Source of the DNA: a virus
Taxonomy: Duplodnaviria; Caudoviricetes
Direction: 5' to 3' (one strand)
Length of the DNA: 64,000 bases
IMG/VR virus record: IMGVR_UViG_3300033073_001635
Coordinates: 32,001-96,000 of that record
Made by a program: the position numbers and the translations under genes. Below the pieces are notes generated by a model, which saw only the letters and a program-made list of their open reading frames with translations, was not told the DNA's origin and made no database searches. Position 1 is the stretch's first letter, and every line of letters begins with the position of its first letter. This document shows positions 1 to 64,000 of this stretch, piece by piece.

Positions 1-1802
1 TTTATGTATGGCTTCTCTCCAGAAAAACCATTTTTATAAGGATACCCTTTTATTAAATACCTATGATTATAAGGGTAAAAATCTTTATCAAAATTTTTAA
101 AATTAGTGCTATTATTTAAAGCATTTTTGTTTAAATAAATAGTTTTAGATAACAAAATATTAACAGATTGATTACTTACTATCTTGTGTGTCCCTTTTGC
201 AAAATAAACTTCACCAGAAAGGTCTCTTCCATTAACATTTAATGGATGAGCACCTACATCTAAATAAATACCATCTAAATCATCTACTACAAAATTAGTA
301 ACCCATTTTGTTCCTTCTTGATACCAACCAGATTCGGAATCATTTATATCTGACATATCTCTATGTAAGATTATTGAAGACTCAACTACTTTCATGTCAT
401 TATTATTGTTTGTCGAAAAATAATAGTTAAGCAAGGCTTCATTGTCTTCTAGTTCGATACCTAAATTATTCTTTATGCTATTTAAATAGTTTACATTAGG
501 ATTCGAAACAGATTGATATTTATTTGTTATTAGATAAGGAGTGTTAGAATCATCTATCACTAATTCATGAATTATATCATTTGATTTTTCAAATTGTACA
601 TATTCCATGCCTGAGTTATCGATGTTGCAATACTTCCAATTAACATTGTCTTTTGATAAATAAAAATTTACAGAACTTTGACTTGGTATAATACAACAAG
701 TTCCATGTTTCAAAGTAGCAAATGTAAAATTGTATGGTTGATTATTTTCATCAAATATTTCATATGCTTTTGTATAAAGTATAGATTCTTCATCTACAGT
801 GTATTTTGCAGTTGTAATACCAATAAAATCAACACCAAATGCATAACCATAACTTCTATCTCGTTTGTAATCATAACCTCTTTTTGTAAATACTATTTTA
901 ATAGCACGCAATGAAGTTTGATAAATGTCAAAAAAGTTTGCTCCATTTTTTGGTTCTAAATCTGAATCATACTCTAGTTTTATAAAATTAGAATTATCTA
1001 AAGAATAATAAACATTAATATTAGTTTTCGAAGATCCACTATTCGAACGACAAACTATTTTTAATTTATCTATTTTAGTAGTATTACTACCATCTAAATT
1101 TATATGAATTGCAAAATCAACAATACTATCTTGTTTACTAGTATAAGCTACATGTTCAAAAAATGCACCATCTTCGCTCAATATATTTCTTACATTAAAT
1201 AAATCTCGTCTGTCTATTACATCGTCAGTTCTACTACTAGAAAAATAATCTATATTTACATTTTGAAAACTTGTGCTTTCTACTTCTAATAAACCTAAAG
1301 TAACTCTACCATCTTCTAAAATAGAAATACTAGATTTACTAAAATCTACATTATTATTATGATTGTCGAAGTTTTCGACAACACCATAAGTAAACGCATC
1401 ACTTTTATTACTTAATAAAAGTTCTTTATTAATTTCTAATTCTAAAAGTTTTAAATTTTTATAATGCCGATCTTGTGATATTGTTATAGTCTTAAAATAA
1501 TTTTCAACACTATTAATTAAAGCTAAATATTCATTTCTTAAAACTTCTAAATCTTTAGTTACAAAATGCAGCATATTATTAAAATTAGAAGATGATATTT
1601 CTTCATTTACATTTTGAAATCTTGAAAATTCAGAATCAAAATAAACATTTAAACCATCAACTAATAAATTCTTTTTAGTTTTGTTTCTAAAATTTAAAAT
1701 TTTTTCATTTAAATATTCTTGAGTTGGTAATCTTTTATTTTCAGATAGAAATTTTTTAATTTCATATTCTTTTGCAGTTTGGAAAAAGCTTTGATTTTTC
1801 AT
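1..1802 (-). CDS. Partial (runs off left edge) virion structural/baseplate protein, paralog of the two upstream genes
   Basis: Absent from the ORF track, consistent with no stop inside the window. ATG at 1802 directly follows the stop of the 993-aa gene. My translation begins MKNQSFFQTAKEYEIKKF and, in the stretches I translated, the frame is open, ending ...GYPYKNGFSGEKPYI at the edge. N-terminal coiled coil followed by beta-rich segments. Confidence 0.8.
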   Translation of the reverse strand, partial: MKNQSFFQTAKEYEIKKFLSENKRLPTQEYLNEKILNFRNKTKKNLLVDGLNVYFDSEFSRFQNVNEEISSSNFNNMLHFVTKDLEVLRNEYLALINSVENYFKTITISQDRHYKNLKLLELEINKELLLSNKSDAFTYGVVENFDNHNNNVDFSKSSISILEDGRVTLGLLEVESTSFQNVNIDYFSSSRTDDVIDRRDLFNVRNILSEDGAFFEHVAYTSKQDSIVDFAIHINLDGSNTTKIDKLKIVCRSNSGSSKTNINVYYSLDNSNFIKLEYDSDLEPKNGANFFDIYQTSLRAIKIVFTKRGYDYKRDRSYGYAFGVDFIGITTAKYTVDEESILYTKAYEIFDENNQPYNFTFATLKHGTCCIIPSQSSVNFYLSKDNVNWKYCNIDNSGMEYVQFEKSNDIIHELVIDDSNTPYLITNKYQSVSNPNVNYLNSIKNNLGIELEDNEALLNYYFSTNNNNDMKVVESSIILHRDMSDINDSESGWYQEGTKWVTNFVVDDLDGIYLDVGAHPLNVNGRDLSGEVYFAKGTHKIVSNQSVNILLSKTIYLNKNALNNSTNFKNFDKDFYPYNHRYLIKGYPYKNGFSGEKPYI

Positions 1803-4784
1803 TTAATTAAATCCTATATTAATAGAATATAACAAAGGACTGAAATATTCTTTAAGAGCTTCTATGTTTATACCATCTTTATTTTGATTATAAAATATTT
1901 TAACAGACTTCTCTTCGTTGTTAATCTCATCTAAATCTTGAATAACAATATTACCATTTATTTCATCATATTCCCATTTATTCAAATACTTAATTAAAGA
2001 GTACTCTGCATACAAATCACAAACTAAACCTTTGGCTTTGAATAAACTACTTAAAGGTTTATTAGTATGCAAAATGCATTTTTCATAATCAATTGAATAT
2101 TTGAAGAATTGCTGTTCAGTATTTTTTTGAGAAGAATATCTGCATGTAAAATTATTACTATGATTAGAATATATTCTTTTATCTACTAAAATCACACATA
2201 ATAGAGATTCAGGATTATAATACCCTTTACTTACTAAAGGATCTATCATTTGATTCATATTCTCTAGTGTTAGGTTTTCAGTGCGTTTTAAATTTGTAAT
2301 TAAATTACCTCTGGAATCTAAAGCATCTACATTATAAACTTGATCATCAAAAGGAATTCTAGAAATTCTAAATATAAATTTATAATAATATTCTTCAAAT
2401 AAATCATTCTCATCAAAATATTCATCATTTAGTTTTTCATTTAAATGATCTAAAGATTGAAATTCTAAGTAACCGTTTATAAATTGAACTTCTTTTGGAT
2501 TCTTTGCAAAATAAATTATATCTTCATCGGCATCATTGTAAAAGTTTTCAAATAAGTTTTCGAAAACAATACTACCTCTAATATAATTATCTTTTTGAAA
2601 TTTGCATAATCTTAAAAAACGAGAATCATAGAATTTTTCTATATCAACTTCTCTAAAAAGTTCATTTCTAGAATCGTTAAAAAATAATCCTACTGCATTT
2701 TTTTCTTTAAAATAAATTTCAAAGGCATCTTTTTGAATTTCAACTTTATCTTTATAATAATATTTGCATTTTAAAATTGAGTTCTTTAATTCTTCAGAAA
2801 AGATTTGCATAGTACCTGATTCAGCATCTAATAAGAAATCATCTCTAGTAGGTACTAATTCAAAAGTTAAACCATCTTGAGAAGTAAATAATTGAAATGT
2901 TACATCTGAAATATTAGATTTACTTAAATTATAATAACCATCTGAATCTGGTGGAAATAAATCTGTTTCCTGATTACTGTTTGAATACTGGTATATTTCA
3001 ATATTATTTTTATCATAATCAAATGAATTTTTAAATTCACAAAAGAAACCATTATTAACTTTATTTAAAATTAAATTTTTAGGTTTAATTCTAAAAGTAA
3101 ATTTTTTAAAACCTGGATCATCAGTATATTTTATGTGTATTCTTTGCTGATCTGGATAAAGATAATATTTTCCATAACTGACTTCGTTTAAATCATTTAC
3201 TCTTTCCCATAAAATATTATCGCAATAAATCAAAAGTTCAGATAATAATATTTTAAAATCTTTTAAAGAAAATTTTAAATCAAAAATTAAATCAACAATA
3301 TTACTTCCTGGTAAGATTGAACCTAATTTTAAATTTTTATTATTATTACTGGTTACATTTGCAATTTTAGTTTCTGCAACTTTTAAAGTGTCTTCTATGA
3401 ATTTATTTTGAAAATCTATATAAGCAGGACTAGAACCAGAGTTTATTCTTCTTGAAAATGAAAATATGTTAAACAAACTAATGTTTTCTTCATAATTATC
3501 AGCTGTTGAAAATCCTTCTTCATTTCTAATTAATTCAAATTCATATTTAAAATCTTTTGCATTAAAGTCCAAGAAACTCAAAATTGATTTATGTAAATTT
3601 TTTTCAAAATCAAATTGCTTATATTTACTGCCATTATCTTCGGTATATTTTAAAGTATAATTATAAAGACTCTTTGATTTAGGATATATATCAATCCAGC
3701 TTTCAACAGAATTAAAGTTTTCTACATTAGAAATAACAGTAGATTCTATAGTTCCTTTATCTACATACTTTGTTTTAAAAAAACCAATATCTTTAATAGC
3801 TATTTTATAAATCTTCAAATTGGAAACTGAAGATTTTGAATAATTTTTTTGTTCAAAAGTTATACTGATTTTAGAACATTTTACAGGTAAAAATTTAAAT
3901 ATATTTTGAGATTCAGTTGTATTTGTTTTTATTTTAAAGGATTGCTGCTTTTCGTTAAGAAGTTTTTTAATAGATGTCGATAATGGATAATCTGATAAGA
4001 ATAAAACATCTTTTATATAAAAATCAGCATTTCCAAATATTTCAAATGGTATAATTCTAATTTCATTAACAATAGATTCTTCTGATAAACTAAATATTAA
4101 ATTTAAAATTAAAGGCCCTGTTTCTGTTTTAAAATAAGAGAAACCGCTTGAAATATTTCCGTCAATCAAATTATCTAAAAGCGCATTGTTTGATGAATTC
4201 ACTTCTCCACTTAAACCATTACTAGAAGAACCAATAGCAATATCTTTTATCTTTAAAGAAGTTGCTGATATTACAGGTAATGTAGCTAATTCAGAATATG
4301 TATCTATGCTTAAAGATTGTTTATTAGTTAAATTAAAGATATTGTCTAATGTTAAAAAAGTTTCAACAAAAGTAAATCTATAGTTATTTCCACTTTGTTC
4401 AAGTGTATATAATTTCTGTTGAATTCTCTTTATTAAATTTACAATTTGTTTATGCATTAACTCTTGTTTGTTAAAATACATCAACAAAATTGAATTATTG
4501 TTTTGGTTTTCAGAATAAATCCAAGAAGAAAGTAAATTTATTTCTTCAAGCATTGCATTAGATCTAAGAAGTATAGGATTTAAAGATTCATAATTTAACA
4601 TATTCAATGACGAATATTCAGAATGAGATTCTTTTAAAGTTTTTAAATAATCATTATAAAAACTTTCAACAAAATCAAAATCACTTTTGTTTATAGGGTC
4701 TTCTACTTTTACATACTTTTTATAAAAATTAGTTAAACTCAAATTATGAGGTGAAAGCGTGTTGTTATATAATGACATATCCAT
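1803..4784 (-). CDS. Large virion structural protein (putative baseplate/fibre-associated, beta-sandwich rich)
   Basis: 993-aa ORF overlapping/abutting its neighbours; N-terminal helical segment followed by beta-rich domains; downstream of baseplate genes. Function inferred from position. Confidence 0.6.
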   Translation of the reverse strand: MDMSLYNNTLSPHNLSLTNFYKKYVKVEDPINKSDFDFVESFYNDYLKTLKESHSEYSSLNMLNYESLNPILLRSNAMLEEINLLSSWIYSENQNNNSILLMYFNKQELMHKQIVNLIKRIQQKLYTLEQSGNNYRFTFVETFLTLDNIFNLTNKQSLSIDTYSELATLPVISATSLKIKDIAIGSSSNGLSGEVNSSNNALLDNLIDGNISSGFSYFKTETGPLILNLIFSLSEESIVNEIRIIPFEIFGNADFYIKDVLFLSDYPLSTSIKKLLNEKQQSFKIKTNTTESQNIFKFLPVKCSKISITFEQKNYSKSSVSNLKIYKIAIKDIGFFKTKYVDKGTIESTVISNVENFNSVESWIDIYPKSKSLYNYTLKYTEDNGSKYKQFDFEKNLHKSILSFLDFNAKDFKYEFELIRNEEGFSTADNYEENISLFNIFSFSRRINSGSSPAYIDFQNKFIEDTLKVAETKIANVTSNNNKNLKLGSILPGSNIVDLIFDLKFSLKDFKILLSELLIYCDNILWERVNDLNEVSYGKYYLYPDQQRIHIKYTDDPGFKKFTFRIKPKNLILNKVNNGFFCEFKNSFDYDKNNIEIYQYSNSNQETDLFPPDSDGYYNLSKSNISDVTFQLFTSQDGLTFELVPTRDDFLLDAESGTMQIFSEELKNSILKCKYYYKDKVEIQKDAFEIYFKEKNAVGLFFNDSRNELFREVDIEKFYDSRFLRLCKFQKDNYIRGSIVFENLFENFYNDADEDIIYFAKNPKEVQFINGYLEFQSLDHLNEKLNDEYFDENDLFEEYYYKFIFRISRIPFDDQVYNVDALDSRGNLITNLKRTENLTLENMNQMIDPLVSKGYYNPESLLCVILVDKRIYSNHSNNFTCRYSSQKNTEQQFFKYSIDYEKCILHTNKPLSSLFKAKGLVCDLYAEYSLIKYLNKWEYDEINGNIVIQDLDEINNEEKSVKIFYNQNKDGINIEALKEYFSPLLYSINIGFN

Positions 4785-6573
4785 CGCCTTTATAAGTATT
4801 AGTTATTTGTTCTTCTATTTCTATCAAATTTTCTATGTCATCTCTAGATGATTTTTCAGTACAATGCAAAAACATTTTATCTATTACAGATGTAGAATCA
4901 TTGTTCTTGCTTATGTTTCGCATTACTAATATGGGCACTACATAACCAATATAACTTGCATTCATATTTTTAATACTAATATTATTCATTTTAAATTCTA
5001 GAATCTCATCGTAAGAAAAATAACTTTTAATTTCATACTCTATAACAAAGTTATCCGTAATTTTTATATTTGTAAGTTTTGATAACCCTATGTAAAAGTC
5101 ATTGCAATCGTATAGATCTCCATTTAAAGATCTTTCTGAATTAGATTGAAAGCTATTTAATTTAACAAAGGTGCTACTAGAGTTGTTGCTTAAATAAATC
5201 TGATTGAAAAAAGTATTTGTAATCAATGTCCCATTTTTAAATATTCTAATACTAGTTTCCTTAGGTGGAAATAACAATTTAAATTTTAAATTTATATAAT
5301 TACTTGGCAATTCTTCAGTTCCAATAATTTGATTTACAGTATTAGAAAAAGAAATCTTTTCTCTAATCAAACTTTTAATTGGAAATGGTAATTTTTTTGA
5401 AACTTTTAAATTAGAATTTGTTTCATATTTATTCCAAAGTTTTGTATCTAAATATAATTCTGTAAAAATATCTTCATCTTCGAAAAGATAACTAATCTCA
5501 GTTTTCATTGTTTGTAATTCATTAACTTTTAAGAAATCATTAGAAATAAAAATACCTTTATCTGAATACAAAGAGTATTCAAAACTAATCAAATCAATTG
5601 AAAAATCATATATACGTCCATAAATTCCATTAATAGTTTTTTCCTCTAACCATCTGTTTAATTTAAATTCTATTTTAATTTCTTTTGCTTGAATTGTTTC
5701 GAAAAATAATTCAATATTTTCATCAATTGTTTCATTATAAGTATTAACTGTACTCCATGCGTTTCCATCAAAATATTTAATACAATCTTTAGCAAGATAT
5801 ACATTTAAACTAGAAGCCAATTTTATTTTTATAGAATTGAGAAATTCTAATTTATTAAACTTAAAATGCAAAGTTAAAACAGCATATTCTATATTTTTAA
5901 AACGATTGTAATCATCTTTTGTATTAACATGTATTAAATATCTAAAAGGTTCTCCAACAAATAATAAATTTTCTAAATTAGATTTAATTAAAACGTTTCC
6001 AAAAGTTGAACTAGACTTGTCAATTTCTAAATCTTTTACCAAAATTGAATAAGTAGCAGTTTTGTTTAAATTTAATGTTTGATTTCCAGAATCTAATAAT
6101 TCATAAATTTTAAGTTTAGTATTGTTTTTAGGATCAATTAATTTTAAAGGATTTGCTGAATCACTAAAATCGTTGATAACTAAAGTTTTGCTAGCTAAAT
6201 TTAATCTTTTACTTTTGGTTTGCAAAAGTACTTTATTTAAAAAGTAAATATCTTTGCTTATTTTTGAATCTTGAGACATTACTAAATTAACAAAACGACT
6301 TATTTCAGATTGAATTTGAATTTTTAAAAAATTATGAAAATTAATTGCAGCTTGAAACATCAATAGAGAAAAATTCATTTTTTCTATATTAAAATTTGAA
6401 TTGTTACCAAATAAAGAGAAATAGATATTGTCTTTGTCTGGAGTGAAAGTTCTATACACAGAAATAACTTTGTTAGAAATTACATCATTTGAATGTGTTT
6501 TTAATCTTTGAGCATACTCTACTAATGATTCTTGCCAAATAATTGATTTTGAAATATTTAATCTAGTTATCAT
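4765..6573 (-). CDS. Virion structural protein, paralog of 1803..4784
   Basis: 602-aa ORF; shares the I.I.F...Y.F.I..I.F...Y.DKG...S pattern with the 993-aa protein. Confidence 0.6.
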   Translation of the reverse strand: MITRLNISKSIIWQESLVEYAQRLKTHSNDVISNKVISVYRTFTPDKDNIYFSLFGNNSNFNIEKMNFSLLMFQAAINFHNFLKIQIQSEISRFVNLVMSQDSKISKDIYFLNKVLLQTKSKRLNLASKTLVINDFSDSANPLKLIDPKNNTKLKIYELLDSGNQTLNLNKTATYSILVKDLEIDKSSSTFGNVLIKSNLENLLFVGEPFRYLIHVNTKDDYNRFKNIEYAVLTLHFKFNKLEFLNSIKIKLASSLNVYLAKDCIKYFDGNAWSTVNTYNETIDENIELFFETIQAKEIKIEFKLNRWLEEKTINGIYGRIYDFSIDLISFEYSLYSDKGIFISNDFLKVNELQTMKTEISYLFEDEDIFTELYLDTKLWNKYETNSNLKVSKKLPFPIKSLIREKISFSNTVNQIIGTEELPSNYINLKFKLLFPPKETSIRIFKNGTLITNTFFNQIYLSNNSSSTFVKLNSFQSNSERSLNGDLYDCNDFYIGLSKLTNIKITDNFVIEYEIKSYFSYDEILEFKMNNISIKNMNASYIGYVVPILVMRNISKNNDSTSVIDKMFLHCTEKSSRDDIENLIEIEEQITNTYKGDGYVII

Positions 6574-6995
6574 TTTGCTTCTAATCCAATATAAAGAAAT
6601 TCTGCTGAATCAAATGCGTTTTTATTAAATAATAATTTTATATTAAAAAACCCAGAAACATTAATTTCTGGTGCTAATATAATTTTATTAAATTCATTTG
6701 AGCCAACATTTTTTTTAAACATAATTGGAAGATCTTCACCTATCTTTAACTCTAAACATTCTGATAATAAAATTTCATCTAACATGGATGTTGGAGTTTT
6801 ATTACTAAAAGAAAGTATATCTCCATCTAAAGAACTTGGAGTTATATAAACTCCAGGATTTACAATTAATTGATTTGATTCATTTTGAATTCTTAATTCA
6901 ATAAATAAAAGGTTTGCATTTTCAGCATCTTCAGAAAATACCATTGAACTTCTATTTAAAGCATTTCCATTTTTATCTTTTATTACAAGCATCAT
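6570..6995 (-). CDS. Hypothetical structural protein
   Basis: 141-aa ORF with ATGA start/stop overlaps on both sides. Confidence 0.6.
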   Translation of the reverse strand: MMLVIKDKNGNALNRSSMVFSEDAENANLLFIELRIQNESNQLIVNPGVYITPSSLDGDILSFSNKTPTSMLDEILLSECLELKIGEDLPIMFKKNVGSNEFNKIILAPEINVSGFFNIKLLFNKNAFDSAEFLYIGLEAK

Positions 6996-9019
6996 TTACC
7001 TACTACTATTCTATTTGAATCTAATTCGTCATTAATAGCTACAGTATATTCTTCTCTAATTTTATTTGCAATGTTTAAGTTTGTAAATAAAACTCTGTCA
7101 TTTACAGGCCTTTGAATTTGATTGATTTCTTCAACTATTTGAAATTGCCCTAAATTGTTCCATTTTTTCAATTTATAAATGCCAGGTCCTTCCCAAGTAC
7201 AAGAAATAGAATGATTAGGAGAATTATAATTTACAAAAATTTCTGGTTTTAAATAATCTGGTATCAAAACAAAATCTCTATAAAGTTCAATATTGTTTTG
7301 AATGTTTCTTTTTAAAGTTTCTAAAGTATAATCTCCACCATATTCTTTTAATAATCTAAATGGGTATTTTATAATATCAACATTATATTTTTGTAAAACT
7401 TGACCATTAGAGCCGTAACCTAAATACGATTGTAAAATATTGTAATTTCTTTGAAAAGCTGAATCTAATTCAGAGTCATTCATGTAATCATATTTTCTTA
7501 AATCAAAATTAAAAATTTGATCTTTTGTTATTTTATTATTTAATGAAACTTCAGCTAAAATTAAATAATCATTTTTAAATTGTAAATAAAAATTATCTTT
7601 AAAATAAACAGGTTCTAATTTGTAAGATATTTCAGGGCAATCAGTACCTACAATTCTGTAATCTGAATCAAGCTTTAAATGATAAAGAGCTTTAAGATTA
7701 TTAAATTGAGACATATCATATATTAAATTATTTCTAGATTTTAAAAAAAATAGATAACTGTACTCTAATACTTCTGAATTATTCACAGGATTGAAATCAA
7801 TAGTATTGTATGTGTAATCTTTGAGTTCTGAATAATAATCTATTTTATAAATATGCAATGTATTCAAAGTAAAATCTGTATAAATATATCCAGACCTTTC
7901 ATCACAAGAAAAAACCCTGTCTTTAATCCAAGTACTATCTAGATTTGAATTTGTTGTATATTTATTTAAAAGACTTCCATCTTGATTATATTCATATAAA
8001 TTAAAATGTAATTCATTTTCCTGATTGAATTTTATATTATTCAAAACGCCTAATATATTTTGATTAAGAAAATAGGTATCTTTATCAAGATAATAAGTGA
8101 TTCCAAATTCAGGATTGAATGCTTGTTTATAATACTCTGGTAACATGTAAAATTTATCAGTAAACATTTCTGTATTTGTTAATCTAACAAACCAAGGTGA
8201 ATTGCTTTTCATTCCTACAGGATTTAAAATTCTAAAAGTAGAAGCTTCATAAGGTTTAATCCAAAAACCAGTATTATTATATATATCTGAATCATTACAT
8301 AAAATTTCTAAATTTGACAATTCCCAAAGAACTTCATATTTAAAATTTAATTGCGCAGAATTCTTTTCTTTTTTAAAACGAATCAAATTCTTTTTTACAT
8401 TTCCGTAATTATCTACACTATCTAAATCAATATCTTCATAAGAAAGTTCTTTTATTATTGGTTCTGGATTTAAAATTTCATTATAAGAAAGATTGTCTTC
8501 TGTAACATATGTGACAAAAAAAACTTTGTAAAAATTATTTATCAAATCAAATGTATTCTGATAATTAGTATAAATTTGCCCTGTGATTTCATCAAATAAA
8601 TATCCAGATTCTACAATTCTATCGGAAGTGTTAGTGATAGAATGTATTGTACAGTTTATTATCTTTTTATTATTTTTAATTTTGTGTTTAAAAAATATAG
8701 GTGCTCCGTTTTTGGAAACATTAGTTATCAATATATCCTTGTAAGGTATTTCGAAAGACCTTGAATCTACAAAAAATGTATAATCTGAATTATCTATAAT
8801 CCTTCTATTATTCAGATTTGAAGATTCCCAGCTTCTATCTACTATTTTTAAATTTTTAGATGTTAGAACTTCTGGAAATTCAACATATTCTAAAGCAACA
8901 GATCTATTATCTAATGTATCTGATAGAATTATTGAATCAGAGTGATTGTTAACTATGCATTTTAAACTTAAAATTTTTTCAATTTCAATTCTGTCTATTG
9001 GAATAATAAGATTAATCAT
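6992..9019 (-). CDS. Putative baseplate/virion structural protein
   Basis: 675-aa ORF tightly coupled in the operon; no recognisable catalytic motif. Confidence 0.55.
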   Translation of the reverse strand: MINLIIPIDRIEIEKILSLKCIVNNHSDSIILSDTLDNRSVALEYVEFPEVLTSKNLKIVDRSWESSNLNNRRIIDNSDYTFFVDSRSFEIPYKDILITNVSKNGAPIFFKHKIKNNKKIINCTIHSITNTSDRIVESGYLFDEITGQIYTNYQNTFDLINNFYKVFFVTYVTEDNLSYNEILNPEPIIKELSYEDIDLDSVDNYGNVKKNLIRFKKEKNSAQLNFKYEVLWELSNLEILCNDSDIYNNTGFWIKPYEASTFRILNPVGMKSNSPWFVRLTNTEMFTDKFYMLPEYYKQAFNPEFGITYYLDKDTYFLNQNILGVLNNIKFNQENELHFNLYEYNQDGSLLNKYTTNSNLDSTWIKDRVFSCDERSGYIYTDFTLNTLHIYKIDYYSELKDYTYNTIDFNPVNNSEVLEYSYLFFLKSRNNLIYDMSQFNNLKALYHLKLDSDYRIVGTDCPEISYKLEPVYFKDNFYLQFKNDYLILAEVSLNNKITKDQIFNFDLRKYDYMNDSELDSAFQRNYNILQSYLGYGSNGQVLQKYNVDIIKYPFRLLKEYGGDYTLETLKRNIQNNIELYRDFVLIPDYLKPEIFVNYNSPNHSISCTWEGPGIYKLKKWNNLGQFQIVEEINQIQRPVNDRVLFTNLNIANKIREEYTVAINDELDSNRIVVGK

Positions 9020-9021
9020 TC

Positions 9022-12000
9022 TTATACGCCTTCTCTAGTAGAACCACTTAGTAATGTAAAGTCATTTAAAGTATTGGTTTTTATAGAATACATATTTCCA
9101 ATTGATCTGTCATGTGTTTTTGGTAATGCAGATTCTCCACTCACAGGATTATAAAAATTTACAATTTCTTTAGCAGCTAAATAGTTAATTTCAATATTAT
9201 AGAAGGCTTGAATTGGTCCCATATTGCGACGTATATCATCATAATAAAATGAATTCGCAAGCTTTCTATGTTTTACTAAATTTATAAAAACAGAATTCTT
9301 TTTAATTCTTTCTTGATATCCATCTACTGTTTTTAAAGTTGTAAAATGAAAATTATTAGTGCTGTTAACAAAATCAATTTGAATTTGAGTAAAGAATGAC
9401 CTTGGATAAAATGCCAGATTATCTACATCTCCTAAATCAAGATTAGTCACATTTGGCAAATCATTTAAACGATTTTCGTCATTCCAGTAAAATGAATTAA
9501 AGTGCTCTTTAATTTCAGAATTTAAATCATTTGTTGAATAAAATCTAAGCAAATACAACCAGTAGTCATCAAAGTATATATGATAACCTAAGGTATTGGA
9601 AATAGCTCTCATGTATTGAGGCACACTTGTAAAAACACCTTGTGTTAGACAATAATAGTCAGGTTGGATTTCTGCATTTATATCATTATTGTAAGGAATT
9701 TCTGATACAAAATCAGAAAAGAAAAAATTAACTTGTTTTTTCTTTTGAATACTTCTGTCTGATGATTTGTCACTAACGAGTTTTATAGCTAGTCTTCTTT
9801 TCAAACCCCAAGTAGAATTGTTATTATCATTTTCTTCATCATATGCACTATCAAAAACAGGTTCGTAACTAGTTGCTCCATTGGCTTCTGGATTTCGACT
9901 TTGTAAGAAATTAACAAAACCCTTACCAAAAACAATTATATTATTATCTTCTGTAAATGTGTGTTCTTCATATTTATTGAAGAAGTCTACTATGTTTGCA
10001 AATCTTTCTTCGTTAGTATCTGGTTTTGCAGATACATAAATACTACCATACTTAATTAAATCATCTTCTTGAGGCTGATATTTATCGTGTGTAATTAAAT
10101 CTTTTAAATGAGATTGTTTAGCTTTGTAAAACTTACACACTCTTTTTATAGATCTTTCAAAAGTAATTTCTCCATCTAATTCTTGTTGTAATTGTAAATT
10201 AGAAAAACCATCTATCATATCAACAACAATACCTTGATCTACTAAAACTGCATTAGCGTTATTGATTGCTTCATTTTCAGAGTTGAAAATAGAATCAAAG
10301 TCTAAAGAGAAATCATTATTAGAATCTTTTAACCAATATTTTCTCCATATCATTTTTGTTAAAATTCTTACTTTATCATAACAAAGATCTTGTCTATTTT
10401 GCATTGTCTGTTCAGTTGTATAAGAATCGGAATTTTCTAAAAATTTATGCATAGTAGTTCTATAATATAATAAATTTCTACCAGCATTACCTTCTTCATC
10501 ATATAAAGAATGTAAATAAAAATGTCTAAAGATATACTCTAAAGAAGTTGGATAAGGATTATCCTTGTACCATCTTAAAAATTTGTATTCAACAGATGTC
10601 TGATCAATCCAATCAAACTTATTATATCTTCCTAAACGATTAGAATCCCAGAATAGTAGAGCGCCTATTTCAGAAATACCAGTTGTAGATTTGATATTAA
10701 TTATATCATGATCTACACCATTTGAGTCTACGTATTGCTTATAACAATTTTGAAAATAATTTAAATTATTAGCTAAACAATTATCTCTAACGTAATCATA
10801 TGTTTTATTAAAGATTTGACGTTGATGAATTCCAACTTGAAAAGCTTCTTTATTTTGCTCAATATTTGGATTTGTAGAAGAGAAAAAAGATGCATCTTGC
10901 GCAAGATATTTGTATCTAAAATTTCCTAAAGCCCAATTATTATTACCAGTTTCATAATCAGGATTATCTTCAACTAGATGCTGAACAAAATAAACAAAAC
11001 GACCTTCTTTAGTTACATTAGTATTATCTGCTTTTGTAATTGATAGATCTTCAACAAAACGATTAGAATTATTTGAATTTAGAGTAGTTGATGCATGACC
11101 AATAGAAAAAGAAGAATCTAAAGAATTTTTAAATACAGAACGGCTATCTGTGATTTCTTCAGAATTATAATTTTCTATCTTGAATTCTTTAGATTGTACA
11201 GAAACAGAGCCTCCAAGATTAGATTGTATTTTTATTTCTTTTAAAGAGCCATTAAGATAAATGCCTTGAGAGTTTTCGTCATTTATATCTAAAGGTTTGT
11301 TAACAATATGGATTGTAGAATTATCTGTATTGGTTAACTTTATATAATTATTATTAGTTTCAACAGTTGTTTGTTCTGGTGAATGAATTACTGATTCGGT
11401 TTCTATCTGATCAATAAAAGAAGTGTCACGTAAATAATTGCTTGAAATAAAAATACTACCAAAACTATGAGTTGCAGAAGCAGAAACATCAATATACTTT
11501 ATATAAAATAAATTTCGATTTTTACTTGCTAAACGAGTTTGATCATTACTTATTAATCTAATTCCATTAGAATTTTCAGAGCCGCTAACTATTTGTAAAT
11601 TTGAATAAATATGAGCAATCCAACTAGAGATATTTGTATTTCCAACTATAGGTAACAAATTAGTAGTATCTAAATCTGCTTTTCCAAAAATAAGTTTATA
11701 ACTAGATCCAAGAACAGTAGAATTAGCAATAAGCAAATCTCCTAAAAGTTTATTGTCTTGATTCTGAACGTCTGATTGATATCTATATCCATCTCTATGT
11801 AAATATTTAGAAATTATATTATCTTTGTTTTCAGAAACATAATATTTATTAAATTCAGATTGATATTTATAAAAACCATATAATGAATTTGCATCAATTG
11901 CACGTTCTCCATAGCTAGCATTATGATCGTGTTCTATAAATTTAATTTGCAAATCATTTAAAGAAGTAGTGATATCGTTACCTACTACACAAACAAACAT

Positions 12001-13116
12001 TTGAATATTGCCGTTTAAACATTGAGCTCCAATTGTAGATGGAAGATTCACTGAAAATTCATACTTGTTTTTGTACACATATGTAAGAGTTCTAAATTCA
12101 TCACCACTTGTTCCAAAAGATTTTAAATAAATAAACCCTTCAGGAATTACATAAGAAGTTTCATTGTCTCCAGCAGCTTCTTGAAAATATTTTGGAAGTT
12201 CTAATCTTTCTTCATATAGTAATGAAGATTGGTCATTTTCAGTAGATTCATGATAACCATAAACATTTTGACCATTTTGATTGTATTTAGCCCAAGGTAA
12301 TTGAACAGTATAAAAACCTTCTGAATCTGCTGAAATGAATTTTAAATTATAAAATTTACCATTAATTTCTGGTTCATTTTTTGGAGTATTTGGGTCAGGA
12401 ATCACATTATAGGTTGCATTTTGTGGAGCAGATATATTTCCAAATCTAATAGGATTGACTTCGTATTCTAAATTAAAAGGCAATTCAGTGGGAGTTTTGG
12501 AAATAATTTTATTTGAATAATAATATTGATAGCCATTAATTGTTATAGGATGTAAATCAATAAACTTGTAATCTCCATCTTCTTCTAAAATTTCAGTACT
12601 GATTTTTAAAGTTTGATATTTACTATCTAAATCAATATCACTTAGATTAAAAATTAATTCATTTGCTTGATTAGTAAGAACTCTATCAGCAACATCTTGA
12701 ATAACTTCACATATAACAGGATACTTTAGATTTATTTCATATAAGCCTTCAGGGAATTCTTCTTTAATAATTTTACTTTCAGATCCTAGAGACAAAGGAT
12801 TTAAATTAGCTGCAGAACCTACAAGTAGAGAGAGGTTTGCAATATCAGTACCTCTTTTTATTTCTGTATTATTTAATTTATCGTTTGTTGTTTTTTGATA
12901 CCCCCAATATTTATTGGAATTAAAAATTACCGAATCAGCTTGTTGCAAATCTGAAGGTGTAGTACTTATGATTCCATTAGAAGAAGCAACTCCAGAAGCA
13001 GTTTGAAGTTGATTTATCTTTCTTTCTAAATAACCAAAAAGAGCATTAAATTTATCAGCTGATGGTCTTTCGCCATCAATGAATCTTGCTAATTTTAAAT
13101 AAGTCAAAGTGCTCAT
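9022..13116 (-). CDS. Putative tail fibre/baseplate-attached protein
   Basis: 1364 aa; N-terminal FIDGERPSADKFN followed by a short coiled coil; HDH...G and YLHRDG motifs resembling fibre proteins; Ser/Asn-rich beta region. Confidence 0.5.
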   Translation of the reverse strand: MSTLTYLKLARFIDGERPSADKFNALFGYLERKINQLQTASGVASSNGIISTTPSDLQQADSVIFNSNKYWGYQKTTNDKLNNTEIKRGTDIANLSLLVGSAANLNPLSLGSESKIIKEEFPEGLYEINLKYPVICEVIQDVADRVLTNQANELIFNLSDIDLDSKYQTLKISTEILEEDGDYKFIDLHPITINGYQYYYSNKIISKTPTELPFNLEYEVNPIRFGNISAPQNATYNVIPDPNTPKNEPEINGKFYNLKFISADSEGFYTVQLPWAKYNQNGQNVYGYHESTENDQSSLLYEERLELPKYFQEAAGDNETSYVIPEGFIYLKSFGTSGDEFRTLTYVYKNKYEFSVNLPSTIGAQCLNGNIQMFVCVVGNDITTSLNDLQIKFIEHDHNASYGERAIDANSLYGFYKYQSEFNKYYVSENKDNIISKYLHRDGYRYQSDVQNQDNKLLGDLLIANSTVLGSSYKLIFGKADLDTTNLLPIVGNTNISSWIAHIYSNLQIVSGSENSNGIRLISNDQTRLASKNRNLFYIKYIDVSASATHSFGSIFISSNYLRDTSFIDQIETESVIHSPEQTTVETNNNYIKLTNTDNSTIHIVNKPLDINDENSQGIYLNGSLKEIKIQSNLGGSVSVQSKEFKIENYNSEEITDSRSVFKNSLDSSFSIGHASTTLNSNNSNRFVEDLSITKADNTNVTKEGRFVYFVQHLVEDNPDYETGNNNWALGNFRYKYLAQDASFFSSTNPNIEQNKEAFQVGIHQRQIFNKTYDYVRDNCLANNLNYFQNCYKQYVDSNGVDHDIINIKSTTGISEIGALLFWDSNRLGRYNKFDWIDQTSVEYKFLRWYKDNPYPTSLEYIFRHFYLHSLYDEEGNAGRNLLYYRTTMHKFLENSDSYTTEQTMQNRQDLCYDKVRILTKMIWRKYWLKDSNNDFSLDFDSIFNSENEAINNANAVLVDQGIVVDMIDGFSNLQLQQELDGEITFERSIKRVCKFYKAKQSHLKDLITHDKYQPQEDDLIKYGSIYVSAKPDTNEERFANIVDFFNKYEEHTFTEDNNIIVFGKGFVNFLQSRNPEANGATSYEPVFDSAYDEENDNNNSTWGLKRRLAIKLVSDKSSDRSIQKKKQVNFFFSDFVSEIPYNNDINAEIQPDYYCLTQGVFTSVPQYMRAISNTLGYHIYFDDYWLYLLRFYSTNDLNSEIKEHFNSFYWNDENRLNDLPNVTNLDLGDVDNLAFYPRSFFTQIQIDFVNSTNNFHFTTLKTVDGYQERIKKNSVFINLVKHRKLANSFYYDDIRRNMGPIQAFYNIEINYLAAKEIVNFYNPVSGESALPKTHDRSIGNMYSIKTNTLNDFTLLSGSTREGV

Positions 13117-13119
13117 ATA

Positions 13120-15237
13120 TTATTGTATCCTTAAACTAATTGCTGAAGTTAAACCTGTTGGTTCAATAGTAATATAATTTGCACCACCTAATCCAGTTGC
13201 AAAATTATATTCATCATTATTACTATTCTTTACTTTAAAACGCAATCCATTAATAAAAGAATCATTTAGAGTTTTAAAACCTTTCATATGTTGAGGTAAA
13301 TCTAAATTAACTTTTATTACATTAGAATAAATTGTATTTCCACTTCCAGGATCTATACATTTAGCTCTAATTCTACAAATCCTATTGAAATAGATTTTAT
13401 ATTTCCAAATCATATCACTAACTAATAAGTTATCATTAAACTGTAATCTATTATTAAGATATGAGATTGGTTGCAAAAGAATAAATCTATCATCTATTTG
13501 TTTATATAACAATCTTTCAACTAAAGGGTATTTGTTTTCATCATTTGTAGAATCAGAATTTAAATTAGCAAAATAAGTATCTGGATCTTGAATTAATTCA
13601 AGCCCATTATATTTAAGAATAGTGAATAAAGTAAAGAAGCTTCCACTAAAATTAAATTTAGAATCATTTATATAAATTTGGTTTGCTTCTATTTGACTTG
13701 GATCTATTGTTATAAACATAAAGCTATCATCGTAAGGAGCGTTTACTTTTGTTTTTGATTCTCCAAAATAATTTGAATTAACACTTATAGTTTTAGCATC
13801 TCCTTCAAATAAAAGATTAATATCTTTATCTACTATTTCAAAAGTAACTAAAATGTCTTTCACTTTGTTTCCTGCAGTATTCAAACAAGTAGCTTGCAAA
13901 TCCAAATAATCACTTCCTAAACACAATGATTCATAAATTTGCGCTTCATTTAATTCTTTATTAGAACATATCAAATCAATTTTGTTTACATGCTTTTCAT
14001 ATGGAGAAATTTGTAAAATGCCATATTGCTTTGAAAGTTTCAATGGATTCAAATCAAGTTCATATTCAATTCTTTTTGCATTATTAATTTCTACATCTAA
14101 TCTAGCTGAATTTACATCATAAAATAAATAAAATTTTTCTAATTCACTAGTATTATTGTATGCATGATAATACTTTACTTGATTTATTTGTTCATTAGAA
14201 TGAATGGCTTCTCCAGAGATTAGAGTTAACTGATTTAAACTATTATTTGTTTTTTCTACATATTTATAAATAGACGTTTGGTTAATCACAATTAAACCTT
14301 CAACATCCCAATCAAAAATATTTTCAAAAAATGTTAAAGATATTAAATTATCAAATTTATCAAAAAATGAATCCTTAATAAAATATTGTTTATTTAAATC
14401 TACAGAAGTCCCAGAAGTAATAATTAATCCTTTTTCAGGCAAAACATAAAAACAATTTCTTTCAATTGGCTCTGCTTCTAAAAAATTATCTACTTTATGC
14501 CAAACTTTAACATCATTACTATAAATATCTATAGAAAATAGTCTTAAACGACTAACATCTATAGGAAAGTAATTTGTGTAAATAAGCCTTTTAGTACCAT
14601 TTCCTTTAAATTTATATTCTCCAAATTGATTTATGAAATCAGCAGTTGGATTTTCAATATCACTGTATTTTCCGCAGCTAAAATTTTTATTTATACTAAT
14701 AGTATTAGTTTCGAAATCATAAGAGTAATTAAAATCTGAATTGCTATCATTTTCAAAATCTATAAATTTAATATTATTAAAATTAGAATCTCTTTTAAAA
14801 ATAGAAACTTCTATTGTTTCAGCTTTTATATCACTTGGCAAAGTATAATTTATCTCAGGCAATAAGACTTTAACAAAAGATTCATCACTATACAGTTTTC
14901 TAGATTTATCAAATAGAGTATAAGTTCCGGTATTTACTATTGGGTAAATTGAATCTTTTTTAAAAGACATATCTTCAAAATTACATTCAGCAATTACTCC
15001 TCCATCCCAATGTTTATCAGAAGTACCTTCTATTAAATTGTAATTAAATCCACCAATAGAAGTAGTAATTTGTTCTCTAATGTTTTCATTACTAGTAAGT
15101 AACGTTCTGTTAGTAATTGCTGATTTTACTTTTTCTTCAATAGAATAAATTCCAGTTAAAGGAAAATACTCTTTTTCTTCATAAACAAAAATATTCAAAG
15201 GAATTGTTTGCTGTACTAAATTCATTACTTGCCCCAA
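13120..15237 (-). CDS. Virion structural protein with an Ig-like (Big_1-type) segment
   Basis: 705 aa; LQATCLNTAGNKVKDILVTFEI...NSNYFGES resembles invasin-type Ig strands. Confidence 0.5.
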   Translation of the reverse strand: MGQVMNLVQQTIPLNIFVYEEKEYFPLTGIYSIEEKVKSAITNRTLLTSNENIREQITTSIGGFNYNLIEGTSDKHWDGGVIAECNFEDMSFKKDSIYPIVNTGTYTLFDKSRKLYSDESFVKVLLPEINYTLPSDIKAETIEVSIFKRDSNFNNIKFIDFENDSNSDFNYSYDFETNTISINKNFSCGKYSDIENPTADFINQFGEYKFKGNGTKRLIYTNYFPIDVSRLRLFSIDIYSNDVKVWHKVDNFLEAEPIERNCFYVLPEKGLIITSGTSVDLNKQYFIKDSFFDKFDNLISLTFFENIFDWDVEGLIVINQTSIYKYVEKTNNSLNQLTLISGEAIHSNEQINQVKYYHAYNNTSELEKFYLFYDVNSARLDVEINNAKRIEYELDLNPLKLSKQYGILQISPYEKHVNKIDLICSNKELNEAQIYESLCLGSDYLDLQATCLNTAGNKVKDILVTFEIVDKDINLLFEGDAKTISVNSNYFGESKTKVNAPYDDSFMFITIDPSQIEANQIYINDSKFNFSGSFFTLFTILKYNGLELIQDPDTYFANLNSDSTNDENKYPLVERLLYKQIDDRFILLQPISYLNNRLQFNDNLLVSDMIWKYKIYFNRICRIRAKCIDPGSGNTIYSNVIKVNLDLPQHMKGFKTLNDSFINGLRFKVKNSNNDEYNFATGLGGANYITIEPTGLTSAISLRIQ

Positions 15238-16094
15238 TAGCTATTTGATAGTTTTAATAATTCATTATAATATTTTGCACCAGTTTGATTAAGTCTTTTA
15301 TGTTCCAAAGTAGAAGAATCATACTTTACTTTATCTAAAACAATTTCATCAAACTGTTTATTTTCATAGTTTATAATTTCAAAAGCATTAAGTTTTAAAA
15401 TTACAGGGTAATTTGAATAAAAATAATTAACTTGTTCAATAGGATCATTGTAATATCTCACTAATGTACTTGTTATATTATCAAAATAATACTTACTATC
15501 ATTATTAAGTTGACTAACAGGAACTTCAATATACTCTTTTTGAGAATTATTAAAAAATAAATCAAAAATATAATCGTCTGGAAGTTTTTGACTATGATAA
15601 TTCATCAAAGGATATGCTTCTTTAAAAATTAAAGTGTCTATTTTTATTATTTTGGAAGTTTGTAAATACTCCCAAGAATTATCAAATTTCATTACTTTAA
15701 TTTTAAATAATTTAAATCCATCTTCTGTTTTTAAAGATTCCATCCAATTAAAAAAATCTATTAAAAATTTAATTTCTTTATATTTAATAGTATAGTCAGC
15801 TTCTGTATTTAAAGAAAGACTAGATTGTCTCCAAACTTGAATATCTAATAAATTAAATTTAATTCTAGGAGGATCATATCTTTCTACAGATTGAGTAATT
15901 TCAAATAAATTTTGCTCAATATTTTTTGTACAAAAACCCAAAGCAGATATAGTATCTCTTTTTTTATTTATAAAATTCATTGCAAGATTTAATCTTTTAA
16001 AAAAAATTTGATTCGTTTCTCCATTTTCTTTCTTTATACCTAAAGAGTAACCTTTTTCAGCAATTGAATTATCTAATTTCATTTTATAGATCAT
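15225..16094 (-). CDS. Hypothetical baseplate-region protein
   Basis: 289-aa ORF coupled to its neighbours. Confidence 0.55.
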   Translation of the reverse strand: MIYKMKLDNSIAEKGYSLGIKKENGETNQIFFKRLNLAMNFINKKRDTISALGFCTKNIEQNLFEITQSVERYDPPRIKFNLLDIQVWRQSSLSLNTEADYTIKYKEIKFLIDFFNWMESLKTEDGFKLFKIKVMKFDNSWEYLQTSKIIKIDTLIFKEAYPLMNYHSQKLPDDYIFDLFFNNSQKEYIEVPVSQLNNDSKYYFDNITSTLVRYYNDPIEQVNYFYSNYPVILKLNAFEIINYENKQFDEIVLDKVKYDSSTLEHKRLNQTGAKYYNELLKLSNSYWGK

Positions 16095-16095
16095 T

Positions 16096-18084
16096 TTATT
16101 CTTCTTTCAAATATCTAAAGACTGAACTTTGTATACTTGTATTTTCTGTTATAAAAGAAACATCAACAGAGTCATACTCTTCAAACATAATCAAACTACT
16201 ATTGTAACTTGATTGATCAAAAACAATGTAATCAAAACTAAGAAAAACAGTGTAAATATTTACACTGTTTTCTGTGTCATTATTTACATAGAAAAACAAT
16301 GAATTATTGACATTGTTAAATTTAATAGAAATCTTTTTATTTTCAAAAAGATTTAAAAAACTCTCTTCTGTATTCAATAATTGATAGCTTTTAAAAGGCG
16401 TATTAGATTCCACCATTACAGAGTGATAATTTAATTCAAAAAATAATTCGTTTTCTATTTCTGCATTTTCTTGTTTCATTAATTCTGATTCAAAAAAACT
16501 TCTTAATTTTTTACTATTATAACTATCTTGTGATAAATATTTAGATTCCATTTCAAAAGCAAGAGAATTACTTAAATCATAATTCATTACATAAAAATCA
16601 TATTGTCCAAGTTCACTAAATAAAACTGGAATTTGAATATCATTTGATAATCTATTTTCTACTAAATGATCTAACGGAATATTATAATTTATAATTTGTT
16701 TCTTCTTGAATATATAAGGAGTTTCAATCCATTCAAATTGTGAATTTAAAAATTCAAATTTAAAATTTGCTTCTCCTAAGTTTTTTAATCCAGGACGTCT
16801 TCTAAAAATCAAAATACAATCATTTCTTTTTGTAAAATGTCTGTCAAATAATTGTAGATAAACTGTTTCATTCAATTTCTTTGTTCTTTGAATAGTATTT
16901 TCAAATTCTAAAGAAGTATATTTTGTTCTATTTATCTCGGGATGTTTAAAATTTGCACGTTGCATATTAAAAAAAGAAAGCAACCCTTTATTGCTTAAAC
17001 TGACTAATAGATCTCTTGTGTAATCTATATCATAAGTAATGATAGTGTGTGTTTCTGGAAGTATTAAATTCTGTTCATAAAATACTCTTTTAACATAATC
17101 CAAAGGATACTCATTGTATTTCGAAATAAACAAGTTTCCATAAGTGTAAAAATAATAACTAAAAATATTATCTTTGATATTAAAAAAAGCATCAGAAAAA
17201 AAACGATCATTTGCAGTTTTTAAATAATATTCTTTATTAACAAGAAGTTCGTTTTCATAAACTTCTTCTACAATTTCATAACAAGGATACTTATGTAATT
17301 CAACAAGACTTTCAAAACCACTTGTTTCAAAAGCAAAACCGCCAAAAGAATCAGTTTCATTATTTTGTTTTAAATCTTTTAAATATAAGAATTTGTTTTT
17401 GCTTCTATAATGAGTCTTTAATCCAATGTAAATTTTTTCTTCAATTGGATTCATGAATTGATCATAACCTCTAAGAGTAACTGATATTTCTCCATTATAG
17501 TTAGATACAGGATTATTTTCGGAATAATAAAAAATTCTTTTATCAGTATCGTATTCTTTATGAACAGTTACATAAATGTATTCGCCATCATAATTAAAGA
17601 AATAATTTAAACTTCTATGTTTGTCAGTAGTACTTAATATTAAAGAATTATTTTCATCAGTAATAAAAGTTTCAGATAATTTTACTCTAGTAGGAGGCAT
17701 ACTAAATAATAAATCAAAAGTATCAGAATTATAACATTGAATAATGTCATTTCCAATTTTCGCAGAAATTGAATTTATTTTAATTTTTTGCCTTGTTCTA
17801 TTTACATTTAAACTATCCAAAAACAATCTAAAATGATTGTCTTTTATAGAATTTAAAATAGAATCAGAATTTAATCTAATCATAAAAAATAAATCAGGTA
17901 ATGTTACTGGATTGTTTAACAATACTTCTTTTTCTTTTTTTGATTTTAATAAAAAATTTATAGGTTCATGCATTTTTGAACCAACTAAATCAAATATTTT
18001 TGCACCAACAGAATTGTCATCATTTCTGATTCTAGAATAATCAGGAAATCTGTTTCTATAAAATTGTCCAAAATAGCTTTTCAT
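16096..18084 (-). CDS. Putative baseplate wedge-associated protein
   Basis: 662 aa; immediately downstream of the J-like gene; N-terminal FPDYSRIR motif; positional inference. Confidence 0.5.
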   Translation of the reverse strand: MKSYFGQFYRNRFPDYSRIRNDDNSVGAKIFDLVGSKMHEPINFLLKSKKEKEVLLNNPVTLPDLFFMIRLNSDSILNSIKDNHFRLFLDSLNVNRTRQKIKINSISAKIGNDIIQCYNSDTFDLLFSMPPTRVKLSETFITDENNSLILSTTDKHRSLNYFFNYDGEYIYVTVHKEYDTDKRIFYYSENNPVSNYNGEISVTLRGYDQFMNPIEEKIYIGLKTHYRSKNKFLYLKDLKQNNETDSFGGFAFETSGFESLVELHKYPCYEIVEEVYENELLVNKEYYLKTANDRFFSDAFFNIKDNIFSYYFYTYGNLFISKYNEYPLDYVKRVFYEQNLILPETHTIITYDIDYTRDLLVSLSNKGLLSFFNMQRANFKHPEINRTKYTSLEFENTIQRTKKLNETVYLQLFDRHFTKRNDCILIFRRRPGLKNLGEANFKFEFLNSQFEWIETPYIFKKKQIINYNIPLDHLVENRLSNDIQIPVLFSELGQYDFYVMNYDLSNSLAFEMESKYLSQDSYNSKKLRSFFESELMKQENAEIENELFFELNYHSVMVESNTPFKSYQLLNTEESFLNLFENKKISIKFNNVNNSLFFYVNNDTENSVNIYTVFLSFDYIVFDQSSYNSSLIMFEEYDSVDVSFITENTSIQSSVFRYLKEE

Positions 18085-18088
18085 TAAA

Positions 18089-19330
18089 TTAATCCTTTAG
18101 TTTAAATTCAAAAGTTATTTTTGCAATGTCTATCATTTCATCGTCTTGTAAAAAGATATCTTCGTTAATATTTATTAAAGAATATTCTTCTATGATATTA
18201 TTGTTTGAAACTTTAGATGCTTGAATAGAGACATTATAATCTTTTGAAACAATCATGGATCTGGTTAAAAAAGAATTTATTGAATTGATTAATGAATTAT
18301 GGAATTCTGATAAGAAGTAACTATTTTCTCCAATTCTTTCATTAAAAAAATTTAAAACGTTTTGTTCAGCAGTACTTCGTATTCTATTTTTTATTTCATC
18401 AGTATAGTCTATTCTTGGTAAACTTAATGTAATTCTAATATTTAAATTCAATCTTCTAGGCTCTATTGCAATAAAACGAAAATTACTTGAATCTTTTGTA
18501 TCTATAATTCCTTGAACTTTTCTAACTAATTCAGCATTTGATTGCTTTGCTTGTCCAAAACAAACTACAGCAGCAGTCCCAACTCCAAAATAAGAATTTA
18601 TTATTTTAATATTAATAATACCTGGTACATTTAAGCTACTAAACAAAATGTTATTGTAATTTGTTGATTTTAAAGAATTCAAATGATTCATAATTCTAAA
18701 TCTAAAATTATCATCAGATTCTGCATCTGAACCATTTAAAATAGGATAAGTATTATTTACTAAAAGAGTATTGTTTTCCGAATCTGAGTAATTTAAAAAA
18801 TCATGATAATTTAAACCTTTATTTAAATTATAACTTTTACCAGAATTAATTGCTGTGGCTGATGCATAACCAGTTATAGAATTAGAAGCTAAAACTACAT
18901 CTTCTGATATTGCATACCTAATGCCACCTATTGAATTTGTACTTCCTGTAGTTGAAAGAATAGTGCCAGCAGGAATCAAAATAGAATTACCATTATTTAT
19001 ATCACCAAAACTAGTTTTACCTCTAGCTACTGTAAAATATATATTAAAGTCACTTGCTCTAACATTAGCTTTTCTTGCAGGATATCTAGTTAAACCATAC
19101 ATAGAATAAGCTAAACTATCAAGTGCTTCTCCTTTAGCATTTAAAGGAGACATTGAATCCAAAACACTATTTAGCTGATTGATATAGTTACCTGACTCCT
19201 GACTAAAAACTTCAGATATAATATTAATTAATGAGTCATTAGTATAACTGCTATTGGAACCAAAAGATTCCATAATTCTAGTTCTTAAGCTAGAAGAATA
19301 TCTAGCAACATCAACATTTTGTATTCTCAT
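18089..19330 (-). CDS. Baseplate J-like wedge protein (P2 gpJ / T4 gp6 family)
   Basis: Hallmark motifs AKGEALDSLA...GLTR..A, IPAGT, A.A...G..YN, NGSDAESDDNFRFRI, LNVPGI. Confidence 0.9.
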   Translation of the reverse strand: MRIQNVDVARYSSSLRTRIMESFGSNSSYTNDSLINIISEVFSQESGNYINQLNSVLDSMSPLNAKGEALDSLAYSMYGLTRYPARKANVRASDFNIYFTVARGKTSFGDINNGNSILIPAGTILSTTGSTNSIGGIRYAISEDVVLASNSITGYASATAINSGKSYNLNKGLNYHDFLNYSDSENNTLLVNNTYPILNGSDAESDDNFRFRIMNHLNSLKSTNYNNILFSSLNVPGIINIKIINSYFGVGTAAVVCFGQAKQSNAELVRKVQGIIDTKDSSNFRFIAIEPRRLNLNIRITLSLPRIDYTDEIKNRIRSTAEQNVLNFFNERIGENSYFLSEFHNSLINSINSFLTRSMIVSKDYNVSIQASKVSNNNIIEEYSLININEDIFLQDDEMIDIAKITFEFKLKD

Positions 19331-19331
19331 T

Positions 19332-19769
19332 CTATCGACCTAATCTTCTTAAAATTCTAGGAGTAACATGATTGTTTTTTGTATCATAAACTATATTTAA
19401 ATAAATAGGTAAATTTTTACTTTGTTCTATAGAGATTAATAAATAAACTTCTGTTTCTAGTATTTCTTGATTTAAAAATTTCAAATTAGTTGAATCTATC
19501 AATCCATCATAAGTTAAGACATTATAAATGTTATACTTTAATGTACTTAATAATTCTTGATTTATATTTTTTCCCAAATAATCTAAAAGATCTGCATTTA
19601 AAATATTATCTCTACTAGGTACTACATAATCAGAATATGTCGTTTGTAATCTTTTAATAATAGTTTGTTTTAATCTACTTAAATTAACATCGTCATTTGT
19701 TTTTGAAATATTTCTATTTTGATCTAAATAGAAATCACAATCTTCAGTATATATTAAATCTCTAATCAT
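19332..19769 (-). CDS. Baseplate wedge / sheath initiator (gp25/gpW-like)
   Basis: 145 aa; LKQTIIKRLQT...ADLLDYLGK pattern; directly upstream of the J-like gene. Confidence 0.75.
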   Translation of the reverse strand: MIRDLIYTEDCDFYLDQNRNISKTNDDVNLSRLKQTIIKRLQTTYSDYVVPSRDNILNADLLDYLGKNINQELLSTLKYNIYNVLTYDGLIDSTNLKFLNQEILETEVYLLISIEQSKNLPIYLNIVYDTKNNHVTPRILRRLGR

Positions 19770-20137
19770 AATATAACTCCTAAAGAACCTAAAGCAGTAC
19801 CAACTTGCACACCTTTTTTTAGCATATCTAAACTAAAAAATGCGCTAGGTGCTTGAGTTACTCCTGGTAGCATTCTATTAAATATAATTGGGTTTTCATA
19901 ATGTAAGGGTCCTTTAATAGAATAGGTACCTAAAGTAATTGATTGTCCCGATGAAGGCTGCATATAGATGCCATTGTCAGACACTTCAATTAAATTTGTT
20001 TTATTCTGACTACCTGCAGTAAGTACAATATTATTCATTTCACATACTAAAGCAGCAGTACAAAATGAATTAAATTGAGCTTTTATTATTTTGTTTTGTG
20101 GCCCTACAAATACATTGCTCATATTAAAGGTCTCCAA
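19766..20137 (-). CDS. Putative baseplate spike-region protein
   Basis: 123 aa, short beta-strand rich, between hub and gp25-like gene; positional inference. Confidence 0.4.
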   Translation of the reverse strand: METFNMSNVFVGPQNKIIKAQFNSFCTAALVCEMNNIVLTAGSQNKTNLIEVSDNGIYMQPSSGQSITLGTYSIKGPLHYENPIIFNRMLPGVTQAPSAFFSLDMLKKGVQVGTALGSLGVIL

Positions 20138-20640
20138 TTGAAGCCAATATTTTCACTAGCTTCTTGATTGTAAAACATTCTATCTTCTTTTCTAGATGAA
20201 TGTCCAAACATATTCCCATAACTAATAGGAACATTTCTATCTTCGTTTTCATAATAAGTTGTTTCATATGGTGGGTCAAAATTAATTACACCACCTTTAA
20301 TAGAAAACTCATCATAACCATTACATTCAATAACAATTCTTCTTCCAATAATATTAAAATCAGATCCATACTGTTGTCTGATTTGATCATAGCTTAAACT
20401 TTTAACTTGTATAGAAATTATTCTTTGTAGTTTTTCTACACCACAAATTACAAAAAAACCACCTTGATCAAACTTTTCATTTGGTAAAAACCTGCTAGAT
20501 GTCTTATTTCCACTAATGATATCAATAATTAAAGCATGTACAAAAACTTTCATATCCTTATTAAAGGAAGCTTTGAATATTTCTGAATGATTAACTGCTT
20601 TATTAAAATTAGATCTAATGCCTTTGATTTTCTGACTCAT
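20119..20640 (-). CDS. Hypothetical baseplate protein (possible spike N-terminal module)
   Basis: 173-aa ORF directly after the hub gene; positional inference. Confidence 0.4.
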   Translation of the reverse strand: MSQKIKGIRSNFNKAVNHSEIFKASFNKDMKVFVHALIIDIISGNKTSSRFLPNEKFDQGGFFVICGVEKLQRIISIQVKSLSYDQIRQQYGSDFNIIGRRIVIECNGYDEFSIKGGVINFDPPYETTYYENEDRNVPISYGNMFGHSSRKEDRMFYNQEASENIGFNWRPLI

Positions 20641-20647
20641 AAAAAAC

Positions 20648-23600
20648 CTACTTTAATGATTTATTTATCAATTGATCTGGAGTGTAAGAATTCATATATC
20701 CTCTAAGTGTACCCTTTGGTAATTTAAATGGCAAAAGTGTTTGCCCTGCATCACTTAAAGTACCTATTGCTTCGGAAACAAAATTAGGTTCAGAATAAAT
20801 GATATTTTCTTTGTTAGCATATTCTTTCAACATAATATTAAATGTTTCCATTGCATCTGAAAAATCAGTAAATATATTTCCAAACTTGTTTTTAATTCTT
20901 CGCTTTGTATTGATCTTATCATAACCAGCGTAAATTAATGGTTTATTGTTTTTATATAAAGGAAATATTTGCATAAGATTTCCATCTGCAACTTGAGAAA
21001 CTAGCATATCTCCTGGAATTAATTTATTTGCTAAAAGACTATCTGGAGAACGAAGTTGATTAGCTACTACGTTATTAAAATTTGCACTAGCTAAAGCTAA
21101 AGCAGAAAAGAATGCAATAGGTAATTTAGTAGTTCTAAATTTAATAGTAGTGGCTAAAGCAATTGCAGCAGCACTACTTAAAAGACCAGTTATAGCACTT
21201 GTATCAATTAAAGAATCGATTGACGCATTTGGGTTGAGTATTTCAGCTTGTAATATAATATTATTAGTTTGAATTTGCTTTAACAAGTCTTCTACAATTG
21301 ATTCTTTAATTTTTTGTTGTGCTTCAGGTTTCATTTTTAATAAATCTGAATATCCAACTTGAATAGTATTAGGAAAAAGACCAAACATTTCAAACGCACC
21401 TACTTCTTTTTCAAACCATTTATCAACTAATTCCTTTAATCTTTTCTTAATTTGATCCTTACTACTTTGATCTTGATTTTTTCTGTACTTTTTTACAACT
21501 TCAACAAAATCAAAAGGTGATTTTTCTGCTAATTCTCGACCAACATCATACATAACTACACTATTAATAATAGGATATGTTAAACCTTCATTTGCAGTAA
21601 CTAAAGCATTTGGTTTGATTTCAGTAATGAATCCAGTATCCATACTAAAAATATGAGTCACAGCTTCTACTTCAATTGGTCCGTACATTTCAGTATACTG
21701 ATCATCTAATAAAATAACATCATAAGGATTTATTTCAGGATTCCCTAGTATAATAATTTCACCAGCATACATTTCCTTTGCAGCATTTAATAATTCAGAA
21801 GTACCATATCTAAGTGCACTGTTAAAGCCCTTGCAATTATCATACTTAACAGCTTTTGCATGTATTTGATCTTCAGGTATATTTTCATGTGATCTAATAA
21901 TTCTTTGTGTATATTCGGGATTCTCTGTGCTAGAATTGTTAACAAATAAAACAGCTATTTCATTAATCACATCATTATTAACACCTTTGATATTGTTTGC
22001 TACTAAATTAAATTTACTAGATACTAAATGATAATTTCTAAAAGGTATAAACCTCTTTTCAGTAATTCTATTCCATTCGTTTAAAAGTATACTTTTATAA
22101 ATTTTTATTTTAGGAGCATTAATATTCTCACCTTGTGCTTTTAGAGATTGGCCAACGTTAGTTATGTCTAAATAATCATCGACAAGATTAGCTGTTTCTC
22201 CAACTAATCTACGCATACTTGCTAAATCATTATTAGATATTGCTCTAATAATATCATTCATTCTATAAATTGTTCTGTTATTCAATGGTGTACCAAAGTA
22301 TCTTTGGTTTGGTAAACCAAAAAACATTCTATATTCTAAACCATTTCCATATTGTCTAGCACCATAAACCCATCCAGGGTGTCTTAAAGACATCTCATGA
22401 AAAACTTCCCAAATAGTATGGTTCTTTAATTTGAATATATTTTCTCCAATACTAGCATACATTCTTTTATCCATAGCTAATGTTCGACCTAGTATTATAT
22501 CTTTTTGAAGTTTTTCAGCAGTAGCTTCAGTACTATACATAGAAAATGCATTTAAAAAAGCAATACCGGTTTTTTTAATTAAATCTTTAGATCTAACACT
22601 CATTACTTCATTAATAGGTTTTATATATCTATCTGGATGAGGTGCATAGATTGCATCATCTTGAGGGGATAAAGCAATCTTTTCAGAATAAGGATTTAAA
22701 GTATTATTTAATAAATCTACAAGATAATTAGTACTTGCAGAAACAACACTAGATATTATATCTATACTAGCTCCAATACCTAATGCAAGTAATGAAAATT
22801 TTGCTGATTTAACTACGCCTAAACTAACTGCTTCTAATGCTGAACGTCCTGCATATAAAAGATTAAAATTAGTAGACATTTCTTTTACTAATGCATTTGC
22901 TACTTTTTGATTCAATATACCTTGTTGAGTAGCTTTTTGAATTCCTGATAGTAAAGCTTTAGGACTTACAGTTAATAAACGTTCTAAATTAGTTCCTGAT
23001 CTTGCAATATTAAACCCAAAACTTTTTGCAACGCCAGTAAGGATAGCTCCCCTGCCTCCTGCAGCTGTAGCTTCTAAAGTAGCTCTAACACTAGCTTCAA
23101 TTGCATCATCTGCTAAAGTTGCAGTTCCAGCTGCAATATCTTTTAATACAGAGTTTACAATTAAAGTATTTTTAGCTGGATTCCAACCAGAACCAAAAGC
23201 CCATCTAAAAGGTGCTAATAATCCCTTAGAATACCATTTAGTACCAGTTAAAACATTATCTACAATATTCATTGATGAGGCTAAATACTGTGCGGTTTTG
23301 CTTATAAAGCTACCTTTAGCCGTACTTTTAGCTGCTGCTTTTGTAGCTTCAGTTACTGTTGCTTCCGCAGCTTCTTTGGCACCTGCTTCTGCCGCTTCTT
23401 TAGCAGCACTTTTTGCTACAGCTTCAGCACCTTCAACTACAGCTTCTTTTACAAGACCTTTTGCACCACCAATAAATACAGTACCTACAGAAAATAAAAC
23501 ATCAGCAAGTACAAACCATCCCCAATTTGATTGAAAGAATTGGAACATACTATCACTGTAACCAGGAGGAGTTCCAAGATAGCTTTCTTTTGAAACAGCA

Positions 23601-26600
23601 ATTTCTTTAGATTCAGAATTGTTAATACCAGTTTGAAATAATCTTTCTTTTTTAAAGCGACCAAAATGTTTTAATTCGTTTCTAAACATACACCAACCGA
23701 GTAATTTGTGAGTAGTATGAAATTCTAATTCGCTTACACCAGAATCAGCATCTGAAGAACCATATTTCCTAACTTCTAATTCTACACCAAAAGATTGAAT
23801 TACAACTTCACACATATCACCACTAGAAGACCAAGAAACATCGGCAATTTTCCCTGATAAAAGAATAGTTAATTCTTTTGGATTAGATGAATAACCTGCT
23901 CTTAATTGACAAGAAACACCTGGTCTTAAAACTAAAGATTCTATTACTTGAGTATTACTTTGTTCAGCTTTCTTTTCTGCTTCAACTTCTTTAATTCGAT
24001 TTGTAGCCATTTCATAATCAACATCTCTAATTACTCCAAGTTTAGTTCCATCAAGCACACCTGAAATATTTTGCAATTTAATAATTGCAGTATCTGCTGC
24101 TAATTTTTTAGATTTATAAACTGTAAAATCTTTTACTGCACTAAATGAGTAAAAATCATCAAATACAAAATAAGTATCAGATTCGATTGCATCTTCTTCG
24201 ATTAAAAATAATCTAAAAGTAGGATACGCTTTTTGCATTTTAAATTGTTTTTCAAATAATTTTCTACCAGATTGTTTCATTACTTCAGATATATCTTGTT
24301 TTTTATTGCTCAAATCTGCATCGTCAAAAATACCTAATTTACCAGCAATAGCATTATCTGTGTCTGAATTTCCAAAAAATAAAGAATCACTTTTTTCATT
24401 ATATTTTTTATAAAAATTTAATAGCTCTAATGGTTCATTTAAAAACCCAGTTCTAGAACCAAAAGCAACATCAATTGCATTCGTTTTATCTTCTATTTCT
24501 TTCAATTTATTATTTAATGTAGTTAATTTTTGTGCAGATTCAGAATTCTCTATTAAATTTTTTATATCTATAAAAGCAATATCATTTGCAGTTAAATTAA
24601 CATTTGAATCTCGTTCAAATGTAATTTTAACGGATGCATTTGGATTTAAGATTAATTCTCTAAAACTATCTCCTGAACCACCTTTTATTATATATGAACT
24701 AGAAGAAGAATCTTGAGTGTCTATTAGAATATCTTTTATATAATTATCCGATGCATTACCTTTTGTAATATTTTTCCCATCTTCAGTAACAAATCCTTTT
24801 TCTAAATCATTCATAAATTTTAAAGATTTTTTTAGAATATTATTTGCACGTGCATCTATATCAGATAAAAGTTTATCATTAAAATCAGATTCGTAATAGA
24901 AAAATCCAGGATTTAAATTTACGTTTGAGTTGATTTCCGCAGGATCCATTGGCAAGTCTATATCGGGATAATTATTTCTATCTCCTCCAAAATCAAATAG
25001 ATCCGATGTATTTTCATTCTCAGATATATTCAAATTTGCTTTAAATAATTCACTTGACAATAGCTCTTTAATTACTTCTTCTAATAGTAATTTTAAGAAA
25101 GCTATGGTTTTATCATTATGAGTTTTATATTCTTCAACTATTTCTTTCTTCAAGAGAGAAGGAATATTAAAGAATAAATCTTTTAAATTTAAATATTTTA
25201 AATCTTCATTTTCCTTTGAAAAATCATAATCTTTTTCATTATAATCTTGTTTGTCAAATAAAGATTCGATTTTATCTTCAAATTGAAAAGATTCTGAAAT
25301 AGAAAATGAAGATTCATTTGTTTTATTTAAATAGTCGTCAAAATTATTTAAAAATTCTTCTTTTAAATAAGGTATTTTGTTATATAACTCATGCATTGAA
25401 TCTTTTTCATTTATAGATATTGCAATATAGTTGTCAGTCAAAGTTAATTTTTCTTTAAAAGTTTTAATTACATTTTTCTTGTTTTCTTCAAACTTTGGTT
25501 CTTTTGGCAAATCATTACTAATAAAACTTAATTGAGAATAAAGAGTAGGCCAATCTGTATTAGAAAATTTTCCAGAAATAATTTCTCCAGAAGGATAAGC
25601 AATTTCTAATTCAGTGTTTTTATATGATTCTTTAGCTTGCTTAAAAATTTCATCTATAGTTAATGAAGAGTCAATTTTATTATAATCACTTTTTGCTTGT
25701 TCTAAATTCTTTTTAATATCTTCAATATTTATTATATAAGTTTCAACTTGTGTATTTAATGGCTCTAAAGTTTTATTAAAGTTTTCTGTTTTAATATTAT
25801 ATAGAGGTCCTCCTTTAACATTTTTTATAAAATCATTCTTCATTTGTTTTATTTGATTTTTTAAATTTGTTAAGTTTTCATTAGCCAACGCTAAATCATC
25901 TTCATACTTCTTTTTCTTATCTTGTAATTCATTTTTTCTTTTTTTATAATCTTCTTCAGTAATTAACCCTAAATTATCTGTATGAGAAAAAATTTCATTT
26001 GCTTCTTCTGTTTTTGATGAAAAATAGTCAAATGAAACTTCTTTATTTTCTGCGTCAAAATAAATATCATGGTTTTCTTTAAAAAATGGGGTTCCTTTTA
26101 AAAAAGGAAAACCTAAAATATATTTTAACCAATCTTCTGCAAATTTAACTTGAATAACATCATTATTTACTAAACCATTCTTTTCTTTAATTTCTCCTTC
26201 TTCAAAATAAGATTGATTAATAATATTGCTCAATGAAAAACTTAAGCCTTGATTCATTTCTTTAAAAAAAATACTAGTCTTATAATACTTTAGAATTATA
26301 GGATTGTTAATTAAATATTGTTTCACTATATCTTTTGAAAAATCCCAAACCTCTTCTCCATTGTTTATTCTTTCTAAAAAGTCATTTAAACCAAAAGATA
26401 AAGATTCTTCATAATCTATTTGATTATATATTTGAGATAGAATAGATAGACCTGAGTTTTTATCAAAAGAAACTTTATTAATTCCAGATTGATCCAGAAT
26501 GATTTGTTTTAAAACTACTATATTGATCCAATTACCTATATTGCCGTAATCTTCTCCATAAAAAACTCTTTTATTTTTAATTGATTCATTTTTAAGCCCT

Positions 26601-29600
26601 GCCAAAAGAGGAACAGGTAGAACAGCTAGAGTAGCTAGTACTAAAGCCATTGTTGTTATAACTGGCATTGTTGAAACGAATAAAACTGTACCCAAAGCAC
26701 CAAGCACAGCACTGCCAAATATAGAGTTATCTATAATTCTAGTAAGGCTTGCTTGATTTACTGTTTTCAATAACTTAGCTGTAAAACTTTTTGGATTATG
26801 ATTTAAAAACAAATCTTTATTAGCAATATTTGGAGTTTGTTGTTTTAACTTCACATCCTCAACATCATCTTCGTAACTTTCTAAAGATAGACCAGTAATA
26901 CTATAATATAAATTATTAAAATATAATGGCGTTACATTTATTCCATAAAAATTAGAATTTATTCTTTGTAACTCTTTATTGATTTCAGTTTCGCTATCTA
27001 AATATACATATGGTTCTATTAACAAAACACTAGCTAGTAAATGAAAATCACAAATCATTGAAAGTAATTTTTTTACTTTCAATTCTTCTTTTGCATTTGA
27101 AGTTTCTCTTTTAGTAAAAGTTGAAGCAGTTAATGGATCTAATATATAAATTTTATATTCTAAATCATATTCTGTTCTTTTAGATTCAACAACAGCATCT
27201 ATTTTATTTTCTTTAAAATAACGTCTTAATACCTCCTCTGTAGCGGGGTCTCTTTCTTTATTTGTAATTTTATATTTTTCTACGAAGTCATTGTACTTTT
27301 CTGATTTTGATAAATCATCAATCGCTTCAACATCATAAACATAAACAGTTGATTCATTTGTTACATTAGAGCTCATTAATTTTTGCTTTATAGAATTTTC
27401 TAAATCAACAAATCTTTTTTCTTCATAATTTGTTCCAAAAAAAGAATCAACTGAATCTCTATTAAAAAGCTCATCTAGTTGTTTTAAAAATTTATCTTGT
27501 CTCAAGCTTTCATCATATAAATTGGCTTCTTTTGAAAAATTAATTTTAGTATTTTGAATAAAATCTGAATCAACATCATTATCTAATTCGTCTACACCAT
27601 TCTCATTTTCAACAGGATTTAAAGTAGTGTTAGTATCTGATCCAATATTGATTTTATTAAATAAATTTTTAAATTGAGGATGTATTCCAGGATCAGATCC
27701 TCCGCCTAATAAAGTTATACTCTCAATAATGTTATTATCTAAGTAGTCTTTATTTAAATAATAATTTAAAAAATCAAAAGTGTGACCGGTATCTAAATTA
27801 GGATTATTTATAATTTCATATATTGTATTCTGTCCCTCACTAGGATACTTATCTTTAAAAATATCAACTTTATTTGAACCAAAATTAATTCCATACTTAC
27901 CATTTTTATCAGCAGACCAAAAATAAGAATTTTGATATTCAGGTGAATAATTCTCATCAGTTTTAAAAGAATTTATTTTTAAATTTCTTAAAGCAAAATA
28001 TAATTCTTTTTCTTCTTCATTTAAATTAGAAAACTTTTTTTTATCAAACTCTTTTAATGCAGCTACTGTAGTATCGTTTTGGTCAGCATATTCTGTTAGT
28101 TTTGAATCATAACTTGATTGATCCAACATATTAGATCTTAAATCAATATGTACAAAACCGGTTTCAGATTTTTGACCACCCATTACTGTAGCGTATTCAA
28201 ATTCTAAAGCAGGAGTGCTTCCTGGAAATCTAAAAGAATTTCTTTTTAAAATATCATTACCATATACTCCAATTCCAATTTTACTCTTATTATTTTCAGC
28301 AATTTGTTTAAGTCTACGAAAGATATGAATTACATTAAAATTTGGCACTACAATATCTACTGCAGATCCAAAATAATGTTGAGAAAAAGTAGTTCTTGTA
28401 TCTTCTTCTTGAGTTGTAAACCCACTAGTTATTTGAACACCTTTAAATAATTCTTTAAACTGCTGCAAATAATCAACTAATGGATCTAGATATTCAGTTG
28501 CTAATTTATATAAATTAGTATTTACAACTTTTGAAATTCGTTTTTGACTAAGTAATGTTTTTAATTCTTCTTTTTTGTTAACATAACTTTTAAAAAAATC
28601 CCAAGATTTAAAATATTTACTTTGCCATTCAAAAACATTGTCATCAGTAAATTCTTGCACTATACCTTGTTTTAAATCAAAATTTCTAGAACTATAATTA
28701 GAATTATCACAATTCATTAAAGCATAATTAACAACATCGTTATATAAATTTTCGTTCTTTGCTGTTTTGTTAGTAGTTAATTCTTTTAATCTTTCTGAAT
28801 CATATACATTGGTTTCACTTAAACGCATAGTATATGCAGAAGCTCCAGGATTAGATTCTAAAGTTCTATATTCAGTACTTTCAATACTGATTGGTTTCTT
28901 TACATTTATAAAGTAACTTTCCTTATCGTCTATGTTTTCTTTAATTAGATATTCTTCTTTAAAAGAACCAAATAGTCTTGTAATAAAAGAATCAACTAAG
29001 ATGCCAGTACCATCTGGTACAAATTTATATTCTCTAGCAGTTCTAAGTGTTGTAGTATTTATTTCCTCTAAACGTTTTATTGCATTTGGAAGATCACTTG
29101 CAGAATCTTCCAAACCATTTGCATGCATGTTATTAGAAGCAATTAAATTTAATTGATAATTTGGCTCCATACTACTTAAAAATTGTGTAGTAGGATATGC
29201 TTGTCCTAATATTGGAATATTTGCTGTTAAAGAATTGATTCCACCAGAAACTGAAACTAAAACATTATCTTTTGTTTTAAAATCAGGTCCATCTTCAATA
29301 GTTAAAGGGAGTACTTTTGTCTTAGTAAATATATTACTTACATAGTTTTTTTCCAACCATGGTTGATATGGCGATTCATTTGTTTCAGATCCATTTAAAA
29401 ACGAATTCATTGTTTTGAATGTTTTTAAATCATCTTCTGTTAAATATTTTAGTGGCCATGCTTCTTCAACAACAGGCGTTGGTGTCTGAATTTCAGGTTT
29501 TGGTTCTGGTTTCGGTGGTTCAGGTGGAATTTCAGCGACAGGAGCTGGTTCTACTACTGGTGGAGGTACTGGTTCAGGTATTGGTTGAGGTGGAGGCGCA

Positions 29601-31051
29601 GGCAGTTCAGGAGTAGCATTTGCAGGTACAATCGCTTGAGGTTTTACTTCTTCTTTTTTTGTATAAGGTCTTAGTTGCAGATAATACCTTAAGGTATTAT
29701 CTGCAAATTTATAACCAAATTTATCAAAATAAAGCCTAATAAAAGGGGCTATTATTTTAAAGACTTCTTCCTCTTTTACTAATTTGTCTAAACCTTTTCC
29801 ATAAATAGCAAATCCTTCTGGGGTACCTGAACTAAAACGTAAATTTATTTCATTTTTTACATTATCATAATGTACTAAAATGGAACTGTTAATAGTTACT
29901 TTATTAAAATTAAGAAATTGGAATTGCATGTTTTCATCTATATTACCTTGTTCTAATTTTCTTAATTTTTCCAAATTAGTTGTAAGTCTTTCTTTAGTAT
30001 CTGTTGAACTAGGATTTTCAATTAAAAATTTTTCAATAAATTTAATAGATTCAGGATTTTTCTTTAAAGAAATAGAAGGTAGATAAACTTCATTGCCAGA
30101 ATCGTAAAACTCAGAAACTTGAGCATCGTTAAAATTTTCTGCAAGAAAAGTATAAAAGGAATTCTCGTTAGCTATTTCTAAATTTTTTCTTGATTTTAAA
30201 GTACGTAAAGCATCATTTATTTTTTCTCTTACTTCTTCAGATACAGATTCTCCTTTAAAACTTTCTACTTGATTTCCCATATCAATAAAAAAATCCATTT
30301 TCTCTTTAAATGGAGTATTATTTGGTTTTTTTATTTGACTATAGAATTCTTTTATAAAAAAGAATTCAGTTTTAGAATATTTATAAAATATATCATATGT
30401 TTTCTCTGACATTACATAAAAATGATCGTTAATTATTTCGTAATACTGTCCCATAGGCGCAGTAAATTCATTTTTTCCAGGCTCTACTGCGCCTGGTCTG
30501 TCTCCTGGTCTTTTTTCTGCTAGCCAACGAAAATGACTTCTACCGTCAGTGAAAAAGAATATAAAACAAAAATTTTCTTTAATATACTTTTTATATTCTT
30601 CTGAATTGTTAAATCCTAAAGAATTAATTAATTCTTTAGTTGTATTACTATAAAAACGAGAATAAGTATCATCTAATAAATATAGGGTTAAAGGCTTATC
30701 TACTTTTTTTAAATTAATCGAAATTGGAGAATTAGAAATATTATCAAAAAACCCACCATGTAGAATTTGAAATCCCTCTACACAAGGTGGACAGCCTGTA
30801 CTACCTTCTGTAAGAAAAATTACTTTTTTTGTAGCTTTACTATATCTTTTTAATGCGGTTGCAAATGCAGTAGCTTTATTTTTTAAAGCTTGTCTGACTT
30901 TTGGTACATTGTAATCATCTGTAGAATCCCCAATACCAAAATACATTACTTCAGCATATTCGTCAGAAATCCCTAATCTCTCAATTGACATGTTTTGTGC
31001 AGCTGCATATTCTTTTGCAGTCATTAATCCTTTGATACCTAATTCATTCAT
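20648..31051 (-). CDS. Giant baseplate hub protein (gp27-like) with thioredoxin-like, M15 peptidase and membrane-hairpin modules
   Basis: 3467 aa. Hub-like motifs LRAGYSSNPKELTILLSGKIADV and GEIIILGNPEINPYD...VEAVTHIFSMDTGFITEIKP; CPPC at aa 87-90; SQHYFGSAVD...FVHID; Pro-rich linker; several hydrophobic segments. Confidence 0.75.
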   Translation of the reverse strand: MNELGIKGLMTAKEYAAAQNMSIERLGISDEYAEVMYFGIGDSTDDYNVPKVRQALKNKATAFATALKRYSKATKKVIFLTEGSTGCPPCVEGFQILHGGFFDNISNSPISINLKKVDKPLTLYLLDDTYSRFYSNTTKELINSLGFNNSEEYKKYIKENFCFIFFFTDGRSHFRWLAEKRPGDRPGAVEPGKNEFTAPMGQYYEIINDHFYVMSEKTYDIFYKYSKTEFFFIKEFYSQIKKPNNTPFKEKMDFFIDMGNQVESFKGESVSEEVREKINDALRTLKSRKNLEIANENSFYTFLAENFNDAQVSEFYDSGNEVYLPSISLKKNPESIKFIEKFLIENPSSTDTKERLTTNLEKLRKLEQGNIDENMQFQFLNFNKVTINSSILVHYDNVKNEINLRFSSGTPEGFAIYGKGLDKLVKEEEVFKIIAPFIRLYFDKFGYKFADNTLRYYLQLRPYTKKEEVKPQAIVPANATPELPAPPPQPIPEPVPPPVVEPAPVAEIPPEPPKPEPKPEIQTPTPVVEEAWPLKYLTEDDLKTFKTMNSFLNGSETNESPYQPWLEKNYVSNIFTKTKVLPLTIEDGPDFKTKDNVLVSVSGGINSLTANIPILGQAYPTTQFLSSMEPNYQLNLIASNNMHANGLEDSASDLPNAIKRLEEINTTTLRTAREYKFVPDGTGILVDSFITRLFGSFKEEYLIKENIDDKESYFINVKKPISIESTEYRTLESNPGASAYTMRLSETNVYDSERLKELTTNKTAKNENLYNDVVNYALMNCDNSNYSSRNFDLKQGIVQEFTDDNVFEWQSKYFKSWDFFKSYVNKKEELKTLLSQKRISKVVNTNLYKLATEYLDPLVDYLQQFKELFKGVQITSGFTTQEEDTRTTFSQHYFGSAVDIVVPNFNVIHIFRRLKQIAENNKSKIGIGVYGNDILKRNSFRFPGSTPALEFEYATVMGGQKSETGFVHIDLRSNMLDQSSYDSKLTEYADQNDTTVAALKEFDKKKFSNLNEEEKELYFALRNLKINSFKTDENYSPEYQNSYFWSADKNGKYGINFGSNKVDIFKDKYPSEGQNTIYEIINNPNLDTGHTFDFLNYYLNKDYLDNNIIESITLLGGGSDPGIHPQFKNLFNKINIGSDTNTTLNPVENENGVDELDNDVDSDFIQNTKINFSKEANLYDESLRQDKFLKQLDELFNRDSVDSFFGTNYEEKRFVDLENSIKQKLMSSNVTNESTVYVYDVEAIDDLSKSEKYNDFVEKYKITNKERDPATEEVLRRYFKENKIDAVVESKRTEYDLEYKIYILDPLTASTFTKRETSNAKEELKVKKLLSMICDFHLLASVLLIEPYVYLDSETEINKELQRINSNFYGINVTPLYFNNLYYSITGLSLESYEDDVEDVKLKQQTPNIANKDLFLNHNPKSFTAKLLKTVNQASLTRIIDNSIFGSAVLGALGTVLFVSTMPVITTMALVLATLAVLPVPLLAGLKNESIKNKRVFYGEDYGNIGNWINIVVLKQIILDQSGINKVSFDKNSGLSILSQIYNQIDYEESLSFGLNDFLERINNGEEVWDFSKDIVKQYLINNPIILKYYKTSIFFKEMNQGLSFSLSNIINQSYFEEGEIKEKNGLVNNDVIQVKFAEDWLKYILGFPFLKGTPFFKENHDIYFDAENKEVSFDYFSSKTEEANEIFSHTDNLGLITEEDYKKRKNELQDKKKKYEDDLALANENLTNLKNQIKQMKNDFIKNVKGGPLYNIKTENFNKTLEPLNTQVETYIINIEDIKKNLEQAKSDYNKIDSSLTIDEIFKQAKESYKNTELEIAYPSGEIISGKFSNTDWPTLYSQLSFISNDLPKEPKFEENKKNVIKTFKEKLTLTDNYIAISINEKDSMHELYNKIPYLKEEFLNNFDDYLNKTNESSFSISESFQFEDKIESLFDKQDYNEKDYDFSKENEDLKYLNLKDLFFNIPSLLKKEIVEEYKTHNDKTIAFLKLLLEEVIKELLSSELFKANLNISENENTSDLFDFGGDRNNYPDIDLPMDPAEINSNVNLNPGFFYYESDFNDKLLSDIDARANNILKKSLKFMNDLEKGFVTEDGKNITKGNASDNYIKDILIDTQDSSSSSYIIKGGSGDSFRELILNPNASVKITFERDSNVNLTANDIAFIDIKNLIENSESAQKLTTLNNKLKEIEDKTNAIDVAFGSRTGFLNEPLELLNFYKKYNEKSDSLFFGNSDTDNAIAGKLGIFDDADLSNKKQDISEVMKQSGRKLFEKQFKMQKAYPTFRLFLIEEDAIESDTYFVFDDFYSFSAVKDFTVYKSKKLAADTAIIKLQNISGVLDGTKLGVIRDVDYEMATNRIKEVEAEKKAEQSNTQVIESLVLRPGVSCQLRAGYSSNPKELTILLSGKIADVSWSSSGDMCEVVIQSFGVELEVRKYGSSDADSGVSELEFHTTHKLLGWCMFRNELKHFGRFKKERLFQTGINNSESKEIAVSKESYLGTPPGYSDSMFQFFQSNWGWFVLADVLFSVGTVFIGGAKGLVKEAVVEGAEAVAKSAAKEAAEAGAKEAAEATVTEATKAAAKSTAKGSFISKTAQYLASSMNIVDNVLTGTKWYSKGLLAPFRWAFGSGWNPAKNTLIVNSVLKDIAAGTATLADDAIEASVRATLEATAAGGRGAILTGVAKSFGFNIARSGTNLERLLTVSPKALLSGIQKATQQGILNQKVANALVKEMSTNFNLLYAGRSALEAVSLGVVKSAKFSLLALGIGASIDIISSVVSASTNYLVDLLNNTLNPYSEKIALSPQDDAIYAPHPDRYIKPINEVMSVRSKDLIKKTGIAFLNAFSMYSTEATAEKLQKDIILGRTLAMDKRMYASIGENIFKLKNHTIWEVFHEMSLRHPGWVYGARQYGNGLEYRMFFGLPNQRYFGTPLNNRTIYRMNDIIRAISNNDLASMRRLVGETANLVDDYLDITNVGQSLKAQGENINAPKIKIYKSILLNEWNRITEKRFIPFRNYHLVSSKFNLVANNIKGVNNDVINEIAVLFVNNSSTENPEYTQRIIRSHENIPEDQIHAKAVKYDNCKGFNSALRYGTSELLNAAKEMYAGEIIILGNPEINPYDVILLDDQYTEMYGPIEVEAVTHIFSMDTGFITEIKPNALVTANEGLTYPIINSVVMYDVGRELAEKSPFDFVEVVKKYRKNQDQSSKDQIKKRLKELVDKWFEKEVGAFEMFGLFPNTIQVGYSDLLKMKPEAQQKIKESIVEDLLKQIQTNNIILQAEILNPNASIDSLIDTSAITGLLSSAAAIALATTIKFRTTKLPIAFFSALALASANFNNVVANQLRSPDSLLANKLIPGDMLVSQVADGNLMQIFPLYKNNKPLIYAGYDKINTKRRIKNKFGNIFTDFSDAMETFNIMLKEYANKENIIYSEPNFVSEAIGTLSDAGQTLLPFKLPKGTLRGYMNSYTPDQLINKSLK
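23290..23470 (-). repeat. Ala/Glu/Lys-rich degenerate repeat inside the hub protein
   Basis: AEAVAKSAAKEAAEAGAKEAAEATVTEATKAAAKS. Confidence 0.75.
29455..29640 (-). repeat. Pro/Glu-rich low-complexity linker inside the hub protein
   Basis: PELPAPPPQPIPEPVPPPVVEPAPVAEIPPEPPKPEPKPE; locally GC-rich DNA. Confidence 0.85.
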
Positions 31052-31053
31052 TT

Positions 31054-32265
31054 TTAATTACCTTCTTCATTTGAAATTTTGATTAAAGCTTGAGCTATTT
31101 TCTTTTGATTTTCAAGAATTCTAATTTTTTTTTCTTTAGGATCACTTATGACTTCTGTACCATTTAGAATTTCTAGTCTATAGTTTTTTAACACTTCACC
31201 TGGTAAATTCAAATAGTAATATTGATTATAATAGATTTTCATATTTAAATCTTTTTCTAACATTTTTAAAATCAATTTTATTTTTATGTATTCAGGTAAA
31301 TATGCAGAATGCAATCCTATTACTAAATTTTGAAAATTCTCCCCAACTAAACCAGATTCTAAGACTTTCATTTCTTCTTTATTAAAGATTGATTGATCAA
31401 CGCAATTAATTCCAAAGTTCTCAGTCAAAGATTTAATTTGCAAATAATTGTAATATCTAACATATACGTTACTAAAATAAGGTTCTCTAACACTCATTGA
31501 AAAATTATATTTTTTTAAATTTCTATACATTGAAGTAAAATATGTTTCTGATTCTTTTTTAGTAGAATTAGAAGTAGAATTTGTTTCTGTAGTTGCTTCT
31601 TGATTTCGTGTTTGTGTTGTTAAAGTATATCTTATTTGTGCTAATTTTTTAATATCAAAAACAGGGAAAACAAAACTAGAAAAATAAGTATCGCTTATGG
31701 GTATTAAAAGTGATTCTAATTCTTTTCGAAACATCAAATTAGGAGAATAAGGATAATAATTAAAATATTTTAAATCCAATTCCGCTTCAAAAGAAGAAAC
31801 ACCAGCTTGATAAGAACTAATTCTAAATCCGACTACAGTGCAAAACAAATTAGTAGGATTATTTTTATCAAATGCTAAATTAGGATCAATTTCTAAAATA
31901 GAATTTTTAATATAATCATTCTTTACCCATACAAAAGGATTATTCCTTATCTGAATAATCAATCTATGTAACATTAAAATCATCTCTCTATTAAATAATA
32001 ATTTAATTTGAATACCAACACTACTTCTACCAGAAACAACTTTAGTGGTTGTCTTTGATCTTAATGTTTTATAACCCCAATTAAAATTATCTTTTTGAAT
32101 TTGAATAGAAATTGGTGGAATAGGAAATAAAATATCATTTAAAATAAATCCTGTATTTTCTCCTAATTCTCGTAAATGATTACTTACTTCTGAAAAAACC
32201 ATTTCTCCAGTATATTCAAAATAATCTCTATTAATAATTTCTTTATTTAAGTCTAAAACAGCCAA
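31054..32265 (-). CDS. Putative tail tube initiator / baseplate-tube junction protein
   Basis: 403 aa, TTG start preceded by GGAG; N-terminal ILFPIPPISIQIQK...YKTLRSK pattern resembles tube-initiator domains; lies between the tape-measure locus and the hub. Confidence 0.5.
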   Translation of the reverse strand: MAVLDLNKEIINRDYFEYTGEMVFSEVSNHLRELGENTGFILNDILFPIPPISIQIQKDNFNWGYKTLRSKTTTKVVSGRSSVGIQIKLLFNREMILMLHRLIIQIRNNPFVWVKNDYIKNSILEIDPNLAFDKNNPTNLFCTVVGFRISSYQAGVSSFEAELDLKYFNYYPYSPNLMFRKELESLLIPISDTYFSSFVFPVFDIKKLAQIRYTLTTQTRNQEATTETNSTSNSTKKESETYFTSMYRNLKKYNFSMSVREPYFSNVYVRYYNYLQIKSLTENFGINCVDQSIFNKEEMKVLESGLVGENFQNLVIGLHSAYLPEYIKIKLILKMLEKDLNMKIYYNQYYYLNLPGEVLKNYRLEILNGTEVISDPKEKKIRILENQKKIAQALIKISNEEGN

Positions 32266-32267
32266 AA

Positions 32268-35200
32268 TTATTCTCCCATAAGTTGATCAAGATAACCACC
32301 TGTTAATGGTCTACGATTATCATTGATCATGATACTTGAACTACCTCCATTTTGCAAAGCAATCTTATTCATATAATTCGCTTCTTCAATATTTCTAACG
32401 TTTCCTTTAATTAAATATGATTGATTTCTTGCAAGCATTGTACTCCCAGGACTTTGAACTCTACCAACCATATCTTTATAAAAAGGTCTTTGCATAGAGT
32501 CTGGAGACATTGATACATCTGAATTGTAATTTTGAACTTGAGCTAATTCTCTATTTTTAATTTTCTCATTTACTCTTGTATCAGTAAAAATTTCTTCAGG
32601 TCGAAGTTCTTCAGTATCATAAGAAGAAGATAATAAATATGATGCGCCAACTACTGCTGCAGTAGCAGCAGTCATCTTCATGTTTGATAAATTAGCAATA
32701 TTATCACCAATCATATTTAAAACATTTGATTGTCTATTACCAAGTAGGTTTTCAAATAAAGCTTGTTGTTCAGGAGTACTTAAACCTTGAGATCCAACCG
32801 CAGCTTCAAGCACATCAAAATTTCTAACCAACTTTAAATAATCTTCATTTGTAAAACGTTTATTCTTACCTGCGCTCATTAAAGCGCCTAGCATATTGTC
32901 AGAAGCGTAAGGACTTAAATTATTTGCTTTTACAGTTTTAATAATATTTCTGAGCCCTTCAAAAATATCATCAAGATTAAATGTAATTCTCTCTTTATTT
33001 AAACCTTCTGTATAAGCTGAAGCTAATGGTTCAGGCATATTTTCTACACTAACATTTTTTACAATTAAATCATTTAAGAAATCGGTGTCTTTAAAAACAG
33101 TTCCTCTCATAAAGTTTTCAAAATCAGTAGTATCCCCAGTTTCAAAAGCTGTGTTCAAAGTTTTAGTAAATAGCTCGCCGATATTAGTAGCTAAATCAAG
33201 AGATTTAGATTTAATAACAACAGATTCTTGAGAAGCAGAAATCAATAATTGTGCTGCTAAATCTGTTTTTCTAAAATCATTTAAATTCATATTTCCTTTA
33301 GCTAAATTATAAGCTGCACCAACTGCTACTTTTTTAACTGCAACGTCAACAGAACCAGTACCAGCTTTAAGAATTCTTTCTTTTGAAGATTCTGATTTTA
33401 ATAAATCTTGATATGTAATATTTGCAACATCCATTCTTTCTGCAACTTTTGACATTGCTTTTTTAGCAATCTCCATATTTACAACCATCATGGCACCGGT
33501 TTTTTGCATCTCTCTTATATTTCTTTGTATCTGACCCTTGAATGCATTACTGGTTTTTTCATTATTTAAAATGATTTGATAGATATCACCGTCAAAGTCA
33601 CCCACTGCAGCTCTAGATATATCTGTACGTACTTTTATATCGAAAGTATTAGATGGATCTTTTGTATTTTCAAATTTAAAAGTAGTTTCAAATTCAGGAT
33701 ACACTGCTCTACCAGCACCCAAACCAGTAGCTCTTGTATAATTCTGATCATATAGATCTACAGCTTCATTAATAATATCATCTAAACTATGATATTGTTT
33801 TTCTTCAGTTAAATCTATATTTGCTATTTTATTATCTATCTCTGATATTTTAACATTTTCTTCTTCTATAAAACCTTGTAATTTTTCAATTTTTTCATTT
33901 TGCTCTAAAGTTGTTAAATCCATATTTCTCGGTGAACGAAGAATTGGTTTATAAAGTAATCTTTGAGAATCACCTTGTTCAAAATCGTCTAATTTTTGCA
34001 AAAGATTGTCTTCATTATTTTTTACTTTTTCCAATAATTGTTCTTGTTTTGTACGTACATCATCATGCTCTACATAATATGCTTCATCTTCTTCATGATA
34101 AAAATCATCATAAATAAGTTCATCCATTTCTGTAAAATAATTATGCGCACGAATAAAGTTCTTTAATAAATCTTTATTTACTTTTTTTACAGTTATTCTC
34201 TCTGGTTCATCAGTTGGTATATGTGTACCTGTTTCAGGATCGTAATTAGTTTTATAAACAATTTCTGATTCACCAGTTTCTTGATTATATTTAGTTAAAT
34301 TAATTTCTTCTTCTTCAGTAAAAGCTTCTAATCCTAAAATTATATCCGATTTACCTAGAAAAGTTTCTGGTTGTCTAGAAGTAATTGGCATCCCCATATC
34401 ATCAAGTGCATTAACGTATGTAGGTTTACCTTCTGAATCAAGTATCACATTTCCTTCAGTATCTATTGCTAGATTTTTAAGTTCTCCCTTTTTTATTATA
34501 TTACCATCAGTATCATACTCATCAAAATCAGAAGCTAATTCTTCATAATAGAAATTTGCACTAGTTTTTCGACTTAGACCATTATTTTCTAATTCATCAA
34601 TTGATGAATCAATATTAAATTTTTCTCGTCTAGCTTCTTTTGCTTTTTCTTGTAAAGTAGCTAGTTTCTCTTCTTCTTCTTTAATTAACTGAGCATTTTT
34701 ATTAATGCGCCCTACTTTATATTTTGTTCTTTCTTCTGCTTCGTATTTAGATATATCTTCATCTAATTCTTCTAAAGTGCTGTATTGTTTGCTTTCGTCA
34801 TGATAAGTAGGTTTTGTTTTATCAGGTTTTCCATCGGGTCCTAATTCATAACCTTTGATTATTTTTACTTTAGAAAGTGCTTTCTTTTGTTTTTCACCTA
34901 AAGCCTCTTCTACTTTATTCTCTAAATGATTTTTATAAAACTCTTTTTGATCATCATCTAACTCTTCAAAAGGTTTCATTAATCGAGTAGCAGATATTTT
35001 ACCAAAAGTTGTTTGATCTGGATTCTGTTTTAAATTATCTTGAAAAGCTTTAATTAAAGCTTTGTCTTCGTCTGAATCTGTAATATTTCTAACAAATTTA
35101 CCTTCATCATCAACAACATGATAATCATATTCATCACTAAAAAACGATTGAAGAAAATCTTTACGAGCTTGATAAATTTCTTGTTCTTCCCGTATGAGCA

Positions 35201-38200
35201 TTTTAGGAATTATAGATTGTGCATAATATAACATTGAATTTACAAAGTTATTTGCACCTTTTGTTTTTCCTTGAATCATTGATTCTACAAATTGTTTTTT
35301 TAAAGTAAATTCTTGAATTTTTGCTTCAGAATTACTTGTATTAGTTATTTGATCTTGGTATTTACCTTCTTTTAGATTCTCTAATAGATCAAAAAGCATT
35401 GAAGTTGCATGAAAATGATTTGTGGTTGGAACATCTGGATCTTCCATTAATGTTTTTACAAAAGAAAACAAACTTTCAATCGCTTTCTTCTTTTCTTGTT
35501 TATGTAATTTTGAGAATGGTATCAATTTTCCATTCTCATCATAAGTCATTGCTGTAAAATTATTTGATACATCACGCCTAAGATAATCCGAAGTAAACAA
35601 TAATTCAGCAAAATCATCTTTGACTTCATGTAAAAATCTAGGCAATTCTAATAAATCTAATTGATCAGTATCAACTCCTAAAGTTCTATTTTGTTGTAAA
35701 CCAAAATCTTGCAATGCAAAAATATCACTAATAGCTTGGCTATTTATTTCAGTAGGACTTATTGGACGCTTTAAATTTAAATTTTCTTTTAATGATTCTC
35801 GATACAGTTTAGAATCATTTAAAAATCTATTTAATCCTTTTTGTATGACATCTTCAGCTAGTGCAGGAGAATATCCAAAATGAGCATATGCTTCTTGTAA
35901 TGTTTTGATTTCTTTATTAATACTACTAGCTTTTTCATTCATTTTTTTATAATTAAAAATTTTAAAAAATGCTTTGTAAATAGGATTATCATTTAAATCT
36001 GAATGTTCGGTAGGATCACTACTTAATTGTTGAATATAATTTTCTAAATAAGTATATACTGTTTTGCTATTTACACTTACTTGTTTATTTTTGTCAGAAA
36101 TATATTTTACAATAGTTTTATTAGGATCATTAGGGTCTGCGTAATCAATTAAATTTCCATTCTCATCAATATTTTCAATATTATATTTTATATAATTAAA
36201 CCCAGAATAAGTTCTTTCCTTGCCGTTTCTAGTTACAGTTTTTGATTCCCTATCAAAAGTTATGATTTTTCTAATTTTGTTACCTTCAGAGTCTTTTAGA
36301 AAATCAGATCCATCATGTTCATAAAAAACTTTTTGAGCATCATCATCTAAAGAATCTATAAATGGTATAAATCTTTTAGCAACTCTAGCACGACCAAGTC
36401 CTTTGTTTTCAAGCTGTGTTCTTTCTTCAAAACTTAAATCGGAATTATTCATCTCATATAAGAAATCAAATAAATTTAATCTTGCTTTTTTATTCTTAAA
36501 AAAAGCATTAGCTTCATCTGATTGCATGGTATCTTTCATGCTTTCAAATACTTTATTAAACTCTTCTATTTTTGTTCTATTGTAAAATTCATGACTTCCA
36601 AAAGTTTCAAGAATCTCTTTATTTGTAATAGGAAAATCAGGATGTATGATTGTTAAATTTAAAAATTTCTCAGTTTGGGTTTTATAAACAGGTTTACCAA
36701 ACTTATCAAGCATAGGCTTTCCTTTATTTTTTCCACTTTGATGTAATACTTCGATTTGACTTAAAATTTCCTCTTCATGTCCACCAAAAGAATTAATAAT
36801 TACTTTTTGAAAATCACGTTGTTTATTTAGTTTCTCTAAATTACTTTTACTACGTTTACTTTGCGTCAAAAGTAATTTCAATCTATGAGATTGAAGATCA
36901 ATTTCTCTATAATTTTTAATTATAGCTTCTTCATAAGTATTGTCATATCCATATCCTCTATAATATCTATCTAAAGCATCAGTTCTTTTTATTTGATCTC
37001 CAACATTTTCAAAAGAAGTCCCTGTACTATCTAGTATCATATTAGGATTCAAACTGTTATAAGCATATCTAGAATCCTTACCTAATAACCTGCCTGCTTG
37101 AAGTCTTCGATTCCTATCATTTTTGATATCTTTTATATTAGAAGATTTTTGTTTATAATAATTTAAAAACCCTTTTCCTACTCTATCTACTGATTCTTCA
37201 ACATTAGTATCTTTATTTATTCTAGTATAAGAAAAATTACCTTTAAACATTTCACTTCTTTGTTGTCGTAAAGTTTGAATGAAATCTTGTTTTTGTTGTA
37301 TATTCCCAGCTAAACGTTCTTGCTTTTGTTGCTTTTGATTTGAAAAGAATCTTGCTTTTGCTATTCTTTCTTGAAGATTTTCATAACTTGAAATTAGATT
37401 AGAATTTAAAGTATTTTCAATACCTTTTACATTTCTTTGATATGCAGTTTGTAAATTAAAAATTCTTTCATTTAAATTAGAAACGTTACTTTCTATTTTA
37501 TTTCTTTTATTAGTTAAATATTCCATTGTAGTTTTTTGAAAATCAAACGATAAATCTTTAAAAATACCAGTTTTGTTTAATTGATTTAAAACATTTAAAG
37601 TTTTAAAATTTAAAAAAGAAAAGTTATTTCCAGAATCGGCTGCTGATTGTATTGATTGATCAATGTAATTAATAACATCTTCGCCGCCATTCTGAATTAT
37701 CTTATCTCTAAATGCACTGTTATTACCCATAAATTCAGATAAAGATGATAAGAATATTTGCCCTTTAGTATTATAATTCAACACATCAGAATAATGAGAT
37801 TCAGGTAGATTCTCCCCAATATATTTATACATATCAATATTTAAAGCAATGTGAGACATACCTAGTTGTGGATTACGAAAATTTATACCCGAAATACCTT
37901 GAGGTTTAAAACTTCCATTTTCTAAACTATTTACTATTCTCATAGTTCCATCTGAAATTTGCAAAACATCCTCTTCCATACCAAATAAAAACTTTTTATA
38001 TAGTTCTCGTTTTTCTGTTGGATCTTGTGCATTAAACGTTTTACTAGCATACATAAATGCTTGCGTATCCAAAAACATATTATAACCATTGGATTCAATA
38101 AAAGCTGCATTCATTTTTTGAAGAATTTTAGCATTATCTAAATCATCGCTTACAAATCTAGTAATTTGATCTTTTTCAGGATCACCTAAACGAACACCCT

Positions 38201-41200
38201 TACCTTCTAACGTTGCAGAACCAGACATTCTACCAGCTAAAATCTGTCGTTGCATACCCCCTAACATGTGTTGTAATTGTTTTACATGATACATTGCTTG
38301 ATTTACTTTATTTGTTTGATCAACTTCTTCAGTTGAAGTAGATGCTTCTCTTAAAAAAGCAAAAATATCATTTACTTTTCTATATAATTCAGATTCAATT
38401 TTTAAATCTTTTTGATTACTTTTAATTTCAACACCAGAAACAACATCTAAAACATTGCTTAAAGGCACTACAATTTCAGTTTTAGTTTCGCCAATTTGTT
38501 TTAAAAAGCTTTGATATGCAGCAGTATTTATATTTTCATTACCTTCAACACCTCTAAGAAACATTTGTTGAATATCCATAACAAAGCCCATGGCTTGAGG
38601 ATTTAATTCTTGTTGTTCTTTTAAAAAATTACTTAAAGCGGTAGCTGAATCAATATCAACATTTGCTCTTAAAAACTTTTTAGTAAATTCTTCATCGGCT
38701 CTAAACAAATAACCTTGACCTACAAAATCATCAATTGAATGTTTCAAAGCACCTGCATCCATACTGGGATGCAATGACTGCCCCATTAATAGCAATGGTG
38801 TCATTGCTTGAGCTTTTTCAGCAACACCAGATTGTTTTGAAAATAATTCAGCCATATATTCTGCTGCTTCATCTTCATTCATTTGAAACATACCCATTAA
38901 ATTACCCATTACAAAGTTAGCAAAACGAGGTTCTACTCTAGCCATTCTATCTTTGTTAATAGTAGATTGTGTACCAGCAAATGTAGACATTGCACCAATA
39001 AAAAATCCTCTTTCAGCAGTTTCAAAAACTACTTTTTGTTGCTCAGCAGTTAATCTTGTATTAGCTAAAAGACCTTTTAATTGATCTTTAAAAGCAACGG
39101 CTTTTTTACCAGGTTCAGTTGCTGGTTCTTTTAAATTATGGTACGCAGGAATTAACAAGTTTCCTAAAACTTCAGGAGTTACTTGTTGAGCTGTTGCGCC
39201 TGATGCAGTAGGTAATTCAGCATTATCAGCAATTAAATTAGAAAAAGTTTCAATGATATTTTCTGCTACAATCTTTTGATATTTAGGTGCATGCTGTTTT
39301 ACCTTTGTATCCATTTCAGCAGCTTCAATTTTTCCTTGCATATTAAAAACATTAGATTCAATAAAATCATCAGCATAACCTAACATTTTTAAAGAACCAT
39401 AAAGTAAAGAAGACAAAAATTGTGGGCCCTTTGTAACAACGTCCATACCTGCTAACATTGTACTTTCAATTTTACCACCAAATGTTTTCATATAAGTATT
39501 TTCAAAAAAACGACTAGCTTCTTGCATTGCAGCTTCTCTATTTATAAATTTTCCAGTAACTGGATCTTTTTTATATAAAGCCTGCGCTAAAACATTTTTC
39601 ATACCACCTTCATCAAGTATTTGTTCTTCACCAAAGAAAACACCCTTAACAGCTTCTGAAAATATCTTACCTTCATGACTACCATAAACTTCACCAGCAA
39701 TACTAAACATACCAGTTCTTTCAGTATTAACATTGGTATTCATTTTTAACTTCAAACCCATCATGCCTTTTTGTTTTTTTATCAAAGTAGGCATGTTATC
39801 TTTAAAACCTAAAACTAGATTTCCATCTTTATCTCCATAATTTTTAAAAAAAGTTTCTAATTCACTTCCAAACAAATTAACTTCTTCACCAGCTAATATC
39901 TTTTGAAAAACATCAGATTCATAAATACTTAGATTAGTCATCCCCTTAGTATATTGAAAAGATTTTTGTAAAGGTTCTGATACTAAATGCATACCACCTC
40001 TATATTGCATTGCATCTGCCAAACCTAATCTTTGACCTTTTTTAGCATTACTATTGAAATCTATAATTACACCAGTATTTGCACCTACTAAATCTAAATT
40101 TTGAAATTCTTTACCAACTACTAATAAATCAGCACCTTTAGTTGCAGATGTTTTAATAGAACCAGTTCTACCAAAACTTAAAGATTGCATTCCTCTTTGC
40201 ATATCTTCAAAGGTTTCAAATTTAGTATTTGCAGGAAAATAACCAAGCATAGCTTCTGGTTTAGCAAATAACTGAGCAATACGTGCAGAACCAGGTAATA
40301 AAGATTGATCTTTAATACCATGAGTTCTAGCAATATTATAAGGTATCACTGCAGGATTAGAAACGTTTTGACGTCCAAGAATTGCATTTGGATCAAGTAT
40401 TACAGCTTGTTGTTCAAAAGAAGTGCTCTTTAATTCCTTTCTAATTGTACCTGCTTGACCTTGTGCAGGACCAAAAATACCAATATTTAAAGATACTAAT
40501 TCATTTAAATCTACAGGAAATTGACCACCTGTTTTACCTCTATTAAAAAAATAAGCAGTATTTGACATTATTTGAATGCCGTGCTTTTGTTGAATACCAG
40601 CATAACCAAAATTCATTTGACCATGCGTAGGGTAATATTGAGTTAAACCAGAAAGAACTTCCATAAAAGAATTTCTTTCAGCTTGATTCATATAATGAAT
40701 GTCTTCTGGAGAATAAGTTTTTAATAAATTAATTGCAAAATCTTCAAAAGAAGATTTAGGCATTTTTTTTGCAAAAATATTTCTAGCAATTTTTTGTTTT
40801 TCAGCAAGATTCGCACCCTTACTAACTTCAGCAAAATCTGCTGCATCAAAATAATGATTATGTGCAACCTTTGCATTTCCGTAATCACTAGATAATCTTA
40901 CATATCTTCCATGTGTACCTTCAGCAGCCATTAAAGGAATTATTAATGGTTGTTTTGAAGATCTATTATGAGTAGAACTTATTCTAGCATAAACACCATA
41001 TGCATCTTCATTAGCTTCTTTTATAATATCAAAAGAAACTTTAAAATTAGGATTATTATTTCCCAATCTCAAATGATCACTAATTATATTAAATCTATTT
41101 AGAACAGTGTTCTTTACTTCGTTACTTTTACCTTTAAAAATACTCCATAGCTGATCATCTTGTAAAGATGATGCAGTTAAATTTTGTTTATGATAAATTG

Positions 41201-41936
41201 TATTCACATTCTTTTGCGCACTAAAAGTTTCGAATGGATTAGTGATAGTTACATTTCCACCATTATTAGTTCTTCGAGAGCTAGTAGATATTAAATGTGC
41301 AACACTAGAATTTTTTTGATGTAAACTAACATATTTTTCTTCGAGCGTTTTATTACTTCTAATTGAATCTAAAAAACCTGCTATATCTGCTTTGTCAGCA
41401 TCACTCATTCTAGAAGAATCTTCAATTGCACCTCGAACCTTTGTTATTAATTTAGCTTTAGCTTCTTCATCTAAAGCTAAATCAGGATCATTAACCATAT
41501 CTAATATAACTGATAAATGACTAATTCTTTGATTTTCTTTTGCAGCTAAAATTTCATCTAATTTTGATCGAGCATCTACAGTAGCCATTTCATCAAATAA
41601 ATTAAGTGTAACTTCTTTTGCTTTCTCTTTTGCTAAAGCATTTCTAGCTTGATAATCACTAATTGATCTATCTCTAATAGCTTTACCAATTTTTCTAGTA
41701 GGTAATGCAGTGTCTTCCTTTATCCCACTAGAATTCATAAAATTAGTTAAATTTCTAACACCAGGAATAGGGTTCTTCATATTAGGATTATCATTTGCAA
41801 ATCCTAAGTAACCTGCACCTAAAACAAAAGAAGCACCACCAATAGTTTTTAAAACATCAAAACTATTTCTTGCAAAAGCTCTACGTTCTTCTGTGTCTTT
41901 TTTATAAACATTATAAATTAAACTTGGATTTGTCAT
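32268..41936 (-). CDS. Giant virion protein with a single-chain two-barrel RNA polymerase signature (candidate virion RNA polymerase)
   Basis: 3222 aa. GDFDGD at 33585..33602 (aa 2779-2784); FRNPQL (R1354); ILAGRMSGSAT (R1236); EGKIFSEAVKGV (K757, K764); hydrophobic Gly/Ala segments at both termini; lies between the tape-measure-like gene and the baseplate genes. Confidence 0.75.
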   Translation of the reverse strand: MTNPSLIYNVYKKDTEERRAFARNSFDVLKTIGGASFVLGAGYLGFANDNPNMKNPIPGVRNLTNFMNSSGIKEDTALPTRKIGKAIRDRSISDYQARNALAKEKAKEVTLNLFDEMATVDARSKLDEILAAKENQRISHLSVILDMVNDPDLALDEEAKAKLITKVRGAIEDSSRMSDADKADIAGFLDSIRSNKTLEEKYVSLHQKNSSVAHLISTSSRRTNNGGNVTITNPFETFSAQKNVNTIYHKQNLTASSLQDDQLWSIFKGKSNEVKNTVLNRFNIISDHLRLGNNNPNFKVSFDIIKEANEDAYGVYARISSTHNRSSKQPLIIPLMAAEGTHGRYVRLSSDYGNAKVAHNHYFDAADFAEVSKGANLAEKQKIARNIFAKKMPKSSFEDFAINLLKTYSPEDIHYMNQAERNSFMEVLSGLTQYYPTHGQMNFGYAGIQQKHGIQIMSNTAYFFNRGKTGGQFPVDLNELVSLNIGIFGPAQGQAGTIRKELKSTSFEQQAVILDPNAILGRQNVSNPAVIPYNIARTHGIKDQSLLPGSARIAQLFAKPEAMLGYFPANTKFETFEDMQRGMQSLSFGRTGSIKTSATKGADLLVVGKEFQNLDLVGANTGVIIDFNSNAKKGQRLGLADAMQYRGGMHLVSEPLQKSFQYTKGMTNLSIYESDVFQKILAGEEVNLFGSELETFFKNYGDKDGNLVLGFKDNMPTLIKKQKGMMGLKLKMNTNVNTERTGMFSIAGEVYGSHEGKIFSEAVKGVFFGEEQILDEGGMKNVLAQALYKKDPVTGKFINREAAMQEASRFFENTYMKTFGGKIESTMLAGMDVVTKGPQFLSSLLYGSLKMLGYADDFIESNVFNMQGKIEAAEMDTKVKQHAPKYQKIVAENIIETFSNLIADNAELPTASGATAQQVTPEVLGNLLIPAYHNLKEPATEPGKKAVAFKDQLKGLLANTRLTAEQQKVVFETAERGFFIGAMSTFAGTQSTINKDRMARVEPRFANFVMGNLMGMFQMNEDEAAEYMAELFSKQSGVAEKAQAMTPLLLMGQSLHPSMDAGALKHSIDDFVGQGYLFRADEEFTKKFLRANVDIDSATALSNFLKEQQELNPQAMGFVMDIQQMFLRGVEGNENINTAAYQSFLKQIGETKTEIVVPLSNVLDVVSGVEIKSNQKDLKIESELYRKVNDIFAFLREASTSTEEVDQTNKVNQAMYHVKQLQHMLGGMQRQILAGRMSGSATLEGKGVRLGDPEKDQITRFVSDDLDNAKILQKMNAAFIESNGYNMFLDTQAFMYASKTFNAQDPTEKRELYKKFLFGMEEDVLQISDGTMRIVNSLENGSFKPQGISGINFRNPQLGMSHIALNIDMYKYIGENLPESHYSDVLNYNTKGQIFLSSLSEFMGNNSAFRDKIIQNGGEDVINYIDQSIQSAADSGNNFSFLNFKTLNVLNQLNKTGIFKDLSFDFQKTTMEYLTNKRNKIESNVSNLNERIFNLQTAYQRNVKGIENTLNSNLISSYENLQERIAKARFFSNQKQQKQERLAGNIQQKQDFIQTLRQQRSEMFKGNFSYTRINKDTNVEESVDRVGKGFLNYYKQKSSNIKDIKNDRNRRLQAGRLLGKDSRYAYNSLNPNMILDSTGTSFENVGDQIKRTDALDRYYRGYGYDNTYEEAIIKNYREIDLQSHRLKLLLTQSKRSKSNLEKLNKQRDFQKVIINSFGGHEEEILSQIEVLHQSGKNKGKPMLDKFGKPVYKTQTEKFLNLTIIHPDFPITNKEILETFGSHEFYNRTKIEEFNKVFESMKDTMQSDEANAFFKNKKARLNLFDFLYEMNNSDLSFEERTQLENKGLGRARVAKRFIPFIDSLDDDAQKVFYEHDGSDFLKDSEGNKIRKIITFDRESKTVTRNGKERTYSGFNYIKYNIENIDENGNLIDYADPNDPNKTIVKYISDKNKQVSVNSKTVYTYLENYIQQLSSDPTEHSDLNDNPIYKAFFKIFNYKKMNEKASSINKEIKTLQEAYAHFGYSPALAEDVIQKGLNRFLNDSKLYRESLKENLNLKRPISPTEINSQAISDIFALQDFGLQQNRTLGVDTDQLDLLELPRFLHEVKDDFAELLFTSDYLRRDVSNNFTAMTYDENGKLIPFSKLHKQEKKKAIESLFSFVKTLMEDPDVPTTNHFHATSMLFDLLENLKEGKYQDQITNTSNSEAKIQEFTLKKQFVESMIQGKTKGANNFVNSMLYYAQSIIPKMLIREEQEIYQARKDFLQSFFSDEYDYHVVDDEGKFVRNITDSDEDKALIKAFQDNLKQNPDQTTFGKISATRLMKPFEELDDDQKEFYKNHLENKVEEALGEKQKKALSKVKIIKGYELGPDGKPDKTKPTYHDESKQYSTLEELDEDISKYEAEERTKYKVGRINKNAQLIKEEEEKLATLQEKAKEARREKFNIDSSIDELENNGLSRKTSANFYYEELASDFDEYDTDGNIIKKGELKNLAIDTEGNVILDSEGKPTYVNALDDMGMPITSRQPETFLGKSDIILGLEAFTEEEEINLTKYNQETGESEIVYKTNYDPETGTHIPTDEPERITVKKVNKDLLKNFIRAHNYFTEMDELIYDDFYHEEDEAYYVEHDDVRTKQEQLLEKVKNNEDNLLQKLDDFEQGDSQRLLYKPILRSPRNMDLTTLEQNEKIEKLQGFIEEENVKISEIDNKIANIDLTEEKQYHSLDDIINEAVDLYDQNYTRATGLGAGRAVYPEFETTFKFENTKDPSNTFDIKVRTDISRAAVGDFDGDIYQIILNNEKTSNAFKGQIQRNIREMQKTGAMMVVNMEIAKKAMSKVAERMDVANITYQDLLKSESSKERILKAGTGSVDVAVKKVAVGAAYNLAKGNMNLNDFRKTDLAAQLLISASQESVVIKSKSLDLATNIGELFTKTLNTAFETGDTTDFENFMRGTVFKDTDFLNDLIVKNVSVENMPEPLASAYTEGLNKERITFNLDDIFEGLRNIIKTVKANNLSPYASDNMLGALMSAGKNKRFTNEDYLKLVRNFDVLEAAVGSQGLSTPEQQALFENLLGNRQSNVLNMIGDNIANLSNMKMTAATAAVVGASYLLSSSYDTEELRPEEIFTDTRVNEKIKNRELAQVQNYNSDVSMSPDSMQRPFYKDMVGRVQSPGSTMLARNQSYLIKGNVRNIEEANYMNKIALQNGGSSSIMINDNRRPLTGGYLDQLMGE

Positions 41937-41939
41937 TTA

Positions 41940-44900
41940 TCAGTATCCACTTCTATAAGAATTAATGAATGCATTTATTTCATTTTGTCTATCATCGTTA
42001 TACATCAATTGTGTTCTATTTTGAAAATCACTTGTTGTATTTACAGTAAAATTACTATTTAATCTTTCATATGGGTTTGCATATCTTAACAAACTATCAA
42101 CCATACCTCTATTTGAAAAAGACTCTTCATACATAAATTCATGTGCTTTATTTAAAGCATGATGTCTTTTTACACGTCTAGCTTGAGAATCCCAAAGATC
42201 ATAATCTCTCATTTCGTCCCCTAAAGAAGCAACATAATTTACTTTTATATCATTTATATCTACTTCTTTATTCCAACCAACCCAATCAGGTTCAGGCATA
42301 GGATATTCTCCCATATCTAAGTTAGAATATTGTTCTTGTAGATATCGCTCATCATATCTTGGTTTTTCTTCAATCAAAGAAGTAGGATCTATACCTGCAT
42401 CAAGATTACTCCATAATCCTTGATACAAGTGCTGTTGATCTTCTGGAATCATTTCCAAAATTCTATCTCGCTCAGATCCTTGTGCATTTGCAAATGCATC
42501 AAAAAATTTCTTTTCTTCACTAGGCAAAGACATATAGATACTTAAAGGATCACCATAGGGATTTACACCAGCTCTAGTTTTGGCTGCTTGTGCTAACATT
42601 TGTTTCTTCTCATACATGCTGCCAGCCTGTTGAGAAAGATTCATGAATTTGTAAAAATTCAATTGATCATATTGTTTAGACAGTGCTTCTCTATTTTCAA
42701 CATATCCTGGCTTACCTTCCCAGCCTAAAGCATTCAATCCTGAATAAAATGCGGGTCTAACCCAATCTCTAATTGGTTTATCCCAAAAAGCTAATTGAGT
42801 ACCATACAACCTTTCATACTCATATTGATCAATTGCATCTCTCTCTCCACCAAGTAATTTTTGTGCAGGTCTAAAACCAAAAGGAACAACAGATTCAACA
42901 GGTTGTGCTATCGTTCTAATACCTTCTTTTAATTGATAATAACCTGCTTGAGTTACATCTGATAAAACAGGTATTTTTATTTGATTCTCGTAACCTTTAA
43001 ATTCTTGCATGCCTAATACTTTAGCATGAGATTCCGCAACCATATCCATTAAATTGTTTTCAAATTCACTAGTGATTCCAGCAGCTCTTCTTTCATAAAG
43101 TTGATTTCTTAATTTAACAACTTCTCTAGAAGTAGGGTCTACATCTGCTAATATTTTATATTTAAATACATCAGGATAATCTTCTGGTTCAAATCCTTCT
43201 AGTACTGGAAATACAGCTTCAAAACCTTCACCAGGTAATCTAGCATAGGCATTTTGTATTTTTGTATATGGGTCGCCTCTTCTAAATTTATCAGGCATCC
43301 ATGATGGCATAGTATTACTGATTGGATTATATTGTTCTATTTCTTTTTTTGGTCTTGGATACAAACGTCTAAGTGCTTCAGACATAAACATCATACCCCC
43401 AAGATCTTTGTCCCAAAAAGCCGCAATTGAAGAATCTATTTGATTAGCACTAGCTAATACAGGATAATCTGTTCCATATATTTCTCTTCCGGTAACTGCT
43501 TTCTGAACCATATTTTTAACCCAACCAGTTAAACCTTCAAGTTCTCTAAATTGATATTGAATTTTACCAGGAAGTAATTTTCCTTCATAAGGTGAAATTG
43601 GTGGACCATTTGGTGTAGTACCACCAATTTCTCTTGTAGTACCAACTTCAGGAGGATAATAATATTCTAATTCATTATTATCATTTACACGCATATATTC
43701 ATTAGCATGCATTATCTTTGCTGGTTTTATTAAACGACCAATAGTATGAGCCAGAATGGGTCCAAGAATAGGAACATTTTCAAAAGCAACACCAGTAATA
43801 GGATAAGGTCTATCATAAAAATGTTTTTCTTCTAAATGATAAGTAAAGTTTTTTAAGAACCATTTAGATATAGGATTGTATTGTTCGTCTTCTTCTCCCC
43901 AAATAGATTTTTCTTCTGCTCTAGTCATTAATAAATGATATGCATGTGGTCTTGAATATAAGACATCAGAACCTTCATAAGGCAAGCCACCACCTTCCCA
44001 GAATCTACCCTTTCTAACATCAACAAATTTATTACCACTATATATCTCTTTTAATTCCCCTGGATTTTCCATTGTACCTAAAAGACTACCTGTCATTACT
44101 GAATGTAATAAGAAACCCCCAGCAAAAACAGTACCTAGTCTTCTAAAAAATGGAGTGTAATCAATTGATCTTGCAAGAGTATCAAATTCATCACCTTGCA
44201 TAGTTGCACCTTGCATTGCATGATAAAACTCAGTAGCAAATATCTCCATTCTTTCCATAATAGGTGCAAAAAGACTTTTACTGTTTAAATATGAAGCTTT
44301 AATACTTTCAACTCTATTCAATAAAGAGTAGTTCAAAAAATTCTTAGTATTTTGTCTATCGTATACTCTTGTTTTTATTAAATTATGGATTTCATTATCA
44401 AAATCTAGTCTTCTGGATCTTGCTGTAATATCATCTTCGTTATTAAAAAATTCTTCAGTAATTATTTTAAAAAAATTATTTAAAAGGTTACTTTTACCAG
44501 TAGTTTCCATATTAACTGAAGAATATTCACCTACTCTACTATTTAAAATATCAAAGTATCTTTTAAATACTGGAGATGTTCTTAATAAATTTTGTTTATT
44601 TGCTTTTAATGTTTCTAGTTCTTTATTTAAAGTTTCAATTTTACTTGCATCAGTAGGATTTACTTTAGAAATTACTTCATTTAAATTTTTAATTTGAGAA
44701 TTTAAATTTTTAAAATTAGATTGTAAATCACTTAAACCTTCTATTTTATCTTGGTTTTGAAAAAATGTACCAAATATAGGATTGTACTTTTCAAATATTT
44801 CTGATTCAGTTTCGTAAAATAATTCTTTCAAAAGATTAAAATGTTCAGTCTTTTTATCTGCACCAAGTATCAACCCCTTTTTATTTCGATACATATCTAT

Positions 44901-46424
44901 CATGTTTCCAGTTGTTAAATCTGGAACTTGCATAAAACCATATCTATTTAAAAATTTTTTAGGTAGTAAAGGTTTTGATTTTTCATCTAATAATCTATCT
45001 CTAAGGATATTAGAGTATGCTAACCCAACAGTAGCCAAACCTACACCAATACCAATTGATGGATCAGTAAATCCTGGAAGTAATCCTTCAATACCTCTTC
45101 TATAAAAACTCATACCAGTAGCTAATCCAAGATAACTTCTACCAACGTCTAAAGATGTAAACATAGTAGCTATACCTGGTACCAAACCTTCACTAAAGCC
45201 AGGTAACATTTGCATACCAAATGCAGCAATACCAATTTGTAAAGGTTTAAATTTTCTGGTTGCTGCTTCAGTCACAGAACCATACAAATGACTAGCTCCA
45301 TAAGCTAAAGCACTACTTATAATTAAATGACTTGGAGTATCAAATTTTCTTCTATAATGATCTATTGTTTCCAACCCTAAATAAGCTGCAGATAAAGCAG
45401 TAGCTTTAGCACCTAAAGAAAAAAATTGTTTATATGCTGGGCCAGGTGTAGTTCTTAAATTCAAATGTAATTTATCAGCAACCTTACCAACAAAATCTCC
45501 AAGTACAGGCACTTGATCAGCAGTAGCAGATAAAAGCCTATTGAATCTGTTAAAACCAAAATTTAAATAAGAAGTTAAATATGCAGTGCGTCTTTTTAAA
45601 TCAGGTATACTTTCTAATGAACCTCCAATTGATGGAATTAAAGAAAATTTAGCTGCACTCTTAATATTTCCATGTGCGTCTACTTCTGAAAATATCTTAT
45701 TGAGTGCGCCTTCTTTTTGTGGAAGTTTACTTGGTATTTCTAAACTTTGTTGCACAGCTACATTTGCTGGATTTGGTTTTTGTTCAATATCAGCTGAAGT
45801 TAAAATATCATAAGCGTCTGCATTATAACCTCTAAACATCAACATAACTTCATCAGAAACTAACTCTTGATGTATTAATTCTTTTTGTGCATTAAAAGAA
45901 CGTAAAAATAATTTACCCCTACCAGTATTGTCTAATTCTTGTTCGTATCGAAGTTCATGATTAATATCAACTGTTGGAATATCTATTTTATTTGCAATTT
46001 TTTGATAAGCTTTTTCTCCTAGAATTTCTTTTAAAGCAACTTTCGTTTCGTTATTATCAAAATGTTTTTGTTGAAAAGTGTATTGACCAATTTGTTTTTT
46101 ATTAGATGCATCTACACTGCGTTCTACACCTAAACCTAAACCTTTAGGTGACATATATGGTGACATAAACTCTGGAATACGGAAAGTATTAAGTACGCCA
46201 AAAGTAAAAGGCAAAGTATTAAGTGTATTGCGCAATTGTTTTTGAACTAAATCATACGCAGTGTTTTTACCTTGAGCTAAATTGTATTGCGAAAGTTTTT
46301 TTGCTCCAAAATAACCAGCTACATAAACTGAATTTTCTACTAAAAATTCAAATAAGAAACTATTTTCTGGAGGCGTACCTTCAGCGGTAAAGTAACCTCT
46401 ACCACGACCTTCTGCTTGTTGCAT
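41940..46424 (-). CDS. Tape-measure-like / ejected virion protein with several hydrophobic segments
   Basis: 1494 aa directly after the chaperone-like genes; several Gly/Ala-rich hydrophobic helices; C-terminal half with VRKGRFWEGG, RPYP and GDPYTK...RLPGEG motifs. Confidence 0.6.
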   Translation of the reverse strand: MQQAEGRGRGYFTAEGTPPENSFLFEFLVENSVYVAGYFGAKKLSQYNLAQGKNTAYDLVQKQLRNTLNTLPFTFGVLNTFRIPEFMSPYMSPKGLGLGVERSVDASNKKQIGQYTFQQKHFDNNETKVALKEILGEKAYQKIANKIDIPTVDINHELRYEQELDNTGRGKLFLRSFNAQKELIHQELVSDEVMLMFRGYNADAYDILTSADIEQKPNPANVAVQQSLEIPSKLPQKEGALNKIFSEVDAHGNIKSAAKFSLIPSIGGSLESIPDLKRRTAYLTSYLNFGFNRFNRLLSATADQVPVLGDFVGKVADKLHLNLRTTPGPAYKQFFSLGAKATALSAAYLGLETIDHYRRKFDTPSHLIISSALAYGASHLYGSVTEAATRKFKPLQIGIAAFGMQMLPGFSEGLVPGIATMFTSLDVGRSYLGLATGMSFYRRGIEGLLPGFTDPSIGIGVGLATVGLAYSNILRDRLLDEKSKPLLPKKFLNRYGFMQVPDLTTGNMIDMYRNKKGLILGADKKTEHFNLLKELFYETESEIFEKYNPIFGTFFQNQDKIEGLSDLQSNFKNLNSQIKNLNEVISKVNPTDASKIETLNKELETLKANKQNLLRTSPVFKRYFDILNSRVGEYSSVNMETTGKSNLLNNFFKIITEEFFNNEDDITARSRRLDFDNEIHNLIKTRVYDRQNTKNFLNYSLLNRVESIKASYLNSKSLFAPIMERMEIFATEFYHAMQGATMQGDEFDTLARSIDYTPFFRRLGTVFAGGFLLHSVMTGSLLGTMENPGELKEIYSGNKFVDVRKGRFWEGGGLPYEGSDVLYSRPHAYHLLMTRAEEKSIWGEEDEQYNPISKWFLKNFTYHLEEKHFYDRPYPITGVAFENVPILGPILAHTIGRLIKPAKIMHANEYMRVNDNNELEYYYPPEVGTTREIGGTTPNGPPISPYEGKLLPGKIQYQFRELEGLTGWVKNMVQKAVTGREIYGTDYPVLASANQIDSSIAAFWDKDLGGMMFMSEALRRLYPRPKKEIEQYNPISNTMPSWMPDKFRRGDPYTKIQNAYARLPGEGFEAVFPVLEGFEPEDYPDVFKYKILADVDPTSREVVKLRNQLYERRAAGITSEFENNLMDMVAESHAKVLGMQEFKGYENQIKIPVLSDVTQAGYYQLKEGIRTIAQPVESVVPFGFRPAQKLLGGERDAIDQYEYERLYGTQLAFWDKPIRDWVRPAFYSGLNALGWEGKPGYVENREALSKQYDQLNFYKFMNLSQQAGSMYEKKQMLAQAAKTRAGVNPYGDPLSIYMSLPSEEKKFFDAFANAQGSERDRILEMIPEDQQHLYQGLWSNLDAGIDPTSLIEEKPRYDERYLQEQYSNLDMGEYPMPEPDWVGWNKEVDINDIKVNYVASLGDEMRDYDLWDSQARRVKRHHALNKAHEFMYEESFSNRGMVDSLLRYANPYERLNSNFTVNTTSDFQNRTQLMYNDDRQNEINAFINSYRSGY

Positions 46425-46426
46425 TA

Positions 46427-47140
46427 TTAACCCCGTTTATGTCTAGCGTCTAATTCTCTTAACATTTTTAATTTTAATTCTTCTTCTCGTTCTTTTCTAT
46501 ATTTTTCTTCAGCTTCTTGCTTTTCCCAATAACCAACTGAACTTTCCAAAGTAGACATATCAGAAGCAACAGCACTTACATCAATATTACTATGTACAAT
46601 CTCTTTTTCCTTCTCTTTTTCTTTAGGTGGTGAATTTACAGAATCATATAGAGCTTTTAAATCTAAGCGTTTAAAATTAGGTGTTGTTTTTGTCATTACA
46701 TTTTCTGCAACAACAAATAGCTCAACAAATTCATCTTGAGTCATTTGTTCAATTTCAGATAATTTATATGATTTAAAAACATTTAATATAACTGAACGCA
46801 TATGCTCATAAACAGTGCCTAAACTATTCTTTTTTCTGACTTTAGCTATTTTAAATAGAATATCAGTTTGCTTTTCTTCAGTACTTAATTTTAAAGCTAA
46901 TTGACCAATAGTTATTAAATAACCAATTGGTGTTTTTTCGCTTAAATAAGATGTATCTCCAATATATACTAATTTAAATATTTCTTCATATAAAATTAAA
47001 GGCATCATACTTTTGCTTTCCATAATACCAATAAAGATTTTGCTTTCCTTAATAGTAAGATTCCTAAATACAAAACTTTGTTTTCCAAAGTTAATTTTAT
47101 AATAAGTATGATTTGATTTAATTCTATCTAAAAAGTTCAT
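46427..47140 (-). CDS. Tail assembly chaperone-like protein (paralog 2, with C-terminal extension)
   Basis: 237 aa; FVFRNLTIKE...EEIFK...PIGYLITI parallels the upstream chaperone; position just before the tape-measure-like gene. Confidence 0.55.
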   Translation of the reverse strand: MNFLDRIKSNHTYYKINFGKQSFVFRNLTIKESKIFIGIMESKSMMPLILYEEIFKLVYIGDTSYLSEKTPIGYLITIGQLALKLSTEEKQTDILFKIAKVRKKNSLGTVYEHMRSVILNVFKSYKLSEIEQMTQDEFVELFVVAENVMTKTTPNFKRLDLKALYDSVNSPPKEKEKEKEIVHSNIDVSAVASDMSTLESSVGYWEKQEAEEKYRKEREEELKLKMLRELDARHKRG

Positions 47141-47141
47141 T

Positions 47142-48161
47142 TTATAATTGTGCAGTTAAAAGCATTGCTTGTTGAGGAGTTAAAAATCCGCTATTTAAAA
47201 GAATCATTTGATAGAGAGAATCAATTACACCAGCCTTACAGTTTTCAACCCATTTTGTATCTAGCTTTGGATACAAAACACAACCAACGCAAACTTTTTC
47301 TTTTAATTTTTCTTCGACTTCATCGGATTGTTCTGGATCTAATTTAGACATAATGTCTTTAATTGTACGCCATTGTTTTCTAGTCAGATGATGATATACA
47401 TATACATCGTCTTGACCAAAAGCCATAACATGTACACCTGATTGACCATATTCATCTTTCCAAATTTTAATTTGATTAACAGTTGGAGCATCAGGTCTGT
47501 TTTCAAGTAATTCAAAAATTTGTTGTTTCATCATAACTTCGGGATTTTCATTTTGACCAGAAGTTTGATTTGCTAAAGATTCTAATTCATCGTCTAAATT
47601 CATTGTTAACTCTCTTTGGATTTCTAATTTTTTGTATAGTGGCGGGATAGCCTTTTCAAATAAGATACTATATTTTTCTAAAATATCAAGTGGTATCTGT
47701 TCATACTTATACAACTGTTCTAACTTTAATTTTTCTAAAGTAACTTTGTACATAGGAATTTTAAAATAAAAATCTTTTGTACATAAATCAAAAGTGTCAA
47801 TAAACTCTTGAAAAATAGTGTCTTTATTTACACGATTTTTCGTGTAAATATTTACATTGTTTTCTGGCAAGTTATTGACACTTTCCGTTTCAGTAGATTG
47901 CATTTTTTTAAGTTGCAATCTACTAGGTTTTGCAGGTATTTCTTTTACAGAATTAACCTGTGTTTGAATTTTCAATTCTCTTTGAATCTTTTCAAGCAAA
48001 GCTTTTTCTTCTAATTCTGCTTGAATAAAAGCTTCTTTAGGAATTGCCTTTAAAATAACATCTGCAGTTGGAGAATTTCTTCTTAAAGCATTTAATGCTT
48101 TTTCGTTTAATTCGTCTCCAAATAAAACATACCCTCTTTCATCCATTAAACCTTTTGGCAT
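47142..48161 (-). CDS. Tail assembly chaperone-like protein (paralog 1); possible internal start at 47603
   Basis: C-terminal domain QIKIWKDEYG...YVYHHLTRKQW...CVLYP...AGVIDSLYQMILLNSGF; position after the tube genes. Confidence 0.6.
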   Translation of the reverse strand: MPKGLMDERGYVLFGDELNEKALNALRRNSPTADVILKAIPKEAFIQAELEEKALLEKIQRELKIQTQVNSVKEIPAKPSRLQLKKMQSTETESVNNLPENNVNIYTKNRVNKDTIFQEFIDTFDLCTKDFYFKIPMYKVTLEKLKLEQLYKYEQIPLDILEKYSILFEKAIPPLYKKLEIQRELTMNLDDELESLANQTSGQNENPEVMMKQQIFELLENRPDAPTVNQIKIWKDEYGQSGVHVMAFGQDDVYVYHHLTRKQWRTIKDIMSKLDPEQSDEVEEKLKEKVCVGCVLYPKLDTKWVENCKAGVIDSLYQMILLNSGFLTPQQAMLLTAQL

Positions 48162-48184
48162 TATTAATAATCCTATTCTTTTTA

Positions 48185-48616
48185 TTAATCTATATGTTCT
48201 ATTTCTCTACCAATAAAATTATATTCAGTCAAGATAACATTATCATCTATTTGAATAGATTGTCCATGACCCATAATAAAGCAATTTTTTAATTTCATTT
48301 TTTTTGAACTACTGCAATCCATCCAAAATTCAATAGTAATATCAAAAAAATCTATTTGAGAAAAATCAATATTTGAACCTGCTTTGACTTCAGAATAAAC
48401 ATCATTAGGAGATTTAAAATTAATAACAAATCTTCCTTGAACAATATGTTTGCCTTCTAAAACTGCATCAAATTTATTCGAATAGTAAGAGTATACAGGT
48501 TGTTTTGAATAAGTTACTTGATAAGATACACCAACTGCATCTATTTCATTATTATTAATTAATAATTTAATATTCGCACCAGAAAAATACTCATATGAAT
48601 AATTATCAGTTGTCAT
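48185..48616 (-). CDS. Tail tube-like protein (paralog 3)
   Basis: YFSGANI...VSYQV...KQPVY...G...VQGRFVINF...QSIQIDD...EYNFIGR; same pattern as 49364..50104. Confidence 0.7.
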   Translation of the reverse strand: MTTDNYSYEYFSGANIKLLINNNEIDAVGVSYQVTYSKQPVYSYYSNKFDAVLEGKHIVQGRFVINFKSPNDVYSEVKAGSNIDFSQIDFFDITIEFWMDCSSSKKMKLKNCFIMGHGQSIQIDDNVILTEYNFIGREIEHID

Positions 48617-49334
48617 TTTGCCGCCCCTTCACTTTATTGATTTCTTCTTTAATCCTATTTATTTGTTTGTCTAATGTTTGTCTTTGTGCATCTGTTAAAT
48701 TTTCATTAATTAAACCTAAAACTACATTCATTTGTTTTTCTAATTGATTTATAGTTTCTGACTCTGTTGCTTTTGGTGGTTCATTTGTAGCTACTTTCTT
48801 TTTGGCACTTCTTTCTATTAATTTGAAATCATCAAAATCTTTTGCCATAAATTGAAAAACCATTTCAGTCACCATGTCATTTACAGAAGTTACCATAGAT
48901 TGAGAAATTAAACTAATTCCTTTAATTTTAAATTCTGAATAAAAACTCTTATGACCTTCAGATTGATAAATTAAAAGCAAATCAAAACTTTGATTATTTA
49001 AAATACTTAAAGATCCTGAACGTGCAGAGTCTCCGTTTACGCATTGAGTTTTAACTGCATTTTGTTCGCTTTCAGTAGCTTTTTTTAAAAAAGCTAATGG
49101 ATGATCTTTCAATACAGTTAAAACTAAAGTTCCTGCAATAGTACGAATAGCTTTTGTAAATCCAACCGGAATAGCAAAACCTAATCTTCGAACAGGATTC
49201 CTCATTTCATTTACTTGAAATGAAATAGTAGAGAGTGAATTCAATTTGTAAGTTTCATTACCTTGAATTATATATGCTTCAACATCTGTTCCCGAAAAAG
49301 AGAATGGATAATTATAATTATTTTCAATAGTCAT
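48606..49334 (-). CDS. Tail tube-like protein (paralog 2) with C-terminal coiled coil
   Basis: SFSGTDV...TISFQV...PVRRLG...GFTKAIRTIAGTL...SVNDMVTE...FMAKD. Confidence 0.7.
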   Translation of the reverse strand: MTIENNYNYPFSFSGTDVEAYIIQGNETYKLNSLSTISFQVNEMRNPVRRLGFAIPVGFTKAIRTIAGTLVLTVLKDHPLAFLKKATESEQNAVKTQCVNGDSARSGSLSILNNQSFDLLLIYQSEGHKSFYSEFKIKGISLISQSMVTSVNDMVTEMVFQFMAKDFDDFKLIERSAKKKVATNEPPKATESETINQLEKQMNVVLGLINENLTDAQRQTLDKQINRIKEEINKVKGRQNDN

Positions 49335-49363
49335 AATAGTATTATGGCCCTTTTATTTATTTA

Positions 49364-50104
49364 TTAAGCTTGAGTGCCTTGTTGATCTCTGTTACTGTTA
49401 TTAAAATCACTACTAGTGCTTGCAACTGCTAAAGCAGTCCAAGGCAACAAAGTTCTACAAACATATGTCATTTGGTTTTCAATGACGATGTCATCAATTG
49501 AGAAACCAGAACCTTCATTCAAAATTTCACAACCAAACAATCTCATTTGAGCAGAATTACCATATTCATTAACAGCATGAATAACAACATCAAAAGGCAA
49601 AATTTGATCAACATAAAAAACTTTATTCCAAGCATAATTAGCAGTAATATCATCTACCTTTAATGCTGCATTTTGTTGTTCATATTGAGTACGTTGTCCA
49701 GCACCACCACTACTTAAACTTAAACCTGTTTGATTACTGTTACCTAAAGCTTGTAGCATCTCAGATGAACCTTTAGCGCTAACATTTTTAGCAGCATCAG
49801 CATTTGTACCAATAGAAGCAAAAATTTCACCTTTATCCAAGTAAGCTTTTTCATTTTTAAAAGCATCTGAATTAAGCATATGTTGATTTAACATCAAACT
49901 AATCATTGTACCAGCAATACCACGTTTACCACGAGAAAAACTGATTGGATCTACGGAACCCATTACATAAATAGGTGCTTTTTCACGTTGAATAGCATAT
50001 GAAACAGCTTGCATAGAACCAGCAACTTGACCGTTCATAACTACTTTAATATCTACACCTGCAAAAGAGGTATAAGTTTTAGCAAGATCTAAACTACTAG
50101 CCAT
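49364..50104 (-). CDS. Major tail tube protein
   Basis: Directly follows the sheath gene; strong AGGAG RBS; TSFAGVDI...QAVSYAIQREKAPIYVMG...FSRGKRGIAG...EILNEGSGFSIDD. Confidence 0.8.
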   Translation of the reverse strand: MASSLDLAKTYTSFAGVDIKVVMNGQVAGSMQAVSYAIQREKAPIYVMGSVDPISFSRGKRGIAGTMISLMLNQHMLNSDAFKNEKAYLDKGEIFASIGTNADAAKNVSAKGSSEMLQALGNSNQTGLSLSSGGAGQRTQYEQQNAALKVDDITANYAWNKVFYVDQILPFDVVIHAVNEYGNSAQMRLFGCEILNEGSGFSIDDIVIENQMTYVCRTLLPWTALAVASTSSDFNNSNRDQQGTQA

Positions 50105-50120
50105 ATTAATTGTCTCCTAA

Positions 50121-52679
50121 TTATTGAGGAGGAAGAACTGTCATGTCTACATTAACAGTTTCCAAAGAAAAAGGTGGAATAAATGACACGGAAACATTCA
50201 ATCTACCAGCTATTTCATCAGCTTTTGTAGCTGAAATTTTTGCTGGTTGATAACCTTGAATGTTACCAAGTCTAACTTCGCCGGTCATAAAACCTTCAAT
50301 TCGTTGAGCCATTGTTGTTCTTGCAAAATCAACAGTTTTACCCAAGAAAGGTAATGCCATATCTCTAATGTTTGAGAGAATTCTGTTAGCTGCTCTAAGA
50401 GTAGAAACTCTTGTATAATCACTAGTTGGCAATGCTGCTGTTCTAAGAATACTTAATGAACCAGCACTGTCAAACATGCAAACTCTACCAAGAGCTAAAC
50501 TATTTAATAATGATTTTGGAACAGAAACACCAAGTACACTTACGCCAGCAATTCTACCATTAACTGGACCAATTGGTTCTTCGTTAATTGGTAAAGCTAA
50601 TAACTTACCCATAACTGCAGGTGCAAGATTTACAAACTTTGAAACTTTTGGCAAAGCAAGAATCTTATCTGTTCTAGTATTTTGAGGAGTGATAGTACCC
50701 CAAGAACCAACAATAACAACATGCTTACCAATATCAATTGGCAATCCTTTTGAATCTACAGCTTCATCAGTATCATCAATACCATAGGGTTCGCCGTTTG
50801 GCAATTGATTACCAGTAGTTAGAATTATACCACCAAATGGTCTGCCACTTCTATAATCTGAAGCACCAAACAACAACTTGCAACCTTGAAGCATTGTACC
50901 ATTTTGAGCTACTACCAATTCGCCAGTATCTTCATCAATTTGATACAAAGGAGATTTACCAGCCCATTTTTGAACACCATCGTTTGATGGTTTAGGTTGA
51001 CTAACTGGTACAAAAGCAACGCATTGTCTATATACATTAGAAGCTTTATAGGCCATAGATGCAGCTTGATGTAAGAAACTAATCTCACGAATATATTCTG
51101 GTTTTATATTCAAGCTAACTGTTGTATTTAATGGCGTTGTCCAACTACTAAAGCTTAATAACTCTTCAATTACGGTTTCAGGTACCAATTGACCAGTTAA
51201 TTTAAATGCACTAATTACAAAAGGATCACAATTAATTACTTTGTCATAATCAAGATTTGTATCATTCTTAGCAATCAAATAATCAGAAAGCGCTAAAGTT
51301 CCAGCCACCTTAGATGCTCTAATTGTAAATTTAGCTGTTTTACCTGCTAAACTATAGGTAGATTTAATTTTGATTGTAAAGATAATTTCATCTGGTTTAC
51401 CAATCTTGATTTCCTTTGTAGTACCATCAGCAATTGATGCTGTTTTAACAGCAACTTTAATCTTTCCACTCTCTAATGGAAACATTTCAACACTATCACT
51501 AACAGCAGCTAAATCAAGAATTTCAACTTCAAATAAATTAAGCAGATCGCCAAGTTGAACACCAGCAGAACCTACTTGATAACTTAATTGAGTAACAGTA
51601 CCACCAGCATTAGTAGCCAAAACTCTTTCAGCAGTAGAAACGTTATCAGGATTTAATGCATCTTTTCTACCAAACATATAAAGATATGGGGTGCCTTCAT
51701 GTACATATTTCCACATGTAACCTAAATTATAACTACCATAATCAATTGCTTGAGAAATGGTTGCATTTTCTAAATCCAAAGGCAAAACATCTGCATAACA
51801 ACCTTCAACATAAATCATGTCAGAAGTTAAATAATCTAAGTCTTGATATTTAACTTCTAAAGATGCATATTTATTTAAATAATCTGGTTCATAATCACTA
51901 CTAGTTACATGTTTTGTAACTTTGTATGTTGAAGAATTAGCAGCTGCGGAAGCAGTAGTAGAACTACTGTTAAAAGAATGAATATCAGCTATAGTTAATT
52001 CGTCAAACTTTTTACAACCTGTCATTATTATTGTTTTTGATACTGCATCACTAAGACTCAAAGGAGCACTTCCAGCGTATGCACTAGGTGTAAAAAGAAT
52101 TTGATCATTGCCAACATCATTGTTAATTTCTACATCGAAATCTGCAAGATTTTGAGTTAATTCTAACTCTGAATCATAAATAATAGATTGAGTAGATGCA
52201 GTTAATTCTTGAATAATAACAACTCTTTGCTTGTAAATATTTCCTTTTTTAACAGGAACCAATGCTAAACGAAAAGCTTTGAAAGCATCAAGTTGTTGAT
52301 TACCTACTAAAACATCTCCTTGTCTTTTAGGAGAAATCTTAATAACGGTTTCATATTCTGAAGAATTTGCTTGCACTAATTTTTGAATTAAAAGATGTTC
52401 TGATTTAGTTGCAATTCTAACTAAATCAACATTTGATGCTTCAGGTAAATTTGCAAGCGCTGTTTGATAAGCAGTTGCAAGTTCACTAAATTCACCAAAT
52501 TCTGAAACAGTAGATTCTAAAGATTCTGCAGTAAATAAACGACCGGCAATACCTTTTACGGCGCTAGCAGCAATCATAACTCTTGGTCCAGCTTCCTGAT
52601 TCTTTGCAACAGAAAGTGAGCCATCATTGTAAGTGACATTTGCACCAGGTACTCGTGTATAAAAATCTTTGTAAGCCAT
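50121..52679 (-). CDS. Tail sheath protein
   Basis: 852 aa; N-terminal VPG...EFGEFSEL and C-terminal SDYTRVSTLR...PFLG...GRLNVSVSFIPPFSLETVNV are sheath-like; GAGGAGG RBS. Confidence 0.88.
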   Translation of the reverse strand: MAYKDFYTRVPGANVTYNDGSLSVAKNQEAGPRVMIAASAVKGIAGRLFTAESLESTVSEFGEFSELATAYQTALANLPEASNVDLVRIATKSEHLLIQKLVQANSSEYETVIKISPKRQGDVLVGNQQLDAFKAFRLALVPVKKGNIYKQRVVIIQELTASTQSIIYDSELELTQNLADFDVEINNDVGNDQILFTPSAYAGSAPLSLSDAVSKTIIMTGCKKFDELTIADIHSFNSSSTTASAAANSSTYKVTKHVTSSDYEPDYLNKYASLEVKYQDLDYLTSDMIYVEGCYADVLPLDLENATISQAIDYGSYNLGYMWKYVHEGTPYLYMFGRKDALNPDNVSTAERVLATNAGGTVTQLSYQVGSAGVQLGDLLNLFEVEILDLAAVSDSVEMFPLESGKIKVAVKTASIADGTTKEIKIGKPDEIIFTIKIKSTYSLAGKTAKFTIRASKVAGTLALSDYLIAKNDTNLDYDKVINCDPFVISAFKLTGQLVPETVIEELLSFSSWTTPLNTTVSLNIKPEYIREISFLHQAASMAYKASNVYRQCVAFVPVSQPKPSNDGVQKWAGKSPLYQIDEDTGELVVAQNGTMLQGCKLLFGASDYRSGRPFGGIILTTGNQLPNGEPYGIDDTDEAVDSKGLPIDIGKHVVIVGSWGTITPQNTRTDKILALPKVSKFVNLAPAVMGKLLALPINEEPIGPVNGRIAGVSVLGVSVPKSLLNSLALGRVCMFDSAGSLSILRTAALPTSDYTRVSTLRAANRILSNIRDMALPFLGKTVDFARTTMAQRIEGFMTGEVRLGNIQGYQPAKISATKADEIAGRLNVSVSFIPPFSLETVNVDMTVLPPQ

Positions 52680-52690
52680 AATAGCCTCCT

Positions 52691-53434
52691 CTAAATTTTG
52701 TTAATACTAATTAGTAATTCTCTAAGTATTGATTCAGCTTTAATATCGAATTCTCTAAAACGTAGAAAGAAATGAATTGGTCTATAAAACAATCTTTGAC
52801 CACCAACTGTCATGTAAGTGTCAGAATGTCTTGCTTCCCAATAGAATCTTTCTGCGCCTTTGATTTCAAATACAAAAGCATTGTTTATTAATAATTTTTC
52901 TAACCAAATAGCTCTATCATTTGCAAGTTTATTTGTTTTTGCCCAACAATTAAATTCTACAATGTGATCTACTGGTCTAGATTCTACAGTTAAAATCTTA
53001 TTTGGATAATTTGGTGAGCCTGATTCAAATGAATAAGTTGATTTACGTACAGGTCTGCCTGTACCAGTTTTATTCATCATACCAGGTTTCCTAGAAACTA
53101 CTTTGAAAGTAATAACTTCATCTCCATAAGTATCCATCGTTTCTGGTGGATATTCTTCTACAAGTTTAACAATTTTATTTTCTAAAATTCCAGATCTTTT
53201 TTGTGCATCTGCAATTAAATTAGAAGCAGTAGAAAAAAACTCTTCTAAAGTTAAAGGATTTGTGTTTGGTAAAAAATCATTTAAATTAATTTGATAAGGA
53301 TTTTCTATTTTTATTTTAGATTCTAATTGATTCATTATATTATCGTCTTGATCTAAAATTTGAAGAATTACATCTTGTTCTTTTTTTAAATCGTCCATAT
53401 CATAATTAAAATTTAAAATATCTTTTTTCATCAA
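52691..53434 (-). CDS. Putative tail terminator/completion protein
   Basis: 247 aa just upstream of the sheath gene; VEFNCWAKTNKLANDRAIWLE pattern. Confidence 0.6.
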   Translation of the reverse strand: MMKKDILNFNYDMDDLKKEQDVILQILDQDDNIMNQLESKIKIENPYQINLNDFLPNTNPLTLEEFFSTASNLIADAQKRSGILENKIVKLVEEYPPETMDTYGDEVITFKVVSRKPGMMNKTGTGRPVRKSTYSFESGSPNYPNKILTVESRPVDHIVEFNCWAKTNKLANDRAIWLEKLLINNAFVFEIKGAERFYWEARHSDTYMTVGGQRLFYRPIHFFLRFREFDIKAESILRELLISINKI

Positions 53435-53973
53435 TTGTTCAACCTTATGGAGTTTTCTTCTCTACAATGAATTGCTAAATATTCAAGCCTTCCATTATCA
53501 GAACGATATTCTTGAATAGTTTCAGGTCTGTATATTACATTTCTAACATATGGTATACTTGGATTACCATCATAATCAAGTTTTAACTCAATTATTTTAT
53601 CTTTATATGTAAATAAAGTATCGTAACGAAAGAAAAAGGTTTTATAATCAGTTCTTATCTCACCTGCTTGAATTCTTCTAAATCGAGTATGAAAAGAATC
53701 TCCACCTCTCATCATCGAATAAGTTTCAGCCCATTCTTCGTCCCAAATATATTTTTCACCTAAACAAAAATTACAAGAAGATTCAGTTGTAGCTTCATCT
53801 GATAAAGGTGATGCGCATTTACATTTTAGTAATTCGTTATTTTCATTGCGACGAAATCTTCTAATTAAAACTTTATGAGCATGTTTTATTCCACCAGATT
53901 TACCAAGAATAAAATCATCAAAAGTTTTTCTTAAATCTTTTTCTCTACTGATTTTATGAAATGAGCGTTTCAT
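53431..53973 (-). CDS. Putative head closure/neck protein with Cys cluster
   Basis: 180 aa; CKC...CNFCLG Zn-binding-like motif; RSDNGRLEY; neck position. Confidence 0.6.
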   Translation of the reverse strand: MKRSFHKISREKDLRKTFDDFILGKSGGIKHAHKVLIRRFRRNENNELLKCKCASPLSDEATTESSCNFCLGEKYIWDEEWAETYSMMRGGDSFHTRFRRIQAGEIRTDYKTFFFRYDTLFTYKDKIIELKLDYDGNPSIPYVRNVIYRPETIQEYRSDNGRLEYLAIHCREENSIRLNN

Positions 53974-53974
53974 A

Positions 53975-54976
53975 TTATTGACCTCTACCTAATCTACCAG
54001 TAGTGAAGTAGTGATAGTTCCAAATAGTGTAACCTGACTTGTATTTGTTTTCACCAGGTTTCATATATTTACTATTATTGGTTGGTAACCAATAATATTC
54101 ATTCCAAGGATCATGCCATTGGCGAGATATAAGATTTTTATCAGATCTTTTAATTCCTTTTTCACCAAAAGTTGTACCAAATGATTGACCAAAAGTAACA
54201 TGTCCACCAGCATTGATTACTCTCATCCATTCATCTCTTTGCTCTTTATATTCTTTTAACAAATCTTTAATATCTAAATCTAAATCAGCATTTTGAACAG
54301 ATAGATCTCCAAGTGTTTTGTGTGTTTTAGAATTAGAGCCATATGCACCAACAGGCATAGTAAATAAAGAGATTGCAGCGTCAAATAAAACAAATCTAGT
54401 TCTTGCATAAAAATAATTCTGACCTACAGGTTTTTTACAAGTAAATTGATCTGCTTTTATAGAAGACCAATGAATTGCTAATCCTAAAGTGTCATCTGGT
54501 ATATCATTCATCCAAGTACCACATTCAACTCTAAGCATTTCAATAGGTGCATAAAATGGATTGAATTCTGTACAATAATAGAATTCATAATCTTCATTTA
54601 ATTTATTGCCTTCAAAATCTGAAATGTTTGAATCTAAAGTTATTAAAATTAATTCATTATAATCTATAATATTTTGACCAGCTTTTATTTCTCCACCAGC
54701 AAAAACAGAAAAAGAAAAATCATATAGAATTTCTTCCCCATCAATAACTGCAATCCATTCTTCTATATATTGACCAGCAATATCTGTTTGATCAAATTCA
54801 TATACAAAGAATCCTGTTTCTAAATTTAAAAACCCGTCATTAATAATAATTTGTTCTGAATTTGGTTTAGTAATTACTAATGTAATTTCAGATGGATTTA
54901 CTGGTTGTGATTTAAAATTATTAAATACAACTTTTAATTTGATTGCAGTATTTAAACTTACACTTCTACTTGCCAT
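53975..54976 (-). CDS. Putative head-tail adaptor with N-terminal Ig-like domain
   Basis: 333 aa; N-terminal beta-sandwich pattern; KTLGDLSV motif typical of head-tail connectors; AGGAG RBS. Confidence 0.6.
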   Translation of the reverse strand: MASRSVSLNTAIKLKVVFNNFKSQPVNPSEITLVITKPNSEQIIINDGFLNLETGFFVYEFDQTDIAGQYIEEWIAVIDGEEILYDFSFSVFAGGEIKAGQNIIDYNELILITLDSNISDFEGNKLNEDYEFYYCTEFNPFYAPIEMLRVECGTWMNDIPDDTLGLAIHWSSIKADQFTCKKPVGQNYFYARTRFVLFDAAISLFTMPVGAYGSNSKTHKTLGDLSVQNADLDLDIKDLLKEYKEQRDEWMRVINAGGHVTFGQSFGTTFGEKGIKRSDKNLISRQWHDPWNEYYWLPTNNSKYMKPGENKYKSGYTIWNYHYFTTGRLGRGQ

Positions 54977-54989
54977 ATTTAATAACTCC

Positions 54990-56099
54990 TTAAATTTCTA
55001 TAATAATTTTATTTTCTACAACGGAAACTATTTTGTAAAGTTTTTTAGTTTTTGGATGAGAGCTATATACATTATTATAATAACCTGAAACTGGCAAAAC
55101 ATCTATTTTTACCGAATCTTGAGTTACAGAAGCAGGATCTAGTATTTTATTAAAATGAATTTCTATTAAATTGTTAGTCAAAGGCACATTGATTGCACCT
55201 TCATGTGGAGTAACTTTAATTATTGCTAGTGGTTCAAAATTATTAATCAGAACAGTGTTGATAGGTGATGTTGACTTATAATCTGGTTCAGGTTCTGTAT
55301 ACACAGCTCCATTATTTGTGCTAAAATTAATTATATAACTAGATTCAAGAAAATCAGTTTTATAGCATTTAATAGTTATTAATTCACCAGCATTATATTG
55401 AATATTATCAAATTTAATATTTAAACCCTTATCTACGCTTCTCCATCTTGCAGAACATCTAGATAATCTTTCCATATTTTTATTTTGGTCATCAAAATAA
55501 TAAATATATTGAGCAGCATTACCAATCCCAGTTTCTACTATTTCAATAGTTAATAAACTACCAATTCCATTTTCGCCTCTATACAATCCTTTAACTTTAA
55601 CTCTATCATCTACTGAATTATTAAATTTTGCAGAATATATAGTTCTTAAAGAAATTGCATTATTGTTTTTATACATTGGATCTAAATTTTGAGTATTACT
55701 TCCAATTAAATATATCTGATACTCACTGTTTAAAGCTAAAGTTTTTTTAGGTTTAATTATTGCAGCGGTATAATAATTACTTCTGTCAAAATCATTTTCG
55801 GGTGTAACTATTTCTTTAGTTACAGGATCTAAAAAACTAATTTCAACATCAAATTCACAAAAACCTTTATAACTAGGTGAACGTAAAAAGTTTTTATTTT
55901 CACCACTAGTTTCATTAATCCACAAAGCATTATCAGGCATTGTAGTTCTATCAAAATCCAAACCAATTAAAATAACTGAATTCTTAATAGATTCGATATC
56001 TACTTCTTTGTCAAAAACTAATCTAAAAGTAGAACCATTAGGAATGTTTGTGCTTAGATTCTGTGGGTAACTCAGTGTTGGTAGAAAATTTATTGTCAT
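54990..56099 (-). CDS. Ig-like (Big_5/SbsA-type) domain virion protein
   Basis: SYPQNLSTNIP...LVFDKEVD and VTPHEGAINVP...IEIHFNKILDPASVT. The start is more likely the ATG at 56099 (AGGTG upstream) than the GTG at 56111 given in the track. Confidence 0.7.
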   Translation of the reverse strand: MTINFLPTLSYPQNLSTNIPNGSTFRLVFDKEVDIESIKNSVILIGLDFDRTTMPDNALWINETSGENKNFLRSPSYKGFCEFDVEISFLDPVTKEIVTPENDFDRSNYYTAAIIKPKKTLALNSEYQIYLIGSNTQNLDPMYKNNNAISLRTIYSAKFNNSVDDRVKVKGLYRGENGIGSLLTIEIVETGIGNAAQYIYYFDDQNKNMERLSRCSARWRSVDKGLNIKFDNIQYNAGELITIKCYKTDFLESSYIINFSTNNGAVYTEPEPDYKSTSPINTVLINNFEPLAIIKVTPHEGAINVPLTNNLIEIHFNKILDPASVTQDSVKIDVLPVSGYYNNVYSSHPKTKKLYKIVSVVENKIIIEI

Positions 56100-56235
56100 T
56101 TTTGTTTTCACCTATTTTAACTTCTATAAATTCTTCTTCATCTATTACTTGATGATTGTATGGATTTGTTGGATCAAAAATAAAGTATTCTTCTTCAAAT
56201 AATTCTAATTCTTTTTTTTCTTTAAACCAAGACAT
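56038..56235 (-). CDS. Small acidic hypothetical protein
   Basis: 65 aa; strong AGGAGA RBS right after the capsid hairpin; overlaps the next gene in another frame. Confidence 0.55.
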   Translation of the reverse strand: MSWFKEKKELELFEEEYFIFDPTNPYNHQVIDEEEFIEVKIGENKNDNKFSTNTELPTESKHKHS

Positions 56236-56245
56236 ATATATCTCC

Positions 56246-56290
56246 TATAAAAGCAGAAAGGGAAGCGGATCCGCTTCCCTTTCTTTTATA
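56246..56290 (-). terminator. Rho-independent terminator / attenuator downstream of the major capsid gene
   Basis: Perfect 30-bp palindrome AGAAAGGGAAGCGGATCCGCTTCCCTTTCT (56255..56284); on the minus strand the GC stem is followed by TTTCTGCTTTT. Confidence 0.8.
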
Positions 56291-56321
56291 CAAGAATCAT
56301 TTACAGTTTACAAGCAATGAA

Positions 56322-57656
56322 TTACATTTGATTCTTTACTTGTGCTTCAGAGATATCACTCATTTCAGCAAGAGCCTTAACAGTGCCATCCCAGAATTGT
56401 TCAGTTCTCTTAACATTCTTGAATACGCCAACACCTTGACCTTCGTGAGCTACAGCAAAACCATAACGTTCACGGATCTTAATCTTTACGGATTCAGTGT
56501 TTTCATCACGCCATTCAACAGTTGTAGGTTCTTCATCAACCAAGTGATAACCAACATTACCACCAGAAAGCAAGAAGATATCGCCTGTTTCTGATTCTGG
56601 ATCATAAGGACAAAGAGGAGAAACTTGAATTTGGAAATTGAATGGGAAATAGCTTGGAAGATTTGGAGCAGAAGTAGCTTGTTGTGAACGAGCAGTTACT
56701 GGAGAAATCTCAGAACCATTGCTACCTTGACCAGAAGAACCAATGCCACGACCATTGTTAATCTTTGTACCATTTGAAGGACCCATTGAACCCATAGTAC
56801 CATTGTTATATGGAGTGAGAACACCAGGTGCGCCACTATAAGCATTAAACCAAGATCCCCCACCATGCATCAACATCATTTGACGTAAAATAGGATCTTG
56901 AATGAATGAGTAATAGAATAAAGGATGCATAAGCAATGTTGTAGCAGAGAAACCTTCTTCAGCCATGTGAGCCATACCACGCATAAGATTATCCATAGTA
57001 AGAGCACCATTGCCAACCAAAACATTTCCAGACAAACCTCTACCTGTAGTTACACCATAGATAGAAGAAGATGGATTAATGTTATCATAAAGAGTAGTAC
57101 CAAGTTGCTTCAAGAAAGCAACGGCTTTTTGTTCCTTGTGACGGACAAGTGCATTACCCATAAGTTCAAGGTTCTTTGCCATGATATCAAATGTAGAATA
57201 TCTCAATGCTTCATCCGTGAAAGAAGCAGCAATACCACTCTTACCGATATAAGCAGTAGAAACAGCACCACCCATTTGGAAATTAACTTCTGGATATGTA
57301 CCAAGTTCTTGTACATCACCAGCATATACAGCGCCCATAGCACCCATCAAAATTTGAGTGTTAAGACCTTGTGCTTGAATACGTGTAAAGAGAGGTGTAA
57401 TTACTGCATTTGGTTCAACTGGTTCACGGATTAAAATTTCCATAGAAGTTTGAAGCAAAGGTGTGATTTCAGAAGCCTTAACCATGTCCTTATTCTTAGG
57501 ACTGATTGTTTCAGCAAAAGCTTTCCAAGATACTTTTTGTTCACTATCAGGTAATTGACCATTGTTACGGATCATATCAGCTAAATAACGTGAAGCTGCT
57601 TTTTGATTGCTAGGCAATTGAATTTGAGTGCCATCGACTAATTTTAATACTGTCAT
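56322..57656 (-). CDS. Major capsid protein (HK97 fold)
   Basis: 444 aa; KSGIAASFTDEALRYSTFDI, TLLMHP, KIKIRERYGFAV; strong RBS; visibly higher GC and biased codons; followed by a terminator. Confidence 0.88.
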   Translation of the reverse strand: MTVLKLVDGTQIQLPSNQKAASRYLADMIRNNGQLPDSEQKVSWKAFAETISPKNKDMVKASEITPLLQTSMEILIREPVEPNAVITPLFTRIQAQGLNTQILMGAMGAVYAGDVQELGTYPEVNFQMGGAVSTAYIGKSGIAASFTDEALRYSTFDIMAKNLELMGNALVRHKEQKAVAFLKQLGTTLYDNINPSSSIYGVTTGRGLSGNVLVGNGALTMDNLMRGMAHMAEEGFSATTLLMHPLFYYSFIQDPILRQMMLMHGGGSWFNAYSGAPGVLTPYNNGTMGSMGPSNGTKINNGRGIGSSGQGSNGSEISPVTARSQQATSAPNLPSYFPFNFQIQVSPLCPYDPESETGDIFLLSGGNVGYHLVDEEPTTVEWRDENTESVKIKIRERYGFAVAHEGQGVGVFKNVKRTEQFWDGTVKALAEMSDISEAQVKNQM

Positions 57657-57676
57657 ATTATTAACTCTCCTATAAA

Positions 57677-59035
57677 TTATTGAATCTTTACGTTGATAAC
57701 AGCGATTTGATCAGCAACAATTTCATGAGAAAGAGTAATCAAATCTGAGAAGCCCTTTGTAGCACTACCAGGCATTTTACCAGTAGCGCCAAATTCATCA
57801 CCTTGGAAACCAGTGCGAACTCTTTCAAGTAGACTCTTTGGTTCCTTGAAAACTTGTAGCAAACGACCACAAATCATACCATTAGCAAATGCTTCAGCAA
57901 GATCAGCAGGTTGAATTGCTTTGAAATTTGAATTTTCATCAAAAGTTACATAATCACCAGGACGACCAACACCTACAAAATGTTGCATTCTTTCTTGTGT
58001 AGAAGAAGCACCCACATAAGTATAGAATGAAAGATGCTTACCTGAAAATACTCCGGGAAGATTTGTACCTTCACCATCTTCAGAGTAAATTACAACTAAA
58101 CCTGTAAAATCATCAATGAACCAGTCGCCTTCTTTAGCAAGAAGATCAATACCACTACGCAAACGAGTAGAAGCACCATTAGCTAGATCAGTCCACTTAA
58201 TTGGTGTACGAGTTGTATTACCAGCAATTTCAGAAGGAATACCAAATTGAACAGCTACAAGCTTTTCAACTGGAAGACCAGCAAAACGTGGCATTGCAGC
58301 AAGAGTTGCACCAGAAATTACATTTGCTTGAAGGATTTGTGCAGCTTCACCTTGTACAGCAACTTGAGGTACCTTTACTTGAATGTCAGTAAAGAATTGA
58401 ATTAAATGTTGCTTTTGATAATTTGTAAAATGTAAATTAGCAGGATCATCACCAGCCCAAACAAAAACATCATAAGCTAAAACACCAACTGGAGAAGAAA
58501 TACAATCATAAACAGCATTAGCTAATTTTGCCATTTCAGCTTGTCTATCAATTAAAGCGGCTTGATCATCAGCAATTACATCTAAATCTGCAGAAAAAGC
58601 TTCATGATCAAAAGCAATTAAACCATGATCTCTAAGCGCAGAGACAAAATCTAAAAGGCTAACTTGCTTAACACCATTAACAGCAACATCAACAAATTTA
58701 CCAGTAGTAATATCAATTACTCTAGCATCTTCATCTTGTTGTTGATAAGTAAGCATTACTTGTTCTGGATTTAAATCCATAGCAGCCTTAGCAGCACGTG
58801 CTAAAAGACCTGCAGGAACTACTCTACCATCAGCAAAGAAAGATACAACTTTCCCAGCAGACATTACAAAGTAATCCTTGCTTCTTTGATTTTGCCAAAT
58901 AACTGGTAACCAAGCAGCTGGCTTCCATTCGCCGGCAGGTACAGAAACATTTGTTTGTACTACATTATTTGGGGTGATTTGATCCATCAAATCATTACGA
59001 GTTTTAAATCTACTCTGGAATCTATCAATAGACAT
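57677..59035 (-). CDS. Abundant head accessory/decoration-like protein
   Basis: 452 aa between protease and capsid genes; AGGAG RBS; capsid-like codon bias; GDYVTFDENSNF and MPGSATKG motifs. Confidence 0.6.
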   Translation of the reverse strand: MSIDRFQSRFKTRNDLMDQITPNNVVQTNVSVPAGEWKPAAWLPVIWQNQRSKDYFVMSAGKVVSFFADGRVVPAGLLARAAKAAMDLNPEQVMLTYQQQDEDARVIDITTGKFVDVAVNGVKQVSLLDFVSALRDHGLIAFDHEAFSADLDVIADDQAALIDRQAEMAKLANAVYDCISSPVGVLAYDVFVWAGDDPANLHFTNYQKQHLIQFFTDIQVKVPQVAVQGEAAQILQANVISGATLAAMPRFAGLPVEKLVAVQFGIPSEIAGNTTRTPIKWTDLANGASTRLRSGIDLLAKEGDWFIDDFTGLVVIYSEDGEGTNLPGVFSGKHLSFYTYVGASSTQERMQHFVGVGRPGDYVTFDENSNFKAIQPADLAEAFANGMICGRLLQVFKEPKSLLERVRTGFQGDEFGATGKMPGSATKGFSDLITLSHEIVADQIAVINVKIQ

Positions 59036-59066
59036 ATTGGAACTCCTATATAATTAAGTTATCTAT

Positions 59067-61610
59067 TTAAAAGTTGTTAGGATGAAAACCACGTGGAAGA
59101 TATGCGGATTTAGAATATAGATATTCTTCCGCTGCATCTAATCCAAACTGCTCTACATATTGTTTATATGTATCTACTACAGTTTGTTCATAAGCTGCAA
59201 GCTTGCTTTGCTGAACAGTGGTTTTGACTTCATCATCTGCTTTTAAATGCTCTGATGGATTCTCTACTTTTTTGTTCAACAAATCAAGATTATTTTTGTC
59301 ATTTTTTGCAAGAATAATTGTGTCAATATTTACACTATTTTCAGCGTCATTATTTACACTGTTTTCTTGGACTTTATTGACACTTTCTTGATCTTCAATA
59401 GGCTTATCTATTTCTAAACCTTTGTTTGCAAGAAATTCAAGTATTTGTTTAAATTTATCTTCTAAAAGATTAATTTTAATTAAAGCATCATTATAATTCT
59501 TCTTTAATTCTTCATAATCATTTTTACTTGAAGATTCACATTCTAAGGTTTTTGCTTTAGTATTAACGCAAGCTAAAACTTTTTTCTTTTGATCATCTGA
59601 AATTTTGCTTTGATTAATCAATCTTCTAGCAGCTGTTACATGCGCACAATCTGGTACTGGAAATGATTTATCTGGACCACAAAATACATCAGTGGGTAAT
59701 CTGTTTCTAGCTTCTGCAGAAAGAGCTTTATCTTCCATTAATGCAGTTAGAGCTAAGTCAAGTGTAAACCAGTCAATATCTAAATCATCACTAAAAGAAT
59801 CATCATGTGCTTGTTGTTCTTCTGGTGTAGGTTCAACTACTGGTTCTAACAAATCGTTATCTAGTTCGTTATTTTCGTTTGACATATTAAAATCTTTCTC
59901 TGTCTTTGATTTATTATTTGATTTTTTTGGATGCCCTGAAGGTAATAAGTCGTTGTCGGTTGTATATTTTGGATTAGAAGGACTTCCAGATCTAACTAAT
60001 TTTAGAAATGCATTAACTCTTGCTACACCCCAACCAGAACGAGACATTCCAGGTCTATGTGTGCTAGAGAAAGCACCAGCACCTCTACGGTAAACAGCTT
60101 TCAACATTCCCAATGTTACCTTTTTTCCTTCTTTATCTCCATGTTTTTCGTTATGTTCTTTAACTTTTGCTTTTAATGATTCAAGTACAGAACCAACTTC
60201 AATTGATTTACTAGAATTAGATGCAGACCCCTCTTTATTAACTTCTGAACCTTTTATTCTTTCAGAAGGTTTAGCAGGAGTTTTTGCTCCCTTACCTTCA
60301 GGTGAAGATCTTTCTGCATCTTCTACTTCGTCATTATTAGCTTCAGAAATTTTAATCGCCCAATCAATACCTGAAGTACCACCCCAACCCAACCACGCAA
60401 CATATCCACGATCTTTCCATGGTTCAGATTTAAATTTAGGATCAACTGTAGCATTCTTTCTGTGACGATTAAACATAGCCATACGTTTCACTGTGCTCAA
60501 TCCAATTTCTGGTTTGGTAGCTAATTGTCTAGCACGAGCCCAACCAACAGAAGTCATACCTTTAACTTCAGATCCATGCTTTTCTTTCCAATCAAGTACT
60601 TGTTGTGCATTACCTTTAGCACCTGCAGGAACTTTAAATGTTTTTTCATCATTTAAATTAAAAAGATCAAAATCTTCTAATATTTCTTGGGTTGTTTCTT
60701 TGTTGTTTTCTTGGGTTTCATTGGTTTTTTCATTGGTGTTGGACTCATCGGAAGATCCTCTCTCGTTTTGAATGTCATTATCATTATCCATTTCGAAATC
60801 AGTAAAAATGATTTCAATTGCGTTGTTGTCTTTAATTTGTTTTTCATTAACTGGTAATTCTGAATCAGTCATTCTTTCAATAGAAACTACTTGTGAAAAA
60901 TTATCAGCAGGTGTATTTACTACCGAACCTTCATGTACATTAAAATCACCACAAACAAATACACACATTTCACCATCATAATCTCTACCATGATCATGTT
61001 CGCAAGGACCATCACTAGCCCAATCAGAATTACAAATAGAACAAACATGTCTGTTAGTAGATGAGCCTGCGCTGAATGTTAAATATCTACCATCAAGAAA
61101 TTTTTTAATTGCGTCTTCGTCAGTAATATTTGCTTTAACACGCATTCTACCAACACCTGGCCAATCAGTATTTTTTAATAATGAGTATTTACTTAAAGAT
61201 CTATAAATATGTTCTGGTTCATCAGAATCAAATGCATGTCTTAATTGATTATAAGCTGCTAAATCATTCTTTAAATGACCCATAATATGTTCTGATAAAT
61301 CTTGATATTCTCCACCAATAAATCTACCAATAGGATCTGAATGTTGATCATGGTGTCTAAGTATGGGCTTATTAAAGGGATTAGTTAAAGATTCAATGCC
61401 TTTGCGTTGTCCACGTGCACTATAAATTCTATTATTAATTTTTCTACCAGAGTGAGATAGGTCATAAGTAATTACAAGACCTTTACCTTTAGTATAAGAA
61501 TTAGTAATTAAATTATCTGTAATTTTAATTTTGTCTTCTTTTGATAAACTCAAGATTCTTGAATCAGGATTTATCTGTACATAATCATTAAATTTAATTA
61601 TATTAGGCAT
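59067..61610 (-). CDS. Prohead protease-scaffold fusion with passenger domains
   Basis: N-terminal KPILRHHD...PIGR, DGRYLTFSAG, CSIC...CEH...C, EGSVVNTPAD (HK97-type maturation protease with Zn ribbon); acidic linkers; C-terminal coiled coil; AAGGAGG RBS. Confidence 0.82.
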   Translation of the reverse strand: MPNIIKFNDYVQINPDSRILSLSKEDKIKITDNLITNSYTKGKGLVITYDLSHSGRKINNRIYSARGQRKGIESLTNPFNKPILRHHDQHSDPIGRFIGGEYQDLSEHIMGHLKNDLAAYNQLRHAFDSDEPEHIYRSLSKYSLLKNTDWPGVGRMRVKANITDEDAIKKFLDGRYLTFSAGSSTNRHVCSICNSDWASDGPCEHDHGRDYDGEMCVFVCGDFNVHEGSVVNTPADNFSQVVSIERMTDSELPVNEKQIKDNNAIEIIFTDFEMDNDNDIQNERGSSDESNTNEKTNETQENNKETTQEILEDFDLFNLNDEKTFKVPAGAKGNAQQVLDWKEKHGSEVKGMTSVGWARARQLATKPEIGLSTVKRMAMFNRHRKNATVDPKFKSEPWKDRGYVAWLGWGGTSGIDWAIKISEANNDEVEDAERSSPEGKGAKTPAKPSERIKGSEVNKEGSASNSSKSIEVGSVLESLKAKVKEHNEKHGDKEGKKVTLGMLKAVYRRGAGAFSSTHRPGMSRSGWGVARVNAFLKLVRSGSPSNPKYTTDNDLLPSGHPKKSNNKSKTEKDFNMSNENNELDNDLLEPVVEPTPEEQQAHDDSFSDDLDIDWFTLDLALTALMEDKALSAEARNRLPTDVFCGPDKSFPVPDCAHVTAARRLINQSKISDDQKKKVLACVNTKAKTLECESSSKNDYEELKKNYNDALIKINLLEDKFKQILEFLANKGLEIDKPIEDQESVNKVQENSVNNDAENSVNIDTIILAKNDKNNLDLLNKKVENPSEHLKADDEVKTTVQQSKLAAYEQTVVDTYKQYVEQFGLDAAEEYLYSKSAYLPRGFHPNNF

Positions 61611-61619
61611 TCTGCCTCC

Positions 61620-63377
61620 TTAATCTACTTTATTCGTAGACTGAATAAAGTTTTCAAGTAATTCATTAATATCATCAGTAGATAATAAACTATTCATAGT
61701 ATTAAAAATCAAGTTATTCAAATCTTTTTGATTATTTTCATTTAAGCTATTGACACTTAAATTTTCGTGTACATTATCTTTAGTAAGCTTGGGTGCTAAG
61801 CGAACCCCCCGTTGGTTCGCTGGTCTAGCTTGATTATTAGATTGATTAGCAGGTCCTGGTTTAATTACATTTCCTAAATTATTTGTTTTAACAGGTTGCT
61901 TTTCAGCAACTGCTTTCTTTTCATTTTTCTCTTTATTTAATTGTTCAGTTGTAATATTTGAACTTGGATTAGATGCTAAAGCTTGTGCTGAGGCATCAGC
62001 AGCAGAACCCATTATTTTTAATAAAGCCGCAGGCTCTTCATATAATTTATAATATGTGAATTCTCTATCTTTATCTTGTAAAGATTTTTCACCAAGACGT
62101 TTTCTAGCTTCGTCTTCAGTAATTAATTTATTTAACCAAAGTTGAATAGTTTGATTTTCCATCTTTGATTTTTCTTCTTTATCTACTGTACCAAATTTAA
62201 TTTCAACTCTTTTATCTGGATCTAAAATAGCATCATCAAATCCACCTTCTAAAAGCAATTCATTTATAATATAAGTATCAATAAACATTTTAATATTAGC
62301 TTGTAATGCTTCTACATCTTGAATAGCAGATTTAGATAAAGTGCTTGCTGTACTGCTATTTGCAGAATCTGCTTCACCCATATCCATTGGACTAACACCT
62401 AAACCTGCAAAAACTCTTCTTTTGAAATAATCTAGATATTCCATTGCATTCAATGCTTTTCCTTCAGATCCAATAGCTTCTATTTTGTGTCTATGATCAG
62501 ACACAAAGATACCACCACTAGGCATGTATTCAATAGTCTGTCTTACTAAATCTGTTTCTTTTTGACCGTCAGGTCCATATCTTTCTGGATGTGAATCTGT
62601 ACCTACAGTATAATGAAACAAAGGATGCAAGTTTGCATCAACCATAGATTCTACATTTTCTTCTAATCTTCTTAATAAAGCTAAATCTTCCAATACAGGT
62701 AATATTTCAGGAGTTCCCATTGTAAATCCCGGTTTTTTATTAGTAAAGAAATGCACTACATCTTCAGGTGCAAATTCTTTCATTTTACCTGTATTATGCA
62801 TTATTTGCATAACTTTTTTAATTTCACCATTTGGTTTAACTTTAAACCAAAGAGTTTCAAAAGGTAAAATAAAATAACCAGCTACAGGATCAACTTCTTT
62901 ATTTTGATGAGGTCTAATAACTCCTGAAGAAGCTTCAGAATTTCTAACTTTAACCCACATACAATTAGAAAAGCGAGCTAAATCATGTGCAGTATTAATA
63001 ACCATCATATCAAATGGCATGCCAGAAACTATTTCAATTTCTCTTAAACGTTTCTTTATGTAATCTACAACTTCTTTGTCTTTACCTACAAATTCCCAAC
63101 CAGCTAAAATGACTTTATGAACTTTTTTTTGAATTGCTTTAAACAAGTAAGCATCTGTGTCTTGAGCAATTTGCAATTCAGTTAAATCATATTCAGGTTT
63201 AAACCAATTTCCTCTAAAACGATCAGAATAAGAATAGGCTTTATTATCTACTTTTTTAATAGAGACACCATTTAGATTGTTTACCCAAACTGGTTTATTT
63301 TGATCTTGATGTAATTTGTTTTGCAAATCTAATGTTTGAATAGCTTTGTTTATTAATTTAAATTTACTTGTTGACAT
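61620..63377 (-). CDS. Portal protein
   Basis: EDVVHF...GTPEILPVLEDL, YFKRRVFAGLGVSPMDMG, ITEDEARKRLG; directly upstream of the protease. ATG at 63377 preferred over the track's start at 63386. Confidence 0.88.
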   Translation of the reverse strand: MSTSKFKLINKAIQTLDLQNKLHQDQNKPVWVNNLNGVSIKKVDNKAYSYSDRFRGNWFKPEYDLTELQIAQDTDAYLFKAIQKKVHKVILAGWEFVGKDKEVVDYIKKRLREIEIVSGMPFDMMVINTAHDLARFSNCMWVKVRNSEASSGVIRPHQNKEVDPVAGYFILPFETLWFKVKPNGEIKKVMQIMHNTGKMKEFAPEDVVHFFTNKKPGFTMGTPEILPVLEDLALLRRLEENVESMVDANLHPLFHYTVGTDSHPERYGPDGQKETDLVRQTIEYMPSGGIFVSDHRHKIEAIGSEGKALNAMEYLDYFKRRVFAGLGVSPMDMGEADSANSSTASTLSKSAIQDVEALQANIKMFIDTYIINELLLEGGFDDAILDPDKRVEIKFGTVDKEEKSKMENQTIQLWLNKLITEDEARKRLGEKSLQDKDREFTYYKLYEEPAALLKIMGSAADASAQALASNPSSNITTEQLNKEKNEKKAVAEKQPVKTNNLGNVIKPGPANQSNNQARPANQRGVRLAPKLTKDNVHENLSVNSLNENNQKDLNNLIFNTMNSLLSTDDINELLENFIQSTNKVD

Positions 63378-63522
63378 TTGAATCACTCTTCTTTTCTACA
63401 GTTAGTTTTGAAATTAATTTTAAATTCATTTCAGAAAGCAACAATTGAATCCTTTGAGGATCGTTTGCAAGTCTTTTTGCAGCATCAAAAAACAAAGTTG
63501 CCTTTAATTGATTTAAATCCAT
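63364..63522 (-). CDS. Small hypothetical protein (52 aa), absent from the ORF track
   Basis: MDLNQLKATLFFDAAKRLANDPQRIQLLLSEMNLKLISKLTVEKKSDSNVNK; AAGGTG RBS; fills the gap between the upstream gene's stop and the portal start. Confidence 0.6.
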   Translation of the reverse strand: MDLNQLKATLFFDAAKRLANDPQRIQLLLSEMNLKLISKLTVEKKSDSNVNK

Positions 63523-63523
63523 A

Positions 63524-64000
63524 TTACACCTTACCTGTATGCATGTTCATTATTAATTCATTATAAACTTTATCTAAGTTTTCGTCATTTATTTTTACAT
63601 TAGTAAACCCATTACATTCATCTGGATCTAAATAATACTTTTTGCCATTGTTTAAATTAGTAACTTGAACTTGTCCAAATAAACTTTGAGCATTTAAAGT
63701 ATTTGTAGAAGCATTTAAAGGATTATTAACTACAGTATCGATTTGGATTTGATTATTATAATTTTGTGCAATTATAGAGTTTACTAATTTTGGATTTTGT
63801 TTAAATTTTTTACAATCTGTTAAACCAGATTGTATTAATTTCCAAATAACTCTAACAAATCTAATTAAATGTAATAACTCTAAAATACTACCAGTAATTT
63901 GAATATCGTAATCTAAAGTTTCATTAATATATAATGATAAAGCCTTTATAGAATTTATTAAATCTCCCGTTAAGTCTTTTATAAATTTTTTTGTAGTTTT
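63524..64000 (-). CDS. Partial hypothetical protein (C-terminal 158 aa; starts beyond the right edge)
   Basis: Open frame from 64000 (KTTKKFIKDLTGDL...) to TAA at 63524..63526. Confidence 0.75.
   Translation of the reverse strand, partial: KTTKKFIKDLTGDLINSIKALSLYINETLDYDIQITGSILELLHLIRFVRVIWKLIQSGLTDCKKFKQNPKLVNSIIAQNYNNQIQIDTVVNNPLNASTNTLNAQSLFGQVQVTNLNNGKKYYLDPDECNGFTNVKINDENLDKVYNELIMNMHTGKV

What the first reader, a model, noticed from the sequence alone, without database searches (positions are those of the whole stretch)
32268..41936. Candidate single-chain virion RNA polymerase encoded in the tape-measure locus of a myovirus
Seen: the 3222-aa protein has GLADAM (D641), EGKIFSEAVKGV (K757/K764), RQILAGRMSGSAT (R1236), GINFRNPQL (R1354), GRAVYP (P2747) and AVGDFDGD (2779-2784), then KAGTGSV and QESVVIKSK. 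Established: two-barrel RNA polymerases have a beta-like barrel (ED; GDK..HGNKG with two lysines) and a beta-prime-like barrel (LLGKRVDYSGR; NRxP; AIQLHP; NADFDGD). In single-chain members (SPbeta YonO, crAss-like virion RNAP, QDE-1) the beta-like barrel comes first, as here. Thermus phage P23-45 is known to fuse an RNAP to its tape measure. Inference: because the gene sits between the tape-measure-like gene and the baseplate genes and has hydrophobic termini, the enzyme is packaged in or ejected through a contractile tail to transcribe early genes. I do not know of a characterised example with this architecture.
Basis: partly seen in the sequence, partly recalled or inferred. Interest (0 to 1): 0.93.

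Follow-up and report, generated by a model that had tools for sequence, protein, structure and literature searches.

The report
Phage tail-gene cluster hides RNA polymerase
A 3222-residue gene in the tail operon of an uncultured contractile-tailed phage of about 155 kb most likely encodes a cell-type ("two-barrel") RNA polymerase whose catalytic barrel is split by a 1365-residue insertion. It belongs to a previously unannotated protein family and is probably carried into the host to start phage transcription, though that delivery is inferred, not shown.

Summary

**Family.** An exhaustive profile search found about 40 distant relatives of 1700-3265 aa. None of those scanned matches Pfam or PHROGs.
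- Invariant or nearly so: K757, K/R764, R1354-x-P1356 and G-D2780-x-D2782-x-D2784.
- Almost all length variation lies at one site between RNP and DxDxD (116-1493 aa).

**Fold.**
- The model of the window protein's own N-core also hits QDE-1 first.
- The two halves of the split barrel are predicted to dock (ipSAE 0.67, best control 0.00).

**Context.** The gene sits in a sheath/tube/baseplate operon between two other conserved giant genes. This order is kept in distant relatives.

**Verdict.**
- The polymerase identity is well supported.
- Virion packaging and ejection are inferred only.
- It is a separate gene, not a tape-measure fusion as in Thermus phage P23-45.
- It is a new variant of a known kind.
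- The scan found the same family earlier on other DNA (e1-2797372).

The parts
32268..41936 (-). Whole ORF, 3222 aa (P0001): candidate single-chain two-barrel RNA polymerase
   Evidence: Homologs.
40077..41936 (-). N-terminal region, aa 1-620. It has a Gly/Ala-rich, mildly hydrophobic segment at about aa 29-47 and the family-conserved R552/Q555.
   Evidence: Its fold was not modelled.
39627..40076 (-). Beta-like double-psi barrel (DPBB-B), about aa 621-770. It contains the acidic G-L-x-[ED]-G loop (D641) and the basic pair K757/K764.
39645..39668 (-). Codons for K757 to K764, the two conserved basic residues, 7 residues apart
   Evidence: K757 40/40; K764 K or R 40/40.
38253..39626 (-). Helical connector between the barrels, aa 771-1228. 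It includes the invariant E1002-P1003-R1004.
37821..38252 (-). First half of the catalytic beta-prime-like barrel (DPBB-A), aa 1229-1372, with G1239-S1240 and R1354-N-P1356
   Evidence: These strands pair with the C-terminal half in the predicted complex.
37869..37877 (-). Codons for R1354-N1355-P1356 (counterpart of NRxP)
   Evidence: R and P 41/41.
33726..37820 (-). Lineage-specific insertion of about 1365 aa (aa 1373-2737) inside DPBB-A. It is rich in K, E, N and D and evolves fast.
   Evidence: Found only in P0001-P0003. Identity to P0003 is 51% here against 89-90% in the flanks. In the family the site ranges from 116 to 1493 aa while the flanks keep constant length. Composition.
33561..33725 (-). 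Second half of DPBB-A, aa 2738-2792: G2740-x-G2742, P2747 and the G-D-F-D-G-D-x-Y-Q loop
33585..33599 (-). Codons for D2780-F-D2782-G-D2784, the metal-binding triad
   Evidence: 39 of 39-40 at each Asp.
32271..33560 (-). C-terminal module after the barrel, aa 2793-3222. It is mostly helical, with conserved K2852-E2853, K2857, E2904, K2909 and K2911. It also has a Gly/Ala-rich segment at about 3075-3093.
   Evidence: Present at the C-terminus of every full-length family member. Largest-subunit (Rpb1-type) RNAP matches to the relative's model extend to about model residue 1100.
32307..32348 (-). C-terminal signature G-G...I-N-D-x-R-x-P (aa 3197-3210). The upstream giant protein has a similar Y-N-D-D-R close to its own C-terminus.
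41940..46424 (-). Upstream 1494-aa giant gene, conserved partner in the cassette, function unknown
   Evidence: 35-65% identical to the gene in the same position in L001, L002, L005 and L006. No Pfam hit; one weak PHROG hit of unknown function.
31054..32265 (-). Downstream 403-aa gene. In distant relatives its counterpart forms the N-terminus of the next giant protein.
   Evidence: N-termini of the L005 and L006 downstream proteins resemble it. Weak phrog_20474 hit.
20648..31051 (-). Downstream 3467-aa giant gene with an M15/endolysin-like domain and several membrane-type segments. It is the best tape-measure or hub candidate.
   Evidence: The relative in L006 carries Peptidase_M23 (weak).
48185..52679 (-). 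Tail sheath (50121-52679) and three tube-like genes (48185-50104) upstream in the same strand block
   Evidence: PHROG hits.
18089..19330 (-). Baseplate wedge gene downstream
   Evidence: phrog_6, E 6.9e-34.

Best explanation
P0001 is a single-chain DNA-dependent RNA polymerase of the two-barrel (double-psi beta-barrel) superfamily. It is the founding member, in this window, of an unannotated family of giant phage proteins.

**Supported by tests here**
- A beta-like barrel (about aa 621-770) supplies an acidic loop and the basic pair K757/K764.
- After a helical connector comes the catalytic beta-prime-like barrel. Its first half (aa 1229-1372, G-S and R-N-P motifs) and second half (aa 2738-2792, G-D-F-D-G-D) are separated by a fast-evolving insertion of about 1365 residues. 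The two halves are predicted to pair strand-to-strand into one barrel.
- A conserved, mostly helical C-terminal module of about 430 residues follows.

**Inferred**
- The gene is translated from the late tail operon, 3 and 2 bases from its neighbours.
- Its place is fixed between two other giant genes across distant relatives.
- It shares a C-terminal N-D-x-R signature with the upstream giant.
- From these I infer that the enzyme is built into the virion with them, probably in or at the contractile tail. It would be delivered with the DNA and transcribe the first phage genes independently of the host polymerase, as shown for P23-45 gp96 and the crAss-like phi14:2 gp66.
- A second DxDxD-bearing giant ORF in the non-structural part of a close relative's genome may be the non-virion polymerase that takes over.
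For: **1. Motifs**
- All motifs are present.
- They are conserved across 41 sequences at 20-25% identity: K757 40/40, K/R764 40/40, R1354 and P1356 41/41, the Asp triad 39 of 39-40.

**2. Architecture**
- N-core and C-module are found in all full-length relatives.
- The K-to-R spacing is 496-782 aa and the stretch after the first Asp is 411-457 aa (one truncated member aside). The RNP-to-Asp distance ranges from 116 to 1493 aa, so there is one expansion site.

**3. Fold of a short relative (P0011 aa 560-1759)**
- The AF2 model has pLDDT 78.5 and pTM 0.80.
- In the unbiased search of 48,161 PDB chains, the top 15 rows are all two-barrel RNA polymerases:
- Lower in the same list:

**4. The window protein itself (aa 620-1400)**
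- The AF2 model has pLDDT 80.0.
- RNAP second-largest subunits match the first barrel.

**5. The split barrel**
- Complex prediction of aa 620-1400 with aa 2730-2945 scored 0.67; the best of 3 controls was 0.00.
- That mark was reached by 58 of 80 solved complexes and 2 of 110 mismatched pairs. The counts hold only roughly because my own alignments were used.
- The runs agree in at least 51% of contacts, and the partner's pLDDT is at least 53.
- The interface pairs aa 1237-1250, 1275-1312 and 1348-1386 with aa 2740-2749 and 2773-2817. Residues 640-642 also touch the partner.
- These are halves of one gene and the DPBB fold is well represented among solved structures. The pass may therefore partly reflect likeness to known barrels.

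**6. Context**
- The sheath, tube-like genes, two small genes, 1494-aa gene, polymerase, 403-aa plus 3467-aa peptidase-bearing genes and baseplate genes all lie on one strand.
- The same order occurs in relatives whose polymerase is only about 25% identical.
- There is no excess of promoter-like or terminator-like sites around the gene.
Against: - No sequence-level link to any known polymerase exists in Pfam, PHROGs, PDB sequences or PDB profiles. hhalign against P23-45 gp96 gave probability 0.15%.
- Foldseek against the PDB gave nothing at E <= 0.001. Only weak AR9 and phiKZ polymerase rows appeared.
- The residue before the Asp triad is Gly, not the Asn-Ala of cellular enzymes. R1236 is not conserved.
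- No coordinates were available, so convergence of the lysines and aspartates in 3D was not measured.
- Nothing here shows that the protein is in virions. SPbeta YonO, a related single-chain enzyme, is to my knowledge a non-virion polymerase.
- A 1365-residue insertion inside a catalytic barrel has no characterised precedent and could impair activity.
Confidence: 0.6

Rival explanations
1. It is an active two-barrel RNA polymerase but is not packaged. It would be made late and work inside the infected cell, for example on late genes as described for SPbeta YonO. Its place in the tail operon would then be only a matter of timing.
For: Fold and motifs as above. No strongly hydrophobic or signal-like segment was found.
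Against: - The position between tail genes is fixed across relatives down to about 25% identity.
- The gaps to both neighbours are 2-3 bases.
- It shares a C-terminal N-D-x-R signature and Gly/Ala-rich end segments with the adjacent giant protein.
- A second DxDxD giant ORF in the non-structural region of the relative would better fit the intracellular role.
- A polymerase made only with tail proteins comes too late to transcribe them.
Confidence: 0.17
2. It has the two-barrel fold but a different chemistry. It could be RNA-dependent or ssDNA-dependent RNA synthesis, priming, or DNA synthesis as in archaeal PolD, rather than promoter-dependent transcription.
For: The two best structural matches are RNA-silencing polymerases, QDE-1 and plant RDR2, which copy RNA or ssDNA. 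The residue before the Asp triad differs from that of cellular transcription enzymes.
Against: - According to the P23-45 paper (PMC10770324, section 12), phage single-chain DNA-dependent enzymes cluster with the RNAi polymerases in one clade. Similarity to QDE-1 is therefore expected for a transcriptase.
- The phage already encodes a DnaE-type DNA polymerase and a primase-helicase.
- PolD is not among the 50 rows shown. That is a missing match, not a proof.
Confidence: 0.08
3. It is a structural tail or ejection protein, a tape measure or tail-lumen plug, that keeps a relic polymerase fold without catalysis.
For: It occupies the tape-measure slot. Its length is highly variable at one site. One distant relative has a weak sub-threshold TMP_3 Pfam hit.
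Against: - The metal-binding aspartates, both basic residues and R-x-P are essentially invariant over about 40 sequences at 20-25% identity. That is not expected for a relic.
- The barrels, not the insertion, are the conserved parts.
- The neighbouring 3467-aa protein, with peptidase and membrane-type segments, is a better tape-measure candidate.
Confidence: 0.05

Closest known systems
Thermus phage P23-45 gp96, the tape-measure-fused virion RNA polymerase (Chaban et al. 2024, PMC10770324; PDB 8h2m, 8h2n)
   Same: - Single-chain two-barrel enzyme with a DFDGD triad.
- Encoded in the tape-measure position of the tail module.
- Lacks detectable sequence similarity to other polymerases.
- A possible second polymerase elsewhere in the genome echoes the gp96/gp64 pair.
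   Different: - Here the polymerase is a separate ORF, not the N-terminus of the tape measure.
- The phage has a contractile tail, whereas P23-45 has a very long tail that, from my knowledge, is non-contractile.
- The catalytic barrel is split by an insertion of 116-1493 aa.
- hhalign finds no profile similarity.
- QDE-1 is a closer structural neighbour than gp96.
Neurospora QDE-1 and plant RDR2 (eukaryotic RNA-silencing two-barrel polymerases; PDB 7y7p, 7w84)
   Different: - They are eukaryotic enzymes of about 1000-1400 aa that copy RNA or ssDNA.
- They have no insertion in the catalytic barrel.
- They have no phage tail context.
- Sequence identity in the aligned parts is 6-11%.
crAss-like phage phi14:2 gp66, virion-packaged RNA polymerase (PDB 6vr4)
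   Same: - Giant single-chain two-barrel polymerase.
- Encoded among structural genes next to other giant proteins and delivered to the host.
   Different: - From my knowledge, it comes from a short-tailed (podovirus-like) phage of Bacteroidota, not from a contractile tail operon.
- No sequence similarity: there is no PHROG hit and no tblastn hit in 50,697 phage records.
- The barrel is not split.
Bacillus prophage SPbeta YonO
   Same: From my knowledge, it is a single-chain two-barrel phage polymerase with the beta-like barrel first and a DxDxD triad.
   Different: From my knowledge, it is about 800 aa and non-virion, and it transcribes late genes. No sequence link was seen in PHROGs. No YonO row appears among the structural matches listed.

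Membership tests
Two-barrel (double-psi beta-barrel) RNA polymerase superfamily | Catalytic barrel (DPBB-A) carrying a DxDxD metal-binding triad | tested here: met
   - G-D-F-D-G-D at 2779-2784; each Asp is conserved in 39 of 39-40 sequences.
Two-barrel (double-psi beta-barrel) RNA polymerase superfamily | Second barrel (DPBB-B) supplying two conserved basic residues | tested here: met
   - K757 40/40; K764 K or R 40/40.
Two-barrel (double-psi beta-barrel) RNA polymerase superfamily | The two barrels face each other to form one active site | tested here: inconclusive
   - QDE-1 aligns over both barrels at once.
- In the predicted complex, residues 640-642 of the first barrel touch the chain that carries the Asp triad.
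- No coordinates were available to measure distances.
Two-barrel (double-psi beta-barrel) RNA polymerase superfamily | Bridge helix and trigger-loop elements after the catalytic barrel | tested here: inconclusive
   - Long helices follow the barrel in the model (H849-880, H885-955).
- Matches of RNAP largest subunits (Rpb1 type) extend to about model residue 1100.
- The individual elements were not assigned.
Two-barrel (double-psi beta-barrel) RNA polymerase superfamily | Template-dependent RNA synthesis | not testable with these tools
   Needs a biochemical assay.
P23-45 gp96-type tape-measure-fused virion RNAP | Polymerase and tape measure in one polypeptide | tested here: not met
   - P0001 is a separate ORF ending in a conserved C-terminal module.
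- The peptidase and membrane-type segments typical of tape measures are in the separate 3467-aa gene.
- This holds in relatives too.
P23-45 gp96-type tape-measure-fused virion RNAP | Detectable sequence or profile relationship to gp96 | tested here: inconclusive
   - hhalign probability was 0.15%.
- hmmsearch with filters off gave no meaningful hit.
- The gp96 paper itself says such families share no sequence similarity beyond the DxDxD motif.
Virion (injected) RNA polymerases in general | Protein present in the virion and acting on early genes | not testable with these tools
   The evidence is context only: late tail operon, conserved synteny, and an end signature shared with a neighbouring giant.
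Phage tape measure proteins | Tape-measure family domains, or a long uninterrupted helical ruler with hydrophobic segments | tested here: inconclusive
   - P0001 has no Pfam or PHROG hit.
- One distant relative has a sub-threshold TMP_3 hit (14.9 bits against a cut-off of 41).
- No segment passes the hydrophobicity threshold.
- The insertion was not modelled.

The most novel reading that the evidence does not exclude
The hypervariable insertion inside the catalytic barrel (116-1493 aa across the family) may be an extended tether or ruler. It would let the polymerase lie unfolded, or as two separated half-enzymes, in the lumen of the contractile tail beside the two other giant proteins. The barrel halves would snap together only after ejection into the host. 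This would be a polymerase whose activity is switched on by delivery and which may also help set or fill tail length.
Probability: 0.12. Interest if true: 0.92.

Novelty: new variant of a known kind. Interest (0 to 1): 0.78.

Why it matters
- Virion-delivered two-barrel RNA polymerases have been characterised in very few phages. These are crAss-like phi14:2 gp66, Thermus P23-45 gp96 and the multisubunit enzymes of phiKZ-like jumbo phages.
- This finding adds a whole family of about 40 representatives at 50% clustering, seen in IMG/VR contigs of up to 158 kb. The family sits in a contractile-tail operon and is invisible to Pfam, PHROGs and BLAST against GenBank phages.
- It would extend host-independent early transcription to another large group of environmental myoviruses.
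- It offers a natural example of a catalytic double-psi barrel that tolerates, and perhaps uses, an insertion of up to 1.5 kilo-residues.
- It provides motifs (G-K...K, R-N-P, G-D-F-D-[GA]-D-x-Y-Q) for annotating such genes.
- The split architecture makes the question of how a large polymerase passes through a tail directly testable.

Tried and rejected
**Sequence and profile searches that found nothing**
- Pfam and PHROGs on P0001 and on six distant relatives gave nothing meaningful.
- phmmer of P0001 against PDB sequences gave only coiled-coil noise.
- Profile HMMs of the N-core and the C-module against PDB sequences gave nothing.
- tblastn of the P0001 C-part and of the P0011 core against 50,697 phage records found no match.
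- The word-based search with the stand-alone C-module P0006 found nothing, not even itself.
- hhalign of the family against P23-45 gp96 gave probability 0.15%.

**Structure searches that found nothing useful**
- Foldseek against the PDB found nothing at E <= 0.001. Only AR9 and phiKZ non-virion polymerases appeared, at probabilities 0.72 and 0.47.
- The ESM Atlas fold search gave TM <= 0.26 with glycosidases, which is noise.
- The Atlas feature search gave no lead for the 1494-aa neighbour or the 1859-aa ORF.

**Cultured-phage leads from BFVD**
- An HMM search of Ma-LMM01, MaMV-DC and ME3 with the C-module found no match.
- Only the Asp-triad motif aligns to MaMV-DC ORF82L, at 2.9 bits.

**Other attempts**
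- hhalign of the 1859-aa ORF family against this family found nothing.
- No 11-mer is shared by three or more intergenic regions, so no promoter motif emerged.
- The promoter and terminator scan around the gene was at or below chance.

**Rejected idea**
- I considered that the gene is naturally split in the Lake-sample relative L001. The break is a single in-frame TGA where P0004 has Ser, and downstream conservation continues.
Full report
**1. The observation**

The window is low in G+C (23-37%). From about 1 to 64000 it is one long minus-strand block of phage genes. The ORF at 32268-41936 (-) is open for 3222 aa. PHROG scans identify, upstream on the same strand, a portal, a major head protein, a tail sheath (50121-52679, E 3e-16) and tube-like proteins. 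Downstream they identify a baseplate wedge (18089-19330, E 7e-34). The phage is therefore contractile-tailed.

The target lies in the slot where tape-measure genes normally sit. It is 3 bases after a 1494-aa gene and 2 bases before a 403-aa gene. A 3467-aa gene with an M15/endolysin-like domain and several membrane-type segments follows.

**2. No known family by sequence**

P0001 has no hit in any of these searches:
- Pfam
- PHROGs
- PDB sequences
- tblastn against 50,697 GenBank phage records

**3. Relatives**

A word-based search found four close homologs. They fall into two clades about 43% identical in the N-terminal 1460 aa. An exhaustive HMM search of 1.84 billion representatives, using a profile of aa 430-1420, returned 44 proteins, mostly 1700-3265 aa.

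All full-length ones also carry the C-terminal module of P0001 (aa 2690-3222) at their own C-terminus. The middle of P0001 (aa 1421-2690) matches only its nearest relatives and diverges much faster: 51% identity against 89-90% for the flanks in P0003.

Counts in a 41-sequence alignment:

| Residue(s) | Conservation |
|---|---|
| K757 | 40/40 |
| K764 | K or R, 40/40 |
| R1004 | 41/41 |
| G1239-S1240 | 41/41 and 40/41 |
| R1354 and P1356 | 41/41 |
| G2740, G2742 | 39/41 |
| D2780, D2782, D2784 | 39 of 39-40 |
| Y2786 | 37/40 |
| E2853 | 40/40 |
| K2911 | 39/40 |
| D641 | acidic in 37/40 |
| R1236 | basic in only 29/41 |

The distance from R(NP) to the first Asp runs from 116 to 1493 aa (median 282). 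The K757-to-R1354 spacing (496-782 aa) and the stretch after the first Asp (411-457 aa, one truncated member aside) are nearly constant. The family is thus a conserved core with a single expansion site, and P0001 lies near the long extreme.

Six distant members have no meaningful Pfam or PHROG hit.

**4. Fold**

Because the insertion puts the two barrel halves of P0001 beyond one 1200-residue prediction, I modelled a short relative first. This was P0011 aa 560-1759 with the family alignment. The model has pLDDT 78.5 and pTM 0.80.

Foldseek against the PDB gave nothing significant. Its only rows with appreciable probability were the AR9 and phiKZ non-virion polymerases.

|---|---|---|---|---|---|
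| 7y7p_A | QDE-1 | 9.6 | 4.4 | 352 | model 1..1101, both barrels |
| 7w84_A | maize RDR2 | 8.9 | 4.5 | 340 | |
| 9mu7_A | Pol II Rpb1 | 8.1 | 4.9 | 374 | |
| 6rfl_A | vaccinia RNAP | 8.1 | 5.1 | 363 | |
| 8f5m_A | P74 gp62 | 7.5 | 5.4 | 309 | |
| 6vr4_B | crAss-like phi14:2 gp66 | 5.7 | 4.9 | 373 | lower in the list |
| 8h2n_A | P23-45 gp96 | 5.7 | 4.8 | 289 | lower in the list |
| 7dww_A | designed DPBB | 6.2 | 2.6 | 84 | model 562..833 |

Pol I, Pol III, Pol IV, archaeal, mycobacterial, ASFV, plastid, phiKZ and AR9 enzymes also appear among the first 15 rows. The designed DPBB match runs from the G-S strand to the Asp-triad strand, so the barrel spans the insertion site.

The model of the window protein's own N-core (aa 620-1400) has pLDDT 80.0 and pTM 0.67. 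Its matches:
- The remaining rows are helical-bundle noise.

**5. The split barrel**

I asked whether the part after the insertion complements the part before it, using complex prediction on aa 620-1400 and aa 2730-2945.
- The score was 0.67 (runs 0.64-0.69), and the best of three controls was 0.00.
- That mark was reached by 58 of 80 solved complexes and 2 of 110 mismatched pairs in the tool's calibration. The counts hold only roughly because my own alignments were used.
- The runs agree in at least 51% of contacts, and the partner's pLDDT is at least 53.
- The confident contacts are strand-to-strand. Residues 1237-1250 (G-S motif), 1275-1312 and 1348-1386 (R-N-P strand) pair with 2740-2749 (G-x-G...P) and 2773-2817 (Asp-triad strand and the following helix).
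- Residues 640-642 of the first barrel's acidic loop also touch the partner.

These are two halves of one gene and double-psi barrels are common among solved structures. The pass may partly reflect that likeness. It shows complementarity in the model, not behaviour in a cell.

**6. Context in relatives**

The cassette order is sheath, tube-like genes, a 1400-1675-aa giant, the polymerase-like giant, and a 3000-3470-aa peptidase-bearing giant. This order is kept in loci whose polymerase is only about 25% identical.
- The upstream giant is better conserved than the polymerase, at 35-65% identity.
- Both proteins end with a similar signature about 15-20 residues from the C-terminus: Y-N-D-D-R in the upstream giant and I-N-D-N-R-R-P in the polymerase. 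Both have Gly/Ala-rich segments near the N-terminus.
- The 403-aa gene of the window is the N-terminus of the downstream giant in distant relatives.
- There is no excess of promoter-like or terminator-like sites around the gene.

**7. Where it occurs**
- The window's record is a 113,340-base virus record.
- Its closest relative is a 158,217-base contig filed in a MAG labelled uncultured Bacteriovoracaceae. That contig is collinear with the window's genome but holds about 46 kb more.
- A pattern-seeded scan of IMG/VR found five contigs of 44-158 kb.
- No GenBank phage record matched.

**8. A possible partner enzyme**

In the extra 46 kb of the relative lies an 1859-aa ORF (P0049). These motifs are invariant in six homologs down to 41-50% identity:
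- G-K-G...K (597/604)
- R-T-P (797-799)
- G-D-N-D-G-D (881-886)
- an H-E-L-D-H motif (323-327)

The order and spacing are what a compact single-chain two-barrel enzyme would show. It remains a lead for a non-virion polymerase, as in P23-45.

**9. Interpretation**

Supported by tests here:
- P0001 belongs to a family with the sequence signatures and predicted fold of single-chain two-barrel RNA polymerases.
- The beta-like barrel comes first.
- The catalytic barrel is interrupted at a family-wide expansion site.
- The gene is a fixed part of a three-giant cassette in a contractile-tail operon.

Inferred:
- The protein is assembled into the virion and delivered to transcribe early genes.

Not supported:
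- It is not fused to the tape measure.
- Sequence gives no evidence of a specific relationship to gp96.

The closest solved structures are QDE-1 and RDR2. This fits the published grouping of phage single-chain enzymes with the RNAi polymerases (PMC10770324, section 12).

**10. Novelty and score**

The kind of system, a phage-borne and probably virion-delivered two-barrel RNA polymerase in a tail module, is known from P23-45. Three things are new: the family itself, its contractile-tail context as a separate gene, and the insertion-split catalytic barrel. An earlier follow-up in this scan reached a similar reading on the 93%-identical homolog (e1-2797372). My conclusions rest on the tests above.

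Noticed in passing
L001:16553-16555 (relative from JGI sample 3300021091): The homolog is cut into 2184-aa and 545-aa ORFs by one in-frame TGA where the 85%-identical P0004 has Ser. Conservation continues across the stop. It is therefore a recent nonsense change, an assembly error or read-through, not a natural two-gene form.
   Followed up: yes
window 41940-46424 (-) and 32268-41936 (-), C-termini: The 1494-aa upstream giant and the polymerase share a short signature about 15-20 residues from the C-terminus: Y-N-D-D-R against I-N-D-N-R-R-P. It is kept in relatives from three other clades (L001/L002, L005, L006). It could be a common assembly or docking signal.
   Followed up: partly
window 31054-32265 (-) with 20648-31051 (-): The 403-aa gene corresponds to the N-terminus of the downstream giant protein in L005 (3177 aa) and L006 (3001 aa). 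The two window genes are therefore a split, or the distant ones a fused, version of one protein.
   Followed up: partly
G001:C1:42386-47965 (-) = L033:2386-7965 (relative genome; region absent from the window's record): An 1859-aa ORF (P0049) carries invariant G-K-G...K (597/604), R-T-P (797-799), G-D-N-D-G-D (881-886) and H-E-L-D-H (323-327). It is a candidate second, non-virion two-barrel polymerase. It has no Pfam, PHROG, PDB or hhalign support and was not folded.
   Followed up: partly
L024 (Microcystis phage MaMV-DC, KF356199): record 66652-77334 (-) and 49224-54257 (-): A BFVD fold hit led to this cultured cyanomyovirus. ORF82L (3560 aa, 'hypothetical protein') has G-D-F-D-G-D at aa 2537. 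ORF65L (1677 aa) has G-D-A-D-G-D at aa 1352. There is no HMM-level similarity to the family studied here. Acinetobacter phage ME3 and a 'minor tail protein' of an uncultured siphovirus were also fold hits.
   Followed up: partly
L025 / G001:C1 (CAYOWH010000001.1, 158,217 b): The 93%-identical phage genome is deposited as a contig of a MAG labelled uncultured Bacteriovoracaceae. This is either a host hint (predatory bacteria) or a binning artefact.
   Followed up: no
L008:3892-5199 and L008:6248-7855 (G000:C1, outside the window): The phage's DnaE-type DNA polymerase is encoded in at least two pieces: PHP plus NTPase start, then NTPase end plus finger. There is a weak Intein_splicing hit at the end of the second piece.
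   Followed up: no
L010:9847-14697 (-) (G000:C1:104847-109697, outside the window): A 1616-aa protein with a staphylococcal-nuclease domain (aa 1307-1415) lies in the block upstream of the large terminase gene. The rest of the protein is unassigned.
   Followed up: no
window 33726-37820 (-): The insertion evolves about five times faster than the flanking polymerase core (51% against 89-90% identity to P0003). Its composition is dominated by K, E, L, N and D. Its structure and role are unknown.
   Followed up: partly

What the first reader, a model, noticed from the sequence alone, without database searches (positions are those of the whole stretch)
33720..37830. Insertion of about 1370 aa splitting the catalytic barrel of the putative RNA polymerase
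Seen: RNP (aa 1354) and GDFDGD (aa 2779) are about 1425 residues apart. Established: in cellular beta-prime the equivalent motifs are only about 35 residues apart. The intervening region is bracketed by heptad-like runs on both sides (KIESNVSNLNERIFNLQ and QERLAGNIQQKQDFIQTLRQQ at ~37250-37520; EEEEKLATLQEKAKEARREK and IEKLQGFIEEENVKISEIDNKI at ~33815-34700). Inference: the insert loops out on a long antiparallel coiled-coil stalk. It could be a tether or ruler inside the tail, an autoinhibitory module removed by proteolysis, or a variable cargo slot. It has no visible intein termini.
Basis: partly seen in the sequence, partly recalled or inferred. Interest (0 to 1): 0.8.

Follow-up and report, generated by a model that had tools for sequence, protein, structure and literature searches.

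The report
Giant insertion inside polymerase catalytic barrel
A 3,222-residue tail-module protein of an uncultured contractile-tailed phage is a single-chain cell-type RNA polymerase whose catalytic barrel is interrupted by a fast-evolving, mostly helical arm of about 1,350 residues, and relatives show the same site at every size from none to about 1,380 extra residues.

Summary
In the ORF at window 32268-41936 (minus strand), R1354 of FRNP and D2780 of GDFDGD are 1,426 residues apart.

Both motifs are conserved across about 100 relatives: R in 90/91, P in 91/91 and the three D in 91/91. The rival arginine near DFDGD (R2743) is kept in only 27/91.

A confident AlphaFold model of a short relative is closest to two-barrel RNA polymerases (QDE-1 and RDR2, Z 9.7). 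It places the R-x-P strand and the DxDxD loop in one double-psi barrel, with a small helical module in the hairpin between them.

The motif spacing is 110-150 residues in most of the family, not about 35. In one well-supported clade it grows at that same site through 210, 330, 700 and 1,050 to 1,493.

The insert is translated and constrained, but loosely: dN/dS is 0.41, against 0.08 in the cores. Its length is conserved, and it has been exchanged by recombination.

A model of the sister protein pairs the two flanking helices as an antiparallel hairpin. This supports the proposed stalk.

Tests for an intein, an intron, a mobile element and a tail ruler gave no support. The function of the insert remains inferred.

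The scan reached the same reading earlier on a near-identical phage (e1-2797372).

The parts
32268..41936 (-). ORF of 3,222 aa (P0001): single-chain two-barrel RNA polymerase homolog in the tape-measure slot of a contractile-tail module
   Evidence: sheath, baseplate wedge, portal and capsid neighbours; fold of relative P0025
39639..39668 (-). aa 757-766, K-x-F-S-x-x-x-K-G motif: candidate two-lysine motif of the beta-like barrel (DPBB-B)
   Evidence: K757, F759 and K764 are nearly invariant in 91 sequences. The structural matches to QDE-1 and RDR2 start at the equivalent position of the model. Assignment to DPBB-B is inferred.
38217..38234 (-). aa 1235-1240, G-[KR]-x-x-G-S: first strand of the beta-prime-like barrel (DPBB-A)
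   Evidence: G1235 in 85/91, K/R1236 in 77/91, G1239 in 89/91, S1240 in 70/91. It corresponds to strand E508-516 of the model, where the matches to minimal DPBB proteins begin.
37848..37880 (-). aa 1353-1363, FRNPQLG..H: conserved R-x-P strand of DPBB-A (R1354, P1356)
   Evidence: R in 90/91 and P in 91/91. It lies at the end of strand E617-624 of the model.
37821..37829 (-). aa 1370-1372: end of the strand after the R-x-P motif (family R, here K1371); last barrel element before the insert
   Evidence: R in 86/91. Corresponds to strand E632-640 of the model.
33762..37811 (-). aa ~1376-2725: lineage-specific insert (~1,350 aa). It is charged, poor in G/P/A, has no repeats, no known domain and no membrane segment.
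   Evidence: Boundaries come from the local HMM matches and the family alignment.
37413..37550 (-). aa 1463-1508: heptad-like N-side arm of the predicted stalk
   Evidence: It aligns to P0004 helix 1417-1454, which pairs with the C-side helix in the model.
33765..33908 (-). aa 2677-2724: heptad-like C-side arm of the predicted stalk, leading back into the barrel
   Evidence: It aligns to P0004 helices 2261-2301 and 2314-2332.
33696..33725 (-). aa 2738-2747, G-x-G-x-G....P: conserved re-entry element, the first strand after the insert
   Evidence: G2740 in 84/91, G2742 in 88/91, P2747 in 70/91, but R2743 in only 27/91. Corresponds to strand E731-735 of the model.
33582..33602 (-). aa 2779-2785, GDFDGD: metal-binding loop of DPBB-A
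   Evidence: D2780, D2782 and D2784 in 91/91. Corresponds to D767/769/771 of the model, between H760-763 and E772-777.
33387..37439 (-). aa ~1500-2850: tract 96-99% identical in DNA to the relative in L007, while flanks and cores are 82-91% identical (recent recombination of the insert module)
32271..32339 (-). aa 3200-3222: C-terminal tail motif (N-D-x-R-R-P ... G-E) conserved in the whole family
   Evidence: D3206, R3208 and P3210 are nearly invariant. The C-part lies at the very C-terminus in the full-length hits, about 90 of the 136 listed.

Best explanation
The ORF encodes a single-chain two-barrel RNA polymerase with the QDE-1/RDR-like order: beta-like barrel, connector, beta-prime-like barrel, then long helices. 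It is encoded in the tail module of a myovirus.

In the beta-prime-like barrel, the hairpin between the strand after the R-x-P motif and the strands before the DxDGD loop carries a helical module of about 55-75 residues in every family member. In one clade the distal tip of that module has been expanded repeatedly. In this phage the expansion is about 1,350 residues (aa ~1376-2725).

The chain leaves and re-enters the barrel through two helices that pair antiparallel, so the barrel can still close and the catalytic residues stay together. The insert is made as part of the protein and is mostly alpha-helical. It keeps its length while its sequence drifts four to five times faster than the cores, and it is swapped between related phages by recombination.

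Shown here: the conservation of the motifs, the variable spacing at one site, the fold of the short relative, the selection pattern and the recombination. Predicted for the sister protein only: the stalk pairing.

Inferred, about 40% likely: the arm is a non-catalytic structural appendage. On this view it serves the protein while it is a virion or tail component, in packing beside the tape-measure-like neighbour and in exit and refolding on ejection. This is by analogy with the non-catalytic regions of other virion polymerases.
For: - Motif positions and conservation.
- Homologs: 136 relatives of 1,650-3,265 aa; in the full-length ones the catalytic C-part lies at the C-terminus. The R-to-D spacing forms a graded series from 110 to 1,493 in 105 proteins.
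- Phylogeny: all spacings of about 210 or more fall in one clade with 99-100 support, apart from two unplaced rows (175, 212) and one long branch (202); the clade's own values run from 144 to 1,493, with large differences between sisters.
- Site: small and medium expansions map to HMM nodes ~50-70 of the inter-motif profile. For the largest inserts only the two ends of that profile can be matched.
- Fold of P0025 aa 615-1814: mean pLDDT 82, pTM 0.81. The order of elements is strand with R623/P625, strand, five helices (649-724), three strands, D767/769/771, strand.
- Structural matches: the best ones are RNA polymerases. These are ZmRDR2 and QDE-1 (Z 9.7), vaccinia, Pol II and Pol I (8.0-8.3), P74-26 gp62 (7.7), Mtb beta-prime (7.0) and P23-45 gp96 (6.2). 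Minimal DPBB proteins align over model 507-779 (84 of 86 residues, rmsd 2.5 A), a span that contains both motifs and the helical module.
- Sister protein P0004 aa 1195-2394: both barrel halves are confident (pLDDT 77-92 and 81-86). The insert is mostly long helices. The N-side and C-side helices are matched jointly to antiparallel helical hairpins and map to the window's heptad runs.
- Selection: dN/dS is 0.08-0.09 in the cores and 0.41 in the insert. A second pair shows 93%, 67% and 96% identity for N core, insert and C core.
- Length conservation: the insert is 1,336 aa versus 1,340 aa at 51% identity, and 768 versus 765 aa at 25% identity in another pair.
- Codon usage in the insert equals that of the cores.
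- Recombination tract.
Against: - No structure was obtained for the window's own protein across the insert. It cannot fit the 1,200-residue limit, and the complex predictor was unavailable.
- Closure of the barrel across the insert in the P0004 model is inferred from the high confidence of both halves. It was not read from coordinates.
- The stalk pairing rests on a shallow alignment in that region (pLDDT 56-87), and AlphaFold tends to pair long helices.
- No sequence profile links the family to any solved polymerase or curated family. Foldseek found nothing significant in the PDB. The structural Z scores of 8-10 are only moderately above the background the tool quotes.
- Catalytic activity, presence in the virion and any function of the insert are untested.
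Confidence: 0.78

Rival explanations
1. There is no in-barrel insertion. The beta-prime-like barrel is complete within about 60 residues upstream of DFDGD and uses the G-x-G-R....P element as the R-x-P equivalent. FRNP belongs to an upstream domain, so the 1,350 residues are an inter-domain linker.
For: R2743 lies 37 residues before D2780, the canonical spacing. P2747 is conserved in 70/91. hhalign against the gp66 family did not align FRNP with gp66's R-I-P motif, although that alignment was not significant.
Against: R2743 is R in only 27/91 and is Q in the sister clade, whereas R1354 and P1356 are conserved in 90 and 91 of 91. In the confident model of P0025, minimal DPBB proteins align from residue 507 to 779. 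That span includes the R623/P625 strand, the helical module and the DxDxD loop.
Confidence: 0.06
2. The insert is removed or separated after synthesis. This could happen by proteolysis during virion maturation or after ejection, or by natural splitting into two chains, so that the working enzyme is a two-piece barrel without the arm. An intein or intron would be the extreme versions.
For: One relative (L001) has an in-frame TGA inside the insert, followed by an open frame that continues to the DFDGD part. If real, a split within the insert is tolerated. Virion proteins of large phages are often processed (general knowledge).
Against: The reading frame is continuous here and in five relatives. 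No intein or Hint domain was found, no Rfam intron and no flanking repeats. The insert has the codon usage of the cores, dN/dS of 0.41 and a conserved length, so it is translated and selected. The TGA aligns to a Ser codon in the 83%-identical relative and may be a sequencing error or a mutation in a single metagenomic contig.
Confidence: 0.1
3. The insert is a ruler. The polymerase lies in the tail lumen like a tape measure, and the helical insert sets or matches tail length.
For: The gene sits in the tape-measure slot. The insert is predicted to be mostly long helices. Its length is conserved while its sequence diverges, as in tape measures. P23-45 gp96 is a precedent for a polymerase fused to a tape measure (PMC10770324).
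Against: The upstream tape-measure-like protein stays at 1,269-1,675 aa while the motif spacing runs from 110 to 1,493. For example, a neighbour of 1,463 aa goes with a spacing of 210, and one of 1,449 aa with 1,493. About 70 relatives have no expansion at all. This assumes the upstream protein is the ruler, which was not shown.
Confidence: 0.08
4. The protein is a degenerate, non-catalytic relic, and the insertion has destroyed the polymerase.
For: No profile recognises it as a polymerase. Activity is untested.
Against: All three aspartates, the R-x-P motif and the lysine motif are kept across about 100 proteins, including every long-insert member. The cores are under strong purifying selection (dN/dS 0.08-0.09).
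Confidence: 0.04

Closest known systems
Neurospora QDE-1 and plant RDR2 (single-chain two-barrel RNA polymerases of RNA interference)
   Same: They are the best structural matches to the model of the short relative (Z 9.7; 306-391 residues aligned). Both barrels lie in one chain in the order beta-like then beta-prime-like. The R-N-P-x-L..G-[ND] motif resembles the RDR motif R-N-P-C-L-H-P-G-D (from my own knowledge), followed by DxDGD.
   Different: There is no detectable sequence-profile similarity. In RDRs the two motifs are, from memory, a few tens of residues apart. Here they are 110 apart in the family baseline and 1,426 apart in this protein. The context is a phage tail module.
Thermus phage P23-45 gp96, tape-measure-fused virion RNA polymerase (PMC10770324; PDB 8H2M/8H2N)
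   Same: It is a two-barrel polymerase encoded in the tail module at the tape-measure position. It is the only experimentally shown case of that arrangement. The paper notes lineage-specific insertions in the DxDxD barrel (DPBB-A).
   Different: gp96 has the polymerase at the N-terminus of a 5,002-aa tape measure with membrane and metallopeptidase domains. Here the tape-measure-like protein is a separate upstream ORF, and the polymerase has no hydrophobic segments. The structural match is weaker (Z 6.2 and 5.7). gp96 is from a siphovirus, whereas this is a contractile-tail phage.
crAss-like phage phi14:2 gp66 virion RNA polymerase (PDB 6VR4; bioRxiv 10.1101/2020.03.07.982082)
   Same: It is a giant single-chain virion two-barrel polymerase in which most of the mass has no known fold. 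It has an R-I-P motif 39 residues before DFDID.
   Different: No profile similarity was found, even family against family. Its barrel is compact, and it comes from a podovirus. My initial guess that the window was crAss-like was wrong.
Lineage-specific insertions of bacterial RNA polymerase, e.g. Si3 in the trigger loop (188 aa in E. coli, about 650 aa in cyanobacteria, both sizes from memory; PMC10895346) and the BEAN/HABAS insertions (PMC11515920)
   Same: Large domains are looped out of a catalytic element at a permissive surface point. They are clade-specific and variable in size.
   Different: From my own knowledge, those insertions are beta-rich SBHM-type or similar modules that sit in the trigger loop or in beta, not between the R-x-P strand and the DxDGD loop. 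That spacing is essentially fixed at about 35 residues in cellular enzymes. This insert is two to seven times larger and helical.
Coliphage N4 virion RNA polymerase (about 3,500 aa; PMC13434306)
   Same: It is a giant virion-carried polymerase whose non-catalytic regions serve encapsidation and ejection. This is the analogy behind the proposed role of the insert.
   Different: It has a T7-like single-subunit fold, and the extra regions flank the catalytic domain rather than interrupting it.

Membership tests
Two-barrel (DPBB) RNA polymerases, single-chain type | DxDGD metal-binding loop in the beta-prime-like barrel | tested here: met
   GDFDGD at aa 2779-2784. The three D are invariant in 91 of 91 relatives.
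Two-barrel (DPBB) RNA polymerases, single-chain type | Conserved R-x-P strand in the same barrel as the DxDGD loop | tested here: met
   R1354 in 90/91 and P1356 in 91/91. In the model of relative P0025 the R623/P625 strand lies within the span 507-779 that aligns to minimal DPBB proteins. For the window's own protein this follows by homology.
Two-barrel (DPBB) RNA polymerases, single-chain type | Second, beta-like barrel with a two-lysine motif upstream in the same chain | tested here: inconclusive
   K757 and K764 are nearly invariant. The QDE-1 and RDR2 alignments begin at model residues 59-61, next to K68/K75. The barrel itself was not examined residue by residue.
Two-barrel (DPBB) RNA polymerases, single-chain type | Overall fold similarity to solved RNA polymerases | tested here: met
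   With VIA-align, the top 14 of 48,161 chains are all RNA polymerases (Z 6.7-9.7). Foldseek alone was not significant.
Two-barrel (DPBB) RNA polymerases, single-chain type | Recognition by curated sequence models (Pfam, NCBIfam, PHROGs) or by PDB sequence profiles | tested here: not met
   No hit.
Two-barrel (DPBB) RNA polymerases, single-chain type | Template-dependent, Mg-dependent RNA synthesis | not testable with these tools
   Needs purified protein.
Tape-measure-fused virion RNA polymerase (P23-45 gp96 type) | Polymerase and tape measure (membrane segments, metallopeptidase) in one polypeptide | tested here: not met
   P0001 has no 19-residue window with mean hydropathy above 1.6 and no peptidase domain. 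The tape-measure-like 1,494-aa protein is a separate upstream ORF.
Tape-measure-fused virion RNA polymerase (P23-45 gp96 type) | Gene located between the tail tube/sheath genes and the baseplate genes | tested here: met
   Sheath gene at 50121-52679 and baseplate wedge gene at 18089-19330. The same gene order is seen in eight relatives' contigs.
Intein | Hint/intein splicing domain and terminal splice motifs | tested here: not met
   No Pfam intein, Hint or homing-endonuclease hit anywhere in P0001. The size (about 1,350 aa) and the graded series of sizes in relatives also do not fit an intein.
Self-splicing intron in the gene | Group I/II intron RNA structure; interrupted reading frame | tested here: not met
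   The ORF is continuous. Rfam gave only one sub-threshold microRNA match.
Si3-type insertions of bacterial RNA polymerase | SBHM beta-domains inserted in the trigger loop | tested here: not met
   The insertion lies between the R-x-P strand and the DxDGD loop, upstream of the long helices. It is predicted to be mostly helical in the sister protein.

The most novel reading that the evidence does not exclude
The split barrel may be a built-in activation switch. While the protein is stored in the virion or tail in an extended state, the two halves of the catalytic barrel would be held more than 1,300 residues apart, leaving the enzyme inert. After ejection the two stalk helices would zip together, the barrel would close, and the polymerase would become active. 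The arm itself would be a recombining, host-facing module that sets where or when this happens. The natural series of insert sizes from 0 to about 1,380 residues would then be a set of differently tuned switches.
Probability: 0.12. Interest if true: 0.85.

Novelty: new variant of a known kind. Interest (0 to 1): 0.62.

Why it matters
In cellular enzymes the distance between the R-x-P strand and the DxDGD loop is one of the most fixed features of two-barrel RNA polymerases, about 35 residues. Here nature provides an enzyme family in which this site accepts anything from a 55-residue helical hairpin to about 1,400 residues, while every catalytic residue is kept.

That gives a ready-made series for asking how much a double-psi barrel can be interrupted and still fold. 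It also bears on how virion-carried polymerases are stored and switched on, and it identifies a permissive site for engineered insertions.

The result also documents that a large, unannotated family of tail-module polymerases exists in contractile-tailed phages. Structural matches include uncharacterized proteins of Acinetobacter phage ME3 and Microcystis phage MaMV-DC. I found no paper describing this family or its insertion in the library I could search.

Tried and rejected
- **crAss-like origin.** This was my first guess and I rejected it. The neighbours include a tail sheath and a baseplate wedge. Neither hhalign against gp66 nor against a 119-member gp66 family alignment is significant.
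- **Sequence searches that found nothing.** Single-sequence and profile searches of PDB sequences, Pfam, PHROGs and NCBIfam gave no meaningful hit. tblastn of the C-part against 50,697 phage records gave no match.
- **Foldseek.** The search against the PDB with the good model gave nothing at E <= 0.001; the AR9 polymerase ranked 10th with probability 0.8.
- **ESM Atlas.** The insert gave no usable hit.
- **Insert content.** There are no internal repeats and no BLAST similarity to the inserts of other clades, apart from weak similarity between the first ~290 aa of this insert and that of P0004.
- **Mobile-element signs.** There are no meaningful direct or inverted repeats at the insert borders. 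Codon usage is identical to the cores.
- **hmmalign across the giant inserts.** It failed by pushing the N-side into the flank. I replaced it with local two-piece matching.
- **Second polymerase.** A search of the 113-kb virus record found no second DxDGD polymerase, but the record is only about 69% complete.
- **Alignment and submission failures.** Two alignment calls failed internally. Two alignments were too large for the structure predictor.

Full report
**1. What is in the window**

The finding lies inside one ORF, window 32268-41936 on the minus strand, of 3,222 aa (P0001). FRNP begins at aa 1353 and DFDGD at aa 2780. The distance from R1354 to D2780 is 1,426 residues. The given coordinates 33720-37830 correspond to aa ~1370-2739, the stretch between the motifs.

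The window is part of a 113-kb IMG/VR virus record, estimated 69% complete.

The neighbours include:
- a portal, a capsid protein and a tail sheath (50121-52679);
- a baseplate wedge subunit (18089-19330);
- a 3,467-aa protein with a lysin-like domain.

So this is a contractile-tailed phage, and the ORF sits where a tape measure gene is expected. It follows a 1,494-aa ORF with hydrophobic and coiled segments. My first guess, a crAss-like phage, was wrong. Notes from other first-stage readers prompted the check.

**2. Are the two motifs real?**

No curated library or PDB sequence search recognises the protein.

A word-based search found four relatives. An exhaustive profile search with the C-terminal 533 residues found 136 relatives. 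The full-length ones are 1,650-3,265 aa, the rest are shorter and mostly fragments, and in the full-length proteins the part with the aspartates lies at the C-terminus.

Iterated local HMMs for the region around FRNP and the region around DFDGD located both elements in 105 proteins. In a 91-row alignment with P0001 as first row:

| Position | Conservation |
|---|---|
| R1354 | R in 90 |
| P1356 | P in 91 |
| Position 1371 (K in P0001) | R in 86 |
| D2780 / D2782 / D2784 | D in 91 |
| K757, K764 (upstream lysine motif) | nearly invariant |
| G1235, G1239 (G-K-x-x-G-S motif) | nearly invariant |

One exists, G-x-G-R....P with R2743 lying 37 residues before D2780. However, that arginine is kept in only 27 of 91 sequences and is Q in the sister clade. 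The conserved arginine is therefore R1354.

**3. Spacing in relatives**

The R-to-D spacing is 110-151 residues in about 70 proteins of 1,650-1,830 aa. It then runs through 175-282, 328-429, 684-858 and 982-1,119 to 1,391-1,493.

On trees built from the flanking conserved blocks only, the large expansions cluster. One clade of 27 rows, with support 100 (FastTree) and 99 (IQ-TREE), holds every spacing of 210 or more, apart from two rows that stay unplaced (175 and 212) and one long branch (202). Inside that clade the values run from 144 to 1,493, and sisters differ widely: 210 beside 1,493, 416 beside 813, and 144 inside a group with 328-1,391.

Small and medium expansions map to the same place, nodes ~50-70 of a 134-node profile of the short inter-motif segment. 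For the largest inserts only the ends of that profile can still be matched: nodes 3-26 on the N side and 82-133 on the C side in P0001.

So the correct baseline for this family is about 110 residues, not the ~35 of beta-prime or the 39 of gp66. The excess here is about 1,300-1,350 residues.

**4. Structure of a short relative**

I modelled aa 615-1814 of P0025 (1,814 aa, spacing 144) with a 62-row alignment. The model has mean pLDDT 82 and pTM 0.81.

Around the motifs the order of elements is:
1. strand 617-624, ending in R623/P625;
2. strand 632-640;
3. five helices between 649 and 724;
4. strands 731-735, 738-744 and 750-757;
5. a short helix;
6. D767/769/771;
7. strand 772-777.

Foldseek found nothing significant in the PDB.

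The exhaustive VIA-align search gave RNA polymerases as its best 14 matches:

| Match | Z |
|---|---|
| ZmRDR2 (391 residues aligned) | 9.7 |
| QDE-1 (306 aligned, rmsd 4.0 A) | 9.7 |
| Vaccinia polymerase, Pol II | 8.3 |
| Pol I | 8.0 |
| P74-26 gp62 | 7.7 |
| M. tuberculosis beta-prime | 7.0 |
| P23-45 gp96 | 6.2 |

Two minimal double-psi barrels (7dww, 7dbo) align over model residues 507-779. For 7dww, 84 of 86 residues align at rmsd 2.5 A.

That span contains the R-x-P strand, the helical module and the aspartate loop. So the helical module is an excursion from one barrel. By comparison with beta-prime (my reading of the strand order, inferred) it sits in the hairpin that follows the R-x-P strand.

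These Z values are moderate by the tool's own caution. The uniform identity of the top matches is what carries weight.

**5. Structure across a large insert**

The window's insert plus both barrel halves exceeds the 1,200-residue limit. I therefore modelled the sister protein P0004, aa 1195-2394, which holds the whole barrel and its ~1,000-residue insert. P0004 is 39% identical to P0001 in the N core and 53% in the C core.

Overall confidence is low (mean pLDDT 62.8, pTM 0.38). Both barrel halves are nevertheless confident: 77-92 for residues 1-150 and 81-86 for 1145-1200.

The insert is predicted as mostly long helices, up to 55 residues, with some confident sub-domains.

The structural search returned as top matches only antiparallel two-helix hairpins. 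These include a designed heterodimer, the CHMP4B hairpin, prefoldin, SMC and Rad50 arms and FliJ, with Z 8.4-9.8 and rmsd 1.7-4 A for most. Each match aligned over model range ~226 to ~1110.

This means helix 223-260 and helix 1067-1107, about 800 residues apart in sequence, are placed side by side. They map to P0001 aa 1458-1497 and 2682-2706.

This supports the stalk idea, with three cautions:
- the alignment is shallow in that region;
- AlphaFold readily pairs long helices;
- the window's own protein was not modelled. The complex predictor that could have co-folded its two halves was unavailable.

**6. How the insert evolves**

Against P0003, dN/dS is 0.09 for aa 1-1380, 0.41 for aa 1381-2700 and 0.08 for aa 2701-3222, at similar dS. 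The insert is therefore translated and constrained, but four to five times more loosely than the cores.

An independent pair (L001 and L002) shows 93% identity in the N core, 67% in the insert and 96% in the C core.

Length is conserved while sequence drifts. The insert is 1,336 versus 1,340 residues at 51% identity. In another clade it is 768 versus 765 residues at 25% identity.

Inserts of different sub-clades share little or no detectable similarity.

Codon usage and GC3 of the insert equal those of the cores. The lower G+C comes from the second codon position, that is, from amino-acid composition: more D/E/K/R and less G/P/A.

Compared with the 93%-identical relative in L007, DNA identity is 82-91% in the flanks and cores but 96-99% across aa ~1500-2850. 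Against L006, the cores are 80-92% identical and the insert 51-74%. The insert therefore exists as strongly diverged alleles that move between otherwise similar phages by recombination.

**7. What it is not**

- **Not an intein or a homing element.** No such domain was found, and the graded series of sizes is incompatible with one.
- **Not an intron.** The frame is continuous, and Rfam gave only a sub-threshold chance match.
- **Not a recently acquired mobile element.** There are no border repeats, and the codon usage is native.
- **Probably not the tail ruler.** In nine contigs the upstream tape-measure-like protein is 1,269-1,675 aa regardless of whether the spacing is 110, 144, 210, 1,057, 1,391, 1,426 or 1,493. 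This assumes that the upstream protein is the ruler.

**8. Most likely mechanism**

Shown:
- a conserved polymerase core, with all signature residues kept and under strong purifying selection;
- a permissive site in the catalytic barrel that already carries a helical module and has been expanded many times.

Predicted: the chain leaves and returns through paired helices, so the barrel can close.

Inferred: the arm is a non-catalytic appendage. I put about 40% on a role connected with life as a virion or tail component, meaning packing, exit through the tail and refolding. This is by analogy with the non-catalytic regions of N4 and crAss-like virion polymerases and with P23-45 gp96 (PMC13434306; bioRxiv 10.1101/2020.03.07.982082; PMC10770324). 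The allelic divergence and recombination would also fit a host-facing role.

Autoinhibition by keeping the barrel halves apart until ejection is the most interesting reading that the data do not exclude.

**9. Comparison and novelty**

In fold the enzyme works like QDE-1/RDR-type single-chain polymerases. In genomic position it resembles P23-45 gp96. It fails the sequence-based membership tests for every curated family.

Large insertions into catalytic elements of RNA polymerases are known (Si3 in the trigger loop, PMC10895346; BEAN/HABAS, PMC11515920). The P23-45 paper also mentions lineage-specific insertions in the DxDxD barrel.

I found no description of an insertion of this size between the R-x-P strand and the aspartate loop, nor of this protein family. 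I therefore rate it a new variant of a known kind.

The same reading was reached earlier in this scan for the near-identical protein of another genome (e1-2797372). I re-derived it independently here. What is added here:
- the family-wide spacing series;
- the insertion site;
- the selection and recombination analysis;
- the two structural models.

Noticed in passing
L001:16553-16555 (relative of the window's ORF): A single in-frame TGA sits at codon 2185, inside the insert of the homologous gene. The frame stays open for 57 codons and runs into a 545-aa ORF that carries GDFDGD. The TGA aligns to a Ser codon in the 83%-identical relative P0004. It could be a sequencing error, a nonsense mutation, or a naturally split or read-through gene.
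   Followed up: partly
window 33387-37439 versus L007: This is a mosaic tract. DNA identity to the relative in GCA_964407615.1 is 96-99% across aa ~1500-2850 of the ORF but 82-91% in the rest of the gene and its flanks. A third relative (L006) has an insert only 51-74% identical. The insert has been exchanged recently by recombination.
   Followed up: yes
window 32271-32339 and 41940-42010: The polymerase ends in a motif N-D-x-R-R-P...G-E that is nearly invariant in the whole family. The upstream 1,494-aa tape-measure-like protein ends in a similar N-D-D-R-Q motif. This may be a shared signal for anchoring to the hub or for incorporation into the tail.
   Followed up: no
window 48606-49334 and 49364-50104: Two adjacent ORFs of about 245 aa just downstream of the sheath gene both hit phrog_9206 (labelled major head protein) and phrog_34314. 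From their position they look like tandem paralogs, probably of the tail tube, despite the label.
   Followed up: no
window 20648-31051 and 31054-32265: The 3,467-aa protein downstream has a strong match to an endolysin-labelled PHROG (phrog_20474, E 5e-40, aa ~3075-3154). The 403-aa ORF between it and the polymerase hits the same PHROG weakly. The gene order (1,300-1,700-aa protein, polymerase, sometimes a ~400-aa ORF, then a protein of 3,000 aa or more) recurs in relatives' contigs.
   Followed up: no
model of P0025 (L005:5652-9251) versus BFVD: The viral structure library gives matches to uncharacterized proteins of an uncultured Caudovirales phage (E 7e-15), Acinetobacter phage vB_AbaM_ME3 (E 2e-6) and Microcystis phage MaMV-DC (E 3e-3). 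Cultured phages may therefore carry members of this family.
   Followed up: no
window 1-64000: Every ORF of 300 aa or more in the window is on the minus strand, and GC skew is negative throughout. G+C is 23-37%, with third-codon-position G+C near 12% in the polymerase gene.
   Followed up: no
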